DNA of 62,505 bases, filler included. It is 6 parts of 6 records of this genome, joined end to end, with 100 filler letters (N's around TTAATTAATTAA, not from the genome) between each part and the next. Parts side by side here need not be neighbours in the genome. Positions count along the whole stretch, not along the records: positions 1 to 13,443 come from DRR723986_29041; 5 more parts are not named here. One strand, given 5' to 3'. A model generated the notes under the pieces. It ran no database searches. It saw only the letters and a list, made by a program, of their open reading frames with translations, and was not told where the DNA came from. Below are positions 1-62,505 of the stretch, in pieces. A program made the position numbers and the translations under genes. Position 1 is the stretch's first letter, and each line of letters starts with the position of its first letter.

Positions 1-1
1 G

Positions 2-472
2 CATCCCTTGGGCAAATCCCCGATGATCGAAATGGATGGTCAGTTGATCACCGAATCCGCCGCCATCGTCGAACTGATCTGCGCCGCCCACGGTCCGCAC
101 ATGATCCCCGCCACCGGCACTCCCGACTACATCCGCCACCTAGAACTGATGCACTTTGCCGAAGGGTCCGTGATGACGCCGATCCTGCTCAACCTCTATG
201 TCGGCCTGCTGGGCGAGGCAGGCGCCCCCCTGCACCCCCGCATCCAGCAGGAACTGACCAGCCACTTTGCCTATATGGAAAGCCTGCTGCGTCCCTCGGG
301 TCACTTTGTGCTGGATGACCTGTCCGCCGCGGATATCATGCTCAGCTTTCCCGCCGGTGTTGTCGCCCGTCTGGGCCGCGAGGCTGAATTCCCGAAACTC
401 GCCGCCTTTACCCAAGCCATCCAAGCCCGCCCGGCCTTTCAGCGCGCGCTCAAAGCAGGCGGCGAAGCCTGA
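2..472 (+). CDS. Glutathione S-transferase family protein (5' truncated)
   Basis: Frame reads HPLGKSP...ESAAI (GST N-domain) and LSAADIM (C-domain); runs off the window start. Confidence 0.9.
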   Translation, partial: HPLGKSPMIEMDGQLITESAAIVELICAAHGPHMIPATGTPDYIRHLELMHFAEGSVMTPILLNLYVGLLGEAGAPLHPRIQQELTSHFAYMESLLRPSGHFVLDDLSAADIMLSFPAGVVARLGREAEFPKLAAFTQAIQARPAFQRALKAGGEA

Positions 473-641
473 CGTAAAATCTAAAGGCGTGCGCAAAACA
501 GCGCGCGCGCCCAAAAGCTTGCCGAGTGTCAAAGCTCCGACTGACAAAGTGGCCCATAAATGCTCTCCAAAACCCGGCTCCCAATGATCTTACCTTCCAC
601 ATGCCCCTCCTGCGCCTTGCCCCACCACGCATCTTGCCGCG

Positions 642-671
642 AACGGCAGTTGCAAGCCCAACTTGTATCTC
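642..671 (+). repeat. Degenerate copy of a 30-nt imperfect palindrome (AAYGTCCGCT-N10-AGCGGACRTT-like)
   Basis: AACGGCAGTTGCAAGCCCAACTTGTATCTC; left arm and GCCCAA align with the copies at 6172 and 6449. Confidence 0.4.
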
Positions 672-729
672 GGGGTTTCTCGCTGCGGGTGCCCACAGTA
701 TGAGTTCCTGCAGCACTTGGAAAACAACG

Positions 730-759
730 CACCGCAACGCTGAGCTAAAATCGGACATT
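730..759 (+). repeat. Degenerate copy of the 30-nt palindrome (right arm retained)
   Basis: Ends ATCGGACATT, just before the AT-rich segment. Confidence 0.35.
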
Positions 760-985
760 CGTCATCAGCGATCGGACAATGGGTGCCTGTGAACTTTCCA
801 CTATTGGTAATTTTGGAACAGACTGAGTAATAGTTTCACAAGCGAGGCTAAGCCTCAACTCTCGCGCTTGATTAAAAGTGACAAAAACCACCGCTTCAGA
901 TAGCACTCATATAAAGCTTACTCTTTCGAAGAATGCTATCTAACTGGCCCTTTTGAAAAAACCTGAAATAAGGAACACCTGGATA

Positions 986-1651
986 ATGAAGATAAAAATT
1001 CTCGGGATCTTGTCTTCTACCTTTTTAATCTTCTTCCCCTATTCAGTTTTCAGTGAAACCCCCAACTTTGAAGCATCCATACAGATGTTGAAAAACGGAG
1101 AGGTTGAACAGTTTTCAGATATATCAAAAGGCAATCGTACTGCTTTGTTGGAGATGGATGAGAACGGGATAACTCTCTTAGAGTACGCAGTATTTATAAC
1201 TGGTGACGATCAAAACATGCACGGCTACCCACAGGTCGTAATGTCTCTCCTCGATGAGGATTTTGAAGTAAATCCAGAATACAAAGAAACCCTCATTAAA
1301 AGAATTCTTCTGGCAATAAGATCACTCGATAAGAACAAATCTAGAATTGATTTGAGTGATGGTATGAAGAGTATTTTGGACAGATCTGCTTTCGTGGAAT
1401 TACTATCTCACGTAGTCATGATCTCTGGCGATGAGCGCCCCACACTATCAGAAGAACTAGCTATTACTTCCATTCTGCAAATATGCGATAAAAGAAGATA
1501 TTCCAAAAACGACACGAAAAGAGTTAACGTCGAAGCTCTCTCCCAGATATACAGAGCAGTTCCCGATACTCAGCGCTTATTTTTAAAATCATACGTTGAA
1601 ACAAATATCCTTGCTGCTGACTGCATCAAGTCCTTCACAAGAGGTTCATAA
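986..1651 (+). CDS. Secreted hypothetical protein with one ankyrin-like repeat, low GC
   Basis: ATG 986 gives a signal peptide MKIKILGILSSTFLIFFPYSVFS; DENGITLLEYAV...GYPQVVMSLLDEDFEVN resembles the ankyrin consensus. Confidence 0.6.
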   Translation: MKIKILGILSSTFLIFFPYSVFSETPNFEASIQMLKNGEVEQFSDISKGNRTALLEMDENGITLLEYAVFITGDDQNMHGYPQVVMSLLDEDFEVNPEYKETLIKRILLAIRSLDKNKSRIDLSDGMKSILDRSAFVELLSHVVMISGDERPTLSEELAITSILQICDKRRYSKNDTKRVNVEALSQIYRAVPDTQRLFLKSYVETNILAADCIKSFTRGS

Positions 1652-1871
1652 TGGCAACCGAAAGACAAGAAATTATCAGTGGTGCGCCCTCTGGCTGAGG
1701 TGGAAGATGCAGACGGTAATCCCTTGCCGGACTTTGCGCATCCCAAGCCGCTCAAAGACACGCTGAACAAGGGCCGGGTTGTACAGGCGGCACTTAGTGG
1801 CATTTCTGTTCCCGCGGCAGGGCCTCGTGATATGGAAAACTTCCACTCTCATGGATTAGCCGCGCGCACGC

Positions 1872-2216
1872 TCAGTTAAACGATCCAATCCCGTTCAACT
1901 CAGCGCTTTCAACATTGTCCTGCGCGCCAATGCGCGTCACAAACTCTGCCTCTCGCCCCTCGGGCACCGCAAACAACGCAATGCGCAAGCTGTCATCGTC
2001 AAACAACATCTTTTCAAACTGGATGTCTGCACCCGCATCAAGCCGTGCAATGCTCTGCGCAGCCTTTGCCGGATCCTGAAACATCACGATGACCTCGCCG
2101 GGCACAAATTCCACCTGCTCAGCCCCCCCTGCCACAACATTTTGCACCTCGTTCGAGGTCTGCGGCGATCCCGCCATCCCAACTGTCATAGCAACGGCTA
2201 ATAATAAGAACTGCAC
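1872..2216 (-). CDS. Small secreted protein resembling a stand-alone S8 peptidase prodomain (fervidolysin/I9-like)
   Basis: GTG start after a purine-rich RBS; hydrophobic N-terminus; FVPGEVIVMF...VESAELN pattern. Confidence 0.6.
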   Translation of the reverse strand: MQFLLLAVAMTVGMAGSPQTSNEVQNVVAGGAEQVEFVPGEVIVMFQDPAKAAQSIARLDAGADIQFEKMLFDDDSLRIALFAVPEGREAEFVTRIGAQDNVESAELNGIGSFN

Positions 2217-2340
2217 CCGCGCGCCCCTTTTTCCGTGGTTCGAACCGCCGATGTAACCCGCACAAATCAAGTTACAACCCCGCCACACCCCGCCCCCGGG
2301 CACGTGACCAAGGGTCATAACACCCCGCCCAAAATCGCTT

Positions 2341-2357
2341 TGTTACAGAATGTTACA
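2341..2357. promoter_or_regulatory. Direct repeat TGTTACA-N3-TGTTACA, possible OmpR/PhoB-family binding site
   Basis: Perfect heptamer repeat with 10-bp period in a divergent intergenic region. Confidence 0.4.
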
Positions 2358-2466
2358 AAATCGCCCTCATCCCTCACCATCGCGCGAGACAACCGACACG
2401 TCATTGATCCTGCCCCTATCTGCAGGCTTACAGTTCCACAGATACTTTCGATAACGAGGTCCCAAA

Positions 2467-2952
2467 ATGACAACTCGCACCTTCCCGCCCCTCAACGTCC
2501 AGACCCTTGGGCTGATGTTCATCTCTGGCTTTTTTGCCAGCAACGCCTTTGACCTCTGGGGACAGATGATCAGCCCCGCACTGGGATGGGCCAACCTGTC
2601 GCCCCACGGGCTTGCGCGCAGCCTGCTGTCCACGCTTGGCCTGCCCTCGGGCGATTTCGCCGGGTACTTTGTCCACTTCTACCTTGTGGGCCTGATCGGC
2701 TATCCGGTGGGCTGGTTGTTCATCTTTAACCCGATTTGGACCCGCGTCATGGGCCACACCCACTGGTTCCTGCCCTCTGCGATCTATGGCTTTGGTCTGT
2801 GGGTCTTTGCCATCGGTGGCATCACCACAATCGCGGGCCTGCCGTTCTTCCTCGGCTTTACCGGCATCACTTGGGTCGCTCTGGTCGGCCACGTGCTCTA
2901 CGGTATCGTCATGGTTGCCGTCATGCGCCTGATCACTCGCAACGCGGCCTGA
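2467..2952 (+). CDS. Hypothetical membrane protein (about 4 TM)
   Basis: GAGG RBS, hydrophobic segments, host-like codon usage. Confidence 0.8.
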   Translation: MTTRTFPPLNVQTLGLMFISGFFASNAFDLWGQMISPALGWANLSPHGLARSLLSTLGLPSGDFAGYFVHFYLVGLIGYPVGWLFIFNPIWTRVMGHTHWFLPSAIYGFGLWVFAIGGITTIAGLPFFLGFTGITWVALVGHVLYGIVMVAVMRLITRNAA

Positions 2953-2961
2953 TCCGTTTGT

Positions 2962-2997
2962 AAAAACAACCGCCCAAGAGCCAAACCCTTGGGCGGT
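2962..2997 (-). terminator. Intrinsic terminator between convergent genes
   Basis: ACCGCCCAAG/CTTGGGCGGT stem, followed on the minus strand by TGTTTTT. Confidence 0.65.
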
Positions 2998-3004
2998 CTG
3001 CCGT

Positions 3005-4279
3005 TTAACGCTCGGCCACAACCGAACCAAAACCACGCCCCAGACGGCCCCACGCGTACAGCGTCAAAGCCATCGCCCCAATCGCCGCCACCACAAACGG
3101 CATCCCCAGCGCCACCTCACGAGACATGCTGATCTCAGCCACGCTGACAATCACCCCCGACAAGATCAACCCAACCGGCATCATCCCCCAGGCCAACAGG
3201 CGGTAAATACTGTTGACCCGGCCCAGCAGTTCATTCGGGATGGTGCGCTGACGATAAGACACCGACACCGTGTTCCACACCAACCCGGTGAATTCAAACG
3301 CCGCCAGCACGCAGGCCAACGCAATCCCATTGGGCGCCAGCGGGATCGCGATAAACGCAAGACCCGACGCCAGCGTCATCCACTGCGCCGCCGACCCCGG
3401 CCCCATCTTCAGAACAATCCGGTCCGCAACAAAGCCTCCCAGAATGCCGCCCACAGCCCCAGCTGCCAAAATCAAGCCATAGCCCGTGGCCCCCAGCCCC
3501 AGATTTTCCTGCACATACAAAACAAGCGCGATCACCACCATCTGATGCAGCAAATTCCACACCCCGGTCAGCCCTGCGAGCAATCGCAACAACGGCGCGC
3601 CGCGCAGATAATCCACCCCTTGCTTTAGCTCTTCCCGCCAGTGCCCGCCGTTGCTACGATCCGGCGTAAATGTCCCGCGCACCGTCAGCATCAGCCCCAC
3701 CGCCACCACAAAAGCCACCGCATTCAACGCAAACGGCAACCAGATCACCGAGGCGATCAAAAACGCGCCCAGCGCGGGGCCCAACAGCGAATTCCCGACC
3801 AGCTCCACGCTCCAAAGCCGCCCATTGGCGCGCTCTAACTGCGTCGCCGGCACCAGCGCGGGCAACATCGTTTGTGCTGCATTGTCTCGAAACACCTCGG
3901 CAATGCCCACAACCAAGGCACAGCCCAGCAACGCGCCAAACAGCACCGGCATCGACGTGCCATCCCCGGCCGGGGCCGCCAAAGGCAGCGACAGCCAAAT
4001 CACCAGCCCCGCCGCCCCAAACGCCAGCGCCCGCACACAATCCATCGCCAGAATAAGCCGCCGCCGATCCACCCGGTCCGTGATCACCCCCGCAGGCAGC
4101 GCAAACAGAAACCACGGCAACCGCAACGCCACAGGCATCAAGGCAATCATCAACGGATCACGGCTTAGCAGCGACGCAATCCACGCCCAAACCACCACGG
4201 CTATGCCATCGGCCAGATTGGTCATCCCACTGGCCACAATGAACCGCGGCAATGGGTCTAATCGAAACGGGGTCTTCAT
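3005..4279 (-). CDS. MFS transporter (MFS_3/DHA3-like efflux)
   Basis: About 12 TM; motif A GVITDRVDRRR; RQRTIPNELLGRVNS. Confidence 0.9.
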   Translation of the reverse strand: MKTPFRLDPLPRFIVASGMTNLADGIAVVVWAWIASLLSRDPLMIALMPVALRLPWFLFALPAGVITDRVDRRRLILAMDCVRALAFGAAGLVIWLSLPLAAPAGDGTSMPVLFGALLGCALVVGIAEVFRDNAAQTMLPALVPATQLERANGRLWSVELVGNSLLGPALGAFLIASVIWLPFALNAVAFVVAVGLMLTVRGTFTPDRSNGGHWREELKQGVDYLRGAPLLRLLAGLTGVWNLLHQMVVIALVLYVQENLGLGATGYGLILAAGAVGGILGGFVADRIVLKMGPGSAAQWMTLASGLAFIAIPLAPNGIALACVLAAFEFTGLVWNTVSVSYRQRTIPNELLGRVNSIYRLLAWGMMPVGLILSGVIVSVAEISMSREVALGMPFVVAAIGAMALTLYAWGRLGRGFGSVVAER

Positions 4280-4317
4280 ACTCTCACACGCACCTTTGTT
4301 AATGTTCAGCGCTTTAC

Positions 4318-4348
4318 TCTGTAATTCCTCAAGTCAACTTGAGATCAA
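4318..4348 (-). promoter_or_regulatory. SoxR-type promoter/operator for the MFS gene
   Basis: Minus strand TTGATC-TCAAGTTGACTTGAGGAAT(19 bp)-TACAGA; the dyad CTCAAG-N4-CTTGAG matches the soxS SoxR box. Confidence 0.8.
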
Positions 4349-4471
4349 TCCCTAAATTCCCAAATGGCAAATTCCTAAAGTCGGTCCGCACAACGTGTTG
4401 GTCAATATTCGTGCGATCACCGACATACAGGCTCACTGCACATCACAATACCCGCCCTTCAGCAACGTCAC

Positions 4472-4777
4472 TCAATTGGCACCCCCATGATACCGGCCAA
4501 TGGCAATGCAGATCGCAGCGATAACGAACGCGATCACGCCGCCCCAAACACCCGCAGCAAGCCACGAAATGGCGTGTCTCATGAGACGCAGCAGCATCGG
4601 TGCCCCGATCCCCCAACACGTGACAAAAGCAATAGGAAGACCAAGCCCTGCCGCCCAAGGCAAAATGGACGGATTTGAAAAAAGTGCAGGCCCCACAATT
4701 GCCAGCCACCCAAGGATCGCCGCAAGGTTCACTGCCCGCCTAAGATCTTTTTTGCTGTATGGGCTGGTCTCTTTCAT
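4472..4777 (-). CDS. Small hypothetical membrane protein, possibly C-terminally truncated
   Basis: Three hydrophobic segments; stops shortly after the last TM. Confidence 0.55.
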   Translation of the reverse strand: MKETSPYSKKDLRRAVNLAAILGWLAIVGPALFSNPSILPWAAGLGLPIAFVTCWGIGAPMLLRLMRHAISWLAAGVWGGVIAFVIAAICIAIGRYHGGAN

Positions 4778-4943
4778 CTTGCCAACTTTTGTCGCAGCTT
4801 TTCGCTCAAGCTAATCTCCAGGATCGGCTCGCAGACATGTCATGAACCGAACATCCCGCAAATGAAGCACACCCGATCTTCGCAATCACCAACCCTCCTC
4901 AAGCCGGTGATCGCGCCCCTTGCCTCTCACTCAGACCCCAGCC

Positions 4944-5552
4944 CTATTTATGACCCCAATCATCCGGATCATCCGAGTTGTTCGGTGACAATCCCAAAAT
5001 GTCCCCCTTGGTCGAACACCCCAACCCCAGAACCGTCCGGTTTGCATAGGAAAAATACGCACACAGCTGGTTGATCTCCAACACCTCGCCATCGTCATAG
5101 CCCACGGCCCGCAGCGCATTCACATCCGCCTTGACCATCTCCGCCGGGGCCTCGGTCAACTTGCGCCCATAGAGCAACGCCGCCACCTGCGCCTCGTCCA
5201 ACGGCACATCCGTCAGATCCCGCGTCTCTAACGCTGCCCGGATCGCCAGCCCGCGGGCCTCGTCGCCCAGCTCGCGCTGCATCCCCTGAAAATGATGTTC
5301 CACACAATAAGCGCACCCGTTCAGCGAACTAACCCACACCCCCAAGGTTTCCAGAAACCACTTGGGCAGCGTATTGCCGGTGTGATGCAACACGTTCTTA
5401 TACAGAACCATGTGCCCTTCCATCGTATGAGGGCGCAAACTGTGCGACATCATGATGTTATCAACGTTGTTATCCGGCCCCGTGACCCGCTGATACAACT
5501 TCTTCAGCTTCCCCGTCGCCTCTTCAAACGGCACCGTTTTAATCCAGACCAT
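4944..5552 (-). CDS. Peroxidase-related AhpD/CMD family protein
   Basis: SSLNGCAYCVEHH motif; GAGGAGG RBS before ATG 5552. Confidence 0.88.
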   Translation of the reverse strand: MVWIKTVPFEEATGKLKKLYQRVTGPDNNVDNIMMSHSLRPHTMEGHMVLYKNVLHHTGNTLPKWFLETLGVWVSSLNGCAYCVEHHFQGMQRELGDEARGLAIRAALETRDLTDVPLDEAQVAALLYGRKLTEAPAEMVKADVNALRAVGYDDGEVLEINQLCAYFSYANRTVLGLGCSTKGDILGLSPNNSDDPDDWGHK

Positions 5553-5708
5553 GCGGCCTCCTCCCCTCAATCCGATTGCATTGCCAGCACCCTAGCCACA
5601 ATACCCACCCACTGCGAGGCCCAATAAATCCCCACAATTGCGCCGCTGCCCCGGCTGACCTACCCTCGCAACAGGACCGCCAAACGCCCCAACCCCCGGA
5701 GCCCCCGC

Positions 5709-6125
5709 ATGATTGCCTACGTCACCGTCGGAGCCGACGACATCCCCCGCGCCAAACGCTTCTATTGCGCCTTTCTGCCCGCCCTGAACTACACCCTGAC
5801 CCAAGGCCCCGAGGGGCTCAGCTACGCCCTGCCCGTCCCCGCAGGCCAATCGCCTGTGCTACCAGATTTCTACGTAAAACCCACCTTCGACGGCCGCCCC
5901 GCCACCCCCGGCAACGGCACCATGGTCGCGTTCGAGGCCAAATCCCAAACCCAAGTCCGTACCCTCCACGCCGCCGCCCTCGCAGCAGGCGGCACAGACG
6001 AAGGCCAACCCGGCTTCCGCCCCAGCTACGGCCCCACCTTCTACGTCAGCTACCTGCGCGACCCCCAAGGCAACAAAGTCGCCCTCTTCTCCAGCAACCC
6101 CAATGATCCCAACCGGGACGGGTGA
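5709..6125 (+). CDS. VOC (glyoxalase/bleomycin resistance) family protein
   Basis: MIAYVTVGADD, GNGTMVAF, YLRDPQGNK. Confidence 0.9.
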   Translation: MIAYVTVGADDIPRAKRFYCAFLPALNYTLTQGPEGLSYALPVPAGQSPVLPDFYVKPTFDGRPATPGNGTMVAFEAKSQTQVRTLHAAALAAGGTDEGQPGFRPSYGPTFYVSYLRDPQGNKVALFSSNPNDPNRDG

Positions 6126-6171
6126 AGTGAGGGTTACCGGGGCAAAAGAGGATGGAGCCGATCTATACGTA

Positions 6172-6201
6172 AATGACCACTTCCAGCCCAAAGCGGACCT
6201 T
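6172..6201 (+). repeat. 30-nt imperfect palindrome copy, left of the small ORF
   Basis: AATGACCACTTCCAGCCCAAAGCGGACCTT; 15 nt identical to 6461-6475. Confidence 0.7.
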
Positions 6202-6250
6202 GTACTGATCGCAATCGGCGCTAAAGTCTCGGCGATCAATGGGGGTGCAC

Positions 6251-6460
6251 ATGACCGTATTAGAAAGTGTGATAGAGCTTGTGGAAGGCATTTCACCCAA
6301 GTGTATTTGTGACGACTGCATTAGCCAAAAGCTTGAGCTGTCCGTCCGACAACATGCCAACCACAAAACTAGAGGATTGGCCAACACTCATAAGTTCCAA
6401 AGAACGAAGAGGGTTTGTTGCTATTGCGGCGTGGCTAAGTTGTCGATCAGTTTCGGCTAG
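6251..6460 (+). CDS. 69-aa Cys/His-rich putative zinc-binding protein
   Basis: GGGGG RBS then ATG 6251; CICDDC...HANH...CCYC. Confidence 0.65.
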   Translation: MTVLESVIELVEGISPKCICDDCISQKLELSVRQHANHKTRGLANTHKFQRTKRVCCYCGVAKLSISFG

Positions 6461-6478
6461 CAGCCCAAAGCGGACGTG
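6449..6478 (+). repeat. 30-nt imperfect palindrome copy overlapping the stop codon of the small ORF
   Basis: AGTTTCGGCTAGCAGCCCAAAGCGGACGTG. Confidence 0.7.
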
Positions 6479-6527
6479 GTGTTTCAGCACCAAGGGCGGG
6501 GTTCCGCCGTTCTCTGCGCAACGCTCC

Positions 6528-6557
6528 AATGACAGTTTTGCGCGCAGCGCCGACGTT
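6528..6557 (+). repeat. 30-nt imperfect palindrome copy, left edge of the signalling island
   Basis: AATGACAGTTTTGCGCGCAGCGCCGACGTT. Confidence 0.55.
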
Positions 6558-6736
6558 GCACGTCTATTGGGTTGTGCTGACTTGCGTTTGTAGAGAAATC
6601 TTCATTTTTTTCGCTGGACCCAGAAATGGAGATTCTTCCCAAATAGAATGAAATTTGCATCAAGAAGGAGGCGAAGCGAACTGAGCGGTTTCTTCGTAAG
6701 CCGAGGATATCCCCAAACAAACCAAAATTGGTTAAC

Positions 6737-7450
6737 TTACTCAGGATCGCGAAGCAAATACCCGACGCCTCTTATCGTTTCAAAGTTTTTGTCTAAGTCC
6801 GGGCAGATCGAAAGCTTTTTTCGCAAGCGGCTCACCAACCCATCGATGGATCTGTCGTTTCCGGCCCAGTCGCAACCTCTGATCGAATGTATGAGTTGCT
6901 CCCTGCTTAGCACTCGATTACGCCCCTTTAGGAAAGATAGCCAAAGGTCGAATTCCAGCTTTGTTAGCTGGATGTGATCCCCGGACGGATCAAACACCTT
7001 GCGAGCCTTTAGGTCAGTGCACACACCTTGGTAAATGATCTCAGACGATTTCAACTGAGCCGCCTGATCTGGCGCATTCCTATGCTTCATTCTACGGAGC
7101 AAACTTTTGATCCGTGCAACAAGTTCTGCCCTCGTGAAGGGCTTTACGACATAGTCATCTGCGCCGAGTTCCAAGGCAACAATCTTGTCCACTTCGTCGA
7201 GCTTACCAGACAGCACCACGATACCACCGGAACAGGAGCGACGGATATTTCTGATAACTTCATGTCCGTGGCCATCCGGCAGCAGAAGGTCCACAATGTA
7301 TAGATCAAAGGGGTTATCTTTTACCTTTTGTTCGGATTGCAGCAGTGTTCGGGCAAAAGTCACACTGAACCCCTGTTCATGCAAAACTTCAGCAACTTCT
7401 TCGGCAAGCGGAATATCGTCATCTACAATCAGTATGTTAGTTTGCTGCAT
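6737..7450 (-). CDS. OmpR/PhoB-family response regulator (TorR/ArcA-like)
   Basis: ILIVDDD, IVDLLLPD, GADDYVVKPF, winged-helix end ETIRGVGY. Confidence 0.92.
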   Translation of the reverse strand: MQQTNILIVDDDIPLAEEVAEVLHEQGFSVTFARTLLQSEQKVKDNPFDLYIVDLLLPDGHGHEVIRNIRRSCSGGIVVLSGKLDEVDKIVALELGADDYVVKPFTRAELVARIKSLLRRMKHRNAPDQAAQLKSSEIIYQGVCTDLKARKVFDPSGDHIQLTKLEFDLWLSFLKGRNRVLSREQLIHSIRGCDWAGNDRSIDGLVSRLRKKLSICPDLDKNFETIRGVGYLLRDPE

Positions 7451-7567
7451 TCGATGGCCTACCTAAAGTGAGCTTGTGCTATTCAGAACTTTTTACCCGA
7501 CCTAAGTGACCACCATGAGGTGATCTACCCAAAAAGTGTTGTTTGTACGCAATCTATACGAATTTGC

Positions 7568-7627
7568 ACACAAACTATACTTTAGGTGACGTAGCTTACA
7601 CAAACCTATATTGTCACAAAGGTTTGT
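7568..7627. promoter_or_regulatory. Repeats in the divergent RR/HK promoter region
   Basis: ACACAAAC at 7568 and 7598; inverted ACAAACCT (7600) / AGGTTTGT (7620). Confidence 0.35.
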
Positions 7628-7679
7628 CGTGGCAACTAACCGAACGACTCCGCCTGAACAAAGAGTCTTGTACGCATCT

Positions 7680-10322
7680 ATGGATCTGACCATGCTACGA
7701 CCAGCTTTCCTTCGGCACATCGGGTGCCCTAATGCGAAACTCCGCATCCTTCTTGGAGTGTGCTTTTGCCTGCTCAGCTATTTGGGCAACGCGATAAACA
7801 TTGACATGTTTTTTGGCATCAACTTTCTATTTGGATCGGTTTTCGTTTGGCTAGTTATGATTACGTTGGGACACCTTTGGGCAATTGCCGCAGCATTCAT
7901 TGGTGCGTTGTACACCGTTGAGCTCTGGGGGCACTGGTGTGCGGTAATTGTATTCACCTCGGAAGCGATTTTTGTCACGGCATTGTGCAAGCACACCACC
8001 ACCCACCGTTTGACTATCATGGTTGTGGCTTTCTGGCTTGGCATCGGCGGGCCGCTAGCTCTTGTTTTGTACACTCAGATACTGGACATCCCTTGGGCGA
8101 CGTCGGTGTCGGTTGCTACCAAGCAGGCGCTCAACGGAATACTGAATGCGATAGTCGCTTCACTGATTGCGACATCGGCATTGTATTTCTATCCGAAAGG
8201 GACGAACGCGAACGGCTTCAAAGATGAGAACTCTTACAGCGGGCTTCTTCAACAGACCTTTGGACTGGCATTGCTTCTGCCGGTACTCATGTCCGAGTAT
8301 GTAGGTCTGCAACGAAATTTCCAACGTAACATTGCTTTGGAGCTGGAACGGTCTGAATTTGACGTACGCAGCGCGTCTCGAAACTTCGCTTCTTTTCTAA
8401 GGCTTGAAACAATATTTTGGGGCACCGAAATTGCCAAACTCGATTTGACAGAAAACACTGAAAAAATTCAAAAACTCGTTGAGAAAGATGTGTCAGCTGC
8501 ACCTTCACATATTTATGCCGTGATGGACGATGGCACTTTTCAATTACTTTATGGAAAGGCCTCCTCGTGGCGGCAGCTCGCAGAACCAGAACGCGCTTTC
8601 CAAGAAGCCTTAAACCAGAATATGGGTTTATTGATCGGATGTCACGAGGGTCAGTTTACTTCTCTTTACACGCAGGGCTCAAATGCTGACTCGTTTGCAT
8701 TTATATGGCCAATTGATGCGATCAGATCCATTTCTTATCACCGGCAAACTGATGAAACTGTGTTCAAATGCTTTTCCGGACCGGCGGGAAACTTGAATCG
8801 AAACTTCGACAACACTTCTGCCATAGTGCTGCGTGATACCGACCCATCAATTGCCCGGTTGCAGTCATGGTTGGATGCCAAGCTGGTAGCGCAGGCTGTA
8901 TTTGCTGCTCAGAATCCCGTAATACTTAAAATAAGCCATCCATTGCGATCAACCGTTCTTCAGATTCAGCTGGATACTTCTACTGCGCTCCAAAGGCTTT
9001 TGTTCTTAGCCATGCTGATCGTTTTGGGAGGGGCGGCCCTTGATTTTCTGTTTCGGATGTGGATGGAAAAGTTTGCACGAACTTCCGAAGCATATTTGAA
9101 ACATGGTCAGGCTCCCTCTAACTCTCTAAATCTAAACTTTAAGGAAGACCGCCAAATCTCTCAGTCGCTACACCGTCTTTCTAGAGCGGTTGAGAATGAA
9201 GAAAAAAGTAAATGGCGGGCGCAGCGGAACTTCACCACGCTGCTCAGCCAGGCTTCAACTCCCATTTTCGCGACAAACGCTGAAGGCCTAATCAAAATCT
9301 GGAACCCCGCCATTCAAGATCTCACTGGCTTTTCAAGCGACGAGGTGTTGGGTAAGCCTATCTCAGATTTTCTTGAAGGGGAAACAGACCCGACTTTCGC
9401 TCACGGCGGCGGAAATGCTAGCGACTTATTGTTTGACGTCCCAACCAGGGGCGGCGGGTCGGTACATCTTGTTGTAAGCCGACTAAGAATTGACACAAAT
9501 GAAGAAGCGAACCCAATATCCAGCGAAAAGAAAGTCCCTCCAGTAGGTAATACCTCCTATTTTATCGCGCAAAACTTGAGTGAACTTAAGGAATCTCAAG
9601 CCAAATTGATACATGCATCAAGGCTTGCCGCACTTGGGCAGATGGCGAGCTCATTCGCACATGAGCTCAATCAACCTCTAAATGTCATTACATTATCTGC
9701 CGGGAGTCTTCTTGAGCACGCAAAAACCGGTGAAGTATCGCTGGAGTACTTGATTTCTAAAGCAGCACGTGTCGAAGAGCAGGCAGTGAGGGCAGGCAAA
9801 ATTATTCGAGGGATCCGAAGGTTTACCCTAGAAATTGAAGGTGAAGAAATCATCAACTTCGATCCGGTGGACGAGTCTAAAGAAGCCTTTGGCCTTATTG
9901 AAGAACAACTACGCCTCGAAAATATCACGGTGAACTTCCATGCACCATCTACCCCAATCAGGATCAAGGGGACCCCAATACTGTTTGAGCAAGCAATGGT
10001 GAATCTGCTCGTGAATGCAAAACAGGCAATGGAAAAACAGGCTCTGTCCGAACGGCAGGTTGACATCACCTTTGCTGATGATGGAGATAAGGTTACTATT
10101 CTGATGCAAGACTCAGGGCCGGGAATCCCGAAGAATATTATGGGACGTGTATTTGATCCCTTCTTTTCGACCAAGAAAGATGTGGGCGGCACCGGCGTAG
10201 GCCTTTACATGAGTAGGACAGTCATCGAGGCGTTACATGGTACAATCAGAGCGGTGGACGTTGATCACGGAGCTTGTTTTGAAATTAAGTTACCGACTGA
10301 ATCTGACCCGCTGGGAGGCTAA
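7680..10322 (+). CDS. Membrane PAS-domain sensor histidine kinase (start uncertain)
   Basis: N-terminal multi-TM region, PAS (IWNPAIQDLTGF), H-box FAHELNQPL, N/G1/F/G2 boxes. Confidence 0.9.
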   Translation: MDLTMLRPAFLRHIGCPNAKLRILLGVCFCLLSYLGNAINIDMFFGINFLFGSVFVWLVMITLGHLWAIAAAFIGALYTVELWGHWCAVIVFTSEAIFVTALCKHTTTHRLTIMVVAFWLGIGGPLALVLYTQILDIPWATSVSVATKQALNGILNAIVASLIATSALYFYPKGTNANGFKDENSYSGLLQQTFGLALLLPVLMSEYVGLQRNFQRNIALELERSEFDVRSASRNFASFLRLETIFWGTEIAKLDLTENTEKIQKLVEKDVSAAPSHIYAVMDDGTFQLLYGKASSWRQLAEPERAFQEALNQNMGLLIGCHEGQFTSLYTQGSNADSFAFIWPIDAIRSISYHRQTDETVFKCFSGPAGNLNRNFDNTSAIVLRDTDPSIARLQSWLDAKLVAQAVFAAQNPVILKISHPLRSTVLQIQLDTSTALQRLLFLAMLIVLGGAALDFLFRMWMEKFARTSEAYLKHGQAPSNSLNLNFKEDRQISQSLHRLSRAVENEEKSKWRAQRNFTTLLSQASTPIFATNAEGLIKIWNPAIQDLTGFSSDEVLGKPISDFLEGETDPTFAHGGGNASDLLFDVPTRGGGSVHLVVSRLRIDTNEEANPISSEKKVPPVGNTSYFIAQNLSELKESQAKLIHASRLAALGQMASSFAHELNQPLNVITLSAGSLLEHAKTGEVSLEYLISKAARVEEQAVRAGKIIRGIRRFTLEIEGEEIINFDPVDESKEAFGLIEEQLRLENITVNFHAPSTPIRIKGTPILFEQAMVNLLVNAKQAMEKQALSERQVDITFADDGDKVTILMQDSGPGIPKNIMGRVFDPFFSTKKDVGGTGVGLYMSRTVIEALHGTIRAVDVDHGACFEIKLPTESDPLGG

Positions 10323-10709
10323 ATGTCTGCAGATTTGGTAAGTTTCACGGCGCTGGTTTTGGACGATGACGAAGAAATCGTCGACGAACTTTCCGAAGCC
10401 ATCGTATTGATGGGAGGCAACGTCGACGCTTTTTCCAATCCGGTTGAGTGCCTCGAATACCTGGACACGCATCGGTGCTCGTACGACGCGGTGATCGTCG
10501 ACTTGGCAATGCCACGCATTAATGGATTGGAATTCCTGAAGAAAGCGTCGCATCTATTTGCGAATTCACCGAGGCAATACCTTGTTACTGGATTGGCTGA
10601 CGTGAGAGGTAATAAGGTTGAAAGTGACGAGATGCTTACGGTGATGCAAAAACCAATAAGTTTCAGGGAACTAAAGGAAAAACTGGGACACCCTTTGTTA
10701 TATGGATAG
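10323..10709 (+). CDS. Single-domain response regulator
   Basis: LVLDDD, IVDLAMPRING, conserved T and KP; starts directly after the HK stop. Confidence 0.85.
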   Translation: MSADLVSFTALVLDDDEEIVDELSEAIVLMGGNVDAFSNPVECLEYLDTHRCSYDAVIVDLAMPRINGLEFLKKASHLFANSPRQYLVTGLADVRGNKVESDEMLTVMQKPISFRELKEKLGHPLLYG

Positions 10710-10833
10710 TCGGAAGGGTGCCCCAGTAAGCGCAGACCCACCTAAAACAGGGAAAGGTCCGCGACTTCCGGCTCTATGGTAGGCAGTAGTCCCGTGAGTG
10801 GTGGTGCCTGTGAGCGCGGAATTGTTTGTTTTG

Positions 10834-11376
10834 CTATTTCCCTCGTTGCTGGCAAAGATAATTTTCGGCCCCTCGCCGCAAGTCATCAAATTTGCTGCCC
10901 CAGCGAATACTGGCATTCACTGCGGCTTCTAGAGCAGTTAACAGCTCCTCTTGGGATTTTGGTTCGCCGACGACACAATCTGCGTAAAGTTTAGGGTAAG
11001 CATTATTACCAGACAAATTTCCTTTTTGGGTCATGATCATAATTGGCACTCGTACATCCATCATTCTAATGATGCGGACAAAGCTCCTCAAGCGCCCCTC
11101 GTCCAAGGGCTGGTCGAGTCGAACTACAATCATCGCCCATTCTTCGGGATCTGCGGAAACAACTTTGAATGTGGCATCCAAGGATGAGGAACACGCTACT
11201 TCGTAGCCCAAGCTCTCGAACCCTAACTTGACATTACGGAACGTGGCTTCCTGAGATACGACACAGGCAACGCACTTTGTTCTGAAGTTACTCGCCGAGT
11301 ACAGGTCAGCCAAATCGCTTCCCAAGGGCTTAAGTTTTTCGAGACCAAATGTGCTATCAAGTTTGTAGGCTTCCAC
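10834..11376 (-). CDS. Pseudo-receiver-like protein
   Basis: Receiver-like beta/alpha pattern (LGYEV, WAMIVVRLD, VPIMIMT) lacking the acidic pocket and the canonical phospho-Asp. Confidence 0.55.
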   Translation of the reverse strand: MEAYKLDSTFGLEKLKPLGSDLADLYSASNFRTKCVACVVSQEATFRNVKLGFESLGYEVACSSSLDATFKVVSADPEEWAMIVVRLDQPLDEGRLRSFVRIIRMMDVRVPIMIMTQKGNLSGNNAYPKLYADCVVGEPKSQEELLTALEAAVNASIRWGSKFDDLRRGAENYLCQQRGK

Positions 11377-11684
11377 AGGTACATCCTCAGTTCTTTCAAT
11401 TGAGTAGCTACACCTTGAGTGTCCAATGGGTTCGACAGGAGTGTATAATTCTGTGTTTTTTTAGTGCAAGGAAGGTGTGTTTCGGTTGGGGCTTTCGTGA
11501 TTAGCATCCCTACCTTTGGCTGCCTGTTCAAGATGTGCCTCCTGCCCTTGGCGCAATTCCAATTTGACGATCCTCAGGCTAGGGCCCATCTGCGACCATG
11601 TCGTCTGGCTTGCTCCTCGCTAAGTTCCTGCCGTTACTTGCATTGATGGCGAAGGACCGGCCTCCGAACTTGAAGTCAAATTTC

Positions 11685-11760
11685 AATGTCAGCTTCGGAC
11701 TGTTAGCCGTCTGAATACAGGGTTTGATTCAAAGGCAGCTCTGGACCGTCGTGAGACTTT
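11685..11760 (+). repeat. Two degenerate 30-nt palindrome copies at the right edge of the island
   Basis: AATGTCAGCTTCGGACTGTTAGCCGTCTGA (11685-11714) and AAAGGCAGCTCTGGACCGTCGTGAGACTTT (11731-11760). Confidence 0.5.
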
Positions 11761-11821
11761 GCAAAGCCCTCTTTCTGCGCAAACCTACCTCACACAACCA
11801 CACCCAAACGCCTGCCCCCCC

Positions 11822-11852
11822 TTGAGCTGAACCCAACTTGAGGGGCTACGCT
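11822..11852 (+). promoter_or_regulatory. SoxR/MerR-type promoter for the second VOC gene
   Basis: TTGAGC-TGAACCCAACTTGAGGGGC(19 bp)-TACGCT; right half-site CTTGAGG intact. Confidence 0.6.
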
Positions 11853-11907
11853 CTTCCTCACCCCAAACCCAGCGCCCCGAATCTGCGCACCCGAGGAAAG
11901 GCACCCC

Positions 11908-12285
11908 ATGCAGTTCACCCAAGCCGGCATCATTCTTTTCACACAACACTACGCCGCCTGCGTCCGTTTCTATCGCGATGGCCTTGGCCTCCCGCTCCTG
12001 CTCCAAATCGACCGCCCCGGCGAACGACTCACCACCTTTGCGCTTGGCGATACCTATCTGATGGTCGAACCCGGTGGCCACGCTCATGACGGCTCCAAAC
12101 CCCTTGACGCCTCCCCCCTCAAGCTCCGCTTCAATGTCCCCGACGTGCGCGCCACCTGTGCCCATCTGCGCGACAAAGGCATTCCAACCACGCTTTTCAC
12201 CCACACATGGGGCACAACGGCTGAATTCCACGACCCAGACGGCAATCAATGCGCCCTGCGATCAGACACAGGCTTCGGCGCCTAA
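11908..12285 (+). CDS. VOC (glyoxalase) family protein
   Basis: FYRDGLGL, LRFNVPDV, FHDPDGN. Confidence 0.88.
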   Translation: MQFTQAGIILFTQHYAACVRFYRDGLGLPLLLQIDRPGERLTTFALGDTYLMVEPGGHAHDGSKPLDASPLKLRFNVPDVRATCAHLRDKGIPTTLFTHTWGTTAEFHDPDGNQCALRSDTGFGA

Positions 12286-12375
12286 CCAACCTTATCCACA
12301 AGACCATGCGTCCCCCTTCCCCCCAACCACATCACCTGCCATAATGCCCCAAACCCAAAAACAAGAGCAGCAGCC

Positions 12376-13443
12376 ATGCCCGACGATCTACTCAGCGGTA
12401 ACGCCCCCGCCACCTACGACGCCTCCTCGATCGAGGTGCTCGAAGGGCTGGAACCCGTACGCAAACGTCCCGGCATGTATATCGGGGGCACGGACGAACG
12501 CGCCCTGCACCATCTGGTCGCCGAAGTACTCGACAACTCCATGGACGAAGCCGTCGCTGGCCACGCCTCCCGGATCGAGGTCGAACTCCACGCCGATTAC
12601 GCCGTCACCATCCGCGACAACGGCCGCGGCATCCCCATCGACCCGCACCCCAAATTCCCCGGCAAATCCGCGCTCGAGGTCATCCTCTGCACCCTGCACG
12701 CAGGCGGTAAATTCTCGGGCGACGCCTATGAAACCTCCGGCGGTCTGCACGGGGTTGGTGCCTCTGTCGTCAACGCGCTCAGCGATTCCATGGTCGTCCA
12801 AGTCGCCCGCAACAAGGAACTGTTTGAACAACGTTTTTCCCGCGGCATCCCGCTGGGCGGTGTGGAAAAGGTCGGCGCAGCCCCCAACCGGCGCGGCACC
12901 ACCGTCACCTTTCACGCCGATGAACAGATCTTTGGCCACCACCGCTTCAAACCCGCCCGCCTGTTCAAATCCATCCGCTCCAAGGCCTACCTGTTCTCCG
13001 GCGTTGAAATCCGCTGGAAATCCGAAATCGACGACGGCGAAACCCCAACCAGCGCGACCTTCCACTTTCCCGGCGGCCTGTCCGACTACCTGACCGAGAC
13101 ACTGGGCAAGGCCTCGACCTACGCCGATGCGCCCTTCGCGGGCACCGTCGACTTCAAGGAGAAATTCGGCACACCGGGCAAGGTCGAATGGGCCATCAAC
13201 TGGACGCCCGCGCGCGATGGCTTCATTCAATCCTACTGTAACACCGTCCCAACCCCCGAGGGCGGAACCCACGTCGCAGGCTTCTGGTCCGCCATCGTCA
13301 AAGGAATCAAAGCCTACGGCGAACTGGTGAACAACAAAAAAGCCGCGCAAATCACCCGCGACGACCTGCTCACCGGCGGCTGCGCCCTGATCTCGTGCTT
13401 TATCCGCGAACCCGAATTTGTCGGCCAGACCAAAGACCGCCTT
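12376..13443 (+). CDS. parE: DNA topoisomerase IV subunit B (3' truncated)
   Basis: YDASSIEVLEGLEPVRKRPGMYIGGTD, EVLDNSMDE, LHAGGKF; alphaproteobacterial ParE-type sequence. Confidence 0.9.
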
Positions 13444-13543
13444 NNNNNNNNNNNNNNNNNNNNNNNNNNNNNNNNNNNNNNNNNNNNTTAATTAATTAAN
13501 NNNNNNNNNNNNNNNNNNNNNNNNNNNNNNNNNNNNNNNNNNN
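13444..13543. other. Artificial contig spacer
   Basis: N44-TTAATTAATTAA-N44. Confidence 0.99.
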
Positions 13544-13545
13544 CT

Positions 13546-16146
13546 ATGGCAAAGAATGACCCCGGTACCGGGGCGGGAGTGGATGCCAGCAAGGTAGAAC
13601 AGGTATTGCAGACCGAAACCGGAGGCCGGGCGCTGACCGGGCCTGCAGCGGTTATCCTGTTCATCGTTCCGGTGTGCTGGTCGTTGTTCCAGCTCTGGAT
13701 TGCATCACCCCTGCCGTTCATTCTGAATTTCGGAATATTCAATTCCACCGAAGCGCGCTCAATCCATCTGGCGTTTGCGGTGTTTCTTGCATTCTCGGCA
13801 TTCCCGATGATCAAGGGGGTGCATGCCAATAAGGTGCCCATATATGACTGGGTGTTGGCTTTGGCTGCTGCATTTGCGGCTTCCTATCTTTATGTTTTTT
13901 ATGATGCTCTTTCGCAGAGGCCGGGGGCACCAACCACCATGGATCTCTGGGTGGCGTTGGGTGGCCTGGTATTGCTGCTGGAAGCTACCCGGAGGGCCCT
14001 TGGGCTCCCGCTGACTGTTGTTGCGGCGGTTTTTATTGCCTATTCACTGGCCGGCCCTTACATGCCGGATGTGATTTCTCATAAAGGCGTGAGCCTGAAC
14101 AAGCTGGCTTCCCACCAATGGCTCGGAACCGAGGGGGTATTCGGGGTTGCTCTTGGGGTATCTACCAGCTTTGTTTTCCTGTTTGTGTTGTTCGGTGCCT
14201 TGCTTGAGCGGGCGGGAGCCGGTAACTACTTTATCAAGGTGGCTTACGCCATGCTGGGGCATATGCGCGGAGGTCCGGCCAAGGCGGCGGTGGTTTCCAG
14301 TGGTCTGAGTGGGGTGATTTCCGGCTCCTCCATCGCCAATGTGGTGACCACCGGTACCTTCACCATTCCCCTGATGAAACGGGTCGGTTTCCCGGCTACC
14401 AAAGCCGGTGCGGTTGAAGTGGCTGCGTCCACCAACGGCCAGCTTACCCCGCCAATCATGGGAGCCGCGGCCTTCCTGATGGTCGAGTACGTGGGGATTT
14501 CCTATCTCGAGGTGATCAAGCACGCCATTCTGCCGGCACTGATTTCCTATGTTGCCCTGATTTACATCGTTCATCTGGAAGCCTGCAAGCTTAAGATGGA
14601 AGGGGTAGAGCGGCTGAATCGTCCAACCCTGGCCCAGCGCATGCTGAACTGGGTGGTCATTCTGATTGGCCTGATCGTACTGACCTTCGCGGTTTATTAC
14701 GGGGTTGGCTGGACCAAAGGGGTGCTGGGTGAGGCTGCGCCCTGGGTGCTCGGGCCAATTCTGGTTCTGATCTATGCGGGACTGGTTGGATACGCCACCC
14801 GATTCCCGGAGCTGGAGGAAGACGATCCCAACAAAGAGATGACCGAGTTGCCGGAGGTGGGGCCCACGGTTAAAACCGGGCTCTACTATCTGCTGCCGGT
14901 GGTGGTGCTGGTCTGGTGTCTGACGGTTGAACGCTTTTCGCCCCAGCTGTCTGCCTTCTGGGCAACCTTGTTCATGATCTTTATCGTTATTACCCAGCGG
15001 CCGCTGAAGGCATTTTTCCGCAAGCATGGCGGATTGATGTCTGAATTCATTGGCGGCATCAGTGACTTGTTCCATTCGCTGGCGACCGGCGCCAGGAACA
15101 TGGTGGGTATCGGCGTTGCGACAGCGACGGCCGGCATCGTAGTTGGTACGGTGACGCTGACCGGTATCGGCCTGGTGATGACCCAATTCGTGGAATTCCT
15201 GTCTGGCGGAAATCTGCTGCTGATGCTCATCTTCACCGCTGTGATCAGTCTGATTCTGGGAATGGGGTTGCCGACAACCGCCAACTACATTGTGGTTTCC
15301 ACCTTGATGGCTCCGGTTATCGTAACCCTGGGGGCCCAGAATGGCCTGATTGTTCCGCTGATTGCGGTGCACCTGTTCGTGTTCTATTTCGGGATACTGG
15401 CGGATGATACGCCGCCCGTGGGGCTGGCCGCCTACGCGGCGGCCGCAATCTCAGGAGCAGACCCGATCCGAACGGGTGTCCAGGGTTTTACCTACGATAT
15501 TCGAACCGCCATTCTGCCGTTCATGTTCATCTTCAACACGCAGCTGTTGTTGATTGGTCTGACTGGCTGGTTTGATCTGCTGGTTACGGTGTTCAGCGCC
15601 GTCACGGCCATGCTGGTGTTCTCGGCGGCAACCCAGGGCTTCTGGTTCACCCGGAGCCGGAAGTGGGAAACCCTGTTGTTGTTGCTGATTACCTTCACCA
15701 TGTTCCGGCCCGGTTTCTGGTGGGACATGATCTATCCGCCGAACGAAGAGCGGCCGGGGACCGCCGTTATGGAATACGTGGCGGATGTGCCTGCTGATGG
15801 TGAGGTGGTGCTGAAGGTATCAGGCATGGCGCTGGATGGCAGTGATGTCACCACCTACGTCGAGCTTGAGATCCCTGGAGGTGAAACCGCGCAGGAGCGC
15901 CTGGCGGGTGCAGGCCTGGAAGTGTCAGAGCAGGGCGGTGATCTGGTGGTGGATTTCGTCAACTTTGGCAGTGCTGCGGAAGATGCCGGTATCCAGTTTG
16001 GCTGGACCATTGATGCAGTCCAGATTGAGCTGGAGCGGCCACCGAAAGAGTTGATGTTTATCCCGGCACTGTTGCTGTTGGGTCTGGTCGCTTTCGGTCA
16101 GCTCAGGCGCAAGGCACGGGAGGAGGCCCAACCCCAGCCGGCCTGA
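13546..16146 (+). CDS. TRAP transporter fused 4TM/12TM permease with DUF3394-like C-terminus
   Basis: [40 protein letters not shown]. Confidence 0.93.
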
Positions 16147-16162
16147 TTGGCTTCGGCTCCGT

Positions 16163-16192
16163 AAAAACCCGGCGTTGCTGCCGGGTTTTTTT
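16163..16192 (+). terminator. Intrinsic terminator (bidirectional type)
   Basis: AAAAACCCGGC-loop-GCCGGGTTTTTTT. Confidence 0.85.
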
Positions 16193-16213
16193 CTGTTAGA
16201 CTCGCCCTCAAAT

Positions 16214-16271
16214 CCGGCTCGCGGTTTGTGTCGCGCAGCCCGGCAACCAAGTGATCTTTGGTATAGATCAC
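16214..16271 (+). promoter_or_regulatory. thrS translational operator (tRNA-Thr anticodon-arm mimic)
   Basis: GTGATCT-TTGGTAT-AGATCAC hairpin (16251-16271) with central GGT; upstream hairpin with TGT in its loop. Confidence 0.75.
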
Positions 16272-16297
16272 CGCTGAGAAACCACGAGGAGATAAAC

Positions 16298-18223
16298 ATG
16301 CCCGTCATTACCCTGCCAGATGGCAGTCATCGCAGTTTTGCTGAACCCGTAACCGTACACGACGTTGCCGCAGACATTGGCGCGGGCCTGGCCAAAGCGG
16401 CCCTGGCCGGAAAGGTTAACGGAAAGCTTGTGGATACCAGCCACCTGATTGAAAACGATACAGAGCTGGCGATTGTGACGGAGCGTGATGAAGACGGCGT
16501 GGATATTATTCGCCACTCCACTGCCCACCTGATGGCCATGGCGGTTCAGGAGCTGTTCCCTGGCGCCCAGGTCACCATCGGTCCGGTAATCGAGAACGGC
16601 TTCTACTACGACTTCAAATATGAGCGCCCGTTTACCAATGAAGACATGGCGCGCATTGAAAAGCGTATGGAAGAACTCGCGAAACAGGATCTTCCGGTAT
16701 CCCGCTCCATTATGTCCCGGGACGAAGCGATCAAGCTGTTTAACGAGATGGGCGAGGAGTACAAGGTTCGCATCATCGAAGACATTCCGGGAGAGGAAGA
16801 CCTGTCGTTCTATCGTCAGGGCGACTTCATCGATCTTTGCCGTGGTCCTCACGTGCCCAGCACCGGTAAGCTCAAGGCCTTCAAGCTGACCAAGGTGGCC
16901 GGGGCCTATTGGCGTGGCGATACCAGCAATGAGCAGTTGCAGCGTATCTACGGTACGGCCTGGGGTAACAAGAAAGACCTCAAGGCCTACCTGCACCGCC
17001 TGGAAGAAGCCGAAAAACGGGATCATCGCAAGATTGGCAAGAAGCTGGGCCTGTTCCACATGCAGGAAGAAGCCCCGGGTATGGTGTTCTGGCATCCGGA
17101 TGGCTGGTCCCTCTATCAGGAGGTGGAACAGTACATGCGTGCCCAGCAGCACAAGCATGGCTACAAGGAGATCAAGACGCCTCAGGTGGTGTCGCGGACC
17201 CTGTGGGAGAAGTCCGGCCACTGGGACAAGTTCAAGGATGACATGTTTACCACTGAGTCCGAGAAGCACGATTACGCCATCAAGCCCATGAACTGTCCGT
17301 GTCACGTGCAGGTGTTTAATCAGGGGCTGAAGAGCTACAAGGATCTGCCGCTGCGCCTGGCCGAGTTTGGCTCCTGTCACCGGAATGAAGCTTCTGGCGC
17401 GTTGCATGGCCTGATGCGGGTGCGTGGTTTTACCCAGGATGATGCCCATATCTTCTGTGAGGAAGATGCTATCCAGGAAGAAGTGTCTGCATTTATTGCC
17501 ATGTTGCACGAGATATATGCAGACTTCGGCTTCAGTGAAATTCTTTACAAGCTGTCCACCCGCCCTGAAAAGCGGGTAGGGTCGGACGAAGTCTGGGACA
17601 AAGCCGAGGCAGCGCTCGAGCAGGCGCTGAACCGTGAAGGGGTTGACTGGGAGCTGTTGCCGGGCGAAGGTGCCTTCTACGGCCCGAAGATCGAATTTTC
17701 TCTGAAAGATTGCCTCGGTCGGGTATGGCAGTGTGGTACCATCCAGGTCGACTTCTCGATGCCGGGTCGTCTGGGGGCGCAGTATGTGGCCGACAATTCC
17801 GAGCGCAAAACGCCGGTTATGCTGCATCGGGCTGTACTGGGTTCCTTTGAGCGCTTCATCGGTATCCTGATCGAGGAGTACGAGGGTGCTTTCCCGACCT
17901 GGCTGGCACCGACACAGGTTGCTGTCCTGAATATTACTGATAAACAGCGTGATTACTGTCAGAATCTGGCCAAAAAACTGGATTCTTTAGGCTATCGGGT
18001 TAATGCTGACTTGAGAAACGAGAAGATCGGCTTTAAAATCCGCGAGCATACTCTAAATAAGGTTCCCTATCTGGTTGTTGTTGGCGATAAAGAAATCGAG
18101 AACAACGCCGTTGCCGTCCGGACACGTAAGGGCGAAGACCTGGGAACCATGTCGGTCGACGATTTTGAAAAGCTGCTTGCAGCGGACGTCGAGCGCAAAG
18201 GTAGAACCAAAACGGAGATCTGA
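16298..18223 (+). CDS. thrS: Threonine--tRNA ligase
   Basis: [41 protein letters not shown]. Confidence 0.98.
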
Positions 18224-18225
18224 TT

Positions 18226-18765
18226 ATTAAACAGCGAGCGAATCGGGGTGGGCGCGCACCCAAGGCGCCTATCAATGAGAACATTGACGCAACTGAAGTC
18301 CGACTGATTGATGCCGAAGGCAATCAGGTCGGGATTGTTCCGATCGAAGACGCCCTGCGTATGGCGGAAGAGGCGACCCTGGATCTGGTGCAGGTTACGG
18401 ATTCCGATCCGATCGTCTGTAAGATAATGGACTACGGCAAGAAGATCTTTGAAGAGAAAAAGGCCAAGGCGGCTGCCAAGAAAAAGCAGAAGCAGACGCA
18501 GGTCAAAGAGCTGAAGTTCCGACCAGGAACGGAAGAAGGGGATTATCAGGTCAAACTACGCAACCTGGTACGTTTCCTTGAGAACGGGGACCGCGGCAAG
18601 ATCACAATCCGGTTCCGTGGACGTGAGATGGCTCACCAGGAAATTGGTATGAAGCTCATGCAGCGGATTGAGGAAGATGTGGCAGAAATAGCCCAGGTTG
18701 AGATGCGGCCGAAAATGGAAGGCCGGCAGATGACCATGGTTATCGCACCCCGTAAGAAGAAGTGA
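18226..18765 (+). CDS. infC: Translation initiation factor IF-3, ATT start
   Basis: Frame is open upstream of the ORF-track ATG to ATT AAA at 18226, with GGAG 8 nt before; INENI...EVRLID N-domain. Confidence 0.95.
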
Positions 18766-18857
18766 ACCTGATCCCATGACGGGTCCCCCGCATTAGCGGG
18801 GGATTTGTCGTTCAGGGGCACAATTGTTTATCCAAAATAGAATGCGGAGTTTTAAAA

Positions 18858-19049
18858 ATGCCGAAGATGAAAACCAAGAGCGGAGCTACCAAGCGGTTCA
18901 AGAAGACCGCCACTGGCTTCAAGCACAAGCAGTCCTTCACCAGCCACATCCTGACCAAGAAGAGCCCGAAGCGTAAGCGTCAGCTGCGCGGTACCAAGCT
19001 CATCGCCAAGTCGGACGTGGCATCTATCAAGCGCATGACCGCGTGCTGA
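18858..19049 (+). CDS. rpmI: 50S ribosomal protein L35
   Basis: [17 protein letters not shown]; conserved synteny. Confidence 0.98.
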
Positions 19050-19099
19050 TTCAGCCGCGCGAATCATTCCTTAGAAAGTAAAGGTAGAAGGATTAAAGT

Positions 19100-19453
19100 A
19101 TGGCTCGTGTAAAGCGTGGCGTGGTAGCACGTCGTCGTCACAAGAAGATTCTCAATCAGGCCAAAGGTTACTACGGTGCCCGTAGCCGTGTTTACCGCGT
19201 TGCCAAGCAAGCGGTTATCAAGGCCGGTCAATATGCCTACCGTGACCGTCGCAACCGTAAGCGTGCATTCCGCGCTCTGTGGATTGCCCGTATCAACGCT
19301 GGCGCCCGTGCAAACGGTCTGTCTTACAGCCGTCTGATCGCTGGTCTGAAGAAAGCGAATGTTGAAATCGATCGTAAGGTTCTGGCCGATCTGGCCATGA
19401 ACGAACAGCAGGCGTTTGCCGCTGTTGTTGAGAAGGCCAAAGCGTCCCTGTGA
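19100..19453 (+). CDS. rplT: 50S ribosomal protein L20
   Basis: [24 protein letters not shown]. Confidence 0.98.
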
Positions 19454-19520
19454 TCGCTTAAGCTCTTTCATCGATTGCTGATCGATCCGGGCGCCCCATG
19501 TTTCATGACGGCGCCTTCTG

Positions 19521-20410
<890 letters not shown>

Positions 20411-20510
20411 NNNNNNNNNNNNNNNNNNNNNNNNNNNNNNNNNNNNNNNNNNNNTTAATTAATTAANNNNNNNNNNNNNNNNNNNNNNNNNNNNNNNNNN
20501 NNNNNNNNNN
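20411..20510. other. Artificial contig spacer
   Basis: N44-TTAATTAATTAA-N44. Confidence 0.99.
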
Positions 20511-20539
20511 CGAGGGTTCGAATCCCTTCGTCTCCGCCA
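20511..20539 (+). tRNA. 3' end of a tRNA, probably tRNA-Ser (partial gene or att duplicate)
   Basis: GAGGG-TTCGAAT-CCCTT T-arm, then CGTCTCC-G-CCA (G discriminator); anticodon not visible. Confidence 0.75.
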
Positions 20540-20779
20540 CTTTCTTTTCTTATAAACTTTTCTCTTAAACACACCGAAATAATCACTCATGTATTTCAAT
20601 GGGTTGCGGTAGGTATTGGCTGTAGTGAATGCCTTACATTACTATGTATGGGATAATGTTTTGCCAAGATAATGTGCAGTTTTCTCTGCGGACCGAGTAA
20701 GCCTAGTTAAGCCGAGTTTTCTCGGCGCTGAGATTTTGGTCTTTTGAAATGAATTGGTCGCTATTGGTGGGGCAGAGTA

Positions 20780-20809
20780 TAGTTCCGATTTTGCCCCAAA
20801 GCGGACAAT
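20780..20809 (+). repeat. Copy of the 30-nt palindrome family seen in contig 1
   Basis: TAGTTCCGATTTTGCCCCAAAGCGGACAAT; shares CCCAAAGCGGAC with 6172 and 6449. Confidence 0.5.
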
Positions 20810-21323
20810 TTAGGTTGCTAGATTTGAGAGGGAGAAAAATGTATTGTTCTTCTTTAGGCCCTGGGTTTAATGGACGTGCTTTTAGATGAATAATATTTAG
20901 CTGTCTTTTGTGAGTAGTGACGTTTTCTTGGTTCTTGGTTTTGATGATTGGTTGGCTTTAGTCTATGTTTGCGTGTCTAATCCTTTCCTATCGTTGGGTC
21001 GCCCCCCCCCTTGCTCCACAGGATTTGTTCGTCTTTCCCCAGAAATGATAGCCACTTTCGTTCAGCTGATATTCAGACAGATTATGTGGGCCACGCTTTA
21101 GGATAAATTTTCTTCTGACAATACTCCTCTATAACTAAAGTAGTTCGGGCTTTTAAAGACATCCATCAGTTGACCATAAAGCAGAAAGTACAATCTATAC
21201 GCTAGCACACAATAAATATTACGCGCTCGCTCTCATGACCGATTGATTTAACTTTGTATATCTGTAAAGTTTCTCAGAAAAGGCGTGGTGAGTACGACAT
21301 GTCTCACACAATAAGGAATTAAT

Positions 21324-22211
21324 ATGATGTCGGACGCCACTTTGACAGGGCGTAATTTCAATTTCATTTCAGGTTTGCCTAGATCAGGGTCAACCTTATT
21401 GTCCGCGATCTTGCGACAAAACCCAAAATTTCATGCTGGTATGACCAGTCCCGTGGGTGGCTTGTTTACAAATCTAATCGCGTCTGTAAGCGCAGGTTCG
21501 GAAATGGCCCCAATGGTCAACACAGAACAACGCAAGCGTTTATCAAAGGGCTTGTTTGAGAGCTATTATGCCGATCTTCCGACTGATCGCACAATGGTGT
21601 TTGATACCAACCGCACCTGGACAGCCAATCTAGCCGCCGTGACAGAACTTTTCCCAACTGCGAGGGTCATATGCTGTGTACGTAATGTGGCGTGGGTGAT
21701 GGACAGCATGGAACGACAATTTCAATCAAACGCATTTGAAAACACACGCCTATTCGGTGACGCTGGTCAGCGCAGCACCGTATTTACCCGCTGCGAGGCG
21801 CTCGCGAACCGTAATGGCTTGGTAGGATACGCTTGGTCTGCCCTGCAGGAAGCACTCTATAGCCAGAATGCGGACCGACTTTTGATCGTGGATTACGATC
21901 TCTTGGCAGCACGGCCCAGCGATGTGATCAATCTGATTTATGGCTTTCTCGACGAAGAGCCTTTTGATCATGATTTTGAAAATGTTGAGTATGACGCCCC
22001 GGCCTTTGATGAAAACCTGGGCGTGTCGGGCCTACATAAGGTTCATAAAAAAGTGCAACCGATGCCTCGCCGCACCATCCTGCCACCCGAATTGTTTGAA
22101 CAGTATTCCAAGCTTAATTTCTGGCAGAATCTAAAAGGCAGTGCTGCGAAGATGATTACGCATCAACCTGAGCCGCTTGAAGTGATCAAGGATCAGATGA
22201 TTGATGCATAA
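21324..22211 (+). CDS. PAPS-dependent sulfotransferase
   Basis: 5'-PSB loop SGLPRSGSTLL; 3'-PB-like VRNVAWVMDS; AAGGA RBS. Confidence 0.9.
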   Translation: MMSDATLTGRNFNFISGLPRSGSTLLSAILRQNPKFHAGMTSPVGGLFTNLIASVSAGSEMAPMVNTEQRKRLSKGLFESYYADLPTDRTMVFDTNRTWTANLAAVTELFPTARVICCVRNVAWVMDSMERQFQSNAFENTRLFGDAGQRSTVFTRCEALANRNGLVGYAWSALQEALYSQNADRLLIVDYDLLAARPSDVINLIYGFLDEEPFDHDFENVEYDAPAFDENLGVSGLHKVHKKVQPMPRRTILPPELFEQYSKLNFWQNLKGSAAKMITHQPEPLEVIKDQMIDA

Positions 22212-22299
22212 CCCTAACCCAAGAACCTGCCAAGTGTTTTTGGCCATTAAACCATGTGTAAATAGAGTATCCAACGATTGAGCATGTGAGAAGAAACCA

Positions 22300-25200
22300 A
22301 TGACTGCTAACCTCGCCCCAACTCTTACGGGTGTTTTAACGCCTAACGTAACTTTCGAAGGATCGGCGCCCGTTAATGTTTTTTCTGGTACACCGGCTGT
22401 GGATGACGGTGACACAGGCGTTGACCAGAATTTTATTGGTCTCACATTTACTATTGCAGGCCTCGAAGATGGGGCAAATGAATTGCTGCTTCTGGACGGT
22501 AGCAGTATTTCTCTCGTAAACGGATCCGGTACACTTAATACGGCGAGCTTCGGTGATATTGGTTATGCCGTTTCGGTGTCGGGTGTCTCTGCTGACGTTA
22601 CGTTAACGCTGCCCAACCTTTCGGCATCCCAGGTTGAAAATTTATTATTAACAGTTGGTTACAACAATACCGCAACGACACCAACCGCAGGCGGAGGGCG
22701 GACGGTTCTGATTGCATCCTTACAGGATGATGGCACTGGCACCGACCCGGGTGTTGATGCGACCAGCACTAGTTTTGTCACCAGTATTACACTCGGTGGG
22801 ACGGGCGGTTCTGGTGATGATTCTGGAAGTGGATCAGGTGGCTCGGGCGGAAGTTCATCGAGCAGTATCAGTATCAATGAAGTAGATGTGGATACATCTG
22901 GTTCGCCGGACACCAGTGAGTTTATTGAGCTCTATGACGGTGGGGTGGGTAGCACTGCGCTCAATAATCTAGCTTTAGTACTGTTTGACAGCACGGGTAC
23001 ATCCTACCTCACCGTTGATATTAGCACAGGGACCACCGGTTTTGGAGGTTTTTATACGGTAGGTGGCAGTGGTGTCACGGGTGCTGATCAGAGCTTTGCT
23101 TTATCCGACGCCATTCAGAACGGCGCGGGCGTTGTGGTGCTTGTCAATTTTACCACTGACCCTGCAACCGAATTTCCGAATGGTACGCTGCTCTCCAGCC
23201 TAACGCAGAGCAATATTGCAGATTCGCTCGTGTTTTCAACAGATGGGACAGATGCGTCTTCACTCGCAACCACACTAGGGACCATTTTGGGGGATGTGCC
23301 CGTTGTGGTGGGCGAAAATGACAATTTAAATGCTGAAGGAGAATCTGTCGCCGCAACAACAGATGGCGGTGATGTGTTTATAGCCACCACACCCACGCCT
23401 GGTGCCACCAATGGCGGCGGTACCGGTGGTGGAGACACAGTAGGTGGGGGTGGAGACACGGTTAGTGGTGGTAATTCGGCGCCTACAATTACACTTCCTT
23501 CCGCGCCTACGGTCAATGTTGGCGACACCAATGTTGCGATTGATGACACGATCGATATCGTTGACGTGGACGGTGTTGACACGCAAACTGTTACCTTAAC
23601 TATTACGGGTGGCACTGTTTCCATTGATACGAATACAGGCGTAACGGTAACAACTGGCGACGGCACAGACGACAGTTCGCTTGTGTTCGTTGGCTCAGAG
23701 GTACAAGTGGATGCTGCGCTTGATAGCCTCACCTTCACGCCAGCGTCAGGGGTGAGTGGCACAGGTGCAGGCCAAATTCAGATACAGGTGGATGATGGTG
23801 CTGGCGGCAATGACGATGAGACGCTAACCTTTGATATCAACGGCTCGCAAACCTTTATCGTTACGACACTCGATGACGAAGCCTTCAACAATGACGGCAA
23901 TGACGCGACAGACGGTGCGGGTCTCTCGCTCAGGGAAGCCATTGGCCTTGCGAACGCAAATAGCGCCACCGCCGACACAATTGTTTTCCAGCCGGGCCTA
24001 ACTGGAACCGTTACCCTGAGCGGTGGTGAGCTTTCGATCACGGGTGATGTCTCCATTACTGGAAGTAACGACAGCAACACCGACGCTGAAATCACCATTG
24101 ATGGCAATAATGCATCGCGTGTGTTCACGATTACCGGCACGGATACGGATGTAACGCTTGCCTCTCTCACAATCACGGGTGGTAACGCAACAGGTGACGG
24201 CGGCGCCATCAATGTTGCTGGCGGCAACAGTGGCGGTAACGCTGATGCAGATCCTGTTGAGCCCGACGAGTCTAATTCTGTCACTCTTGTTTACAGCACT
24301 GTGAGTGGAAATACCGCGAGCGGTTCTGGCGGCGGTATTTATGTCGGCAATGACGCAGATGCTATTATCTTTTCTAGTACCATAAGTGGCAACTCAGCAG
24401 GCACTGATGGTGGTGGTATTTTTGCCAGCACATATGCAGACATCTCAGTGTCCAATGCAACAATCAGTGGCAACATCGCGACAATGTCTGGTGGTGGCAT
24501 TCGCAGCTATGATGGTCAGGTCGCAGTTTTCAATAGCACTATTAGTGGTAACACAGCGGGCACTGATGGCGGTGGCCTTGCAATTGGTGGGTCGTTGGGC
24601 CTCTTTGTTTTGTCGAACAGTATTGTTCTCGGGAACAGTGGCGGCAATGACGATGAAATCGTAGGCTCCCTTGCTACGCAGGGTACTAACATTGTTGGTG
24701 TTGTTGGTGGTGACTTTGACGCGAATGGCGATGCCAATATCGACAATGCAAACCCGACAGATGTTTTTGCCAATACAGACAGTAATGGTGCAGGCGTGCT
24801 TATCGACAATGGCGGGCCGGTTCAAACCATCGCGCTCAATCCCAGCACGTCAAACCCCGCGCTTGATGTGGTGGACCACGACAGCCTCTCGACCGATGCA
24901 AATGGCAACACCCGTGAGGTGGACCTTGGGGGTTTTGGAAACGACGGTGCCAACACCGACTTTGGCGATCTGGGTGCGTTTGAGCTGCAAACGGTGCCAA
25001 ACCGTGCACCCACGCTTGGCGGTACACCGGCGGATGATACGGCAACGGAAGATGCGGCGAGCGCGATTGACCTGTCGGCTTATGACGTGGCCGATCTGGA
25101 CGGCGACTCCATAACGCTCACTCTTGCTGTGGACCGCGGCACACTCGCGGCCGCAGGCGGCAATGGCACAGCGAACGGTGTAACGGTTGCAAACTCGGGC

Positions 25201-27438
25201 TCAACCTCACTCACGCTTCAGGGTAGTGCGGCAGACCTGAACACGTTCCTCAACAACACCAGCAACATTCTCTTTACCACTGACTTGAACGACACAACGG
25301 CGGCAACCCTCACCGTCACGCCAAATGATGGCACGGTGAATGGCACGGCAGACACGGTATCCGTCACCATCACACCTGCTGACGACCCTACAACAGCAAC
25401 CGGTATACCAGCTTCTGTTACCGCCATTGAAGAAACGGCAACCGGCATAGATTTATCTGACATTAGTTTTGATGACGTTGACAGCGCTTCTATCATTGTA
25501 ACTCTTACAGCCTCCGGAGGCACACTTTCTGCTACATCCAGTGGTGATGTAACGGTAGGCGGTGCTGGCACTGGGGCACTGACGCTGTCTGGCGCGGTTG
25601 CTGACATTAACACATTCCTCGATACTACAACCAACATTCAGTACACAGGTGCACTGAATGTTACGGGTAACAACGCTGCAAGTATTAACGTCTCAGTTGA
25701 TGGTGCGGCACCTCTTGCCACCGTCAATGTGAATATCACCAGCATTAATGATGCACCAACACTCACCGCAACGGCAGTTGGCGGCAACCAGGAAGTTGGC
25801 GGCGCACCTGTAGACCTGTTCTCTAATATTTCGGTCACGGACGGTGATGATGAAGCTGTCCAGCTCCTGAGGGCATTCTCTATTTCGGTGACCGGTGTCG
25901 TTGACGGTGCCGATGAGCGTATCGTTTTGGCTGATGGAACAGTCATTCCGCTTATTAACACCGCGCTCGATCTTGGGTCTGACCCTGCCATTCAGGTGAT
26001 TGTAGCAGGCAGCAATGTTGTTGTTGGCTTCGTCAGTATCAGTGGTTTAACGGCCGCTGAGGTGCAAACACAAATTGATGGCCTTAGCTACCAGAACATC
26101 GCCGCAAACCCAACTGGCGGTGCCCGCACGATTGAGCTTTCCAGCTTGCAGGATAATGGCGGCACGGATAACGGCGGCGTGGACAATGCCTCCGGCCCCA
26201 GCAATATGGGTTTTGATATCGTGGCCACCGTTAATGTGGGCGCGAATGCGGCACCAATCATTGATAATTTGGCAGCTGTGTCAGGGGTCACGGTTGGCGG
26301 TGGTGCGCAGTCGATCTTAGTCGGCGGGCAAATTAGTGATGCCAACGGCGCTGACACACAAACAGTTACCATCGCAGTAACCGGCGGTACGGCAAGCGTG
26401 AGCGCTTCAGGCAGCATTGCACTTGGTGACATTACCGATAACGGTACCAGCACACTCAGTTTTTCAGGTAGCCTTACAGATGTAAACGCTGTGCTCGGCA
26501 GCCTCACATTCACGCCGGATGGCAGCATTATTGGTGATGGCAATAATGGCACCAGCCTTGGTTCTGTTACTGTCACAACAAATGATGGCGCGAACCCAAG
26601 TGTGATGGCACAGGGCGGTTTCGGGATCGGCGAGGCAGGAAGCCTTGTTGTCACATCAGCCAATGATGATGTTGATGCGTTTGACGGTGAGACCACGCTT
26701 CGGGAAGCGATTAATTTTGCGAACTCTGTTGCAAACGGCGGCACCACACCAACCATTACGTTCGACCTTGACCCGAGCACCGATGGTGCACAGGGCGGCA
26801 CAATTGTTCTTGGTGGCACGCACATCTCAATCACTGATGCAGTTAATATCAACGGCGATGTGGACGGTGACGGCAACGGCGATGTGACGATTGACGCCAA
26901 TGACGACTCGCGCGTGTTCGATATCACGGTTGGTGGCACTTACGATGTTGACGATGCTGGCAATAGCGACCTTGATGTAACCTTCACTGGCCTCACGATC
27001 ACCGGTGGCAACACCGACGCAAGCAGTGATGAAGGCGGCGGCAGCGGGGAAGGTGGCGGCATCCGGTCTGTTGGCAATGTTACGCTAGTGGGCAGCACTG
27101 TCACCAACAACGCCACCACAAGCGACGAGGGTGAAGGCGGCGGGGTTATAAGCCTCGGTACGCTGACGCTCAACAATAGTACTGTAAGCAACAACTCAAC
27201 AGCAGGAACAGGGGCTGAAGGTGGCGGCATATCCGGCGTTGATGTTGTGCTAACCAACAACAGTTCCGTCAGCAACAACTCTACGGCCGGTAGTGATTCA
27301 CCTGGTGGCGGCATCATTGCCGGAAATTCTGTCACCATAACGAACAGTACGGTGAGTGGTAACTCCACAGTGGGCTCAGATGGTGGCGGTATTTATTTAT
27401 CGTATGGCGGCACTGTTACGCTTACGAACAGTACCGTA
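22300..27438 (+). CDS. Giant surface adhesin-like protein (lamin-tail-like, cadherin/Ig-like, CSLREA and GGAI beta-helix repeats; 3' truncated)
   Basis: Over 1700 aa, rich in T/G/S/D; SINEVDVD...EFIELYD; NxAPT repeats; LSLREAI and TTLREAI; many GGGI/GGAI motifs. Confidence 0.85.
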
Positions 27439-27538
27439 NNNNNNNNNNNNNNNNNNNNNNNNNNNNNNNNNNNNNNNNNNNNTTAATTAATTAANNNNNN
27501 NNNNNNNNNNNNNNNNNNNNNNNNNNNNNNNNNNNNNN
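27439..27538. other. Artificial contig spacer
   Basis: N44-TTAATTAATTAA-N44. Confidence 0.99.
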
Positions 27539-27859
27539 GATCGGCAGGCCGTGGCAGTCCCAGCCCGGAACGTAGTTGCTCTCGAAGCCCGTCATCTGCA
27601 TGGAGCGCGTGACGATGTCTTTCAGAGTCTTGTTCAGCGCATGGCCGATATGGATGTTGCCGTTGGCATAGGGAGGTCCGTCATGCAACACGAATTTGTT
27701 GCGGCCCTTGCCCTGTTCGCGCAGCTTTTTGTAGACGTTCATCTGCTCCCAGCGAGCGAGGATTTCCGGCTCTTTCTTGGGAAGGCCGGCGCGCATCGGG
27801 AATTCGGTCTGCGGCAGGTTCAGCGTTTCGGAATAGTCGCGTTTATCTGTCTCGGTCAT
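27539..27859 (-). CDS. ileS: Isoleucine--tRNA ligase (N-terminal part)
   Basis: [42 protein letters not shown]. Confidence 0.95.
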
Positions 27860-27980
27860 CGTCACGTCGATCCGGTCGTTCGGGCCCTGGGCCCGCGTCA
27901 TATGTCAGGATGATTGCCGGCCCGTTTCGGGCAGCAACATGAAATCAGGAAGTCCCGGTCCCTGGCGCCGCATTGCCGCG

Positions 27981-28058
27981 TCAGCCGAAGGCCGGGCAAG
28001 TAATTCGCGTAATCGCGATCGTCGGTCTGGCGACGACTATGAGAGCCTTGTGTTGCAT
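27981..28058 (-). CDS. Candidate ileS leader peptide MQHKALIVVARPTIAITRITCPAFG (25 aa)
   Basis: Hand translation; 4 Ile codons (ATA, ATC, ATT, ATT); 3' end lies in a CCCGG...CCGGG hairpin; GCTATGTC -10-like element 7 nt before the ATG. Confidence 0.55.
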   Translation of the reverse strand: MQHKALIVVARPTIAITRITCPAFG

Positions 28059-28239
28059 GGCAAGGGACATAGCAGCACTTCGGCGATGAATAAAGATGTT
28101 CCGGCAAATCCTGTGTTGTTTGTCTGTCCGGCAAACGTACAACTTCCGAAAATCGGCTTCGGGTAACCGAATATGAATGTCTTTCGGTCATGGATAGGCC
28201 CGGATTGAGACGGGTGAGCGACGGACAGACCGGCAGAAA

Positions 28240-29523
28240 ATGGCCAATCAGGTGAAACAGGCGGCAAATGGGTCGCAGGCGGGCGTACACAAGGCAAGTC
28301 TCTGGTCTCGCGGTGTCGTGACAGGCGACTGGCTGAGCTGGGACCGGATCGGCTTTGCATGTCTGTGCTCAGCGATCGGTTTCACGCTGGGTCTGTTGTG
28401 GATGCTGGTGGTGCCTAATACTTATGGCGCACCCAACGGCACGTTGCTGATGGATTACCTCAGCTTCTGGATGGCAGGGGGCCAGGCTCTCACCGGAACG
28501 CCGGAAGTGGCATACAGTCCCGCTGCGTTTTCCGCCCTCCAGCAGCAGTACACCGGAACAGACACCGTCTTCGGTTTCTTCTATCCTCCCACGTTCCAGA
28601 TGTTGCAGATGCCATTTGCGCTTCTGCCCTACAAGATTGCGTTTGCCGTCTTTATCGGGATCACCACGGGTCTGTTGTGTCTGGCCTGCCGCCTGATTGC
28701 GGGCAACTGGCTGCTGGCCGCCTGTCTGATCCTTGTACCGGCCTGCGCGAACAACGCCTTCCATGGCCAGAATGCAGCGTTGACCGCAGCGCTCTACGGT
28801 TTCTTTCTCGTCGGGATCGAACGGCGGCAGATGGTGTGGGCGGGCATCGCGCTGGGTCTTCTGACCATCAAACCGCAGTTGGGCATCCTGGTTCCGCTGG
28901 CCCTTGTTGCCAGCTTCAATTGGCGGACCTTCCTGAGTGCATCCGTCTCGACGCTGGTGTTCGCTGCGCTCGGCGTTGCGGTACTCGGCATTGGCACCTG
29001 GCAGGCCTTCTGGATTCAGGCGCCGGTTGCCTCCGCCATGATGGAGCTGGGCGGCGTGGAATGGGTCAAGATGATTTCGGTTTACGGTGCAGGCAGGGTG
29101 CTGGGGCTCGGTCATCTGCCGGCGATGATGGTGCAGGCGGTCTTTGCCCTTGCTGCTGCCGTTTGCGTGTGGCGTGTCTGGCGGCGGACGGACGCCATGT
29201 CGGTGCGGGCTCCGGTCCTGGTCGGCGGCACCTTGCTGGTCACACCCTTTGCCCTTTCCTACGACCTGACGCTGATCATCATCCCTTGCGCCTTCCTGAT
29301 CCGCGAGGGCCTCAGAAACGGCTTCTTGCCTTACGAGAAAATAGCGCTCTTCATCATCATCGGCCTGTCTGCATCCACCAGCCCGTTTGCGATCTGGCTC
29401 GGCATGCCGATCGCACCCGTCCTGCCGGTGATGCTCGTCTGGCTGGGGCTGCGCAGACTGCACTTGCACGCCGCACATCCGGAACGTGAGCACCTCGACA
29501 GCGCGGTTGCCGGGTCAGTTTGA
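28240..29523 (+). CDS. Glycosyltransferase family 87 (DUF2029) membrane protein
   Basis: DYLSFW, FFYPP, GQNA, IKPQLG, YDL; multi-TM. Confidence 0.85.
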   Translation: MANQVKQAANGSQAGVHKASLWSRGVVTGDWLSWDRIGFACLCSAIGFTLGLLWMLVVPNTYGAPNGTLLMDYLSFWMAGGQALTGTPEVAYSPAAFSALQQQYTGTDTVFGFFYPPTFQMLQMPFALLPYKIAFAVFIGITTGLLCLACRLIAGNWLLAACLILVPACANNAFHGQNAALTAALYGFFLVGIERRQMVWAGIALGLLTIKPQLGILVPLALVASFNWRTFLSASVSTLVFAALGVAVLGIGTWQAFWIQAPVASAMMELGGVEWVKMISVYGAGRVLGLGHLPAMMVQAVFALAAAVCVWRVWRRTDAMSVRAPVLVGGTLLVTPFALSYDLTLIIIPCAFLIREGLRNGFLPYEKIALFIIIGLSASTSPFAIWLGMPIAPVLPVMLVWLGLRRLHLHAAHPEREHLDSAVAGSV

Positions 29524-30450
29524 GGCCGCCTGCCGCAGCTTGCGCTCGCGATGGGTGATGTAGAGCCCGCTCGAGATGATCAGGGCAATCCCCAGCCATG
29601 TCGGTCCGTCCGGAAAATTGGAAAAGACCAGATACCCGAACAGGGTGGCGCTGACGATTTCGATATATTGCAGCGGTGCCAGCATACTGGCGCTGCCGCG
29701 TTGAAACGCGGAAACGACAAGACCGTGGCCGGCGAAGGAAATCAGCCCGATCAAGGCCAGCAAGCCGGACTGGGGTGCGTCCGGCATGACGAATTCCATG
29801 CCTTCGATCCCGGTCAGATATCCGATCACGAGACCTGTCCCAAGCAACAGTGAACCGGAAAGGCCCGCGCTAAACTGGATGGTCAGAAGATCGTCGCGAA
29901 CGGGGTAGAGCCTGTTGAGCAGCAGGTAGAAGGAAAACAGAACGGCGGTTGCGACCGGCAGCAGGCTGACGAGACCAATCTCCGCCAGCGTCGGCCGCAG
30001 AACGATTATGGCCCCCAGCAGGCCAACGAGAATGGCGCCGATCCGACGCGGGCCGACCTGTTCCTTCAAAAGCACCGCCGCAAGGATGGTAAGGACCATG
30101 GGCTCAACAAAGAATATCGAGATCGCGGTCGCCACCGACATGTACTTCACCGCAGTGAAGAAACAGAGCGATGCTGTGCCCAGAAGAATGCCGCGCAGGT
30201 AGTTCACGACCGGTTGTTTGCCCCTCAGGTGCATGAGGCGGCCGGTGACCAATGCAATGGCAAGGCTGATCAGAAGCTGAAAGAAAAAGCGGCCGAATGT
30301 GACTTCAAGCGTCGGCAGCTCCGCGGAGAGATATTTTGCGGTGATATCCATCACCGGCAGCAGCAGCATGGCCGACGTCATCAGGAAAATCGCCATGAGC
30401 GGGTTCTGCTCGACATCCCCGGAACGGGAGGAAATGGACTGACGCTTCAT
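29515..30450 (-). CDS. DMT/EamA family transporter
   Basis: About 10 TM; two EamA-like halves; LAPLQY. Confidence 0.88.
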   Translation of the reverse strand: MKRQSISSRSGDVEQNPLMAIFLMTSAMLLLPVMDITAKYLSAELPTLEVTFGRFFFQLLISLAIALVTGRLMHLRGKQPVVNYLRGILLGTASLCFFTAVKYMSVATAISIFFVEPMVLTILAAVLLKEQVGPRRIGAILVGLLGAIIVLRPTLAEIGLVSLLPVATAVLFSFYLLLNRLYPVRDDLLTIQFSAGLSGSLLLGTGLVIGYLTGIEGMEFVMPDAPQSGLLALIGLISFAGHGLVVSAFQRGSASMLAPLQYIEIVSATLFGYLVFSNFPDGPTWLGIALIISSGLYITHRERKLRQAASN

Positions 30451-30698
30451 CGTGCTGCAACCTCCGGAGCGTCTTCATCACTGAAAACCACACGCGAACA
30501 GGGATTTCGCCGGCTTTCCGGCGATGGGCAATCGCTTGGGAGAAGGACCGGCAACAAGGAAAGGGCCGGGCAAAAATCTCTGTGGTCGCTGACCGCAGCA
30601 GGATTGCCGATCCATATTCCTTTTGAAGTTGAACGTCTCCCGGAGCAAGCCGGCAAACGCCAAGTTCGTCAGAAAAGAGAAAATATTTTGAAGGCTGC

Positions 30699-31697
30699 TC
30701 AGGCGGAAAGATCGAGCAGTTTCATGTCGAGTTCGGAAAGCGGCTGTAACGAGCCAAGCGCGGCGCGGGCTTCTTCGCTGTCCCGGTCCATCTGGGCAAT
30801 CAGTGCCTCGACCGAGTCGAACTTTTCCTCGCCGCGCAGATAGGACACCAGGTGCACGCGCAGCGTCTTGCCGTAGAGATCGCCAGCAAAGTCGAACAGG
30901 AACACTTCAAACAGTGCGGCGCCATTGTCGAAGGTCGGGCGGCGACCATAGCTGGCGACGCCGTCATGCCAGGCCCCGTCGACACGGACCTTGACCGCAT
31001 AGATGCCCTGCTTCAGCGGGCAATCCTCGGTAAGGCTCATGTTGGCGGTCGGATAGCCGAGGTCGCGGCCGCGCTTGTCTCCGTGGCGCACGTCCGCCTC
31101 GAAGAACCAGCGGTAGCCAAGGAGACCGTTTGCCTGGGCGATTTCCCCCCGTGAGAGGCTGTCGCGGATGCGGGTGGAAGAAATGACTTCGGCGCCTTCG
31201 TCTTCCTCGCGCTGGACGATGGTCACGCCGAAGCCGTGGTCGGCGCCGGCGGAACGCAAATAGTCTGGCGTGCCCTGTCTGGCCCGGCCGAAGTGGAAGT
31301 CATAACCGGTGACCGCGTGGGAGATGCCGAGCGTGTCGATGAGAATGTCCTGAACGAAGGCATTCGCTTCGATGCCGGCAAACTCCCGGGTGAAGGGAAG
31401 GATGAGCGCGCCGTCGAGACCGCACAGGCGCAGCAGGTCGAGTTTCTGCTGTGGCGGGGTCAGACGGAAAACGGGTTTGGACGGGTTGAAGACCGTGCGC
31501 GGATGCGGCTCGAAGCTCATGGCATAGACCGGATGATGCGTTCCGTGGCCAAGACCGAGCGCAGCGTCGAGCACGGCACGGTGGCCCCTGTGAACGCCGT
31601 CGAAGTTGCCGATGGCAACAATGCCGCCTTTCAGGTCCGCCGGAAAGGCATCCAGGCTTTCGATGATCGGAAAGCTGGAGGGATCAGTGGAGCTCAT
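30699..31697 (-). CDS. ribF: Bifunctional riboflavin kinase/FAD synthetase
   Basis: IGNFDGVHRGH, GYDFHFG, ISSTRIR, GYPTAN. Confidence 0.95.
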   Translation of the reverse strand: MSSTDPSSFPIIESLDAFPADLKGGIVAIGNFDGVHRGHRAVLDAALGLGHGTHHPVYAMSFEPHPRTVFNPSKPVFRLTPPQQKLDLLRLCGLDGALILPFTREFAGIEANAFVQDILIDTLGISHAVTGYDFHFGRARQGTPDYLRSAGADHGFGVTIVQREEDEGAEVISSTRIRDSLSRGEIAQANGLLGYRWFFEADVRHGDKRGRDLGYPTANMSLTEDCPLKQGIYAVKVRVDGAWHDGVASYGRRPTFDNGAALFEVFLFDFAGDLYGKTLRVHLVSYLRGEEKFDSVEALIAQMDRDSEEARAALGSLQPLSELDMKLLDLSA

Positions 31698-31882
31698 GCG
31701 GCAAACCTTCGCGCAACGATACGTCACAACGGTCCGGTGTGCCGGCCCGTCCTGCAGGAACACGTCTAACAAGGCGCTCCGGGTGGAGCAGCCCTGCCGA
31801 CTTTGGCGTGGAACCTGCCGTCAAGCAAAGCAAAGGTCAAGATGGGGATGTGCCGAAGACTTGCCTTTGCGGTCGCTGCCCG

Positions 31883-32329
31883 TCAAAGACCTGATTGATC
31901 TTCGTCCCGGCCAGGAACCTTCACCAGTGCCTCGCCTTCCAGAACCACGGTGTCGTCGACACTGCAGATACAGGAAAGGCGGGCACGGTTGCCGCGCTCC
32001 ATCAGTTCCTCGACGGTGACAGTCACCTTGACGTCATCGCCGATCCTGACCGGTGCCTTGAAATTGAGCGTTTGCGACAGATAGATCGCGCCGGGGCCGG
32101 GAAGGCGGGTGCCGAGCACGGCCGAGATCAGGCTGGCCGTATAGAGGCCATGGGCGATTCTCGTCTTGAAGGGCGTGCGGGCGGCAAAATGTTCGGACAG
32201 ATGAATCGGGTTCCGGTCGCCGGATACTTCCGCAAAGCCGACCACGTCGGAAGAACTTACATGCTTCACGAGTACTTCGCTCATACCCACGGAAAGATCT
32301 TCGAAGCAGAGTTTTTGCAGTTCCAACAT
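31883..32329 (-). CDS. MaoC family dehydratase (PhaJ-like)
   Basis: FAEVSGDRNPIH, IAHG, LPGPG. Confidence 0.9.
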   Translation of the reverse strand: MLELQKLCFEDLSVGMSEVLVKHVSSSDVVGFAEVSGDRNPIHLSEHFAARTPFKTRIAHGLYTASLISAVLGTRLPGPGAIYLSQTLNFKAPVRIGDDVKVTVTVEELMERGNRARLSCICSVDDTVVLEGEALVKVPGRDEDQSGL

Positions 32330-32432
32330 TACGGTTTCCGCCCTGATTTGTCTTGATTTGAAGTAGGCGGACGCTAGGCGGTGCAAGGTTTTCTGGCAAT
32401 TGTGCTTTGGGCGAAGAAAAAAGCGCCTGTTA

Positions 32433-32447
32433 TTAACGGTCTTTTCA
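32433..32447 (+). promoter_or_regulatory. Possible CtrA box upstream of cheY
   Basis: TTAA-N7-TTCA, one mismatch to TTAA-N7-TTAA; chemotaxis gene context. Confidence 0.35.
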
Positions 32448-32579
32448 GGGGCGGCGGGTAGATTGCGTTGAGTGTGGGGAGGTGAGGACACAATAATGTG
32501 TCGCTCTCCTTCGAAGTCATAACGCGTTTCCACCGGCCCACGGCCAGGGGCCGCGCAAATTGACAGTATGGAGTAGACA

Positions 32580-32963
32580 ATGGCCCTTGATCTTCAGATG
32601 CCGGTCCTCGTGGTCGATGACTACAAAACGATGATTCGCATCATTCGGAACCTGCTCAAGCAACTCGGTTTCGAAGACATCGACGATGCTGCGGACGGCA
32701 CCGAAGCTTTGGAAAAAATGAAACAGCGCCGTTATGGCCTGGTGATTTCCGACTGGAACATGGAGCCGATGACCGGTTACGAGCTGCTGAAGCAGGTTCG
32801 TGCCGACGGCAGCCTCAGCAAGACGCCTTTCATCATGGTGACTGCTGAATCCAAGACGGAAAACGTCATCGCCGCCAAGAAAGCCGGCGTGAACAACTAC
32901 ATCGTGAAGCCTTTCAATGCTCAGACGCTGAAAGGCAAGATCGAGGCGGTCTTCTCCGATTGA
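32580..32963 (+). CDS. cheY: Chemotaxis response regulator CheY
   Basis: LVVDDY, ISDWNMEPM, MVTAE, YIVKPF; adjacent to cheZ. Confidence 0.9.
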   Translation: MALDLQMPVLVVDDYKTMIRIIRNLLKQLGFEDIDDAADGTEALEKMKQRRYGLVISDWNMEPMTGYELLKQVRADGSLSKTPFIMVTAESKTENVIAAKKAGVNNYIVKPFNAQTLKGKIEAVFSD

Positions 32964-33136
32964 TTTCTTGCACTTGGCGGGGAGCTGCGTTGGGGCGCAC
33001 CTCCGCCAGTGCCAGACGGATGTACAGGATCGGCGCGGTCTTGCTGGGCAGGCAGGCCGGGTCAGCTTTGCTGCATCCGAAAAGTTATAGCGGTTCCTGA
33101 GAATTCCGGATCCGCGCTTCGGAGGATGCTTTCAAA

Positions 33137-33829
33137 ATGGAAAGGCTCGACCTGGTGGCCAGTATGAAACAGGAAAACATTGCCCGAGTCATAGACTTCC
33201 TGCAGGAAAACAAGAACAGGCAAGGTGAAGTTTCCCTGACCGACGTGATGCATCTTGCAGAAGTCATGTCGGGTTCGATGCACGATTTTCTGTCGACCGT
33301 ACAACCGGCCGTTACGGAAGAGCTGACCGTCATCGCCAAGGAAATCAGGCGCATGAAGGAGGAAATCTCCCAACTGCGCGCCAATGACATGACTGGCAGC
33401 AAGATCCCGGACGCCGGACGGGAACTGGACGCCATCGTTGAAGCGACGGAAGAAGCCACCAACACCATCATGGAAGCAGCCGAAGAGATCATGGGCGCCG
33501 ATGCCAGCGACCATGAAGCCTATCAGGAACTGGTCAGCAACAAGATGATCAGCATCTTCGAGGCTTGCACCTTCCAGGACATCACCGGGCAGAGAATTTC
33601 GAAGGTGGTCGAAACGCTTCGTTACATCGATGAGCGTGTGACTTCCTTCATCGAGCAGCTGCGCATTCCGGAAGACCTTGATGCGAAGTTGGTTGAAACA
33701 GAGTCGGAGCGCCGCAAGCGCGAGCTGATCCTCCATGGTCCGCAGCATTCAGGCGAAGGTGTTTCGCAAGACGATATCGATGCCCTTCTGGGCGGCGCAC
33801 AGGCGGATATCGACAAGCTGTTCGACTGA
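33137..33829 (+). CDS. cheZ: CheZ-family protein phosphatase
   Basis: ELDAIVEATEEATNTIM, FQDITGQRI, C-terminal SQDDIDAL. Confidence 0.85.
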   Translation: MERLDLVASMKQENIARVIDFLQENKNRQGEVSLTDVMHLAEVMSGSMHDFLSTVQPAVTEELTVIAKEIRRMKEEISQLRANDMTGSKIPDAGRELDAIVEATEEATNTIMEAAEEIMGADASDHEAYQELVSNKMISIFEACTFQDITGQRISKVVETLRYIDERVTSFIEQLRIPEDLDAKLVETESERRKRELILHGPQHSGEGVSQDDIDALLGGAQADIDKLFD

Positions 33830-33851
33830 TCCGGACTGAAAAAACGATTTC

Positions 33852-33880
33852 AAAGGGCTCTCCATTGGAGGGCCCTTTTT
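33852..33880 (+). terminator. Intrinsic terminator after cheZ
   Basis: AAAGGGCTCTCC-ATT-GGAGGGCCCTTTTT. Confidence 0.85.
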
Positions 33881-33901
33881 GGTTCTGAACATTCTCTCCA
33901 T

Positions 33902-33930
33902 CGTCATCCCATGGCTTGACCATGGGATCC
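33902..33930 (+). repeat. CGTC-tagged REP-like palindrome at the contig end
   Basis: CGTC-ATCCCATGG-CTTGA-CCATGGGAT-CC. Confidence 0.65.
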
Positions 33931-34030
33931 NNNNNNNNNNNNNNNNNNNNNNNNNNNNNNNNNNNNNNNNNNNNTTAATTAATTAANNNNNNNNNNNNNN
34001 NNNNNNNNNNNNNNNNNNNNNNNNNNNNNN
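33931..34030. other. Artificial contig spacer
   Basis: N44-TTAATTAATTAA-N44. Confidence 0.99.
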
Positions 34031-35324
34031 TTCCGAAATGAACCTTATCTACTTGCCAATTAACACTATCTACTTTTTGTAATTCTATTCTCCCCATTTT
34101 ATCCTTGAATCTAATTTGAAAAGTGTGAACTATTTCACGCACCAAATTTTCAATTGATATTTCTTGAAGATTTAATTTGAGTTTTCCTTTATCGATTAAT
34201 GCTGTTTGCAATACGTTTTCAACCAAAGTGCCCAACCTTTTATTTTCTTGGTCAATCATAGTAATATAACTCCTCACCACTTCTTCATTTGCTCCAACAT
34301 CAGGATCTTTGGCCGCCTCACATGCAAGAGATATTGTAGAAATAGGCGTTTTCAACTCATGGGTCATATTTGAAATGAAATCATTTTTTATTTCAGACAA
34401 TTGCTTTTGCTTGAAGATGGTTGAAACTGCAAAGTAGAATGCTAATACCACAATGATCACCAATAACAATGAGCCAATTAAAGTGCCTGACATGGTCCTC
34501 CAGACATAAATGTTTTCTTTCGGAAAGGAAATTAACAATTGATGTCCTCCTGAAACGATATCGTTTGGAAACAAAACAGTATTATGATCTGAAAGCATTA
34601 AAGAAGGATCTTGATGAGGACTCTGAAACATAAACTCTACAGGTTCATGGAATTTATCGATAATATTGAAGGTGAAAACGGTGTCAATATCCTGTATTGT
34701 TAAGTTCCTTGCAAGAAGAGAATCTATAATAAAAGGGTTAAGCCTTAAAGATATATCATCAAAGAAATTACTCGCAAACATTTTAATCATTAAGTCATTG
34801 ATATGATTTGCCTTATTCATGATTTGCCGCTCGAAAGATTGATTCAGCTGAATAGCAAAAGCATTGGTATCGTTGATTCCAAGAACTGAATTCTCAATAT
34901 TAGTTGGAGTGATTTCTCCTAAATTTTTGGTAATCACTTTGTGTTCTGCTCGTAGACCTGTTGCTGTATCGATTGTAGTTCCAGTCACCACAAGAAAGCG
35001 CATAGGTTCTCCATCTTTGTAAATAATTGTATCCCTAACCAGAATGGCTTCTTTAGCGGACATTACTTCTCCAAATTCTGCTTTTACAAAATCCATATAT
35101 GAACCTTGGAGACCTTGCTGGTAAGCATCAGGGCCAATTAGATTTAAGGCTTCAGCATGTTCTAAATCTAAGGTTGTCTGCTCTAGACATTTCTCAACAT
35201 CTTGATTAAATTGATTTTCGGTAGTTTGATAGACATTTTTAATCCAAAAAAACTGCAATAACAGCAGCCCCATCAATGCCAGTGACATGAGACCGATTAA
35301 TATTTTAAACCTGTTATTATTCAA
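34031..35324 (-). CDS. Sensor histidine kinase (3' truncated)
   Basis: Two TM; H-box DFISNMTHELKTPISTI. Confidence 0.9.
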
Positions 35325-35404
35325 ATTGATGGAGCTTAGGTCTTCAAAAATAACGGAACTGAATGGATTTAATTTTCGGCTTAACCTTTTTTAACAGAAA
35401 TTAC

Positions 35405-35412
35405 TAATTTTG
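35405..35412 (+). promoter_or_regulatory. Bacteroidota -7 promoter element TAnnTTTG (others at 38035, 39774, 48066, 48567, 51767)
   Basis: TAATTTTG shortly upstream of the start codon; the motif recurs before six genes. Confidence 0.7.
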
Positions 35413-35423
35413 CCCACCGCTAG

Positions 35424-36749
35424 ATGAGACCACTTTACTTCATACTAAGAATGACACTGCCTTACGCGTTTTTCGTGTACTTCAGAAGAAGAGGAGCGGT
35501 GAATTCGCAAAGAAAATTCAATGCGCAAACAATTTTTGTCAGTAACCATCCTAGTGCTTTTTTCGACCCATTAACAGCCGCGAATCATCAGTGGCCAATC
35601 ATGTATTTCATGACACGAAGTGATGTGTTTAAAAAATGGTTGCATCCAATCACCTGGGCTAGCCAAATGGTTCCAATCTATAGAAAAGAAGAAGACGGTG
35701 CGGATTCTCATGAAAAAAACAAGGAGGTTTTTAGGGGTATAAGAAAAGTGCTGCAACGTAAAAAATCCTTGATCCTTTTTGGTGAAGGATACACAGATAA
35801 TGAGTTTATAAGAAGCCTAAAACCCCTTAAAAAAGGAGCTGCGAGAATTGGCTTTGGAACAATGGACGCTTCAGATTGGAAAATCAATATAAAAGTTCAA
35901 GCCATAGGAATCAACTATACAGACCCAAACCAGCTTAGAAGTGACTGTTTGCTCTCAATGGGAGAGATTTTTTATCTAAAAGACTATAAAGAACTTTATG
36001 ATGAAAATCCGAATAAGGCCATAACTCAACTTACGAGAGACATTGAAAAAAGTCTAAGAGCCAATTTGACCTGTATTGATGACAAGAGTTTAGCGCCTTT
36101 CTTAGAACAGCTGCTGATTCTAACCAGAAAAGGAATGAATCATGTTCATTATGATCACAAGTATTCCTTGCGAGAGCGCTTTAATTATTCTCGTGCCCTT
36201 GCGAATCGTATCAATGATGAATTCAACGAATCGCATAAGGAATGGAATGAATTAAAAGATTTATCTGAGGATTATTTCAATGATCTGGAAGCTGAAAATC
36301 TTGAAGACTATGTGGTTTATAATTATGCCGAAAACAAACACAAGAAAGAAACACTCAAGAGCTGGACTTATTTAATAATAAGTGCGCCAATTTTGATTTT
36401 AGGAATTGTGCATTCACTAGTCCCTTATTTATTGGTTAAGAAATTAGTAGAAAAAATCTTTAAGCGAAAAGTATTTTGGAGTGGGGTAAAAATGTTACTA
36501 GGCGGAGTGGCATGGATATTATTTAACCTCCCGTTTATCTGGTTATTCTATGATTACATCTACCCTAGCTATTTACTTTCTTTGCTTTATTTCTTTTTTG
36601 CAATTCCTTTGAGTTTTATCATTTCTCATAACTGGATTACCAAACTTAAACGGACTTTGGCCATTAACCGTGCTAGACTTTCTGAACTGAAAAAATTGAT
36701 TTTAAAACGAGAAGCAGTAAAAGCAAAGATTAAGGAAATGAATATTTAA
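35424..36749 (+). CDS. PlsC-like glycerolipid acyltransferase
   Basis: NHPSAFFD (HX4D), FGEG motif, C-terminal TMs. Confidence 0.85.
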   Translation: MRPLYFILRMTLPYAFFVYFRRRGAVNSQRKFNAQTIFVSNHPSAFFDPLTAANHQWPIMYFMTRSDVFKKWLHPITWASQMVPIYRKEEDGADSHEKNKEVFRGIRKVLQRKKSLILFGEGYTDNEFIRSLKPLKKGAARIGFGTMDASDWKINIKVQAIGINYTDPNQLRSDCLLSMGEIFYLKDYKELYDENPNKAITQLTRDIEKSLRANLTCIDDKSLAPFLEQLLILTRKGMNHVHYDHKYSLRERFNYSRALANRINDEFNESHKEWNELKDLSEDYFNDLEAENLEDYVVYNYAENKHKKETLKSWTYLIISAPILILGIVHSLVPYLLVKKLVEKIFKRKVFWSGVKMLLGGVAWILFNLPFIWLFYDYIYPSYLLSLLYFFFAIPLSFIISHNWITKLKRTLAINRARLSELKKLILKREAVKAKIKEMNI

Positions 36750-38024
36750 CTATTCAAAGTCTTTATATAAGAGATACTTTTTTCTGATCTCTTTAAATTC
36801 TGAAATCCCTTTTGACCATCCTTCAGCAATAGTTTCATAATTTTTACCTGCAATTATTTGAGATTTTAACTCAGCTGTTCCTGCCAACAAGTTGATGAAG
36901 TTATTGGATAAAAAGAAAGATTCTCCCATCTTCAATTTATTATAGAACTCAATCAATAATGACAGATCGAGTTCATTTATCTTTTGTAAATCTTTAATTT
37001 CCTTTTTCACAAAAGAGTAGCCATAACAGGTTTCCCCTTCTAATTTAGGATGTTTTGATCCGAAATTAGGAGCTGGCTTAAAACTGTGAAGATCTTCCAA
37101 AACATCTACTTCAAATTTCGGATGGCCTAAGCATTGAAATGGATAATCCGTTCCTCTCCCGATTGAAACTTCTGTTCCTTCAAAAAAGCACAATGATGGA
37201 TACATATAAACAGCCGTCATATTGGGTAAATTAGGAGATGGGGCTACAGGTAATTGATAAAATTCGTTGTGATCCCAACCTTCAACCTTCACCACCTCTA
37301 AGGAACAAGTTTTACCATCCTTTAACCAACCTTCACCGTTCAACATTTGAGCGTACTCACCGATCGTCATCCCGTGAACAACCGGTACACAATTCATTCC
37401 AATAAATGAACTGTGGACTTTTTCTAAAATTGGACCGTCAACATAGTGCCCATTAGGATTTGGTCGATCAAGGACAATCAGCTTTTTATCATTTTCAGCT
37501 GCAGCTGCCATCACATAATTTAAGGTTGATATATAGGTGTAAAATCGTGCACCAACATCTTGTATATCAAACAAGATTACATCAACATCTTTCAATTGAT
37601 CCGCAGAAGGTTTTTTATTTGATCCGTATAAAGATACAAGTGGCAAACCTGTCTTCGTGTCTACCCCGTCTTTTACTGATTCTCCAGCATCAGCATCTCC
37701 CCTAAAACCGTGCTCAGGTGAAAACACCTTTGTTAAATCTACATCTAAACTCTGCAGGGTATCCACTAAATGAACACTCCCCACCATTGAAGTTTGATTA
37801 CCAACAATTGCCACTTTTTTACCTTGAAGTGATGGCAAATACTCGTCTAATCGCTCTGCTCCCATGGTCACTTGATCGTTACAAAAGAGTGGTTTTTCTG
37901 TTAAAACAGAATCTTCTTCGTTAGCGATTAGCTGATCAGATTCATCAGTTAATTCAGCTTCAGCTGAGGAGCTACAAGACCAAAGTAGGCCAATTGTCAG
38001 GAAAAAATAGCAGAATTTCATCAT
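36750..38024 (-). CDS. Exo-beta-N-acetylmuramidase NamZ family (DUF1343) lipoprotein
   Basis: PEHGFRG, FDIQDVGARFYTY, LDRPNP, SPNLP; lipobox LWSC. Confidence 0.88.
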   Translation of the reverse strand: MMKFCYFFLTIGLLWSCSSSAEAELTDESDQLIANEEDSVLTEKPLFCNDQVTMGAERLDEYLPSLQGKKVAIVGNQTSMVGSVHLVDTLQSLDVDLTKVFSPEHGFRGDADAGESVKDGVDTKTGLPLVSLYGSNKKPSADQLKDVDVILFDIQDVGARFYTYISTLNYVMAAAAENDKKLIVLDRPNPNGHYVDGPILEKVHSSFIGMNCVPVVHGMTIGEYAQMLNGEGWLKDGKTCSLEVVKVEGWDHNEFYQLPVAPSPNLPNMTAVYMYPSLCFFEGTEVSIGRGTDYPFQCLGHPKFEVDVLEDLHSFKPAPNFGSKHPKLEGETCYGYSFVKKEIKDLQKINELDLSLLIEFYNKLKMGESFFLSNNFINLLAGTAELKSQIIAGKNYETIAEGWSKGISEFKEIRKKYLLYKDFE

Positions 38025-38058
38025 ATTAAAATCTTACATTTGTGTAAAAGTAATCAAA

Positions 38059-39714
38059 TTGAATACCGAATTCTTTATTGCGCGAAAGTTAATGAAGTCC
38101 GACCCATCTGAAAGTCGGCTTTCCAAACCCATTGTGGTTATTTCTTTAGCAAGCATTATCATTGGTATTGCAATAATGATTGTTTCAATTTCAATCGTTA
38201 CTGGTTTTCAAGATGGAATTAGAGATAAGGTTATTGGATTCGGCTCGCACATTCAAGTCACTCACTTTTATGACAACAGTTCAATGGAATCAAGTCCCTT
38301 ACTCATTGATCAGGAATTTTATCCCAGTATTGTTGAGGATGAAGAAGAAGTGAAACACATTCAAGTTTATGCTTATAAACCTGCCATTTTACAATCAAAA
38401 CGTGACTCGGTTGAATTTGAAATGCAAGATTCGTCAGTATTTGAATCTTCACAAGACATTCTCGGTGTTTTATACAAAGGAATAGATAAAGATTTTGATT
38501 GGGATTTTTTCTCAAGCAAAATGATAGATGGAAGAACTATCAACTTTGATTCTGCGAATTCAGAAATTGTCATTTCACAGTATATCGCTGACAAAATGGG
38601 ATACCAAGTTGGTGATGAGGTTAATTCATTTTTCATAATGGATAACGGACCTAAAAAACGAAATTTTGAAGTTGTCGGCATTTACAACACAGGTTTTGAA
38701 GAGTTTGATAAAAAATTAATTCTCACCCAAATTCAGCAAATTCAAAAACTCAATAACTGGGGAGTTCAAACTTTTTTAACGGTAGATAAGGACACCTGTA
38801 TTGACAACAAGTTTGTTCTTAAAGCCGTGAGTAAAGGTGGATCTGGATTTTATAAATACCAGTGGAGCAATTCGGATTATTATGCTGATCAAGACTACTT
38901 TTTAGTGGATGGCTCCATCTCTGAAGAAATCTATGTGATTAGTACAGATTTTGAACGCAATTATTTAGGAAACGGTGTAGAAGAATTGTCGGTTCCTGAC
39001 ACTGCAAGTGTTAAAATTCTGGCCAATCAAAAATGCGAATGCAACGAATCTACCCTAGCGAATAACCCTATCAATTTTGTAAGTGCTGAACAAATTGAAA
39101 TGCCTTTTGGCACATTGAACATCATTAATGGTAAGGGGACTTCGCATCTTTATGCTGGTGGATTTGAAATCACTCTAAAAAACTGGGAATCACTAGATAA
39201 AATGGATGAGATAATCGATCTGAATATTCCTGGCGAATTGACCACAAAGAAAATTACTGACATGCACAAAAACATTTTTGCTTGGCTAGATTTCTTAGAT
39301 ATCAATATCCTCATCATTATTACGCTACTGCTAATCGTGGCGCTTATCAACATGATCACCTCATTATTGGTGATGATTCTCGATAAATCAAATATGATTG
39401 GTGTTCTAAAAGCCTTAGGTGCTAGCAATAAGTCTATTCGTAAAATCTTTTTACTCAATTCAATTTTCTTACTATCAAGAGGACTTTTATGGGGGAATCT
39501 TCTTGGGCTCAGCATAATTGCCCTTCAATATTTTACTGGGTTTATCAGTTTAAACCCAGAGGTTTATTATTTGGATACTGTCCCAGTTAATTTCGACTGG
39601 TTTAATATTTTAATGATCAACCTAATTACCATTGTTGTTTGCAGGTTGACTTTGGCAATTCCTAGCCTTCTTATCAAACGAATCGATCCTATTAAAGCAA
39701 TTCGTTTCGATTAG
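38059..39714 (+). CDS. LolC/E-like (MacB/FtsX) ABC permease with an internal insertion of about 130 aa
   Basis: FIARKL, IVTGFQ, IGVLKALGA, LNPEVYYL. Confidence 0.85.
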   Translation: MNTEFFIARKLMKSDPSESRLSKPIVVISLASIIIGIAIMIVSISIVTGFQDGIRDKVIGFGSHIQVTHFYDNSSMESSPLLIDQEFYPSIVEDEEEVKHIQVYAYKPAILQSKRDSVEFEMQDSSVFESSQDILGVLYKGIDKDFDWDFFSSKMIDGRTINFDSANSEIVISQYIADKMGYQVGDEVNSFFIMDNGPKKRNFEVVGIYNTGFEEFDKKLILTQIQQIQKLNNWGVQTFLTVDKDTCIDNKFVLKAVSKGGSGFYKYQWSNSDYYADQDYFLVDGSISEEIYVISTDFERNYLGNGVEELSVPDTASVKILANQKCECNESTLANNPINFVSAEQIEMPFGTLNIINGKGTSHLYAGGFEITLKNWESLDKMDEIIDLNIPGELTTKKITDMHKNIFAWLDFLDINILIIITLLLIVALINMITSLLVMILDKSNMIGVLKALGASNKSIRKIFLLNSIFLLSRGLLWGNLLGLSIIALQYFTGFISLNPEVYYLDTVPVNFDWFNILMINLITIVVCRLTLAIPSLLIKRIDPIKAIRFD

Positions 39715-39829
39715 TTATTGAATTTTCTCGTTTTATTTTAGTTCGATTTCAAAAAACATTAGGAATTTTCGATTAAATTTGCGGTCTCTTACCACTAGTA
39801 AGAATCATTACAAATTTATACTCAACCAA

Positions 39830-41176
39830 ATGGCTGAAATCGAAATAAGACTCCCAAAAATGGGAGAAAGTGTAACAGAAGCAACAATTACAAATTGGTT
39901 AAAAGAAGTAGGCGACACCGTTGAAATGGATGAACCTTTGGTAGAAGTTGCAACTGATAAAGTAGATAATGAATTGCCTTCAGAAGCTGAAGGTGTTTTG
40001 GTTAAAAAATTATACGAAGTTGATGACGTTGTTCAAGTTGGAGATGTTATTGCGGTAATATCAACTGACGGAGATGCACCAAGCGCTAGTCCAACTACTG
40101 ATGCTGCCCCTGTTCAGGAAACAGCTCCACTGGTAGAAGTTGAAGCAGAAGTAGTAGCAGCAGTTGCAGCTCCTGTGAACGGATCAACTGACATTCCTAA
40201 GTCTAATGGAAATGGGAAATTCTATTCGCCTTTAGTACGAAGCATTGCGAAAACTGAAGGAATTAGCTTTGAACAATTAGAGTCAATTCAAGGAAGTGGT
40301 GAAAATAACAGAGTAACTAAAAAGGATATTTTAAACTTCATTAACAACGGAGGCGCAGCCGCAACAGCACCAGCTAAAGAAGTAGCAACTAAAACAGCTC
40401 CAGCAGCGACTAAAACAGTTGCCACTACAAAAACAGAAATTCATACGCCAGAAGTACCGGTTTATGAAGGTGATGAAATCGTTGAAATGGACAGAATGAG
40501 AAAACTCATTGCTGACCATATGGTAATGTCTGTTCAAACTTCTCCTCACGTAACATCATATGTTGAGGCAGACGTAACCAACATTGTGATGTGGCGAAAT
40601 AAAATCAAAAATGAATTCCTTGAAAAAGAAGGTGAAAAAATGACATTCACCCCTATTTTCATGGAGGCCATTGTAAAAGCAATTAAAGATTTTCCAGGTG
40701 TAAACGTTTCTGTTAGTGGAAACAATATCATCAAAAGAAAAAACATCAATTTAGGAATGGCAACTGCTCTTCCTTCTGGAAATTTAATTGTGCCTGTAAT
40801 TAAAAAGGCAGATAATCTTAATTTAATTGGCTTAACTAAAGAGGTAAACGATTTAGCAAATAGAGCGCGTAATAATAAATTAGGATCTGATGACATTCAG
40901 GGTGGAACATATACGGTTACTAATGTTGGTACATTCGGTAATGTAATGGGAACACCTATCATCAATCAGCCTCAAGTTGCGATTTTGGCATTGGGTGCTA
41001 TCAGAAAAGTGCCAGCTGTTATAGAAACGCCTTACGGAGATACTTTAGGTATCAGACATAAAATGTTCTTATCACACTCTTACGACCACAGAGTAGTTGA
41101 TGGAGCATTGGGTGGAATGTTCGTAAAACGTGTAGCTGATTACCTTGAGCAATTTGACATAAATAGAGAGTTATAA
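39830..41176 (+). CDS. 2-oxo-acid dehydrogenase E2 (dihydrolipoamide acyltransferase)
   Basis: Lipoyl motif EVATDKVD, E3-binding SPLVR, catalytic DHRVVDG. Confidence 0.93.
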   Translation: MAEIEIRLPKMGESVTEATITNWLKEVGDTVEMDEPLVEVATDKVDNELPSEAEGVLVKKLYEVDDVVQVGDVIAVISTDGDAPSASPTTDAAPVQETAPLVEVEAEVVAAVAAPVNGSTDIPKSNGNGKFYSPLVRSIAKTEGISFEQLESIQGSGENNRVTKKDILNFINNGGAAATAPAKEVATKTAPAATKTVATTKTEIHTPEVPVYEGDEIVEMDRMRKLIADHMVMSVQTSPHVTSYVEADVTNIVMWRNKIKNEFLEKEGEKMTFTPIFMEAIVKAIKDFPGVNVSVSGNNIIKRKNINLGMATALPSGNLIVPVIKKADNLNLIGLTKEVNDLANRARNNKLGSDDIQGGTYTVTNVGTFGNVMGTPIINQPQVAILALGAIRKVPAVIETPYGDTLGIRHKMFLSHSYDHRVVDGALGGMFVKRVADYLEQFDINREL

Positions 41177-41198
41177 ACATTTAGTCGTACAAAAGTTC

Positions 41199-41229
41199 GA
41201 AAGCCACCCCTTAATTGGAGTGGCTTTTC
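41199..41229 (+). terminator. Intrinsic terminator
   Basis: GAAAGCCAC...GTGGCTTTT. Confidence 0.7.
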
Positions 41230-41245
41230 TTATTTTCTTTGGTAA

Positions 41246-43612
41246 TTGATTTTAAACCGATTACCTATTAAAAACCTGATTTCAATATTATTCCTGTCTA
41301 TGTCAGTGATTGCTTATACGCAACCTGACAGAGAAAAGTTACTGGAAAATTTAGAGTCAGCTTCATTCAATGATCAATTTGAGTTGGCTAATGGTTTAAT
41401 GGGTGATAAAATTTATTCTGAGGCATTATTTGTTTGGGAATATATGTTAAAAGAAAATCCTACCAACGCCAATATTCTATACAAGGCAGGAATGTGTCAC
41501 ATAGAATTGAATAACGAAAAGAAAGCGCTGCCTTATTTTCAAAAAGCTCAATTTTCTGTTGTTAAAAATTACAATCCATACTCTTCGCTTGAAAAAAATG
41601 CACCACCAGAGTTATTCTATTATTTAGCTAAATCATCTCATAGTAATGGAGAAATCGATACAGCATATTATCAATACGATTTCTTCATGAACAATGTTAA
41701 AAAGAAACACAACAAGTATGACTTAGGTGTTCTTGGCTTGTCGCAATGTAAAAACGCTAAAGAAATGATGGCTAACCCAAAGCCGTATATCATTAAAAAT
41801 ATCGGTCCAATTGTCAACACACCTAACTCTGAATATTCTCCTGTAATAACCATAGATGGTTCAGCCTTATTCTTCACAACAAAGAGAATGCGAGCTGACA
41901 GCTCTAACAGGAAATACATCAACATTGTGAACGGACAGCACTATGAAGATATTTATGTCAGTTATAGGACGAAGGATGGTAAATGGTCTCCGCCAAATTA
42001 TTTAGCATTTTGTGATGCTCGAAAAAATAACGCCTCTATTTCAGTTTCTCCAGATGGACAAACTGTTTTTGTATATTCAGATGAAAACGGAGGAGATATT
42101 CATTACTCAACATTACAAGACACTTCTTTTGTTGACGTAGTACCTTTTCCTGCCGAAGAATTAAACACCGATTCATGGGAAACTCACGCTACCATTAGCC
42201 CTGATGGTAATTACTTGTATTTTGTGTCTGACAGAGAAGGTGGATTAGGTGGAAAGGATATTTACCGTCTTAAGAAATTACCAGATGGTTCTTGGAGTAA
42301 AGCATACAATTTGGGTGCGCCAATCAATTCCGAATTTGATGAAGACTCACCATTTTTAGGTGCTGATAATAACACAATGTATTTCAGTTCAAACGGCCCT
42401 AATAGTATGGGAGGATTCGATATTTTCGTGAGTCAAATGGACGAGTCTGAGCAATGGTCACAACCTGAAAACCTTGGATATCCACTTAACTCTTATGATG
42501 ACGACATCTTCTATACCACCACAGCTGATGGATTGACTGGATTTTATTCATCAGATAAATTAGAAGGTGAAGGAGATAAAGACATCTATATGGTAGAATC
42601 TGAAAGCTCTTACATTAAAAACGTTGCCATTTTCTCAGGATTCATCTTAACTAAAGATAATTCTATGATTCCGAAAGGAATTACAATTCATGTTACTGAT
42701 TTAACAGATGCCACACCCACTAAAATTTATCGTCCTAGAAGAAGAGATGGCGGATATGTTCTAAACCTGAAACCTTGTCACACTTACCAAATTGATTACA
42801 AATTAGATAAAGTTGACTTCTACAACACAGAACTATATGTGCCATGTAACTCATCTTATCAGGAAATCAAACACGAACTATTGCTGAACATGATTGATCT
42901 TGAAGCAACAGCGATTTCAACCTTACCTGAAAACGAGCAGAGATGGGAGTTTAACAACTCAGAATATTTAAAACTACTGGAAGGATATGAAGTGTCAACG
43001 TATGAAGGAGACAAGTTGTTGTATAAAGACTTCATTAACAAATACGGTCAATTTCCTTACAAAGAGCTAGACCCTTCTAAGTCGCACATCTTTAAAATTG
43101 AAGAAGCTGAATTTGAATTTTGTGATGATTTAGTACTCAACCTTATTGACACAGCTAACAACATTCTTGATACTTATACCTTCAACTCTGTCTGTGAAAC
43201 AGGTGAAACTGTTAGCGAATTTTCAGACATATTAACTACACCAATCTACCAATTCAATTTCGGTTACAATAAAGATAAATTCAATACTAAGAACGAAACC
43301 TTAAAACTATATGTAAAGGGTATCAAACAATTGATTGATGCGGGGAAAGAAATCAGCATCTTAACCTATTCTAGTGCCTCTAAGGTTCCGACTAGATCCT
43401 ACAAAAACAATCAAGATTTAGCCAATAAGAGAATGGAATCAGGAATTGCCACGCTTAAGAAGGTTTTAAAATCTGAAGGAATAGACGTTTCTAAGATCAC
43501 CTTTATTGAAAAAGATGCTTTAGTGCAAGGTCCTAAATACAACAATGATGCCCAAGAAAAACAAGCCGTTTATCAAAGGTATCAATACATCAAATTTGAA
43601 ATACAATTCTAA
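41246..43612 (+). CDS. PorE-like TPR/PD40 protein with a divergent OmpA-like C-terminus
   Basis: TPR, PD40 repeats (ISPDGNYLYFVSDREGGLGGKDIY); C-terminal SSASKVP...NQDLANKR. Confidence 0.8.
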   Translation: MILNRLPIKNLISILFLSMSVIAYTQPDREKLLENLESASFNDQFELANGLMGDKIYSEALFVWEYMLKENPTNANILYKAGMCHIELNNEKKALPYFQKAQFSVVKNYNPYSSLEKNAPPELFYYLAKSSHSNGEIDTAYYQYDFFMNNVKKKHNKYDLGVLGLSQCKNAKEMMANPKPYIIKNIGPIVNTPNSEYSPVITIDGSALFFTTKRMRADSSNRKYINIVNGQHYEDIYVSYRTKDGKWSPPNYLAFCDARKNNASISVSPDGQTVFVYSDENGGDIHYSTLQDTSFVDVVPFPAEELNTDSWETHATISPDGNYLYFVSDREGGLGGKDIYRLKKLPDGSWSKAYNLGAPINSEFDEDSPFLGADNNTMYFSSNGPNSMGGFDIFVSQMDESEQWSQPENLGYPLNSYDDDIFYTTTADGLTGFYSSDKLEGEGDKDIYMVESESSYIKNVAIFSGFILTKDNSMIPKGITIHVTDLTDATPTKIYRPRRRDGGYVLNLKPCHTYQIDYKLDKVDFYNTELYVPCNSSYQEIKHELLLNMIDLEATAISTLPENEQRWEFNNSEYLKLLEGYEVSTYEGDKLLYKDFINKYGQFPYKELDPSKSHIFKIEEAEFEFCDDLVLNLIDTANNILDTYTFNSVCETGETVSEFSDILTTPIYQFNFGYNKDKFNTKNETLKLYVKGIKQLIDAGKEISILTYSSASKVPTRSYKNNQDLANKRMESGIATLKKVLKSEGIDVSKITFIEKDALVQGPKYNNDAQEKQAVYQRYQYIKFEIQF

Positions 43613-43613
43613 A

Positions 43614-46343
43614 ATGAAGAAGATGTATAAAATATTACTACTCCTAATTTTGAGTCTCAGTTTAACAACTGTTTCTCAGGACGCCTATTCTCAGGAAAAG
43701 CCAAGTCAAATAAAGAAGTATGTAAAAAAAGGAAGGAAAGCATACAACAAGGGCGAATACTGGAAAGCAAAATCATATTTCGATAAGGTAACCTCTTCGA
43801 GTACTCAACAACCACAATATTGGCTAGAGGCTGGTATTGTTTATTATGAATCTAAAGTTGAAAGAGAGAAATCACTTCCACTTTTTGAAAAGGCTTTAGA
43901 ATTTTCTGCAAATACTGACGACACCATTCCAGAAATATTTTATTACAAAGCAAAAGCTGAACACTTCAACGGCAACTACGAACAGGCGATTGCTGATTAC
44001 AACATCTTTTTAAATAACGTAAAAAACAATAAAAAAGGAATCGAATTAAGACAAGAGGTAATTCGAGAAATTGAAATTTGCAACAATGGTGTTGATTTAA
44101 GAAATCAAAATAAAGATCGTTACAGTGAGGTTGAAAATATGGGAGAAAAAGTAAACTCAGATTCTCCTGATTACGCTCCGGTTGTGACTAATGACGAGAA
44201 CCTTATTTTATTCTGTTCAAGACGTCCCCCAGGAACTAAAAAAGGAATTGACGGACTTTATTATGAAGATATCTTTTACACCACGAAAAAGTCAAATGGC
44301 GAGTGGAATCAGGCAGAGGTAATTGATAAGTCTTCAGGATACTTGAAAAAAGAAATTAATGATGGTAAAGACCATGAAGCACCGATCAGTCTATCTGCGG
44401 ATGGTAATACCTTATTCATTTACAAGCAAAACAGCATTTGGAAATCGGTAAAAGACGATCAAGGGAAATGGTCAATTCCGAGAAAAATGAATCAAAACGT
44501 CAATATCGGAACGGCAAATCCTTCAATTTATATCACGCCAGACGAACAAGAAATGTTCATTGTATCAGTTGGTGCTGAAGGAGGACTTGGTGAAAGAGAT
44601 ATCTACTATACGACTAAAACAGAAGCTGGAGGATGGGAAAAACCTGTGAATATGGGAAGCAAAATCAACACGCCTTTTAAAGAGGATGCGCCATTTTTAA
44701 GTTCAGATGGAAAAACACTTTATTTTGCTTCAGAAGGTCACAATTCAATGGGAGGATTCGACATCTTCAAAACAGTGAGAGACGAAAACGGTGAATGGTC
44801 TGACCCAATTAACATTGGTGCACCTATCAACTCTTCTGGTGATGACATTTACTACGTAGAAAATTCTGAAGGAACGTTAGCTTACTACGCTTCTATGCGT
44901 CCTGGTTCTTTTGGTTATCTAGATTTATATACAGCGAGCTTTGAATGTGTAAATATCCCTACTACTGAGGTAAAAGGATACGCCATCTTTGCTGAAAATC
45001 ACCTACCAGTAAACGGTGTGATTAAAGTGGTTAACAAAGAAACTGGAGAAGAAGCTGGAACTTATCAAATTGATCCTAAAACAGGAAAGTACAATATGGT
45101 ATTGAAGCCAGAACAAACCTATACACTTGAATTGGTCGTTGCACAGTCAAGATACAATGAAATCCGTCCGCATGTTGAGGAGTTTTTCATTCCAAAACAA
45201 TGTGAGTACTTCAACCTTTTCCAAGAAATCGCAGTTGACTATTTGAGAGATACGTCAGGTTCAATCTACGCACAAAGAGCGCATTTCAAAAATGCAATGT
45301 TTGATATTGAAACTGAAATTAAAAAAGAATTCGGAGATGCTGACTTGAGCGGAAATGGATCAGTACCTGACAATATTATCGGTATAACAGGAAACATTAC
45401 TCACAACGCCACAATGAATGCACAGTTCGTTGAAGTATTGTTAATGAACGTGAACAATCAAATCGTAAGAATGACAAAGTCTGACGAGAATGGAGATTTT
45501 ACATTTGAAAAGGTTGACCCAGAAGAAGATTACATTGTAGTAATTAATGAAGACGATCTTAAACTGAGCCAACACGGAGATAACATTTCAAATGGCGCAG
45601 AGGTAAGCGTTGAAGGTAAAATTTGGGACTTTAGAAACACGTCCAAATTGGTACGCTCAAACGTGCCTGTTTACATTGCAAATTCAGATCGAAAAATTGC
45701 TAATACAGGTGAAGCTGGACCAAATGGTAAATTTACTTTGACAAACGTTCCTGTTGATCAAGCAACCGTAGATCAATTAAACACATCATCCAGTAGAATG
45801 TCTTACAATCTTGATTTATCTGATCGTGAGATTACTTATTCAGCTTATATCACTAGAATTGATCCTAACAACACAGAATTAACTTATACAGAATACATTG
45901 ACATCATTGAATTAAGAGAAATGAGCAATGATTCTACAGGTGGTTCTTCAAATGGCGAACTGCAAGAATTTGCCAATATCTTATTTGACTTTGATAAGTT
46001 CTTTTTGAGAGATAAGAGTAAAAATGTATTGGAAAGTGTGTTAGGATTCATGAAAGCAAATCCTACCGTAACAATTCGTTTAGAAGGTCATACAGACTGG
46101 TTTGGATCTGAACCTTACAATGTTGGACTATCTAAAAGAAGATCTCTTTCAGCTCATAAATACCTGATCAATAAAGGAATTAATCCTAACCGAATTCAAA
46201 ATGCTTGGTTTGGTGAAACGAAGCCAACAGCAAACAATGCTTTAGCTGATGGTGCAGATGATCCTGACGGTCGTCAATTGAACAGAAGAGTTGAAATCAA
46301 AGTTGAAATTCCTGAGATGGCAGACTTATATCTATCTTTGTAA
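43614..46343 (+). CDS. PorE-like TPR/PD40/carboxypeptidase-regulatory/OmpA_C protein
   Basis: PD40 repeats; ILFDFDK, EGHTD, NVGLSKRR, NRRVE. Confidence 0.88.
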   Translation: MKKMYKILLLLILSLSLTTVSQDAYSQEKPSQIKKYVKKGRKAYNKGEYWKAKSYFDKVTSSSTQQPQYWLEAGIVYYESKVEREKSLPLFEKALEFSANTDDTIPEIFYYKAKAEHFNGNYEQAIADYNIFLNNVKNNKKGIELRQEVIREIEICNNGVDLRNQNKDRYSEVENMGEKVNSDSPDYAPVVTNDENLILFCSRRPPGTKKGIDGLYYEDIFYTTKKSNGEWNQAEVIDKSSGYLKKEINDGKDHEAPISLSADGNTLFIYKQNSIWKSVKDDQGKWSIPRKMNQNVNIGTANPSIYITPDEQEMFIVSVGAEGGLGERDIYYTTKTEAGGWEKPVNMGSKINTPFKEDAPFLSSDGKTLYFASEGHNSMGGFDIFKTVRDENGEWSDPINIGAPINSSGDDIYYVENSEGTLAYYASMRPGSFGYLDLYTASFECVNIPTTEVKGYAIFAENHLPVNGVIKVVNKETGEEAGTYQIDPKTGKYNMVLKPEQTYTLELVVAQSRYNEIRPHVEEFFIPKQCEYFNLFQEIAVDYLRDTSGSIYAQRAHFKNAMFDIETEIKKEFGDADLSGNGSVPDNIIGITGNITHNATMNAQFVEVLLMNVNNQIVRMTKSDENGDFTFEKVDPEEDYIVVINEDDLKLSQHGDNISNGAEVSVEGKIWDFRNTSKLVRSNVPVYIANSDRKIANTGEAGPNGKFTLTNVPVDQATVDQLNTSSSRMSYNLDLSDREITYSAYITRIDPNNTELTYTEYIDIIELREMSNDSTGGSSNGELQEFANILFDFDKFFLRDKSKNVLESVLGFMKANPTVTIRLEGHTDWFGSEPYNVGLSKRRSLSAHKYLINKGINPNRIQNAWFGETKPTANNALADGADDPDGRQLNRRVEIKVEIPEMADLYLSL

Positions 46344-46362
46344 GGTTATTAAACCTTATTGA

Positions 46363-47223
46363 ATGAATTTGAACCTCAAGCGAGCAATCGCCTTCTTTGA
46401 TCTAGAAACCACCGGACTTAATATTTCAAAAGACAAAATCGTAGAAATTGCAATTTTAAAAGTGAATCCTGATCAATCCGAATCTACCTACGTTAAAAGG
46501 ATTAATCCTGAAATACCAATTCCTTCAGAGTCCTCAGAAATTCATGGAATCTATGACAAAGACATCAAAGATTGCCCGACCTTTAAAGAGGTGGCTAAAG
46601 AAATAGCTGACTTTATAGGAGATGCAGATTTAGCTGGTTACAATTCAAACAAATTTGATATCCCCGTTTTATTAGAACATTTCTTATCTCACGATATTGA
46701 TTTTTCAATGGAAGGACGAAAGTTCGTGGATGTTCAAACCATTTTCCATAAAATGGAGCAAAGAACCTTGGTAGCTGCACTAAAGTTTTATTGTAACGAA
46801 GACTTAGAGAATGCACATGCCGCTGAAGCAGATGTGAGAGCAACTTATGATGTGTTAAAAGCCCAATTAGATCGGTATCAAGAAATAGAAAATGACATTG
46901 ACTTTTTAACGGAGTTTACCCAAACTGGAAAGAATAAAAAAATCGACTTTGTTGGCCGTCTTGCACAAAATGAAAAAGGTGAAATTGTCTACAACTTTGG
47001 TAAGCATGCCGATAAAACTCTGAAAGAAGTGTTTGATAAAGAACCTGGTTATCACAGATGGATTTTAGACAATGATTTCCCACTTTACACCAAACAGATT
47101 TTAAAGAAACATACGGATCATTTCATCCAAGAAAACAGAAAAAAAAGAGCCGAGAACAAAGAAAAAGAGTCTAAAAAATTAGAAAGCAAGCTCGATCAAT
47201 TGAAAAACAAATTCAACCAGTAA
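46363..47223 (+). CDS. DEDDh 3'-5' exonuclease (DnaQ-like)
   Basis: FFDLETTG, GYNSNKFD, HAAEAD. Confidence 0.9.
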   Translation: MNLNLKRAIAFFDLETTGLNISKDKIVEIAILKVNPDQSESTYVKRINPEIPIPSESSEIHGIYDKDIKDCPTFKEVAKEIADFIGDADLAGYNSNKFDIPVLLEHFLSHDIDFSMEGRKFVDVQTIFHKMEQRTLVAALKFYCNEDLENAHAAEADVRATYDVLKAQLDRYQEIENDIDFLTEFTQTGKNKKIDFVGRLAQNEKGEIVYNFGKHADKTLKEVFDKEPGYHRWILDNDFPLYTKQILKKHTDHFIQENRKKRAENKEKESKKLESKLDQLKNKFNQ

Positions 47224-47226
47224 ACC

Positions 47227-47835
47227 ATGAAGATTATTTGTATAGGACGCAATTACGCAAAGCATGCAAAAGAAATGAATGCGGAGGTTCCTTCTGAACC
47301 ACTTTTTTTCATGAAGCCAGACACGGCATTATTGAAAGAAAGCAACTTTTATTATCCTGATTTTACCAAAGATCTGCAGCACGAAGTTGAATTGGTTTTG
47401 CGCATCTGTAAACATGGAAAGCACATCAGCCCTGAGCATGCTTCATCCTATTATGATAAAATTGGTTTAGGAATTGATTTCACCGCCCGTGACCTTCAGG
47501 CTAGATGTAAAGAAAAAGGTCAACCGTGGGAAATCGCCAAAGCATTCGATAATTCGGCAGTGTTATCGCCTCACTTTTTATCAATAGACGATCTTAATTT
47601 AGATGAACTTAGTTTTTCGTTAAAACTAAATGACGAGATAGTGCAAGTGGGCAGCACGGCGGACTTATTGTTTAATTTCAATCAACTGATTGTCCATTTG
47701 TCAAAATTCATCACATTAAAAACCGGCGACTTAATCTATACGGGTACTCCTGAAGGTGTTGGACCAGTTTCAATTGGTGATCAACTTGAAGGATTTATTG
47801 AGGATCAAAAAATGTTTAAACTGTCGATAAAGTAG
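47227..47835 (+). CDS. Fumarylacetoacetate hydrolase family protein
   Basis: CIGRNY, HEVEL, DFTARD, TGTPEGV. Confidence 0.92.
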   Translation: MKIICIGRNYAKHAKEMNAEVPSEPLFFMKPDTALLKESNFYYPDFTKDLQHEVELVLRICKHGKHISPEHASSYYDKIGLGIDFTARDLQARCKEKGQPWEIAKAFDNSAVLSPHFLSIDDLNLDELSFSLKLNDEIVQVGSTADLLFNFNQLIVHLSKFITLKTGDLIYTGTPEGVGPVSIGDQLEGFIEDQKMFKLSIK

Positions 47836-48134
47836 CTAATGTTTTTAGCCGCGCCAATCTTATTAACCATCTTAACAACCTCAACACCAACATACTAAAT
47901 CAAGACAAATCCCATGCGCCTATAATTTTATAGCAAAGATTTGGAAGCTTTAAAAATCAGATACGATTCTTTCTAAATTTTTACTGTGGGGATAAAAAGT
48001 CAAGGTTTACGCCTCTCCTAAGTTCTTTTTATTTGAAAAAATCTAGAGAAATCGAAAAATAATACTAAATTTGCCATTAACTGAAGAAATTCAAGCGTTA
48101 AATCAATTGTTAATTTAAATTAAAATCAAAAGTT

Positions 48135-48422
48135 ATGAAAAAGACGTTCCTAAACTTAAGAAAAATGGGATTTGTTCTTGTAGCTGCAACTTCAATGTTA
48201 GCATTCTCTTGTGGAGAAGGTGAAGCTGAAGAAACTACAGAAGGTGAAACTACTGAAGAAACTACTGAAGAAGGTTCTTGTGATGAGGGTTCTTGTGAAG
48301 AAGGATCTTGCGAAGAAGGACAATGTGACGGTGGTACTTGCGACGGAGGTGACTCTACAGCTGAAGCTTCTTGTGAAGAAGGTTCTTGCGAAGAGGGTGC
48401 TTGCGACGGTGGAGCACACTAA
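48135..48422 (+). CDS. 95-aa acidic lipoprotein with Cys pentapeptide repeats
   Basis: Lipobox AFSC; eight further Cys in (E/D)(E/G)GxC-type repeats; own -7 element (48066) and terminator. Confidence 0.85.
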   Translation: MKKTFLNLRKMGFVLVAATSMLAFSCGEGEAEETTEGETTEETTEEGSCDEGSCEEGSCEEGQCDGGTCDGGDSTAEASCEEGSCEEGACDGGAH

Positions 48423-48471
48423 GAACATTTCAATTAGACTTGGGTAACCAAGTATAGTTAAAGAAATAATT

Positions 48472-48505
48472 AAATCCTTTTCTCTTTTGAGAAAAGGATT
48501 TTTTT
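48472..48505 (+). terminator. Intrinsic terminator
   Basis: AAATCCTTTTCTC/GAGAAAAGGATTT stem followed by a T run. Confidence 0.85.
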
Positions 48506-48579
48506 GTGGACCAAAGTCTCCTCAGAGATAATACACTTTTATCAAAGCCGTATCTAGTAAATTTCGTAATTTTGCAACA

Positions 48580-49215
48580 ATGGATTTCGATTCGAAAAAC
48601 ATAGCGAATAAGACCCCTGAACTTTTCCAAAACATTGAAAAATGGGAACTGAACAGAAGGTCATTCTTGCATTCAGCAATTGTTGCGGGCGCAGCCAGTC
48701 AAATCGCATTTTTTACTTCGTGTAGTACTCAGTTAGAAGAGGCCAATGAGCATTTAACTGCCGAGCAATCTACCATTCTTAAAGCGGTTATCATGGGCAT
48801 ATTTCCGGATGACGGTAATGGACCGAGTGCAGACGACCTCAATACCTTTGGCTACATTATGTGGGTGCTGAGTGATAATTACAAAAAGCAAGAAGACAGA
48901 GATTATATCATTGAGGGCTTGGATTGGGCCAACAAACAAGCGAAGGAATTGTATTTTGAAGATTTCGTCAACTTATCTGCTGACCAACAGAACGCATTGA
49001 TCAAACTATTTACTGAGCATAGCTGGGGTAAAAGTTGGATGTCTGTCATGGTTACTTTTGTGATGGAATCTGCCCTTCTTGACCCTATTTACGGAGGCAA
49101 TAAAGATGAAGCCGGTTGGAAATGGCTAGATCATAAACCGGGCATGCCACGGCCTGATGAAGGAACCAGATTAGAAAGCTTTATAGAAACCTATAAACCT
49201 GGAGCAAAGCAATGA
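48580..49215 (+). CDS. Gluconate 2-dehydrogenase subunit 3 family protein (Tat signal)
   Basis: NRRSFL twin-arginine motif; DPIYGGN...GW. Confidence 0.85.
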   Translation: MDFDSKNIANKTPELFQNIEKWELNRRSFLHSAIVAGAASQIAFFTSCSTQLEEANEHLTAEQSTILKAVIMGIFPDDGNGPSADDLNTFGYIMWVLSDNYKKQEDRDYIIEGLDWANKQAKELYFEDFVNLSADQQNALIKLFTEHSWGKSWMSVMVTFVMESALLDPIYGGNKDEAGWKWLDHKPGMPRPDEGTRLESFIETYKPGAKQ

Positions 49216-50900
49216 CAGATGTTTGTGTAATAGGAAGTGGCGCAGGTGCTGGACCCGTGATATACGAATTGTCAAAAGCCGGCTATAAAGTAGTTGTTCT
49301 TGAAAAAGGCCCATGGATTAAAACCGAAGACTTTACAAAGGACGAGCAATTGGTAACAAGACATGACGCCTATGTGCCTACCAATAAAGATGAGCCGCAA
49401 GTTACCGAACGATTAACAAGCAATGGCTATAAAGCAGAATCATCTGCAGATACTGGAAGGAATTTCCAAAACGGAAGTTGTATTGGCGGTTCTTCAAATT
49501 TCATGAGCGCCTATTTTCATAGGCTCAAACCCAAAGACTTTAAATTACTTTCAACTTATGGCCCTGTAAAAGGAGCTAATGTTGTAGACTGGCCCATTTC
49601 TTATGATGAAATGGAACCTTTTTACACTAAAGTTGAATCAGTAGTGGGTGTATCGGGCAAGGTGGTTGAACACAAGCATCATGAGCCACGCTCTACACCA
49701 GATTACCCCTATCCCCCACTCGTTTCAAATGGCATTGCAGAATGGTATGTAAAAGCTGGTGAGGAACTGGGATATAAAATCGTTCCAGCGGCCAGAGGCA
49801 TCATCTCTGAGCCTTCAAACGGAAGAAAGGCCTGTTATCATTCTAATTACTGCGGTAGCTTTGGCTGTTCGTCTGATGGAAAATCTAGCTCAAGGGCAGC
49901 TTTGATTCCGGACGCCGTGGCAACTGGGAATGTAGACATCAGACCCAATTCAAAAGTGTTCAATCTGAAAACAGATGATTCGGGCAAAATAATTGAGGCT
50001 GAATATTACAATGAAACTGGCGTTAAACAAAGCGTTGAAGCCAAGTTATTTGTAGTGGCCTGTCAAGCCATTGAGACCTCTCGATTATTATTAATGAGCA
50101 AGAGCGAGGCTTTTCCTAATGGATTGGCCAATAATTCTGGTCAAGTTGGTAAAAACATGATTTTTGCTGGCGGTGGCGGAGGCTCAGCTTATATCAGATA
50201 CGAAGATTTATCTGCTGAAGATTTAGAAACTGCAAAAGATAAAAACACATTTATCAATCAATGTTTAGTTGATTTTTATGAAATAGATGATCCTGAATTT
50301 GACCTGTGCAAAGAGTCTCCAACAGGAAAAGTAAAGGGAGGAAATATAGATTTCTTGATTGAACATTCTAATCCAATGCCTAAAGCTTATCGCTGTAAAT
50401 ACAGTGGTAGTAGATTGTTATTCGGATCAGAATTAAAAGAGAAAATGAAGGATTACTTCACCCAACAAAAACGAATTCGCTTTGAAGTATTCTGCGATTG
50501 GCATCCGACAGATGATTGCTTCACCGCGCTTTCTGAGGATGTGAAGGACAAATGGGGTGACCCGGTAGCTAAAGTGAGAACCGGGTATCATCAACGAGAT
50601 TTAAAAATCGGGAATTATCTGGCAGATCGCGCCTTAGAAGTAATGGAGAAAGTTGGTGGAATCAAGGCCACAAAATCGGTCACTGGAAATCCACCATCTA
50701 ACTTAATTGCAGGAGGCTGCCGTTTTGGGAATGATCCAAAGACATCCGTATTAGATAAAAACTGTAAAGCACACGAAGTGCCTAATTTGTACGTCACTGA
50801 TGGTTCGTTCATGCCAACCGGAGGTTCTGCACCGCACACCTTCACCATTTACGCCAACTCTTTCAGAGTTGCTGAGAAAATAAAAGAACATCTCGCTTGA
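49212..50900 (+). CDS. GMC family FAD oxidoreductase
   Basis: VIGSGAGAG, WPISYDE, Cys cluster CYHSNYCGSFGC, NLYVTDGS. Confidence 0.9.
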   Translation: MTDVCVIGSGAGAGPVIYELSKAGYKVVVLEKGPWIKTEDFTKDEQLVTRHDAYVPTNKDEPQVTERLTSNGYKAESSADTGRNFQNGSCIGGSSNFMSAYFHRLKPKDFKLLSTYGPVKGANVVDWPISYDEMEPFYTKVESVVGVSGKVVEHKHHEPRSTPDYPYPPLVSNGIAEWYVKAGEELGYKIVPAARGIISEPSNGRKACYHSNYCGSFGCSSDGKSSSRAALIPDAVATGNVDIRPNSKVFNLKTDDSGKIIEAEYYNETGVKQSVEAKLFVVACQAIETSRLLLMSKSEAFPNGLANNSGQVGKNMIFAGGGGGSAYIRYEDLSAEDLETAKDKNTFINQCLVDFYEIDDPEFDLCKESPTGKVKGGNIDFLIEHSNPMPKAYRCKYSGSRLLFGSELKEKMKDYFTQQKRIRFEVFCDWHPTDDCFTALSEDVKDKWGDPVAKVRTGYHQRDLKIGNYLADRALEVMEKVGGIKATKSVTGNPPSNLIAGGCRFGNDPKTSVLDKNCKAHEVPNLYVTDGSFMPTGGSAPHTFTIYANSFRVAEKIKEHLA

Positions 50901-50914
50901 TAAGCCTGAGTATT

Positions 50915-50946
50915 ATACGTATATTTATTTAATAAAATGTACGTAT
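50915..50946. promoter_or_regulatory. Inverted-repeat operator of the TA operon
   Basis: ATACGTA...TACGTAT, overlapping the antitoxin start. Confidence 0.55.
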
Positions 50947-51196
50947 GAATAAAAAACTTACATTGTCTATAGAAGAGTCAGTAATTGAAAAAGCCAAGGC
51001 TTATGCCAAGTCTAAAGGGAGAAGCCTGTCTGATATTATCGAAAATTACCTCAATTTAATTGCTAGCGAAAATTCAAAAAAATCGACAACATATAATGCT
51101 GATGTTACTGCTCTTATAGGCACTCTAAAAGAGCCCAGCATTGAAGATTATAAAGATGACAAAACGCAAAGGTTAATCAAAAAACACCTTAAATGA
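50945..51196 (+). CDS. RHH-type antitoxin (DUF6364-like)
   Basis: KLTLSIEESVIEKAKAYAK...SLSDIIENYL; overlaps the PIN gene. Confidence 0.8.
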   Translation: MNKKLTLSIEESVIEKAKAYAKSKGRSLSDIIENYLNLIASENSKKSTTYNADVTALIGTLKEPSIEDYKDDKTQRLIKKHLK

Positions 51197-51600
51197 GAGC
51201 GGTTCTAATTGATACAGATGTATTTTTGGATGTTCTTTTTGCAAGGGAGCCTTTTTTAAATGACTCAGCAAAAATTTTAGACCTCTGCGCTCAAAAAAAA
51301 CTCAAAGGATACTCTACTGCCGTAATGTTTGCAAACATGTATTACATCTTGCGAAAAGCAAATTCTCATAAAAAGATCTGCGCCAAACTGGAAGTTTTGC
51401 TACAATTCACAGAAATTCTTGAAATCAATAAAGCAGATATTCTCACCAATATACAATCTGGTTTTTTAGATTTTGAAGACGGATTACAATATCAAGCAGC
51501 CTTGAGATCAAAAAAAATTGAGGCCATCATCACCCGAAATGTGAAAGACTTCAAGAACAGTAAAATCTCTGTTTTTAGCCCCACGACATTTCTAACCTGA
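51193..51600 (+). CDS. PIN domain (VapC-like) toxin
   Basis: LIDTDVFLD, DFEDGLQ, ITRNVKDF. Confidence 0.88.
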   Translation: MRAVLIDTDVFLDVLFAREPFLNDSAKILDLCAQKKLKGYSTAVMFANMYYILRKANSHKKICAKLEVLLQFTEILEINKADILTNIQSGFLDFEDGLQYQAALRSKKIEAIITRNVKDFKNSKISVFSPTTFLT

Positions 51601-51726
51601 ATCATTTCCCACTTCAATTTCGCATTTTTCTATCTTGCGAAATATTTTTTTATCTTTTTTTTATCCTCTACAAAACCATTGCATAACAAGAGTTTAAAGC
51701 AATATACCACCCTGAATTAAAAAATT

Positions 51727-51759
51727 AATATAGTACTATGTATTGCATAGTACTATATT
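51727..51759. promoter_or_regulatory. Perfect 14-bp inverted repeat, probable PadR operator
   Basis: AATATAGTACTATG-TATTG-CATAGTACTATATT just upstream of the -7 element TACCTTTG. Confidence 0.7.
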
Positions 51760-51843
51760 TTTTATATACCTTTGTCTCAACATTGACAAAAATGAATTGT
51801 CAGGTGGTGACCGCGCAATTTTCACCTGACCAAAAAAGAATAA

Positions 51844-52167
51844 ATGAAAGTAGAAAACACCAAAGCACAAATGCGAAAAGGTATTCTCGAATACTGCATT
51901 CTCACTGTGCTCTCAAAAAGAGAGGCCTATCCTTCTGATATCATTCAGGAGTTGAAAGAAGCCAAACTCATTGTGGTGGAAGGAACTTTATACCCTTTGT
52001 TGACAAGGCTTAAAAACGCCGATCTCTTACAATACAATTGGGTTGAATCATCCTCAGGACCACCTAGAAAATATTATGCCCTCACCAAAGAAGGTGAACA
52101 ATTTTTAAATGAATTAAAAACAACCTGGACTGAGCTATACGAAGCCGTTCAGTTGATTTCTAAATAA
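51844..52167 (+). CDS. PadR family transcriptional regulator
   Basis: EGTLYPLLTRL, GPPRKYY. Confidence 0.92.
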   Translation: MKVENTKAQMRKGILEYCILTVLSKREAYPSDIIQELKEAKLIVVEGTLYPLLTRLKNADLLQYNWVESSSGPPRKYYALTKEGEQFLNELKTTWTELYEAVQLISK

Positions 52168-52173
52168 GAAATT

Positions 52174-53784
52174 ATGAATAAGACAATATCAATAAATATC
52201 GCAGGATTCGTCTTCAACATAGAAGAAAAGGCTTACGAAAAACTGAATCAGTACCTTGCTTTGATCAAGAAAAACTTTCAGCACGAAGAAGATTGTGATG
52301 AAATCATGGATGACATTGAAGCACGAATTGCCGAGTTATTGCACGAAAAAATCACAGATCGTAAAGAGGCCATTTTAGAAAATGACGTTGAAGCTGTTAT
52401 TGAAGTTATGGGCAAGCCTGAAGATTATGTATCTGACGAACCTAACCCGAATTATTCGAGTAATGATAAGGCAGAATACGTTGAAGCAGAGGAGGTAAAA
52501 AGTGGTTCGCGCCCTGCATCAGGACGAAGAAGATTATACCGTGACGAACAAAACGGATCTGTTGGTGGCGTATGTTCAGGTTTAGGTTGGTTTTTCGGAA
52601 TCGATCCGGTTTTGGTGAGAATTGCCTTTGTGTTGCTTGTCATTTTGGGAGGGTCAGGAATTCTGTTATACATCATTTTATGGATTGTAATTCCAGAAGC
52701 GAAAACCACAGCTGAAATTTTAGAAATGCAAGGTGACCCCGTTACGGTCGACTCTATCAAGGACCATGTAAAGGGCATGAAAAGCTCGGTTAAAGACGGA
52801 TCAAAAACGACTAAAGAGAATTTCAAAAAAGCCGTCAATCAAAGCGTAAGAGCCGGATCTCATTTGGCAGCTTCATTAGCAAAAGTATTCGGAATTCTCT
52901 TTACACTTGGAGGTGTTTTTGCACTCTTAGTGTTATTCATCATCTTGTTTGGAGATACCGGTTTATTACCTTTAGTCGGCTCTGAGCAAGTAGAAGACTT
53001 CCCTACGCTTTTAGGTATTCTTTACCCAGATAATAGATCCACAATGGTATTTATTTCCATCATCATTGTCACCATCATTCCTATCATTTCGCTCATCCTT
53101 ACCGGAGTAAAAATGCTATTTGGCATCCGCCAGAAATACAAAACCATGGCAATTGTAGCAGTTTCAATTTGGTTTTTAGCTGCCAGCACCCTTGCTTTAA
53201 CAGGCATAGAATTAGGCATGAATTTCAGAAACGAAGTGGACATTGATTACGAAGTGCCCGTTCAAGTTGACTCTACCAACACCCTATTTGTTGATGTAGC
53301 CGAAGACGACATCTTCTCTAATCTGATAGATTACGATCATGTTTGGAACTATTCTGAACTGCTGAAAGTTCAAGATGATCAGGTCTTTTTAGGATATCCT
53401 GAATTGAGAATTATTGACAAAGCCGATAGCTCAGATTTTGAAGTGGTATTGTACAAATCAAGCCACGGTCTTCATCACAAAGAGGCCATTGCAAAAGCAG
53501 AAAGTATTGAATATGAAATTAACACTTCAAACAATACTATTGAGTTGGCGCCGTATTACACCATTAAAACTGAAGAACGATTAAGAAATCAGAGGATCAT
53601 TATCGAGATTCAAGTACCAACAGGTAAAAAGGTTAAATTTGGTAAAAACATTGACCGCATTTTTGTAGAAGTTGAAGACGACTACTACAGGTACAATGAA
53701 ACCTTTGCCAACACTACCTGGTCAGTTGAATCAGACGGATTCAGATGTGTAGAATGCAAAGAACAACGCAGAAAGTACGAATAG
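52174..53784 (+). CDS. PspC domain-containing membrane protein
   Basis: MNKTISINI, DIEARIAE, RRLYRD...GGVCSGL. Confidence 0.9.
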   Translation: MNKTISINIAGFVFNIEEKAYEKLNQYLALIKKNFQHEEDCDEIMDDIEARIAELLHEKITDRKEAILENDVEAVIEVMGKPEDYVSDEPNPNYSSNDKAEYVEAEEVKSGSRPASGRRRLYRDEQNGSVGGVCSGLGWFFGIDPVLVRIAFVLLVILGGSGILLYIILWIVIPEAKTTAEILEMQGDPVTVDSIKDHVKGMKSSVKDGSKTTKENFKKAVNQSVRAGSHLAASLAKVFGILFTLGGVFALLVLFIILFGDTGLLPLVGSEQVEDFPTLLGILYPDNRSTMVFISIIIVTIIPIISLILTGVKMLFGIRQKYKTMAIVAVSIWFLAASTLALTGIELGMNFRNEVDIDYEVPVQVDSTNTLFVDVAEDDIFSNLIDYDHVWNYSELLKVQDDQVFLGYPELRIIDKADSSDFEVVLYKSSHGLHHKEAIAKAESIEYEINTSNNTIELAPYYTIKTEERLRNQRIIIEIQVPTGKKVKFGKNIDRIFVEVEDDYYRYNETFANTTWSVESDGFRCVECKEQRRKYE

Positions 53785-53785
53785 T

Positions 53786-54928
53786 TTGAGTGAGAAAAAG
53801 AACATTTTAATTCTTCCGAGATGGTATCCCAATAAAGCGGATATCCAACTCGGTACCTTTATCCAAAAGCAAGCCATTTTGATGAAGGATGATTTCAATG
53901 TTTTTTTGATTTACGTACAGGGCGATCCCAACTTGCAAACCAAGCAAGAGTTTATCGAACAAACCGAAAAAGGCATACACGAACGTATAGTCTACTTCAA
54001 ACAAGCAACTGGACCGTTCAGAAAAGTGATCAATGCCAGAAGATATAAAATGTCCCAACTTGCGGCCTTTCGCAATTGGGACATTGCTATTGATTGCTGT
54101 CATGTACATGTACCCTACCGTTCTGCTTTTTTAGCCTTAGAATTGAAACGCAAAGGAATTCCTTTTGTGATTACAGAACATTGGTCAGGGCATTTAAATG
54201 GCGAGTATCAACAAAAAAATCCGGCAGATAAAAGCATCTACAAGCAAGTGCTTTCCAAAGCCAGCCGGTTGGCCACAGTCAGTGAATTGCTCCGTAAAAA
54301 ATTCAAAGAAAATACGGGTTTTGATTCAGTCGTTATTCCCAATTTGATTGAGTTGCATGAGGCACCTGCTGTAAAGGCAAGCTCTCAAAACATTGAAGTG
54401 TTAAGTGTATCTGACTTGGTAGATGATGTTAAGAATGTGACTGGTTTATTGATGGCTTTTAAAGAGGCTCAACATAATAATCCGCTATTAAAATTAACCA
54501 TTATAGGTGGCGGACCAGATGAACAACTCGTGCAAGAACTCATCACCGAATTCAACATGCAAGATTTCGTAACATTAAAAGGGAGACTCCCGCACAATGA
54601 GGTGCTAGAGGCTTATCACCATTGTGATTTTTACATCTGCAATTCTAATTTTGAAACTTTTGGAATGACGGTGGCAGAAGCACTTCTGGCCGGCAAACCC
54701 GTTATCTCAACCAAATGCGGCGGACCTGAAGAGTTTATTCACGCATCAAACGGGCGCTTGGTTAATACGCAGTCCGTATCCGAATTATGCTCAGCCATTT
54801 CTAACATGGCTGCTGAATACAAAAACTACAATGCCGCTGAAATAAAATCTGAAATAAGCGCTAAATTTGGAGCAGCCACAATTCGCAAACAAATTGCCGA
54901 ATTTTACAACACTGCAATGAATGGTTAG
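53786..54928 (+). CDS. Glycosyltransferase family 4
   Basis: ITEH, ETFGMTVAEAL, KPVIST. Confidence 0.88.
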   Translation: MSEKKNILILPRWYPNKADIQLGTFIQKQAILMKDDFNVFLIYVQGDPNLQTKQEFIEQTEKGIHERIVYFKQATGPFRKVINARRYKMSQLAAFRNWDIAIDCCHVHVPYRSAFLALELKRKGIPFVITEHWSGHLNGEYQQKNPADKSIYKQVLSKASRLATVSELLRKKFKENTGFDSVVIPNLIELHEAPAVKASSQNIEVLSVSDLVDDVKNVTGLLMAFKEAQHNNPLLKLTIIGGGPDEQLVQELITEFNMQDFVTLKGRLPHNEVLEAYHHCDFYICNSNFETFGMTVAEALLAGKPVISTKCGGPEEFIHASNGRLVNTQSVSELCSAISNMAAEYKNYNAAEIKSEISAKFGAATIRKQIAEFYNTAMNG

Positions 54929-55403
54929 ATCAGTTACCCTTAATGACGCCCAGCAAATTCTTGACATCTACAATCACTACGTAGCCACCAGTACGGTAAC
55001 GTTTGAAGAAGAGTTAGTCAGTCTGCAAGACTTCACACAACGCATTACTGATATTATCGCTAAATACCCGTATTTGGTGTATGAAGAACAAGGCCATATC
55101 ATTGGCTATGCCTATGCCGGCGTTTTTAGAACCAGAGTGGCTTATCGCTTTTCGGCAGAGTCAAGCGTCTATGTGCATAAAGACCATTTCAAAAAAGGAA
55201 TCGGCTCAAAACTCTATGCGGCTTTGCTGCCATTAATGAAAGCGCAAGGCATCAAATCTGCCATTGGCGGAGTCACCTTACCCAATGAAGGTTCGGTTAA
55301 ATTACACGAGCAATTTGGCTTTGAAAAAGTGGCTCATTTTAAAGCAGTTGGTTATAAGTTTGATCAATGGCTTGATGTCGGATTCTGGCAGATAGAACTC
55401 TAA
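54921..55403 (+). CDS. GNAT N-acetyltransferase (YncA/Pat-like)
   Basis: IYNHYV, TFEE, KGIGSKL, GYKFDQWLD. Confidence 0.9.
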   Translation: MVRSVTLNDAQQILDIYNHYVATSTVTFEEELVSLQDFTQRITDIIAKYPYLVYEEQGHIIGYAYAGVFRTRVAYRFSAESSVYVHKDHFKKGIGSKLYAALLPLMKAQGIKSAIGGVTLPNEGSVKLHEQFGFEKVAHFKAVGYKFDQWLDVGFWQIEL

Positions 55404-55434
55404 TTTTTTAGGTATTGTTTTTTGGCCAAACGTT

Positions 55435-56013
55435 ATGAACTATTGCAGTATGACTCACCCAATGCGTATTCGAGCTCTAAATACCATCCTACTTATTTTA
55501 ACGCTTTTACTTTTTGTAATTACATCTTGTTCAAACTCAGAAAAGGAGCACACAGAAAACAAAAGTGTAGAAAATGATTCTTTGGAATCCGGACTTCTGG
55601 AGACATGTCAAAACCCACTTGAACCCTTGAAACCTTCTGAAAACTCAAATATAAACCCTTCGGAAATCGATCAGAATTATCTTGATTCAACTAAATCAGC
55701 ATACCAAGCGAAACTAGATTCTGGAACAGATATGCTTGGCACCTCATGTGAAGAATACTTATTTCTTGTTGAACTTAAGGACGCCTACAAATCTTGGCTA
55801 TCTGAACATTGTACGACAGGCTTCAAGAATTACGAAACCCAAATTGACAATTGGGAAGCTAGTGTAGAATCTCAAATGAACATGGAGGAGAAAAAATACA
55901 ATGAAGAAGAAATGGGAGATGATATGTATATGATAGTTTATGGTGCCGGTTCTCAGCAAATGTATCTCTACATTGAAGATTTAATTGCTAAAAGTCATGA
56001 CTGGTGTAATTAA
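55435..56013 (+). CDS. Hypothetical lipoprotein (start uncertain)
   Basis: Hydrophobic stretch and ITSC lipobox. Confidence 0.7.
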   Translation: MNYCSMTHPMRIRALNTILLILTLLLFVITSCSNSEKEHTENKSVENDSLESGLLETCQNPLEPLKPSENSNINPSEIDQNYLDSTKSAYQAKLDSGTDMLGTSCEEYLFLVELKDAYKSWLSEHCTTGFKNYETQIDNWEASVESQMNMEEKKYNEEEMGDDMYMIVYGAGSQQMYLYIEDLIAKSHDWCN

Positions 56014-56152
56014 AAACTGTTTATATAGTTGGTAAATTTTGCGTCCACCCTTTTCCAACACAAAAGGTTCCCACTGACTTATTAAATCTCCTGGGGTGCC
56101 ATCATCAACTACGCAGAAGCTTTGTTGATTAATAACGGGCGGATTGACTTGT

Positions 56153-56174
56153 ACCTGACTGCCGACAGGCAGGT
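56153..56174. repeat. Short Bacteroidota palindromic element-like hairpin near the contig end
   Basis: ACCTGACTG-CCGA-CAGGCAGGT; GC-rich in an AT-rich context. Confidence 0.5.
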
Positions 56175-56203
56175 CCGGGGCTTGGCCAACGCACTCGCGG
56201 CGG

Positions 56204-56303
56204 NNNNNNNNNNNNNNNNNNNNNNNNNNNNNNNNNNNNNNNNNNNNTTAATTAATTAANNNNNNNNNNNNNNNNNNNNNNNNNNNNNNNNNNNNNNNNN
56301 NNN
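56204..56303. other. Artificial contig spacer
   Basis: N44-TTAATTAATTAA-N44. Confidence 0.99.
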
Positions 56304-56330
56304 TATGCTCTACCCCTGAGCTACGCCCGC
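56304..56330 (-). tRNA. 5' end of a tRNA, probably tRNA-Gly (partial)
   Basis: Minus strand GCGGGCGTAGCTCAGGGGTAGAGCATA (acceptor 5' strand and D-arm); anticodon not visible. Confidence 0.75.
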
Positions 56331-56389
56331 TCTGTGAGGGCGGTGTTTAGGCCGACAGGGGCAGGGCTGCAAGAGGAAAATCGCGCGCC

Positions 56390-57121
56390 TCACGCATTTT
56401 CCGCCAGCCGTTTGCGCCGCGCCGCGCGCCACAGGTTCAGCATCTCCACGGCCCCGGCAAAAACCATCGCGGCATAGATGAAACCGCGTTCAACGTGGAA
56501 GTGGAACCCGTCCGCAACCAGGGCCATGCCGACCATGACCAGGAAGGCGAGCGCCAGCATCTTGGTCGACGGGTGGTCCTCCACGAATTTTGCAATCGGG
56601 GCGGCGGCGATCATCATGACGATGATGGCCACCACGACGGCGGCGATCATCACCTCGATATGATCGGCGATGCCCACGGCGGTGATGACGGAATCGAGCG
56701 AGAAGACAAGATCCAGCACCATGATCTGGAAGATGACCGAGGTGAAGGCAGCCTTCACCACTGTTTCCCCGGTCGTGTGGATGCCGCCTTCGACCTCATC
56801 GAAGATTTCTGTCGAGGCCTTGTAGATCAGGAACAATCCGCCTGCGATCAGGATGATGTCACGCCAACTGATGGCGAGGCCGAATATCGTGGCAATGGGT
56901 TCGGACAGGCCGATGATCCAGGCGATGGACAGCAACAACAGGATACGCAACACCAGCGCGCCGGTCAGCCCAATGACGCGGGCACGGCGGCGTTGTTCCT
57001 TGGGCAGCCGGGCGGCAGCGATGGAAATGAAGATGACGTTATCGACGCCGAGCACGATCTCCAACACGGTCAGGGTCAGGAAAGAGGCCCACACGGCGGG
57101 GTCGGAAAACAGCTCGATCAT
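56390..57121 (-). CDS. TerC family membrane protein
   Basis: LEIVLGVDN, DLVFSLDSVITAVG. Confidence 0.92.
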   Translation of the reverse strand: MIELFSDPAVWASFLTLTVLEIVLGVDNVIFISIAAARLPKEQRRRARVIGLTGALVLRILLLLSIAWIIGLSEPIATIFGLAISWRDIILIAGGLFLIYKASTEIFDEVEGGIHTTGETVVKAAFTSVIFQIMVLDLVFSLDSVITAVGIADHIEVMIAAVVVAIIVMMIAAAPIAKFVEDHPSTKMLALAFLVMVGMALVADGFHFHVERGFIYAAMVFAGAVEMLNLWRAARRKRLAENA

Positions 57122-57181
57122 CTGGCATCTCCTCGGATCGGATCGCAGTCAGATAGGGTGTAGCAGCCCCGGCACAAGCGG

Positions 57182-58132
57182 TCAGGGGGCGGCCTGTGAA
57201 ATAATCCACAGCAAGATGGAAATTGTCACGAACGACGCCGCTGTCGTGATCATCAGCGCGGTCGAGGCCAGCATCTCGCGCCCATAGGCCATCGCGATCA
57301 GCGGGAAGATCGACAGCATCGGACAGGCCGCATTGATCAGCCCGGCATGGCGTATCTCGGCAGGCAGGGACGGCACCAGCATGGCGGCGGCAAGGAAGAC
57401 CAGCGGATGCAGCACAAGCTTGCCGATCAGGATCGCGGCCATGGGTGCGGCCATGTCGCGGGCGCTGGCCAGCGTGGCCGCGGCGACGGTGCCGCCCACG
57501 GCAAACAGTGCAATGGGCGATGCGATCGGGCGCAACATCTCGATCGGGCGCAGGATCGGGTCGGGCAGGGTCAGGCCCGACAGGGAATAGGCCAGCGCGA
57601 CGATGATCGACAAAACCAGCGGGTTGCGGATCAGCCCTTTCAGGCCCTTTAGAAAGCCCTGCAACGGCGTGCTGTCGGTACTTTCTCCCGCATCCGCCAC
57701 GGCCAGCGCCAGAGGAATGAGGATCACGTTTTCCAGAAGCATCACTGTGGCAAAGACCGTCACGGCAAGATCGGGGTAGAGGATCGACAGCAGCGGAAAC
57801 CCCACGAAGGCAGAGTTCGACCCGACCATGCCAAGCCCCACAACCCCCAGCATCGACCAGCGCGCCCTGAATACCAGCCGGCCCACAAGGATGCAGGCCA
57901 TGAACAGCGCTAGAGAGGCTGACAGATAGGCGGTGAAAAGCCCCCAGTGCAGGGTCTCGGACGGGGCGGCGGTGCCGACGGCCAGAAAGATCAGGGCAGG
58001 CAGGGCAAATCGCACCACGAACGTGCCGATGGCCCGCACGTCGGACCCTGCGAAATAGCCGGTCCGCACGGACAGAAAGCCAAGTCCGATCAACAGGTAG
58101 ATCGGCGAGGTGATGGTCAGGATCGTTGCCAC
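57182..58132 (-). CDS. AEC family transporter
   Basis: FALPALIF, NSAFVGFP, RNPLV, KLVLHP. Confidence 0.88.
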   Translation of the reverse strand: MATILTITSPIYLLIGLGFLSVRTGYFAGSDVRAIGTFVVRFALPALIFLAVGTAAPSETLHWGLFTAYLSASLALFMACILVGRLVFRARWSMLGVVGLGMVGSNSAFVGFPLLSILYPDLAVTVFATVMLLENVILIPLALAVADAGESTDSTPLQGFLKGLKGLIRNPLVLSIIVALAYSLSGLTLPDPILRPIEMLRPIASPIALFAVGGTVAAATLASARDMAAPMAAILIGKLVLHPLVFLAAAMLVPSLPAEIRHAGLINAACPMLSIFPLIAMAYGREMLASTALMITTAASFVTISILLWIISQAAP

Positions 58133-58211
58133 GGGGTTGCTCTCTGCGGATAGTTGCCTTGTGCAGCATCGCAGATAGCTACCGGGCCTGCCAGTGCGCT
58201 TTCGCGCGTGG

Positions 58212-58598
58212 TTAGACGATGGCGCGGATGATGTTGGACAGGGCAGCGATCAGGATCATGCCAAGCGTCAGCGCCATGCCCCAGATCCGGGCCGGAACGA
58301 TCTGCGGGGTGGAGCCAAAGCCGAACGCATGCAGCACCCGGCCAACAAGCAACGTCATCCCAAGGCCGTGAATGGCCCATGTGGGCGCGCCCTGAAGCTC
58401 TGACGCGATCAGAAGGATCAGGCCGATCGAGCTGTATTCCACGCAATTTGCCTGTGCCCTGATTGCCTTGGCCAGCAACTTTTCCCCGCCATCCCCGACG
58501 GACACTTTGTGGTGCTTGCGAAAGCTGATCACTCGAAAACTGAGAAACAGAAACAAGAGGGCCAACAACCCTGCATAAAGTGGCGCGATCAGGTTCAT
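58212..58598 (-). CDS. MAPEG family protein
   Basis: IRAQANCVEY, GRVLHA. Confidence 0.88.
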   Translation of the reverse strand: MNLIAPLYAGLLALLFLFLSFRVISFRKHHKVSVGDGGEKLLAKAIRAQANCVEYSSIGLILLIASELQGAPTWAIHGLGMTLLVGRVLHAFGFGSTPQIVPARIWGMALTLGMILIAALSNIIRAIV

Positions 58599-58613
58599 AT
58601 CCTGTCCCTTCCG

Positions 58614-59411
58614 TCAGTAGTGCTCCACGTCCTGCATGGGCAGGGTGAAGTCTTCGAAATGCACCACCACGCTGTCCCCTTGCGTCAGGATGATGCCATA
58701 GGCCCCGGGTTCGTCCACCGAGTGGCCGCTGCCTTCTTCGCCCAGGATCATGGGCATTTGATGGCAGGGGCTTTTGAAAACGGTGATGGGCAGGCCGCCG
58801 ATGCTGGCGGTGATCGTGCGGTGGATGTGCCCGGCAAACACATGCGCCACCTGCGAATGCCGGGTCAGCACACGGCTCAGGTCGGCGGCATTGGTCAGGC
58901 CGATCCGGTCCATGCCGGTAAAGCCGGTGTCAAAGGGCGGGTGGTGCAGACAGACGAGGCACGGTTTTTCGGAGCTGCTCAACGTCTCTTCAAGCCACGC
59001 CAGACGGGCGGGGCACAGGTGCCCTGAATGCTCGATCTGCGGGTCGGTTTCGTGTGTGTCGAGGCAGATCAGCCGGATATCGCCCAGGTCAACGGCGCTT
59101 TGCACAAAGCCGTTCGGATCGGTCGCGACCTCTGGGAAGGCTGCAAGACACCCCGCGCGGGTGTCGTGGTTGCCGATCATCAAAGTGACCGGCCAGGGCA
59201 GGTCGGCCAGCAGCGATTTCAGCCGCGCATATTCCTCGGCCGTGCCGTGATGGGTCAGGTCGCCCATCAACACCAGCCGGTCGGCATCGGGGTGAGCCTC
59301 GGTGGCATGAACCAGCCCCGCAAGCAGCCGCGCGCCCGGATCCAGACCGATGATGGTCTGCCCCTCTCGCGTTACATGAAGGTCCGTCATGATAAGGATC
59401 TTGGCCATCAA
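58614..59411 (-). CDS. Calcineurin-like metallophosphoesterase (CpdA/GpdQ-like)
   Basis: TDLH, GDL, GNHD, HHPP, GHIH. Confidence 0.9.
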   Translation of the reverse strand: MMAKILIMTDLHVTREGQTIIGLDPGARLLAGLVHATEAHPDADRLVLMGDLTHHGTAEEYARLKSLLADLPWPVTLMIGNHDTRAGCLAAFPEVATDPNGFVQSAVDLGDIRLICLDTHETDPQIEHSGHLCPARLAWLEETLSSSEKPCLVCLHHPPFDTGFTGMDRIGLTNAADLSRVLTRHSQVAHVFAGHIHRTITASIGGLPITVFKSPCHQMPMILGEEGSGHSVDEPGAYGIILTQGDSVVVHFEDFTLPMQDVEHY

Positions 59412-59499
59412 GGCCTCGCTCTGCTGCGGAATTGCGACCTAGTCTAGCTGCATGGGTGGAGCCGGCCAGAGGAAATCGGGGCTCATGCGCAGGGGACGT

Positions 59500-59547
59500 C
59501 GCGGCAAGACCCTGCGCGAAGAGATCTTCGGACAGGGTCTTGCCGCG
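59500..59547. repeat. Long intergenic hairpin (REP-like or terminator)
   Basis: Perfect 15-bp stem CGCGGCAAGACCCTG/CAGGGTCTTGCCGCG with inner CGAAG/CTTCG. Confidence 0.65.
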
Positions 59548-59562
59548 CAATACGGGGCGAGA

Positions 59563-60252
59563 TCAGTTGGCAGTAACTTCGATGTTGTCGACACCGAAGA
59601 ATTCGTCACCGATATGCTGGTTGGCGCCAGAGGTCATTCCAAGCGCAAGCTCGGTTCCAGGATCAGCGACGGTGATCGTTACCTGTGTCACCGAGTCTCT
59701 CCAGCTGTTTGGCGAAGCCCCGCCAAGGTTGGTGCCCTCCGAGATCACCTGCGTGCTGACAGTGACCCCTTCCACATCCGGGGTCAGGAAGGTCATCGTC
59801 CCGTTGTGCAAGCCCCGCGCAAGGGTCACGGTTTGACCGTTGGTTGTGATCGTCATGACCTCGTTATCGAGACTGTCCCCGCCAATCAGGTCAAAGGTAA
59901 GCGTGGCCAAATCCGAACCCTCCGGCACGTCCAGCGTGATACCGGCGGACTCGCCGGGCCCAAGCACCAGCATTTCGCCGAGCGACTCGATCGGAGCCAT
60001 GATCGTGCCACCAATCCACCCCCCCGTGTCGCCATTGCTGAAGTCCATGGACGCAATTCGGCTTTGTCCGAACCGATCGCCGATCATGCCGGTGCCAAGC
60101 TGGGTGCCTAAGTCGCCGGACAGATCCTGCATTCCACTGGACACGACGCCGGCGGTCGCCAGCCCAAGTCCCACGACTGATGCGGTCATGACCGTCCAAT
60201 CGACGGTTACGGCACCAGCCTCATTTTTCAGGAAGATAATTACATTATTCAT
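59563..60252 (-). CDS. Flp/type IVb pilin-like N-terminus fused to an acidic beta-rich domain (paralog A)
   Basis: FLKNEAG|AVTVDWTVMTASVVGLG; C-domain FDLIGGDSLDNE...DEFFGVDN. Confidence 0.8.
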   Translation of the reverse strand: MNNVIIFLKNEAGAVTVDWTVMTASVVGLGLATAGVVSSGMQDLSGDLGTQLGTGMIGDRFGQSRIASMDFSNGDTGGWIGGTIMAPIESLGEMLVLGPGESAGITLDVPEGSDLATLTFDLIGGDSLDNEVMTITTNGQTVTLARGLHNGTMTFLTPDVEGVTVSTQVISEGTNLGGASPNSWRDSVTQVTITVADPGTELALGMTSGANQHIGDEFFGVDNIEVTAN

Positions 60253-60395
60253 GAAAGTTCCTCGACTTTTTCCATCGAGGCAGAATGTCCGAGAAATTTG
60301 GTGTTTTGTTGACCAGTTCGGGTCGAGAATGAAACGATGATCCGCAGCTCGGCAACCGGGGGTGCTTATTCGGGCGATGTGCCTTGCGTGTCCTG

Positions 60396-61016
60396 TCAGA
60401 TCTTTTTCACATGGGGGAAATCGCCAGTGGCGATATAGGCTTCCTCGTCCGGGCTCGAGGGGCGACCAAGGATCGGGTTGCGATGCGGGTGGCGGCCAAA
60501 GCGTTCGAGGATCGCACGCACCGTCTTGTTCTGAGCGCGAAAATCATCACCCATGCCGGCAATCGGGTCCGGCAGACGCAGAATGATGCGTTCGATCAGC
60601 TCATCCAGCAGGTCCATGCGTTGCAGGTGGTCAGGGCCTTCGCAATGCGAGATGGAAATGACAAAGAAGGCCTGTTCCCAGGGGCGGAGCGCGTCGAAGT
60701 CGCCATTGGCGATCCCCTCCAGCGCCAGTCGCGTGGCCTTGATGTCCTGCGCGTAGGCGGCTGGCGTGTCGCGCCAGAGCGAGCGGGGAAACTGATCGAG
60801 CGCAATCAGCAGCGCCAAGCGTCCGGGCGCTGTGTCGGCCCAGTGATCGAGCTGCCCCCGCGCGGCCGCCAAGGTCAGGTCGGCAAAGTCGCGGATAATG
60901 ACCTCATCCATGCCGCCCTGCATCCGCTCGTTCCAGAAAGCGCCATGGGTTTCGGGGGAATTCTGATGGCCATTGTCCGGGAACCAGAAGGCAAGAACAT
61001 CATCGGGGGAATACAT
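60396..61016 (-). CDS. DUF924 family protein
   Basis: DVLAFWF, LDQFPR, RFGRHPHRN; GGAG RBS before ATG 61016. Confidence 0.88.
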   Translation of the reverse strand: MYSPDDVLAFWFPDNGHQNSPETHGAFWNERMQGGMDEVIIRDFADLTLAAARGQLDHWADTAPGRLALLIALDQFPRSLWRDTPAAYAQDIKATRLALEGIANGDFDALRPWEQAFFVISISHCEGPDHLQRMDLLDELIERIILRLPDPIAGMGDDFRAQNKTVRAILERFGRHPHRNPILGRPSSPDEEAYIATGDFPHVKKI

Positions 61017-61179
61017 GGGCCACGCTCCTGCTTGCAATCGGGACAGGGTGCCATGAATGCGGGCCAGGTGCAAAACGGTTTGTCGCAGGGACGACATGGG
61101 TCGGCGTGCGGCCCGGGCAGTGCGCCGGGCCGTCACGAAGGTCGCGCAGGTGGCGGGAAAAGCAGCGTTCGGGCCTGCC

Positions 61180-61896
61180 TTAGAAACCAGGACCGCCCGT
61201 CGTGGAGGCCTCGAAATTGTCGAGCCCCCAGAATTCGTCTCCAACACCCTGGTTGGCATTCGACTGCAACTCGAACTGGATCGCAGAGGTGGGCTGATCG
61301 ACGGTGATCGTGACGCCAGCCACGGAATCGTTCCATCCACCATTGCCACCAAGGGCCCGTTCCTCGACTTCGACCGTAGCTTCGACCGTGGTGCCATCGA
61401 GCTGCGGAATTTCAAACGTCATGGAGTTACCGCTTGCCAGCGCGATGGCGACGGGCGTGCCGTTCAGCATGACAACCGCCGTATCGGTGCCCCATTGGGC
61501 GCTGTTGTCCAGACTGTCGCCGGCGACAAGATCGAACTGCATCACGGCCTCGCTGACCCCTTCCTGCACATCGACAAGGAAGCCGGTGGATTCACCCGGA
61601 CCCAACACCAGCAATTCGCCCAGTTCGCCGCCCATGTCCCGGACAGTTCCGCCAAGCCAGCCGACGGCATCGCCGCCGGAGAAATCGAATGACCCGAGCG
61701 TGAGCCGCCCGTTGCCAAACATGTTCCAGCTGTCTGATGTAAGTTCGGTGTTGATGTCGCCCGAGAGGTCTTCGACCCCTACGGTCACGACGGACATCGT
61801 CGCGATGCCAAGGCCGACAACGCCCGCGGCCAGGACAGTCATGTCGACAGTCACGGCACCGCTTTCGTCGGTCCAGAATTCGATTTTATTGGTCAT
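61180..61896 (-). CDS. Flp/type IVb pilin-like N-terminus fused to an acidic beta-rich domain (paralog B)
   Basis: FWTDESG|AVTVDMTVLAAGVVGLG; FDLVAGDSLDN...DEFWGLDN; collinear with paralog A. Confidence 0.8.
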   Translation of the reverse strand: MTNKIEFWTDESGAVTVDMTVLAAGVVGLGIATMSVVTVGVEDLSGDINTELTSDSWNMFGNGRLTLGSFDFSGGDAVGWLGGTVRDMGGELGELLVLGPGESTGFLVDVQEGVSEAVMQFDLVAGDSLDNSAQWGTDTAVVMLNGTPVAIALASGNSMTFEIPQLDGTTVEATVEVEERALGGNGGWNDSVAGVTITVDQPTSAIQFELQSNANQGVGDEFWGLDNFEASTTGGPGF

Positions 61897-61965
61897 ATTT
61901 CCCTCGCCACTGCTCGAATGACGAGGAGGATATCCATAAAAAATGGAGAAATTTGGACAGGGATA

Positions 61966-61988
61966 GGGCGCCCGTTTGCCGGGCGCCC
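61966..61988 (-). terminator. GC-rich hairpin after pyc
   Basis: GGGCGCCCG/CGGGCGCCC stem; weak U tail. Confidence 0.5.
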
Positions 61989-61994
61989 CTCGGG

Positions 61995-62505
61995 TTATTG
62001 CAACTCGACCAGCAGATCCTTGGCGTCGATCTGACCGCCGGGTGTCACATGGACGGCCTTGATCACCGCGTCGCGGTCGGCGTGAATGCCGGTTTCCATC
62101 TTCATGGCCTCGATGGTCAGCAGCAGGTCACCCTGCTTGACCGTCTGACCCGCCTGCACCGCGACCGTTGCCACAACGCCCGGCATCGGCGCGCCGACAT
62201 GATTGGGGTTGCCAAGCTCTGCCTTGGGGCGCTTGGCGGTGGCTGCCTGGACAGTGCGGTTCGGCACGCGGATCACGCGGGGCTGGCCGTTCAGTTCGAA
62301 GAAGACCTTGACCTCGCCATCCTCGTTGGTCTCACCCACCGCCTGCAATTGCACGACCAGCGTCTTGCCGGGGTCGATCTCGGCCTCGATCTCTTCGCCC
62401 GGCTCCATGCCGTAAAAGAAGGTCTTTGTGGGCAGGGTCCGCACCGGGCCATATTCCGCATGTCGCGCGCGGTAGTCGGTGAAGACCTTGGGATACATGA
62501 GGTAG
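61995..62505 (-). CDS. pyc: Pyruvate carboxylase, C-terminal part
   Basis: MYPKVF, FELNGQPR, biotinyl motif EAMKME. Confidence 0.93.
   Translation of the reverse strand, partial: YLMYPKVFTDYRARHAEYGPVRTLPTKTFFYGMEPGEEIEAEIDPGKTLVVQLQAVGETNEDGEVKVFFELNGQPRVIRVPNRTVQAATAKRPKAELGNPNHVGAPMPGVVATVAVQAGQTVKQGDLLLTIEAMKMETGIHADRDAVIKAVHVTPGGQIDAKDLLVELQ

Follow-up and report, generated by a model that had tools for sequence, protein, structure and literature searches.

Integration by a tyrosine recombinase leaves a common core of ~15 bp repeated at both junctions, as in the lambda att core, and cis-mobilizable elements (CIMEs), i.e. att-flanked remnants that lack an integrase, have been described for Streptococcus ICEs. 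The Xer/dif site is 28 nt long, with two 11-nt Xer-binding arms around a 6-nt centre, and pdif sites bracket gene modules on Acinetobacter plasmids. The attC site of integrons measures 57–141 nt and is bounded by the paired core sites RYYYAAC ... GTTRRRY. PMC5082802 describes REP families in other alphaproteobacteria that evolve fast. According to Oliveira et al. (2017, PMC5635113), many hotspots of gene exchange are free of mobile-element genes, and recombination is raised in the core genes that flank them.

The locus studied here was described in an earlier note as foreign-looking genes bracketed by 30-nt imperfect palindromes, possibly of an attC-like capture system. Xer-dependent pdif modules are the closest match to the pattern described in that note, as these modules are bracketed by ~28–30-nt imperfect palindromes in either orientation, with recombinases elsewhere; the unit here differs in being GC-rich and, by eye, without AT-rich dif-like arms. 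With CIMEs the locus shares a direct core at both junctions of a segment, a one-core empty site in a relative, the lack of a recombinase inside, and a cargo gene whose plasmid homologues lie in conjugative-element backbones. It differs from them in having only 277 bp and one gene between the cores, and in a core that seems to occur also inverted and in unrelated intergenic places. To our knowledge, no cognate element or integrase is known for this core.

The hotspot between the CMD-like gene and parE

The window, i.e. the whole stretch of 62,505 nt that was analysed, consists of six contigs joined by N spacers, and the reported feature lies wholly inside contig 1 (1–13443), which belongs to the chromosome of a marine bacterium of the roseobacter group (Paracoccaceae). 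The genes that frame and fill the region are as follows.

4944–5570, minus strand: CMD-like (peroxidase-related) gene, the hotspot's core gene on the left; no Pfam match
5709–6125, plus strand: VOC1 (glyoxalase-family) gene, from Pfam; common to relative L001 only
6737–11376, both strands: two-component island of 5 kb, from Pfam; GC 0.48
6737–7450, minus strand: OmpR-type regulator of the island, from Pfam
7611–10322, plus strand: PAS/HisKA/HATPase kinase of the island, from Pfam
10323–10709, plus strand: receiver of the island, from Pfam
10834–11376, minus strand: 180-aa ORF, part of the island
11908–12285, plus strand: VOC2 (glyoxalase-family) gene, from Pfam; no match in related loci
12376–13443, plus strand: parE (topoisomerase IV subunit B), from Pfam, the hotspot's core gene on the right, truncated where the contig ends

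The CMD-like gene and parE are transcribed divergently, and the spacer between them is a hotspot of gene flux. The left core gene, which we take to be CMD-like from a reading of its sequence, was found in all 80 related loci; in 29 of them it is divergent from and adjacent to parE (76–94% identical), with a spacer of 107–5251 bp and a median of 625 bp, compared with 6805 bp here. The cargo differs by locus: the spacers of L001 and L002 hold different content, and L001 has a urease/urea-transport cluster at the same point of the hotspot. The VOC1 protein is 93% identical in L001 and has no match in the other 79 loci, and VOC2 gave no tblastn match at E≤0.01 in any of the 80. The two-component island has no close match in these loci, where only generic kinase and regulator matches were obtained (23–32% identity, 5 loci). 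When the whole 5.7-kb region was compared with 72,556 plasmids, only matches of 37–93 nt were returned, all in response-regulator genes or unannotated DNA.

Besides the two-component island, contig 1 has two other inserts, 632–1858 and 4380–4871. All three would most likely have come by ordinary hotspot turnover. GC measured along contig 1 confirmed that the GC switches reported for this region are real. The statement that no transposase or integrase is in view also holds at the level of Pfam, as no integrase, transposase or HUH gene was detected among 15 ORFs of contig 1 and 44 ORFs elsewhere in the 62-kb window. A promoter and terminator scan of contig 1 gave nothing at the units, with totals at or below shuffle level, and an Rfam scan of 1–27438 at E≤1 gave no match near them. 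The region resembles the horizontal-transfer hotspots without mobile-element genes of PMC5635113, where one pair of core genes encloses cargo that varies between related genomes and neither an integrase nor a transposase is present. It differs from the model given there, which needs no specific sites, whereas here the junctions of one indel sit inside a 15-nt repeat.

The 15-nt core and its copies

Seven units in the same orientation had been aligned on contig 1 to AAYGTCCGCT-N10-AGCGGACRTT. They are listed here with a further copy on another contig; mismatches to this consensus are given out of 20 and Watson–Crick pairs between the 10-nt arms out of 10.

642–671, plus strand: claimed unit at chance level; 10 mismatches, 1 arm pair
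730–759, plus strand: claimed unit at chance level; 7 mismatches (background 5.2 such sites per 13.4 kb), 2 arm pairs
6172–6201, plus strand: unit copy 1, core at 6184–6198, 47 nt past the VOC1 stop; 3 mismatches, 7 arm pairs
6449–6478, plus strand: unit copy 2, core at 6461–6475; 4 mismatches, 5 arm pairs
6528–6557, plus strand: borderline unit, located where GC drops on the left side of the two-component island; 5 mismatches, 5 arm pairs
11685–11714, minus strand: diverged unit, inverted relative to copies 1 and 2 (best reading on the minus strand) and located at the right GC switch; 6 mismatches, 5 arm pairs
11731–11760, plus strand: claimed unit at chance level, with 23 contig 1 sites equally good; 8 mismatches, 5 arm pairs
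20780–20809, plus strand: further unit copy on contig 3, with the 12-mer CCCAAAGCGGAC

In 1.34 Mb of related alphaproteobacterial loci, 13 sites have ≤5 mismatches to the consensus, 90 have 6 and 515 have 7, corresponding to 0.13, 0.9 and 5.2 sites per 13.4 kb, against 3, 2 and 3 on contig 1. Because of these rates, only the units at 6172, 6449 and 6528 exceed the background, the consensus having been derived from these three themselves, and those at 642, 730 and 11731 remain at chance. The claim of seven units therefore stands in part, the by-eye consensus having pulled in several chance matches. As it finds only one site with ≤3 mismatches in the whole window (6172), it was dropped in favour of the core and of profiles. 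The unit at 6528 was recovered by no profile and is not significant on its own. A possible L001 counterpart of it appears in a MAFFT alignment only.

What is genuinely repeated is the sequence core CAGCCCAAAGCGGAC, which is no hairpin. It occurs at 6184 and 6461 as two identical direct copies (15/15), 277 bp apart, around a gene of 69 codons, and its 12-mer CCCAAAGCGGAC is found again at 20795 on another contig. The conserved part of the units is the sequence of their right half: the left third of copy 2, i.e. the left 'arm' of the unit at 6449, is the end of the small gene, with its last codons and the stop TAG at 6458–6460. About 8 independent pairs of exact 15-mers occur by chance in the 62-kb window, so the 15-mer alone is weak evidence; what gives it weight is the spacing of 277 bp together with the match to the relative L001.

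Two further copies are probable. With a profile from the two strong copies only, the best non-training match on both strands of 1.4 Mb is 11711–11682 on the minus strand. Its E value is 0.65, 0.19 or 0.046 depending on the training set (0.65 with two copies, 0.046 with the L001 copy added), and by inspection the unit is identical to copy 2 at 21 of 27 positions. GC rises from 0.50 on its left side to 0.585 on the right. The unit at 11685 is thus a probable family member, judged from its sequence, but an inverted one. The unit at 20780 is also a probable member; it lies in DNA of low GC, 240 nt downstream of a tRNA-like 3' end, and reaches a profile E of only 10 when left out of the training set. 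Beyond L001, scanning the 1.34 Mb of the 80 relatives with profiles added no copy at E<0.1.

A near-copy in L060 (profile E 0.2–0.7) lies in the gap between convergent genes. Using a 66-nt unit query against the 72,556 plasmids, one match was obtained, to unannotated intergenic DNA of Paracoccus pAMI4 (24/27, E=5); no end of a known IS or MITE was matched. In each of the six contigs the hexamer GCGGAC/GTCCGC occurs as often as in shuffled sequence, with 4 of its 9 contig 1 copies intergenic, and a literature search with the motif strings gave, among the matches listed, only unrelated ones of primer type. A longer element of ~125 nt was considered and rejected, pairwise identity being only 42–48% and no new copies being found.

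A single-core site in a relative

The segment between the cores, the gene in it and the DNA that follows are as follows.

6199–6475 (equivalently 6184–6460), plus strand: 277-bp segment on contig 1, absent from L001, bounded by two cores
6251–6460, plus strand: small gene of 69 codons from ATG 6251 (73 from 6239); 8 homologues, no Pfam family
6461–6523, plus strand: islet of native GC (0.65), consisting of core 2 and the ancestral flank common to L001

The nearest relative, L001, with 91–94% identical DNA, has, behind the same VOC1 gene, a single core copy that differs from CAGCCCAAAGCGGAC at 4 of 15 positions. Flanks were compared in the register fixed by the core, with a null P. The left flank in L001 matches copy 1 at 9 of 12 positions (null P 7e-4) and copy 2 at 5 of 12, and its right flank matches copy 2 at 28 of 48 positions (null P ~1e-5) and copy 1 at 13 of 48 (null mean 12.3). 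Local alignments agree: the left flank and core of copy 1 reach 29/39 in L001, where 0 of 200 shuffles score as high, and for the right flank of copy 2 the figure is 42/66, attained by 1 of 200–300. The 277-bp segment itself has no significant match in the L001 spacer (16 of 200 shuffles as good), and its GC of 0.48 is foreign compared with the native 0.65 of the following 63 nt (6461–6523).

Since L001 has one copy with hybrid flanks, the core is a crossover point for the one-gene segment. This sequence comparison shows that a crossover within the core brought the 277 bp in or took them out, by insertion here or by deletion in L001. The relative that lacks the insert thus breaks exactly at the unit, in one case, as the empty site comes from L001 only; six other filled spacers have no comparable flanking repeats. 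The predicted empty site joining one VOC gene to the other was not seen in the 80 loci, VOC2 having no match there and VOC1 one in L001 only. The absence of a target-site duplication, reported for the whole region, does not hold for the 69-aa ORF, as the 15-nt direct repeat stands on both sides of it.

The small gene is real, as its 8 homologues (52–69% identity) show. Its protein contains CxCDDC...CxxC with an invariant VRQHANHKTR motif, and its C-terminus (KLSIS...) is common to the three closest of the 8 homologues. The two homologues found on plasmids are each set in the backbone of a conjugative element, with ParB on one side and DUF736/HTH/S26 peptidase/lytic transglycosylase genes on the other (ParB/DUF736/HTH/TraF-like/VirB1-like), one of them beside tyrosine recombinase genes. 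After the stop codon of a plasmid homologue, no such core is present. A second, decayed copy of the small gene near 11585–11743 was considered and rejected (best match E 0.7).

Explanations for the indel and the repeats

The reading we prefer, to which we give a probability of roughly 0.45, is a scar of att-type, sequence-specific recombination in an ordinary hotspot, not the product of an attC-like hairpin system. Two direct cores would bracket the segment, and a crossover inside the 15-nt core would insert or remove 277 bp. The crossover would be conservative and sequence-specific, the recombinase would be encoded elsewhere or since lost, and the outcome would be a segment with att-like cores on both sides and no integrase. 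The diverged copy that lies inverted at the island's right edge, together with the contig 3 copy, suggests that the same motif may have been used or carried elsewhere. Several findings speak against an att-type scar. No recombinase gene lies in the 62-kb window, the 277-bp insert cannot be autonomous, and short-homology recombination between two pre-existing copies of the motif gives the same picture. The empty site comes from one relative, with a core 4/15 different; the ~8 independent chance 15-mer pairs and the lack of further copies at E<0.1 in 1.34 Mb also count, as do the E of 5 for the pAMI4 match, the plasmid homologue without the core and the six filled spacers without comparable repeats.

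Less probable, although still worth weighing, is that the units are a decayed, dispersed REP- or MITE-like repeat without a dedicated enzyme, and that housekeeping or illegitimate recombination inserts or deletes DNA between or beside its copies. This agrees with the copies or near-copies in unrelated intergenic contexts (contig 3, L060, Paracoccus pAMI4) and with a weakly palindromic consensus, in which 54% of cells pair in register, compared with 24–41% in four of the six slid registers (53% at +3). PMC5082802 lends further support with the fast-evolving REP families mentioned above and with REPs as insertion targets, the latter cited there from another study. The sequences of Br-REP1/2, alphaproteobacterial REPs from the literature, differ from the units here. 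In REP/REPIN systems the repeats number tens to hundreds per genome and flank a single-copy RAYT gene. REP/REPIN systems with RAYT share with the locus short, weakly palindromic intergenic repeats, sometimes in inverted pairs, but the sequence examined here has few copies and no stable stem, no RAYT (HUH Y1 transposase) gene was found among the 59 window ORFs, and GTAG or CGTC, a head feature according to PMC3733652, is at neither end of any of the 7 aligned copies. A decayed repeat is further opposed by the profile scan, which apart from L001 gave no copy at E<0.1 in the 1.34 Mb, by outside matches that are not significant one by one, and by the 15-nt length of the core, since RecA recombination usually needs longer homology. 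A canonical hairpin ascribed to other alphaproteobacteria, TGTCCGC...GCGGACA, was also set aside: in 1.4 Mb its arrangement is no commoner than controls (144 matches versus 93, 126 and 158).

Of slightly lower probability is an ordinary hotspot without special sites, in which double homologous recombination in the flanking core genes, e.g. after delivery by gene transfer agents, brought the cargo and the repeats are incidental. The CMD–parE spacer of 107–5251 bp in 29 relatives, each with different cargo, fits this well, as do the lack of mobility genes in the window by Pfam, the chance status of 3 of the 7 units, and the hotspots without mobile-element genes but with raised flanking recombination in PMC5635113. 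It leaves unexplained, however, why both junctions of the 277-bp segment lie inside an identical 15-nt direct repeat with hybrid flanks, and why the best extra profile match in 1.4 Mb falls at the right GC switch of the island.

An improbable reading is that Rhodobacterales have an undescribed, sequence-specific capture system with a 15-nt core, in which very small one-gene circles, and perhaps larger islands, would enter dispersed intergenic copies of CAGCCCAAAGCGGAC via a recombinase acting in trans. If such a system exists, its function would resemble that of integron cassettes or Xer-dependent dif modules, although its site would be unrelated to theirs and read as sequence, not as a hairpin.

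As to how DNA enters hotspots without mobile-element genes, the indel here offers a concrete, testable crossover point. If the core marks other roseobacter junctions, it would indicate an in-trans recombination system that builds accessory regions; if it marks no others, a single recombination scar in an ordinary hotspot would be left.

Less probable still than an undescribed capture system is that the island is a non-autonomous transposon (mobile insertion cassette), with the inverted units at 6449 and 11714 as its ends and a transposase in trans. The edge zones are indeed similar when inverted, at 21 of 27 positions in the unit and over ~80 nt overall, the inverted right edge zone aligning with 6453–6536 at a score reached by 4 of 200 shuffles, and the right copy sits at the GC switch. 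However, the left copy is followed on its right by 48 nt of ancestral sequence common to L001, so it is outside the island. By reading of the sequence, no target duplication lies beside either copy; Pfam found no transposase on contig 1, and the unit region matches no IS end among the 72,556 plasmids. The right edge of the island has no similarity to L001. Direct-repeat ends for the island were rejected as not significant (182 of 200 shuffles as good).

The weakest reading is the original one, that the units are attC-like, structure-recognised sites of an integron-type array (CALIN) with the integrase in trans, and here it is largely refuted and hardly credible. In its favour, as in CALIN arrays, a small one-gene segment lies between two same-orientation sites with no integrase adjacent or in view, and the smallest integron cassettes span sizes that include 277 bp. 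Against it, the units lack R/L core sites: neither strand of contig 1 has an RYYYAAC...GTTRRRY pair 54–147 nt apart. Described as imperfect palindromes, the units fold no better than shuffles (9 stretches, z +0.27 to -1.61), and a check for compensatory arm changes found none, as the 54% pairing over the 7 aligned copies was equalled by 340 of 500 shuffles. The unit is ~30 nt, not 57–141 nt, is conserved in sequence and not in structure, and bounds only one cassette-like segment between two good sites (6199–6475), where an attC array would need at least 2 in one orientation. What survives of the proposal is the core as a crossover point for a one-gene segment with no recombinase in view; what falls is attC-type structure recognition.

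The stretch 613–631 matches the L001 spacer at 16 of 19 positions, a score reached by 5 of 300 shuffles, and the unit claimed at 642 sits ~10 nt past this stretch, where similarity to the L001 empty site ends.

Repeat units in contig 1

The 62,505-base window comprises six contigs joined by five N44-TTAATTAATTAA-N44 spacers (13444-13543, 20411-20510, 27439-27538, 33931-34030 and 56204-56303) and is not a single molecule. The GC contents of contigs 1-6 are 0.54, 0.56, 0.51, 0.59, 0.37 and 0.61, and their gene contents are very unlike, with PD40, OmpA, CarboxypepD_reg and NamZ genes in contig 5 and thrS-infC and a TRAP transporter in contig 2. The six contigs may come from different source organisms, so repeats common to several of them call for caution. 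The proposed units all lie in contig 1 (1-13443).

Genes of contig 1, compiled from ORF lists and Pfam
2-472, GST fragment (ORF/Pfam listing)
953-1651, 232-aa ORF, low GC
1872-2318, minus strand, 148-aa ORF
2467-2952, 161-aa membrane ORF
3005-4279, minus strand, MFS transporter (ORF/Pfam listing)
4472-4777, minus strand, 101-aa membrane ORF without Pfam family
4944-5570, minus strand, CMD-like/peroxidase-related gene, 208 aa (named from our reading of the sequence; no Pfam match)
5709-6125, VOC1, glyoxalase family (ORF/Pfam listing)
6239/6251-6460, small ORF
6737-7450, minus strand, OmpR-type regulator (ORF/Pfam listing)
7611-10322, PAS histidine kinase (ORF/Pfam listing)
10323-10709, receiver (ORF/Pfam listing)
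10834-11376, minus strand, 180-aa ORF
11908-12285, VOC2, glyoxalase family (ORF/Pfam listing)
12376 to contig end, parE (ORF/Pfam listing)

The earlier note had described a seven-member family of 30-nt units, at 642, 730, 6172, 6449, 6528, 11685 and 11731. These carry 10, 7, 3, 4, 5, 6 and 8 mismatches in 20 to its consensus, with 1, 2, 7, 5, 5, 5 and 5 of 10 arm positions complementary, and at three or fewer mismatches the consensus occurs once in the entire window. Related loci (1.34 Mb) hold 13 sites at five or fewer mismatches, 90 at six and 515 at seven, which scales to 0.13, 0.9 and 5.2 for a 13.4-kb stretch, against 3, 2 and 3 observed in contig 1. Given these counts, units 642, 730 and 11731 are indistinguishable from chance. 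Pairs drawn from the seven units are identical at 14.7/30 positions on average (7.6 in random sets); this carries little weight, as the units were chosen by eye for likeness, which inflates the figure.

The solid part of the observation is an exact 15-mer, CAGCCCAAAGCGGAC, at 6184 and 6461, of which a 12-mer is also present at 20795 in contig 3. Chance alone accounts for some eight further independent 15-mer pairs in the window, so the weight of this repeat lies in its geometry and in comparative evidence, not in the match alone. When a profile was built from just the two strong copies (search space 1.4 Mb), the top other match was 11711-11682 on the minus strand, at E 0.65 (0.046 once the copy of the nearest relative joins the training set), suggesting that the 11685 unit is probably a family member in inverted orientation.

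The units had also been taken for imperfect palindromes, a description that did not hold up. Folding of nine 56-61-nt stretches was no better than that of shuffles (z +0.27 to -1.61), and the minimum-energy folds made no use of the proposed arms. In an alignment of seven copies, 54% of cells are paired at the ten positions proposed to pair, which 340/500 shuffles equal, and covariation gave no signal. The conserved columns are 13-27, i.e. the right half of the unit. The supposed left "arm" at 6449 is the end of the small gene, namely its final codons and stop, and the C-terminus of that gene (KLSIS...) is common to its three closest homologues. Contig 1 contains no RYYYAAC...GTTRRRY pair, and at the units an Rfam scan gave no match and no promoter- or terminator-like sites were found. 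With neither such a pair nor excess folding, the proposal of attC-like, structure-recognised sites fails, and an attC-type system is hardly credible.

A variable CMD-parE spacer and an empty site in the nearest relative

Relatives were drawn from a single scan of a genome collection, which gave 80 loci for the CMD-like protein. The closest is a Paracoccaceae MAG (L001), whose DNA is 91-94% identical over 1-466, 1859-4379 and 4872-6125, followed by Falsiruegeria mediterranea (L002; CMD 87%, ParE 94% identical). The CMD-like gene is divergently adjoined by parE in 29/80 loci, with a spacer of 107-5251 bp (median 625; 250 bp or less in 12), compared with 6805 bp in the window. The spacer is thus a gene-flux hotspot with changing cargo. 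In L002 we read its ORFs as a VOC gene, an HxlR-like regulator and an adenylate cyclase-like gene. In L001 (1-9445), VOC1, which has its only match among the 80 loci there, is followed by a urease accessory/structural cluster and urea ABC transporter genes, which replace the two-component island (6737-11376), VOC2 and parE. Between two genomes of 91-94% identity, the site just behind VOC1 therefore either differs in cargo or has been rearranged. The island and VOC2 had no close match in the 80 loci, where five gave generic kinase/regulator matches only (23-32% identity). In Aliisedimentitalea sp. MJ-SS2 (L019), a 19-nt inverted repeat (8255-8273 and 9862-9880; 16/19 complementary) brackets a filled spacer; it is unrelated to the unit and could be chance.

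L001 has a single unit, 71 nt past the VOC1 stop. In the register set by the core, the 12 nt to the left of the L001 core agree with copy 1 (the 6172 unit) in 9/12 positions (null P 7e-4) and with copy 2 (the 6449 unit) in 5/12. To the right, where 48 nt were compared, copy 2 agrees in 28/48 (null P ~1e-5) and copy 1 in 13/48 (null mean 12.3). Local alignments gave 29/39 on the copy-1 side (0/200 shuffles as good) and 42/66 on the copy-2 side (1/200), and no significant match to L001 for the segment between the cores (16/200). The GC pattern (0.48 in 6199-6460, 0.65 in 6461-6523 and 0.455 in 6524-6736) fits the flank comparison. Together, flanks, alignments and GC indicate that the window gained the 277-bp segment or L001 lost it, and that the two junctions fall within the 15-nt core. 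The predicted empty site was thus found for one insert, and a crossover within the core evidently added or removed a one-gene segment.

The small gene and the origin of the junctions

The gene in this segment is real: eight homologues share 52-69% identity with it, and the CDDC and VRQHANHKTR motifs are invariant.

Entries for the small-gene family
Window, 6251-6460
P0002-P0009
L082, 2501-2710
L083, 4001-4210

These rare proteins of ~70 aa have a C-terminal CxxC and no Pfam family; the product is possibly a DNA-binding protein of mobile elements that binds zinc. Two homologues are plasmid-borne (Sphingomonas paeninsulae and Sphingobium sp. YC-XJ3), both between ParB and DUF736/HTH/S26-peptidase/lytic-transglycosylase genes. 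These surroundings are the backbone of a conjugative element, and tyrosine recombinase genes are found close to one of the two homologues. The Sphingomonas homologue has no core past its stop codon, and the core therefore does not belong to the small-gene family itself.

When two sites that share a core undergo conservative site-specific recombination, the classic outcome is that both junctions carry the identical core. The 277-bp junctions may accordingly be read as an att-type scar, left by a recombinase that would act in trans or has since been lost. We favour this reading, at a probability of roughly 45%, because of the identical core and the mobile-element pedigree of the cargo gene; around the hotspot, no mobility genes are in view among the window ORFs. 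A doubtful alternative is that copies of a dispersed repeat recombined through their short homology. At E<0.1 the profile found no copies in 1.34 Mb besides that of L001; a possible copy in L060, another related locus, lies between convergent genes (E 0.2-0.7). A 66-nt query against 72,556 plasmids gave one match, intergenic in Paracoccus aminophilus pAMI4 (24/27, but E=5). A search by motif strings found nothing relevant in the literature text it reached, and the Bradyrhizobium REPs in the accessible text of PMC5082802 have sequences other than the unit. It is unlikely that the spacer is an ordinary hotspot filled via homologous recombination in the flanking core genes, a model described in the accessible text of PMC5635113, with the repeat incidental.

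The earlier observation is thus partly confirmed and its interpretation partly supported: a recombination site stands for one insert, and an attC-like, structure-recognised family of seven does not. A sequence-specific capture system acting in trans in Rhodobacterales would be a long shot, and the novelty is modest, an att-like scar in a hotspot being of known kind.

Island edges, other inserts and contig 3

The 11685 unit lies where GC rises from 0.50 to 0.585. Reversed, this right zone aligns with 6453-6536 over ~80 nt (4/200 shuffles reach the score); in direct orientation nothing was found (182/200 as good). Copy 2 is followed by ancestral DNA, so the left partner lies outside the island, which makes it very improbable that the island is a non-autonomous transposon with these two ends. 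The 180-aa ORF at its right end, without Pfam family, lies among receiver-domain genes, and the long membrane-rich N-terminal half of the kinase matches no Pfam family.

Against L001, 467-1858 stands in place of 45 bp. The 1.2-kb insert 632-1858 (44% GC) begins within ~10 nt of the claimed 642 unit, itself a chance-level match, and window 613-631 matches the L001 empty site at 16/19 (5/300 shuffles as good); L001 has a GC-rich hairpin there, between convergent GST and 148-aa genes. The 232-aa ORF of the insert has a signal-peptide-like start and no Pfam match. Ankyrin-repeat clusters are its neighbours in a protein atlas (score 0.93, with just 138/256 features shared), leaving "ankyrin-like" as a weak lead. 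The insert 4380-4871 (492 bp in place of 20 bp in L001) carries the 101-aa membrane ORF, and no repeat was found at its edges.

Contig 3 starts (20511-20900) with an apparent tRNA-gene 3' end (...GGTTCGAATCC...CCA), in which ARAGORN found no whole tRNA, followed by low-GC DNA. Here lie a further unit copy (20780) and, after it, a sulfotransferase gene (21324-22211). Islands that have integrated at tRNA genes usually look like this. Further along, a stretch of 850 bp (23802-24656) contains four copies of the 11-mer CGGCAATGACG and two of a 15-mer, among ORFs without Pfam match, and these repeats may belong to a repeat-containing gene read in another frame.
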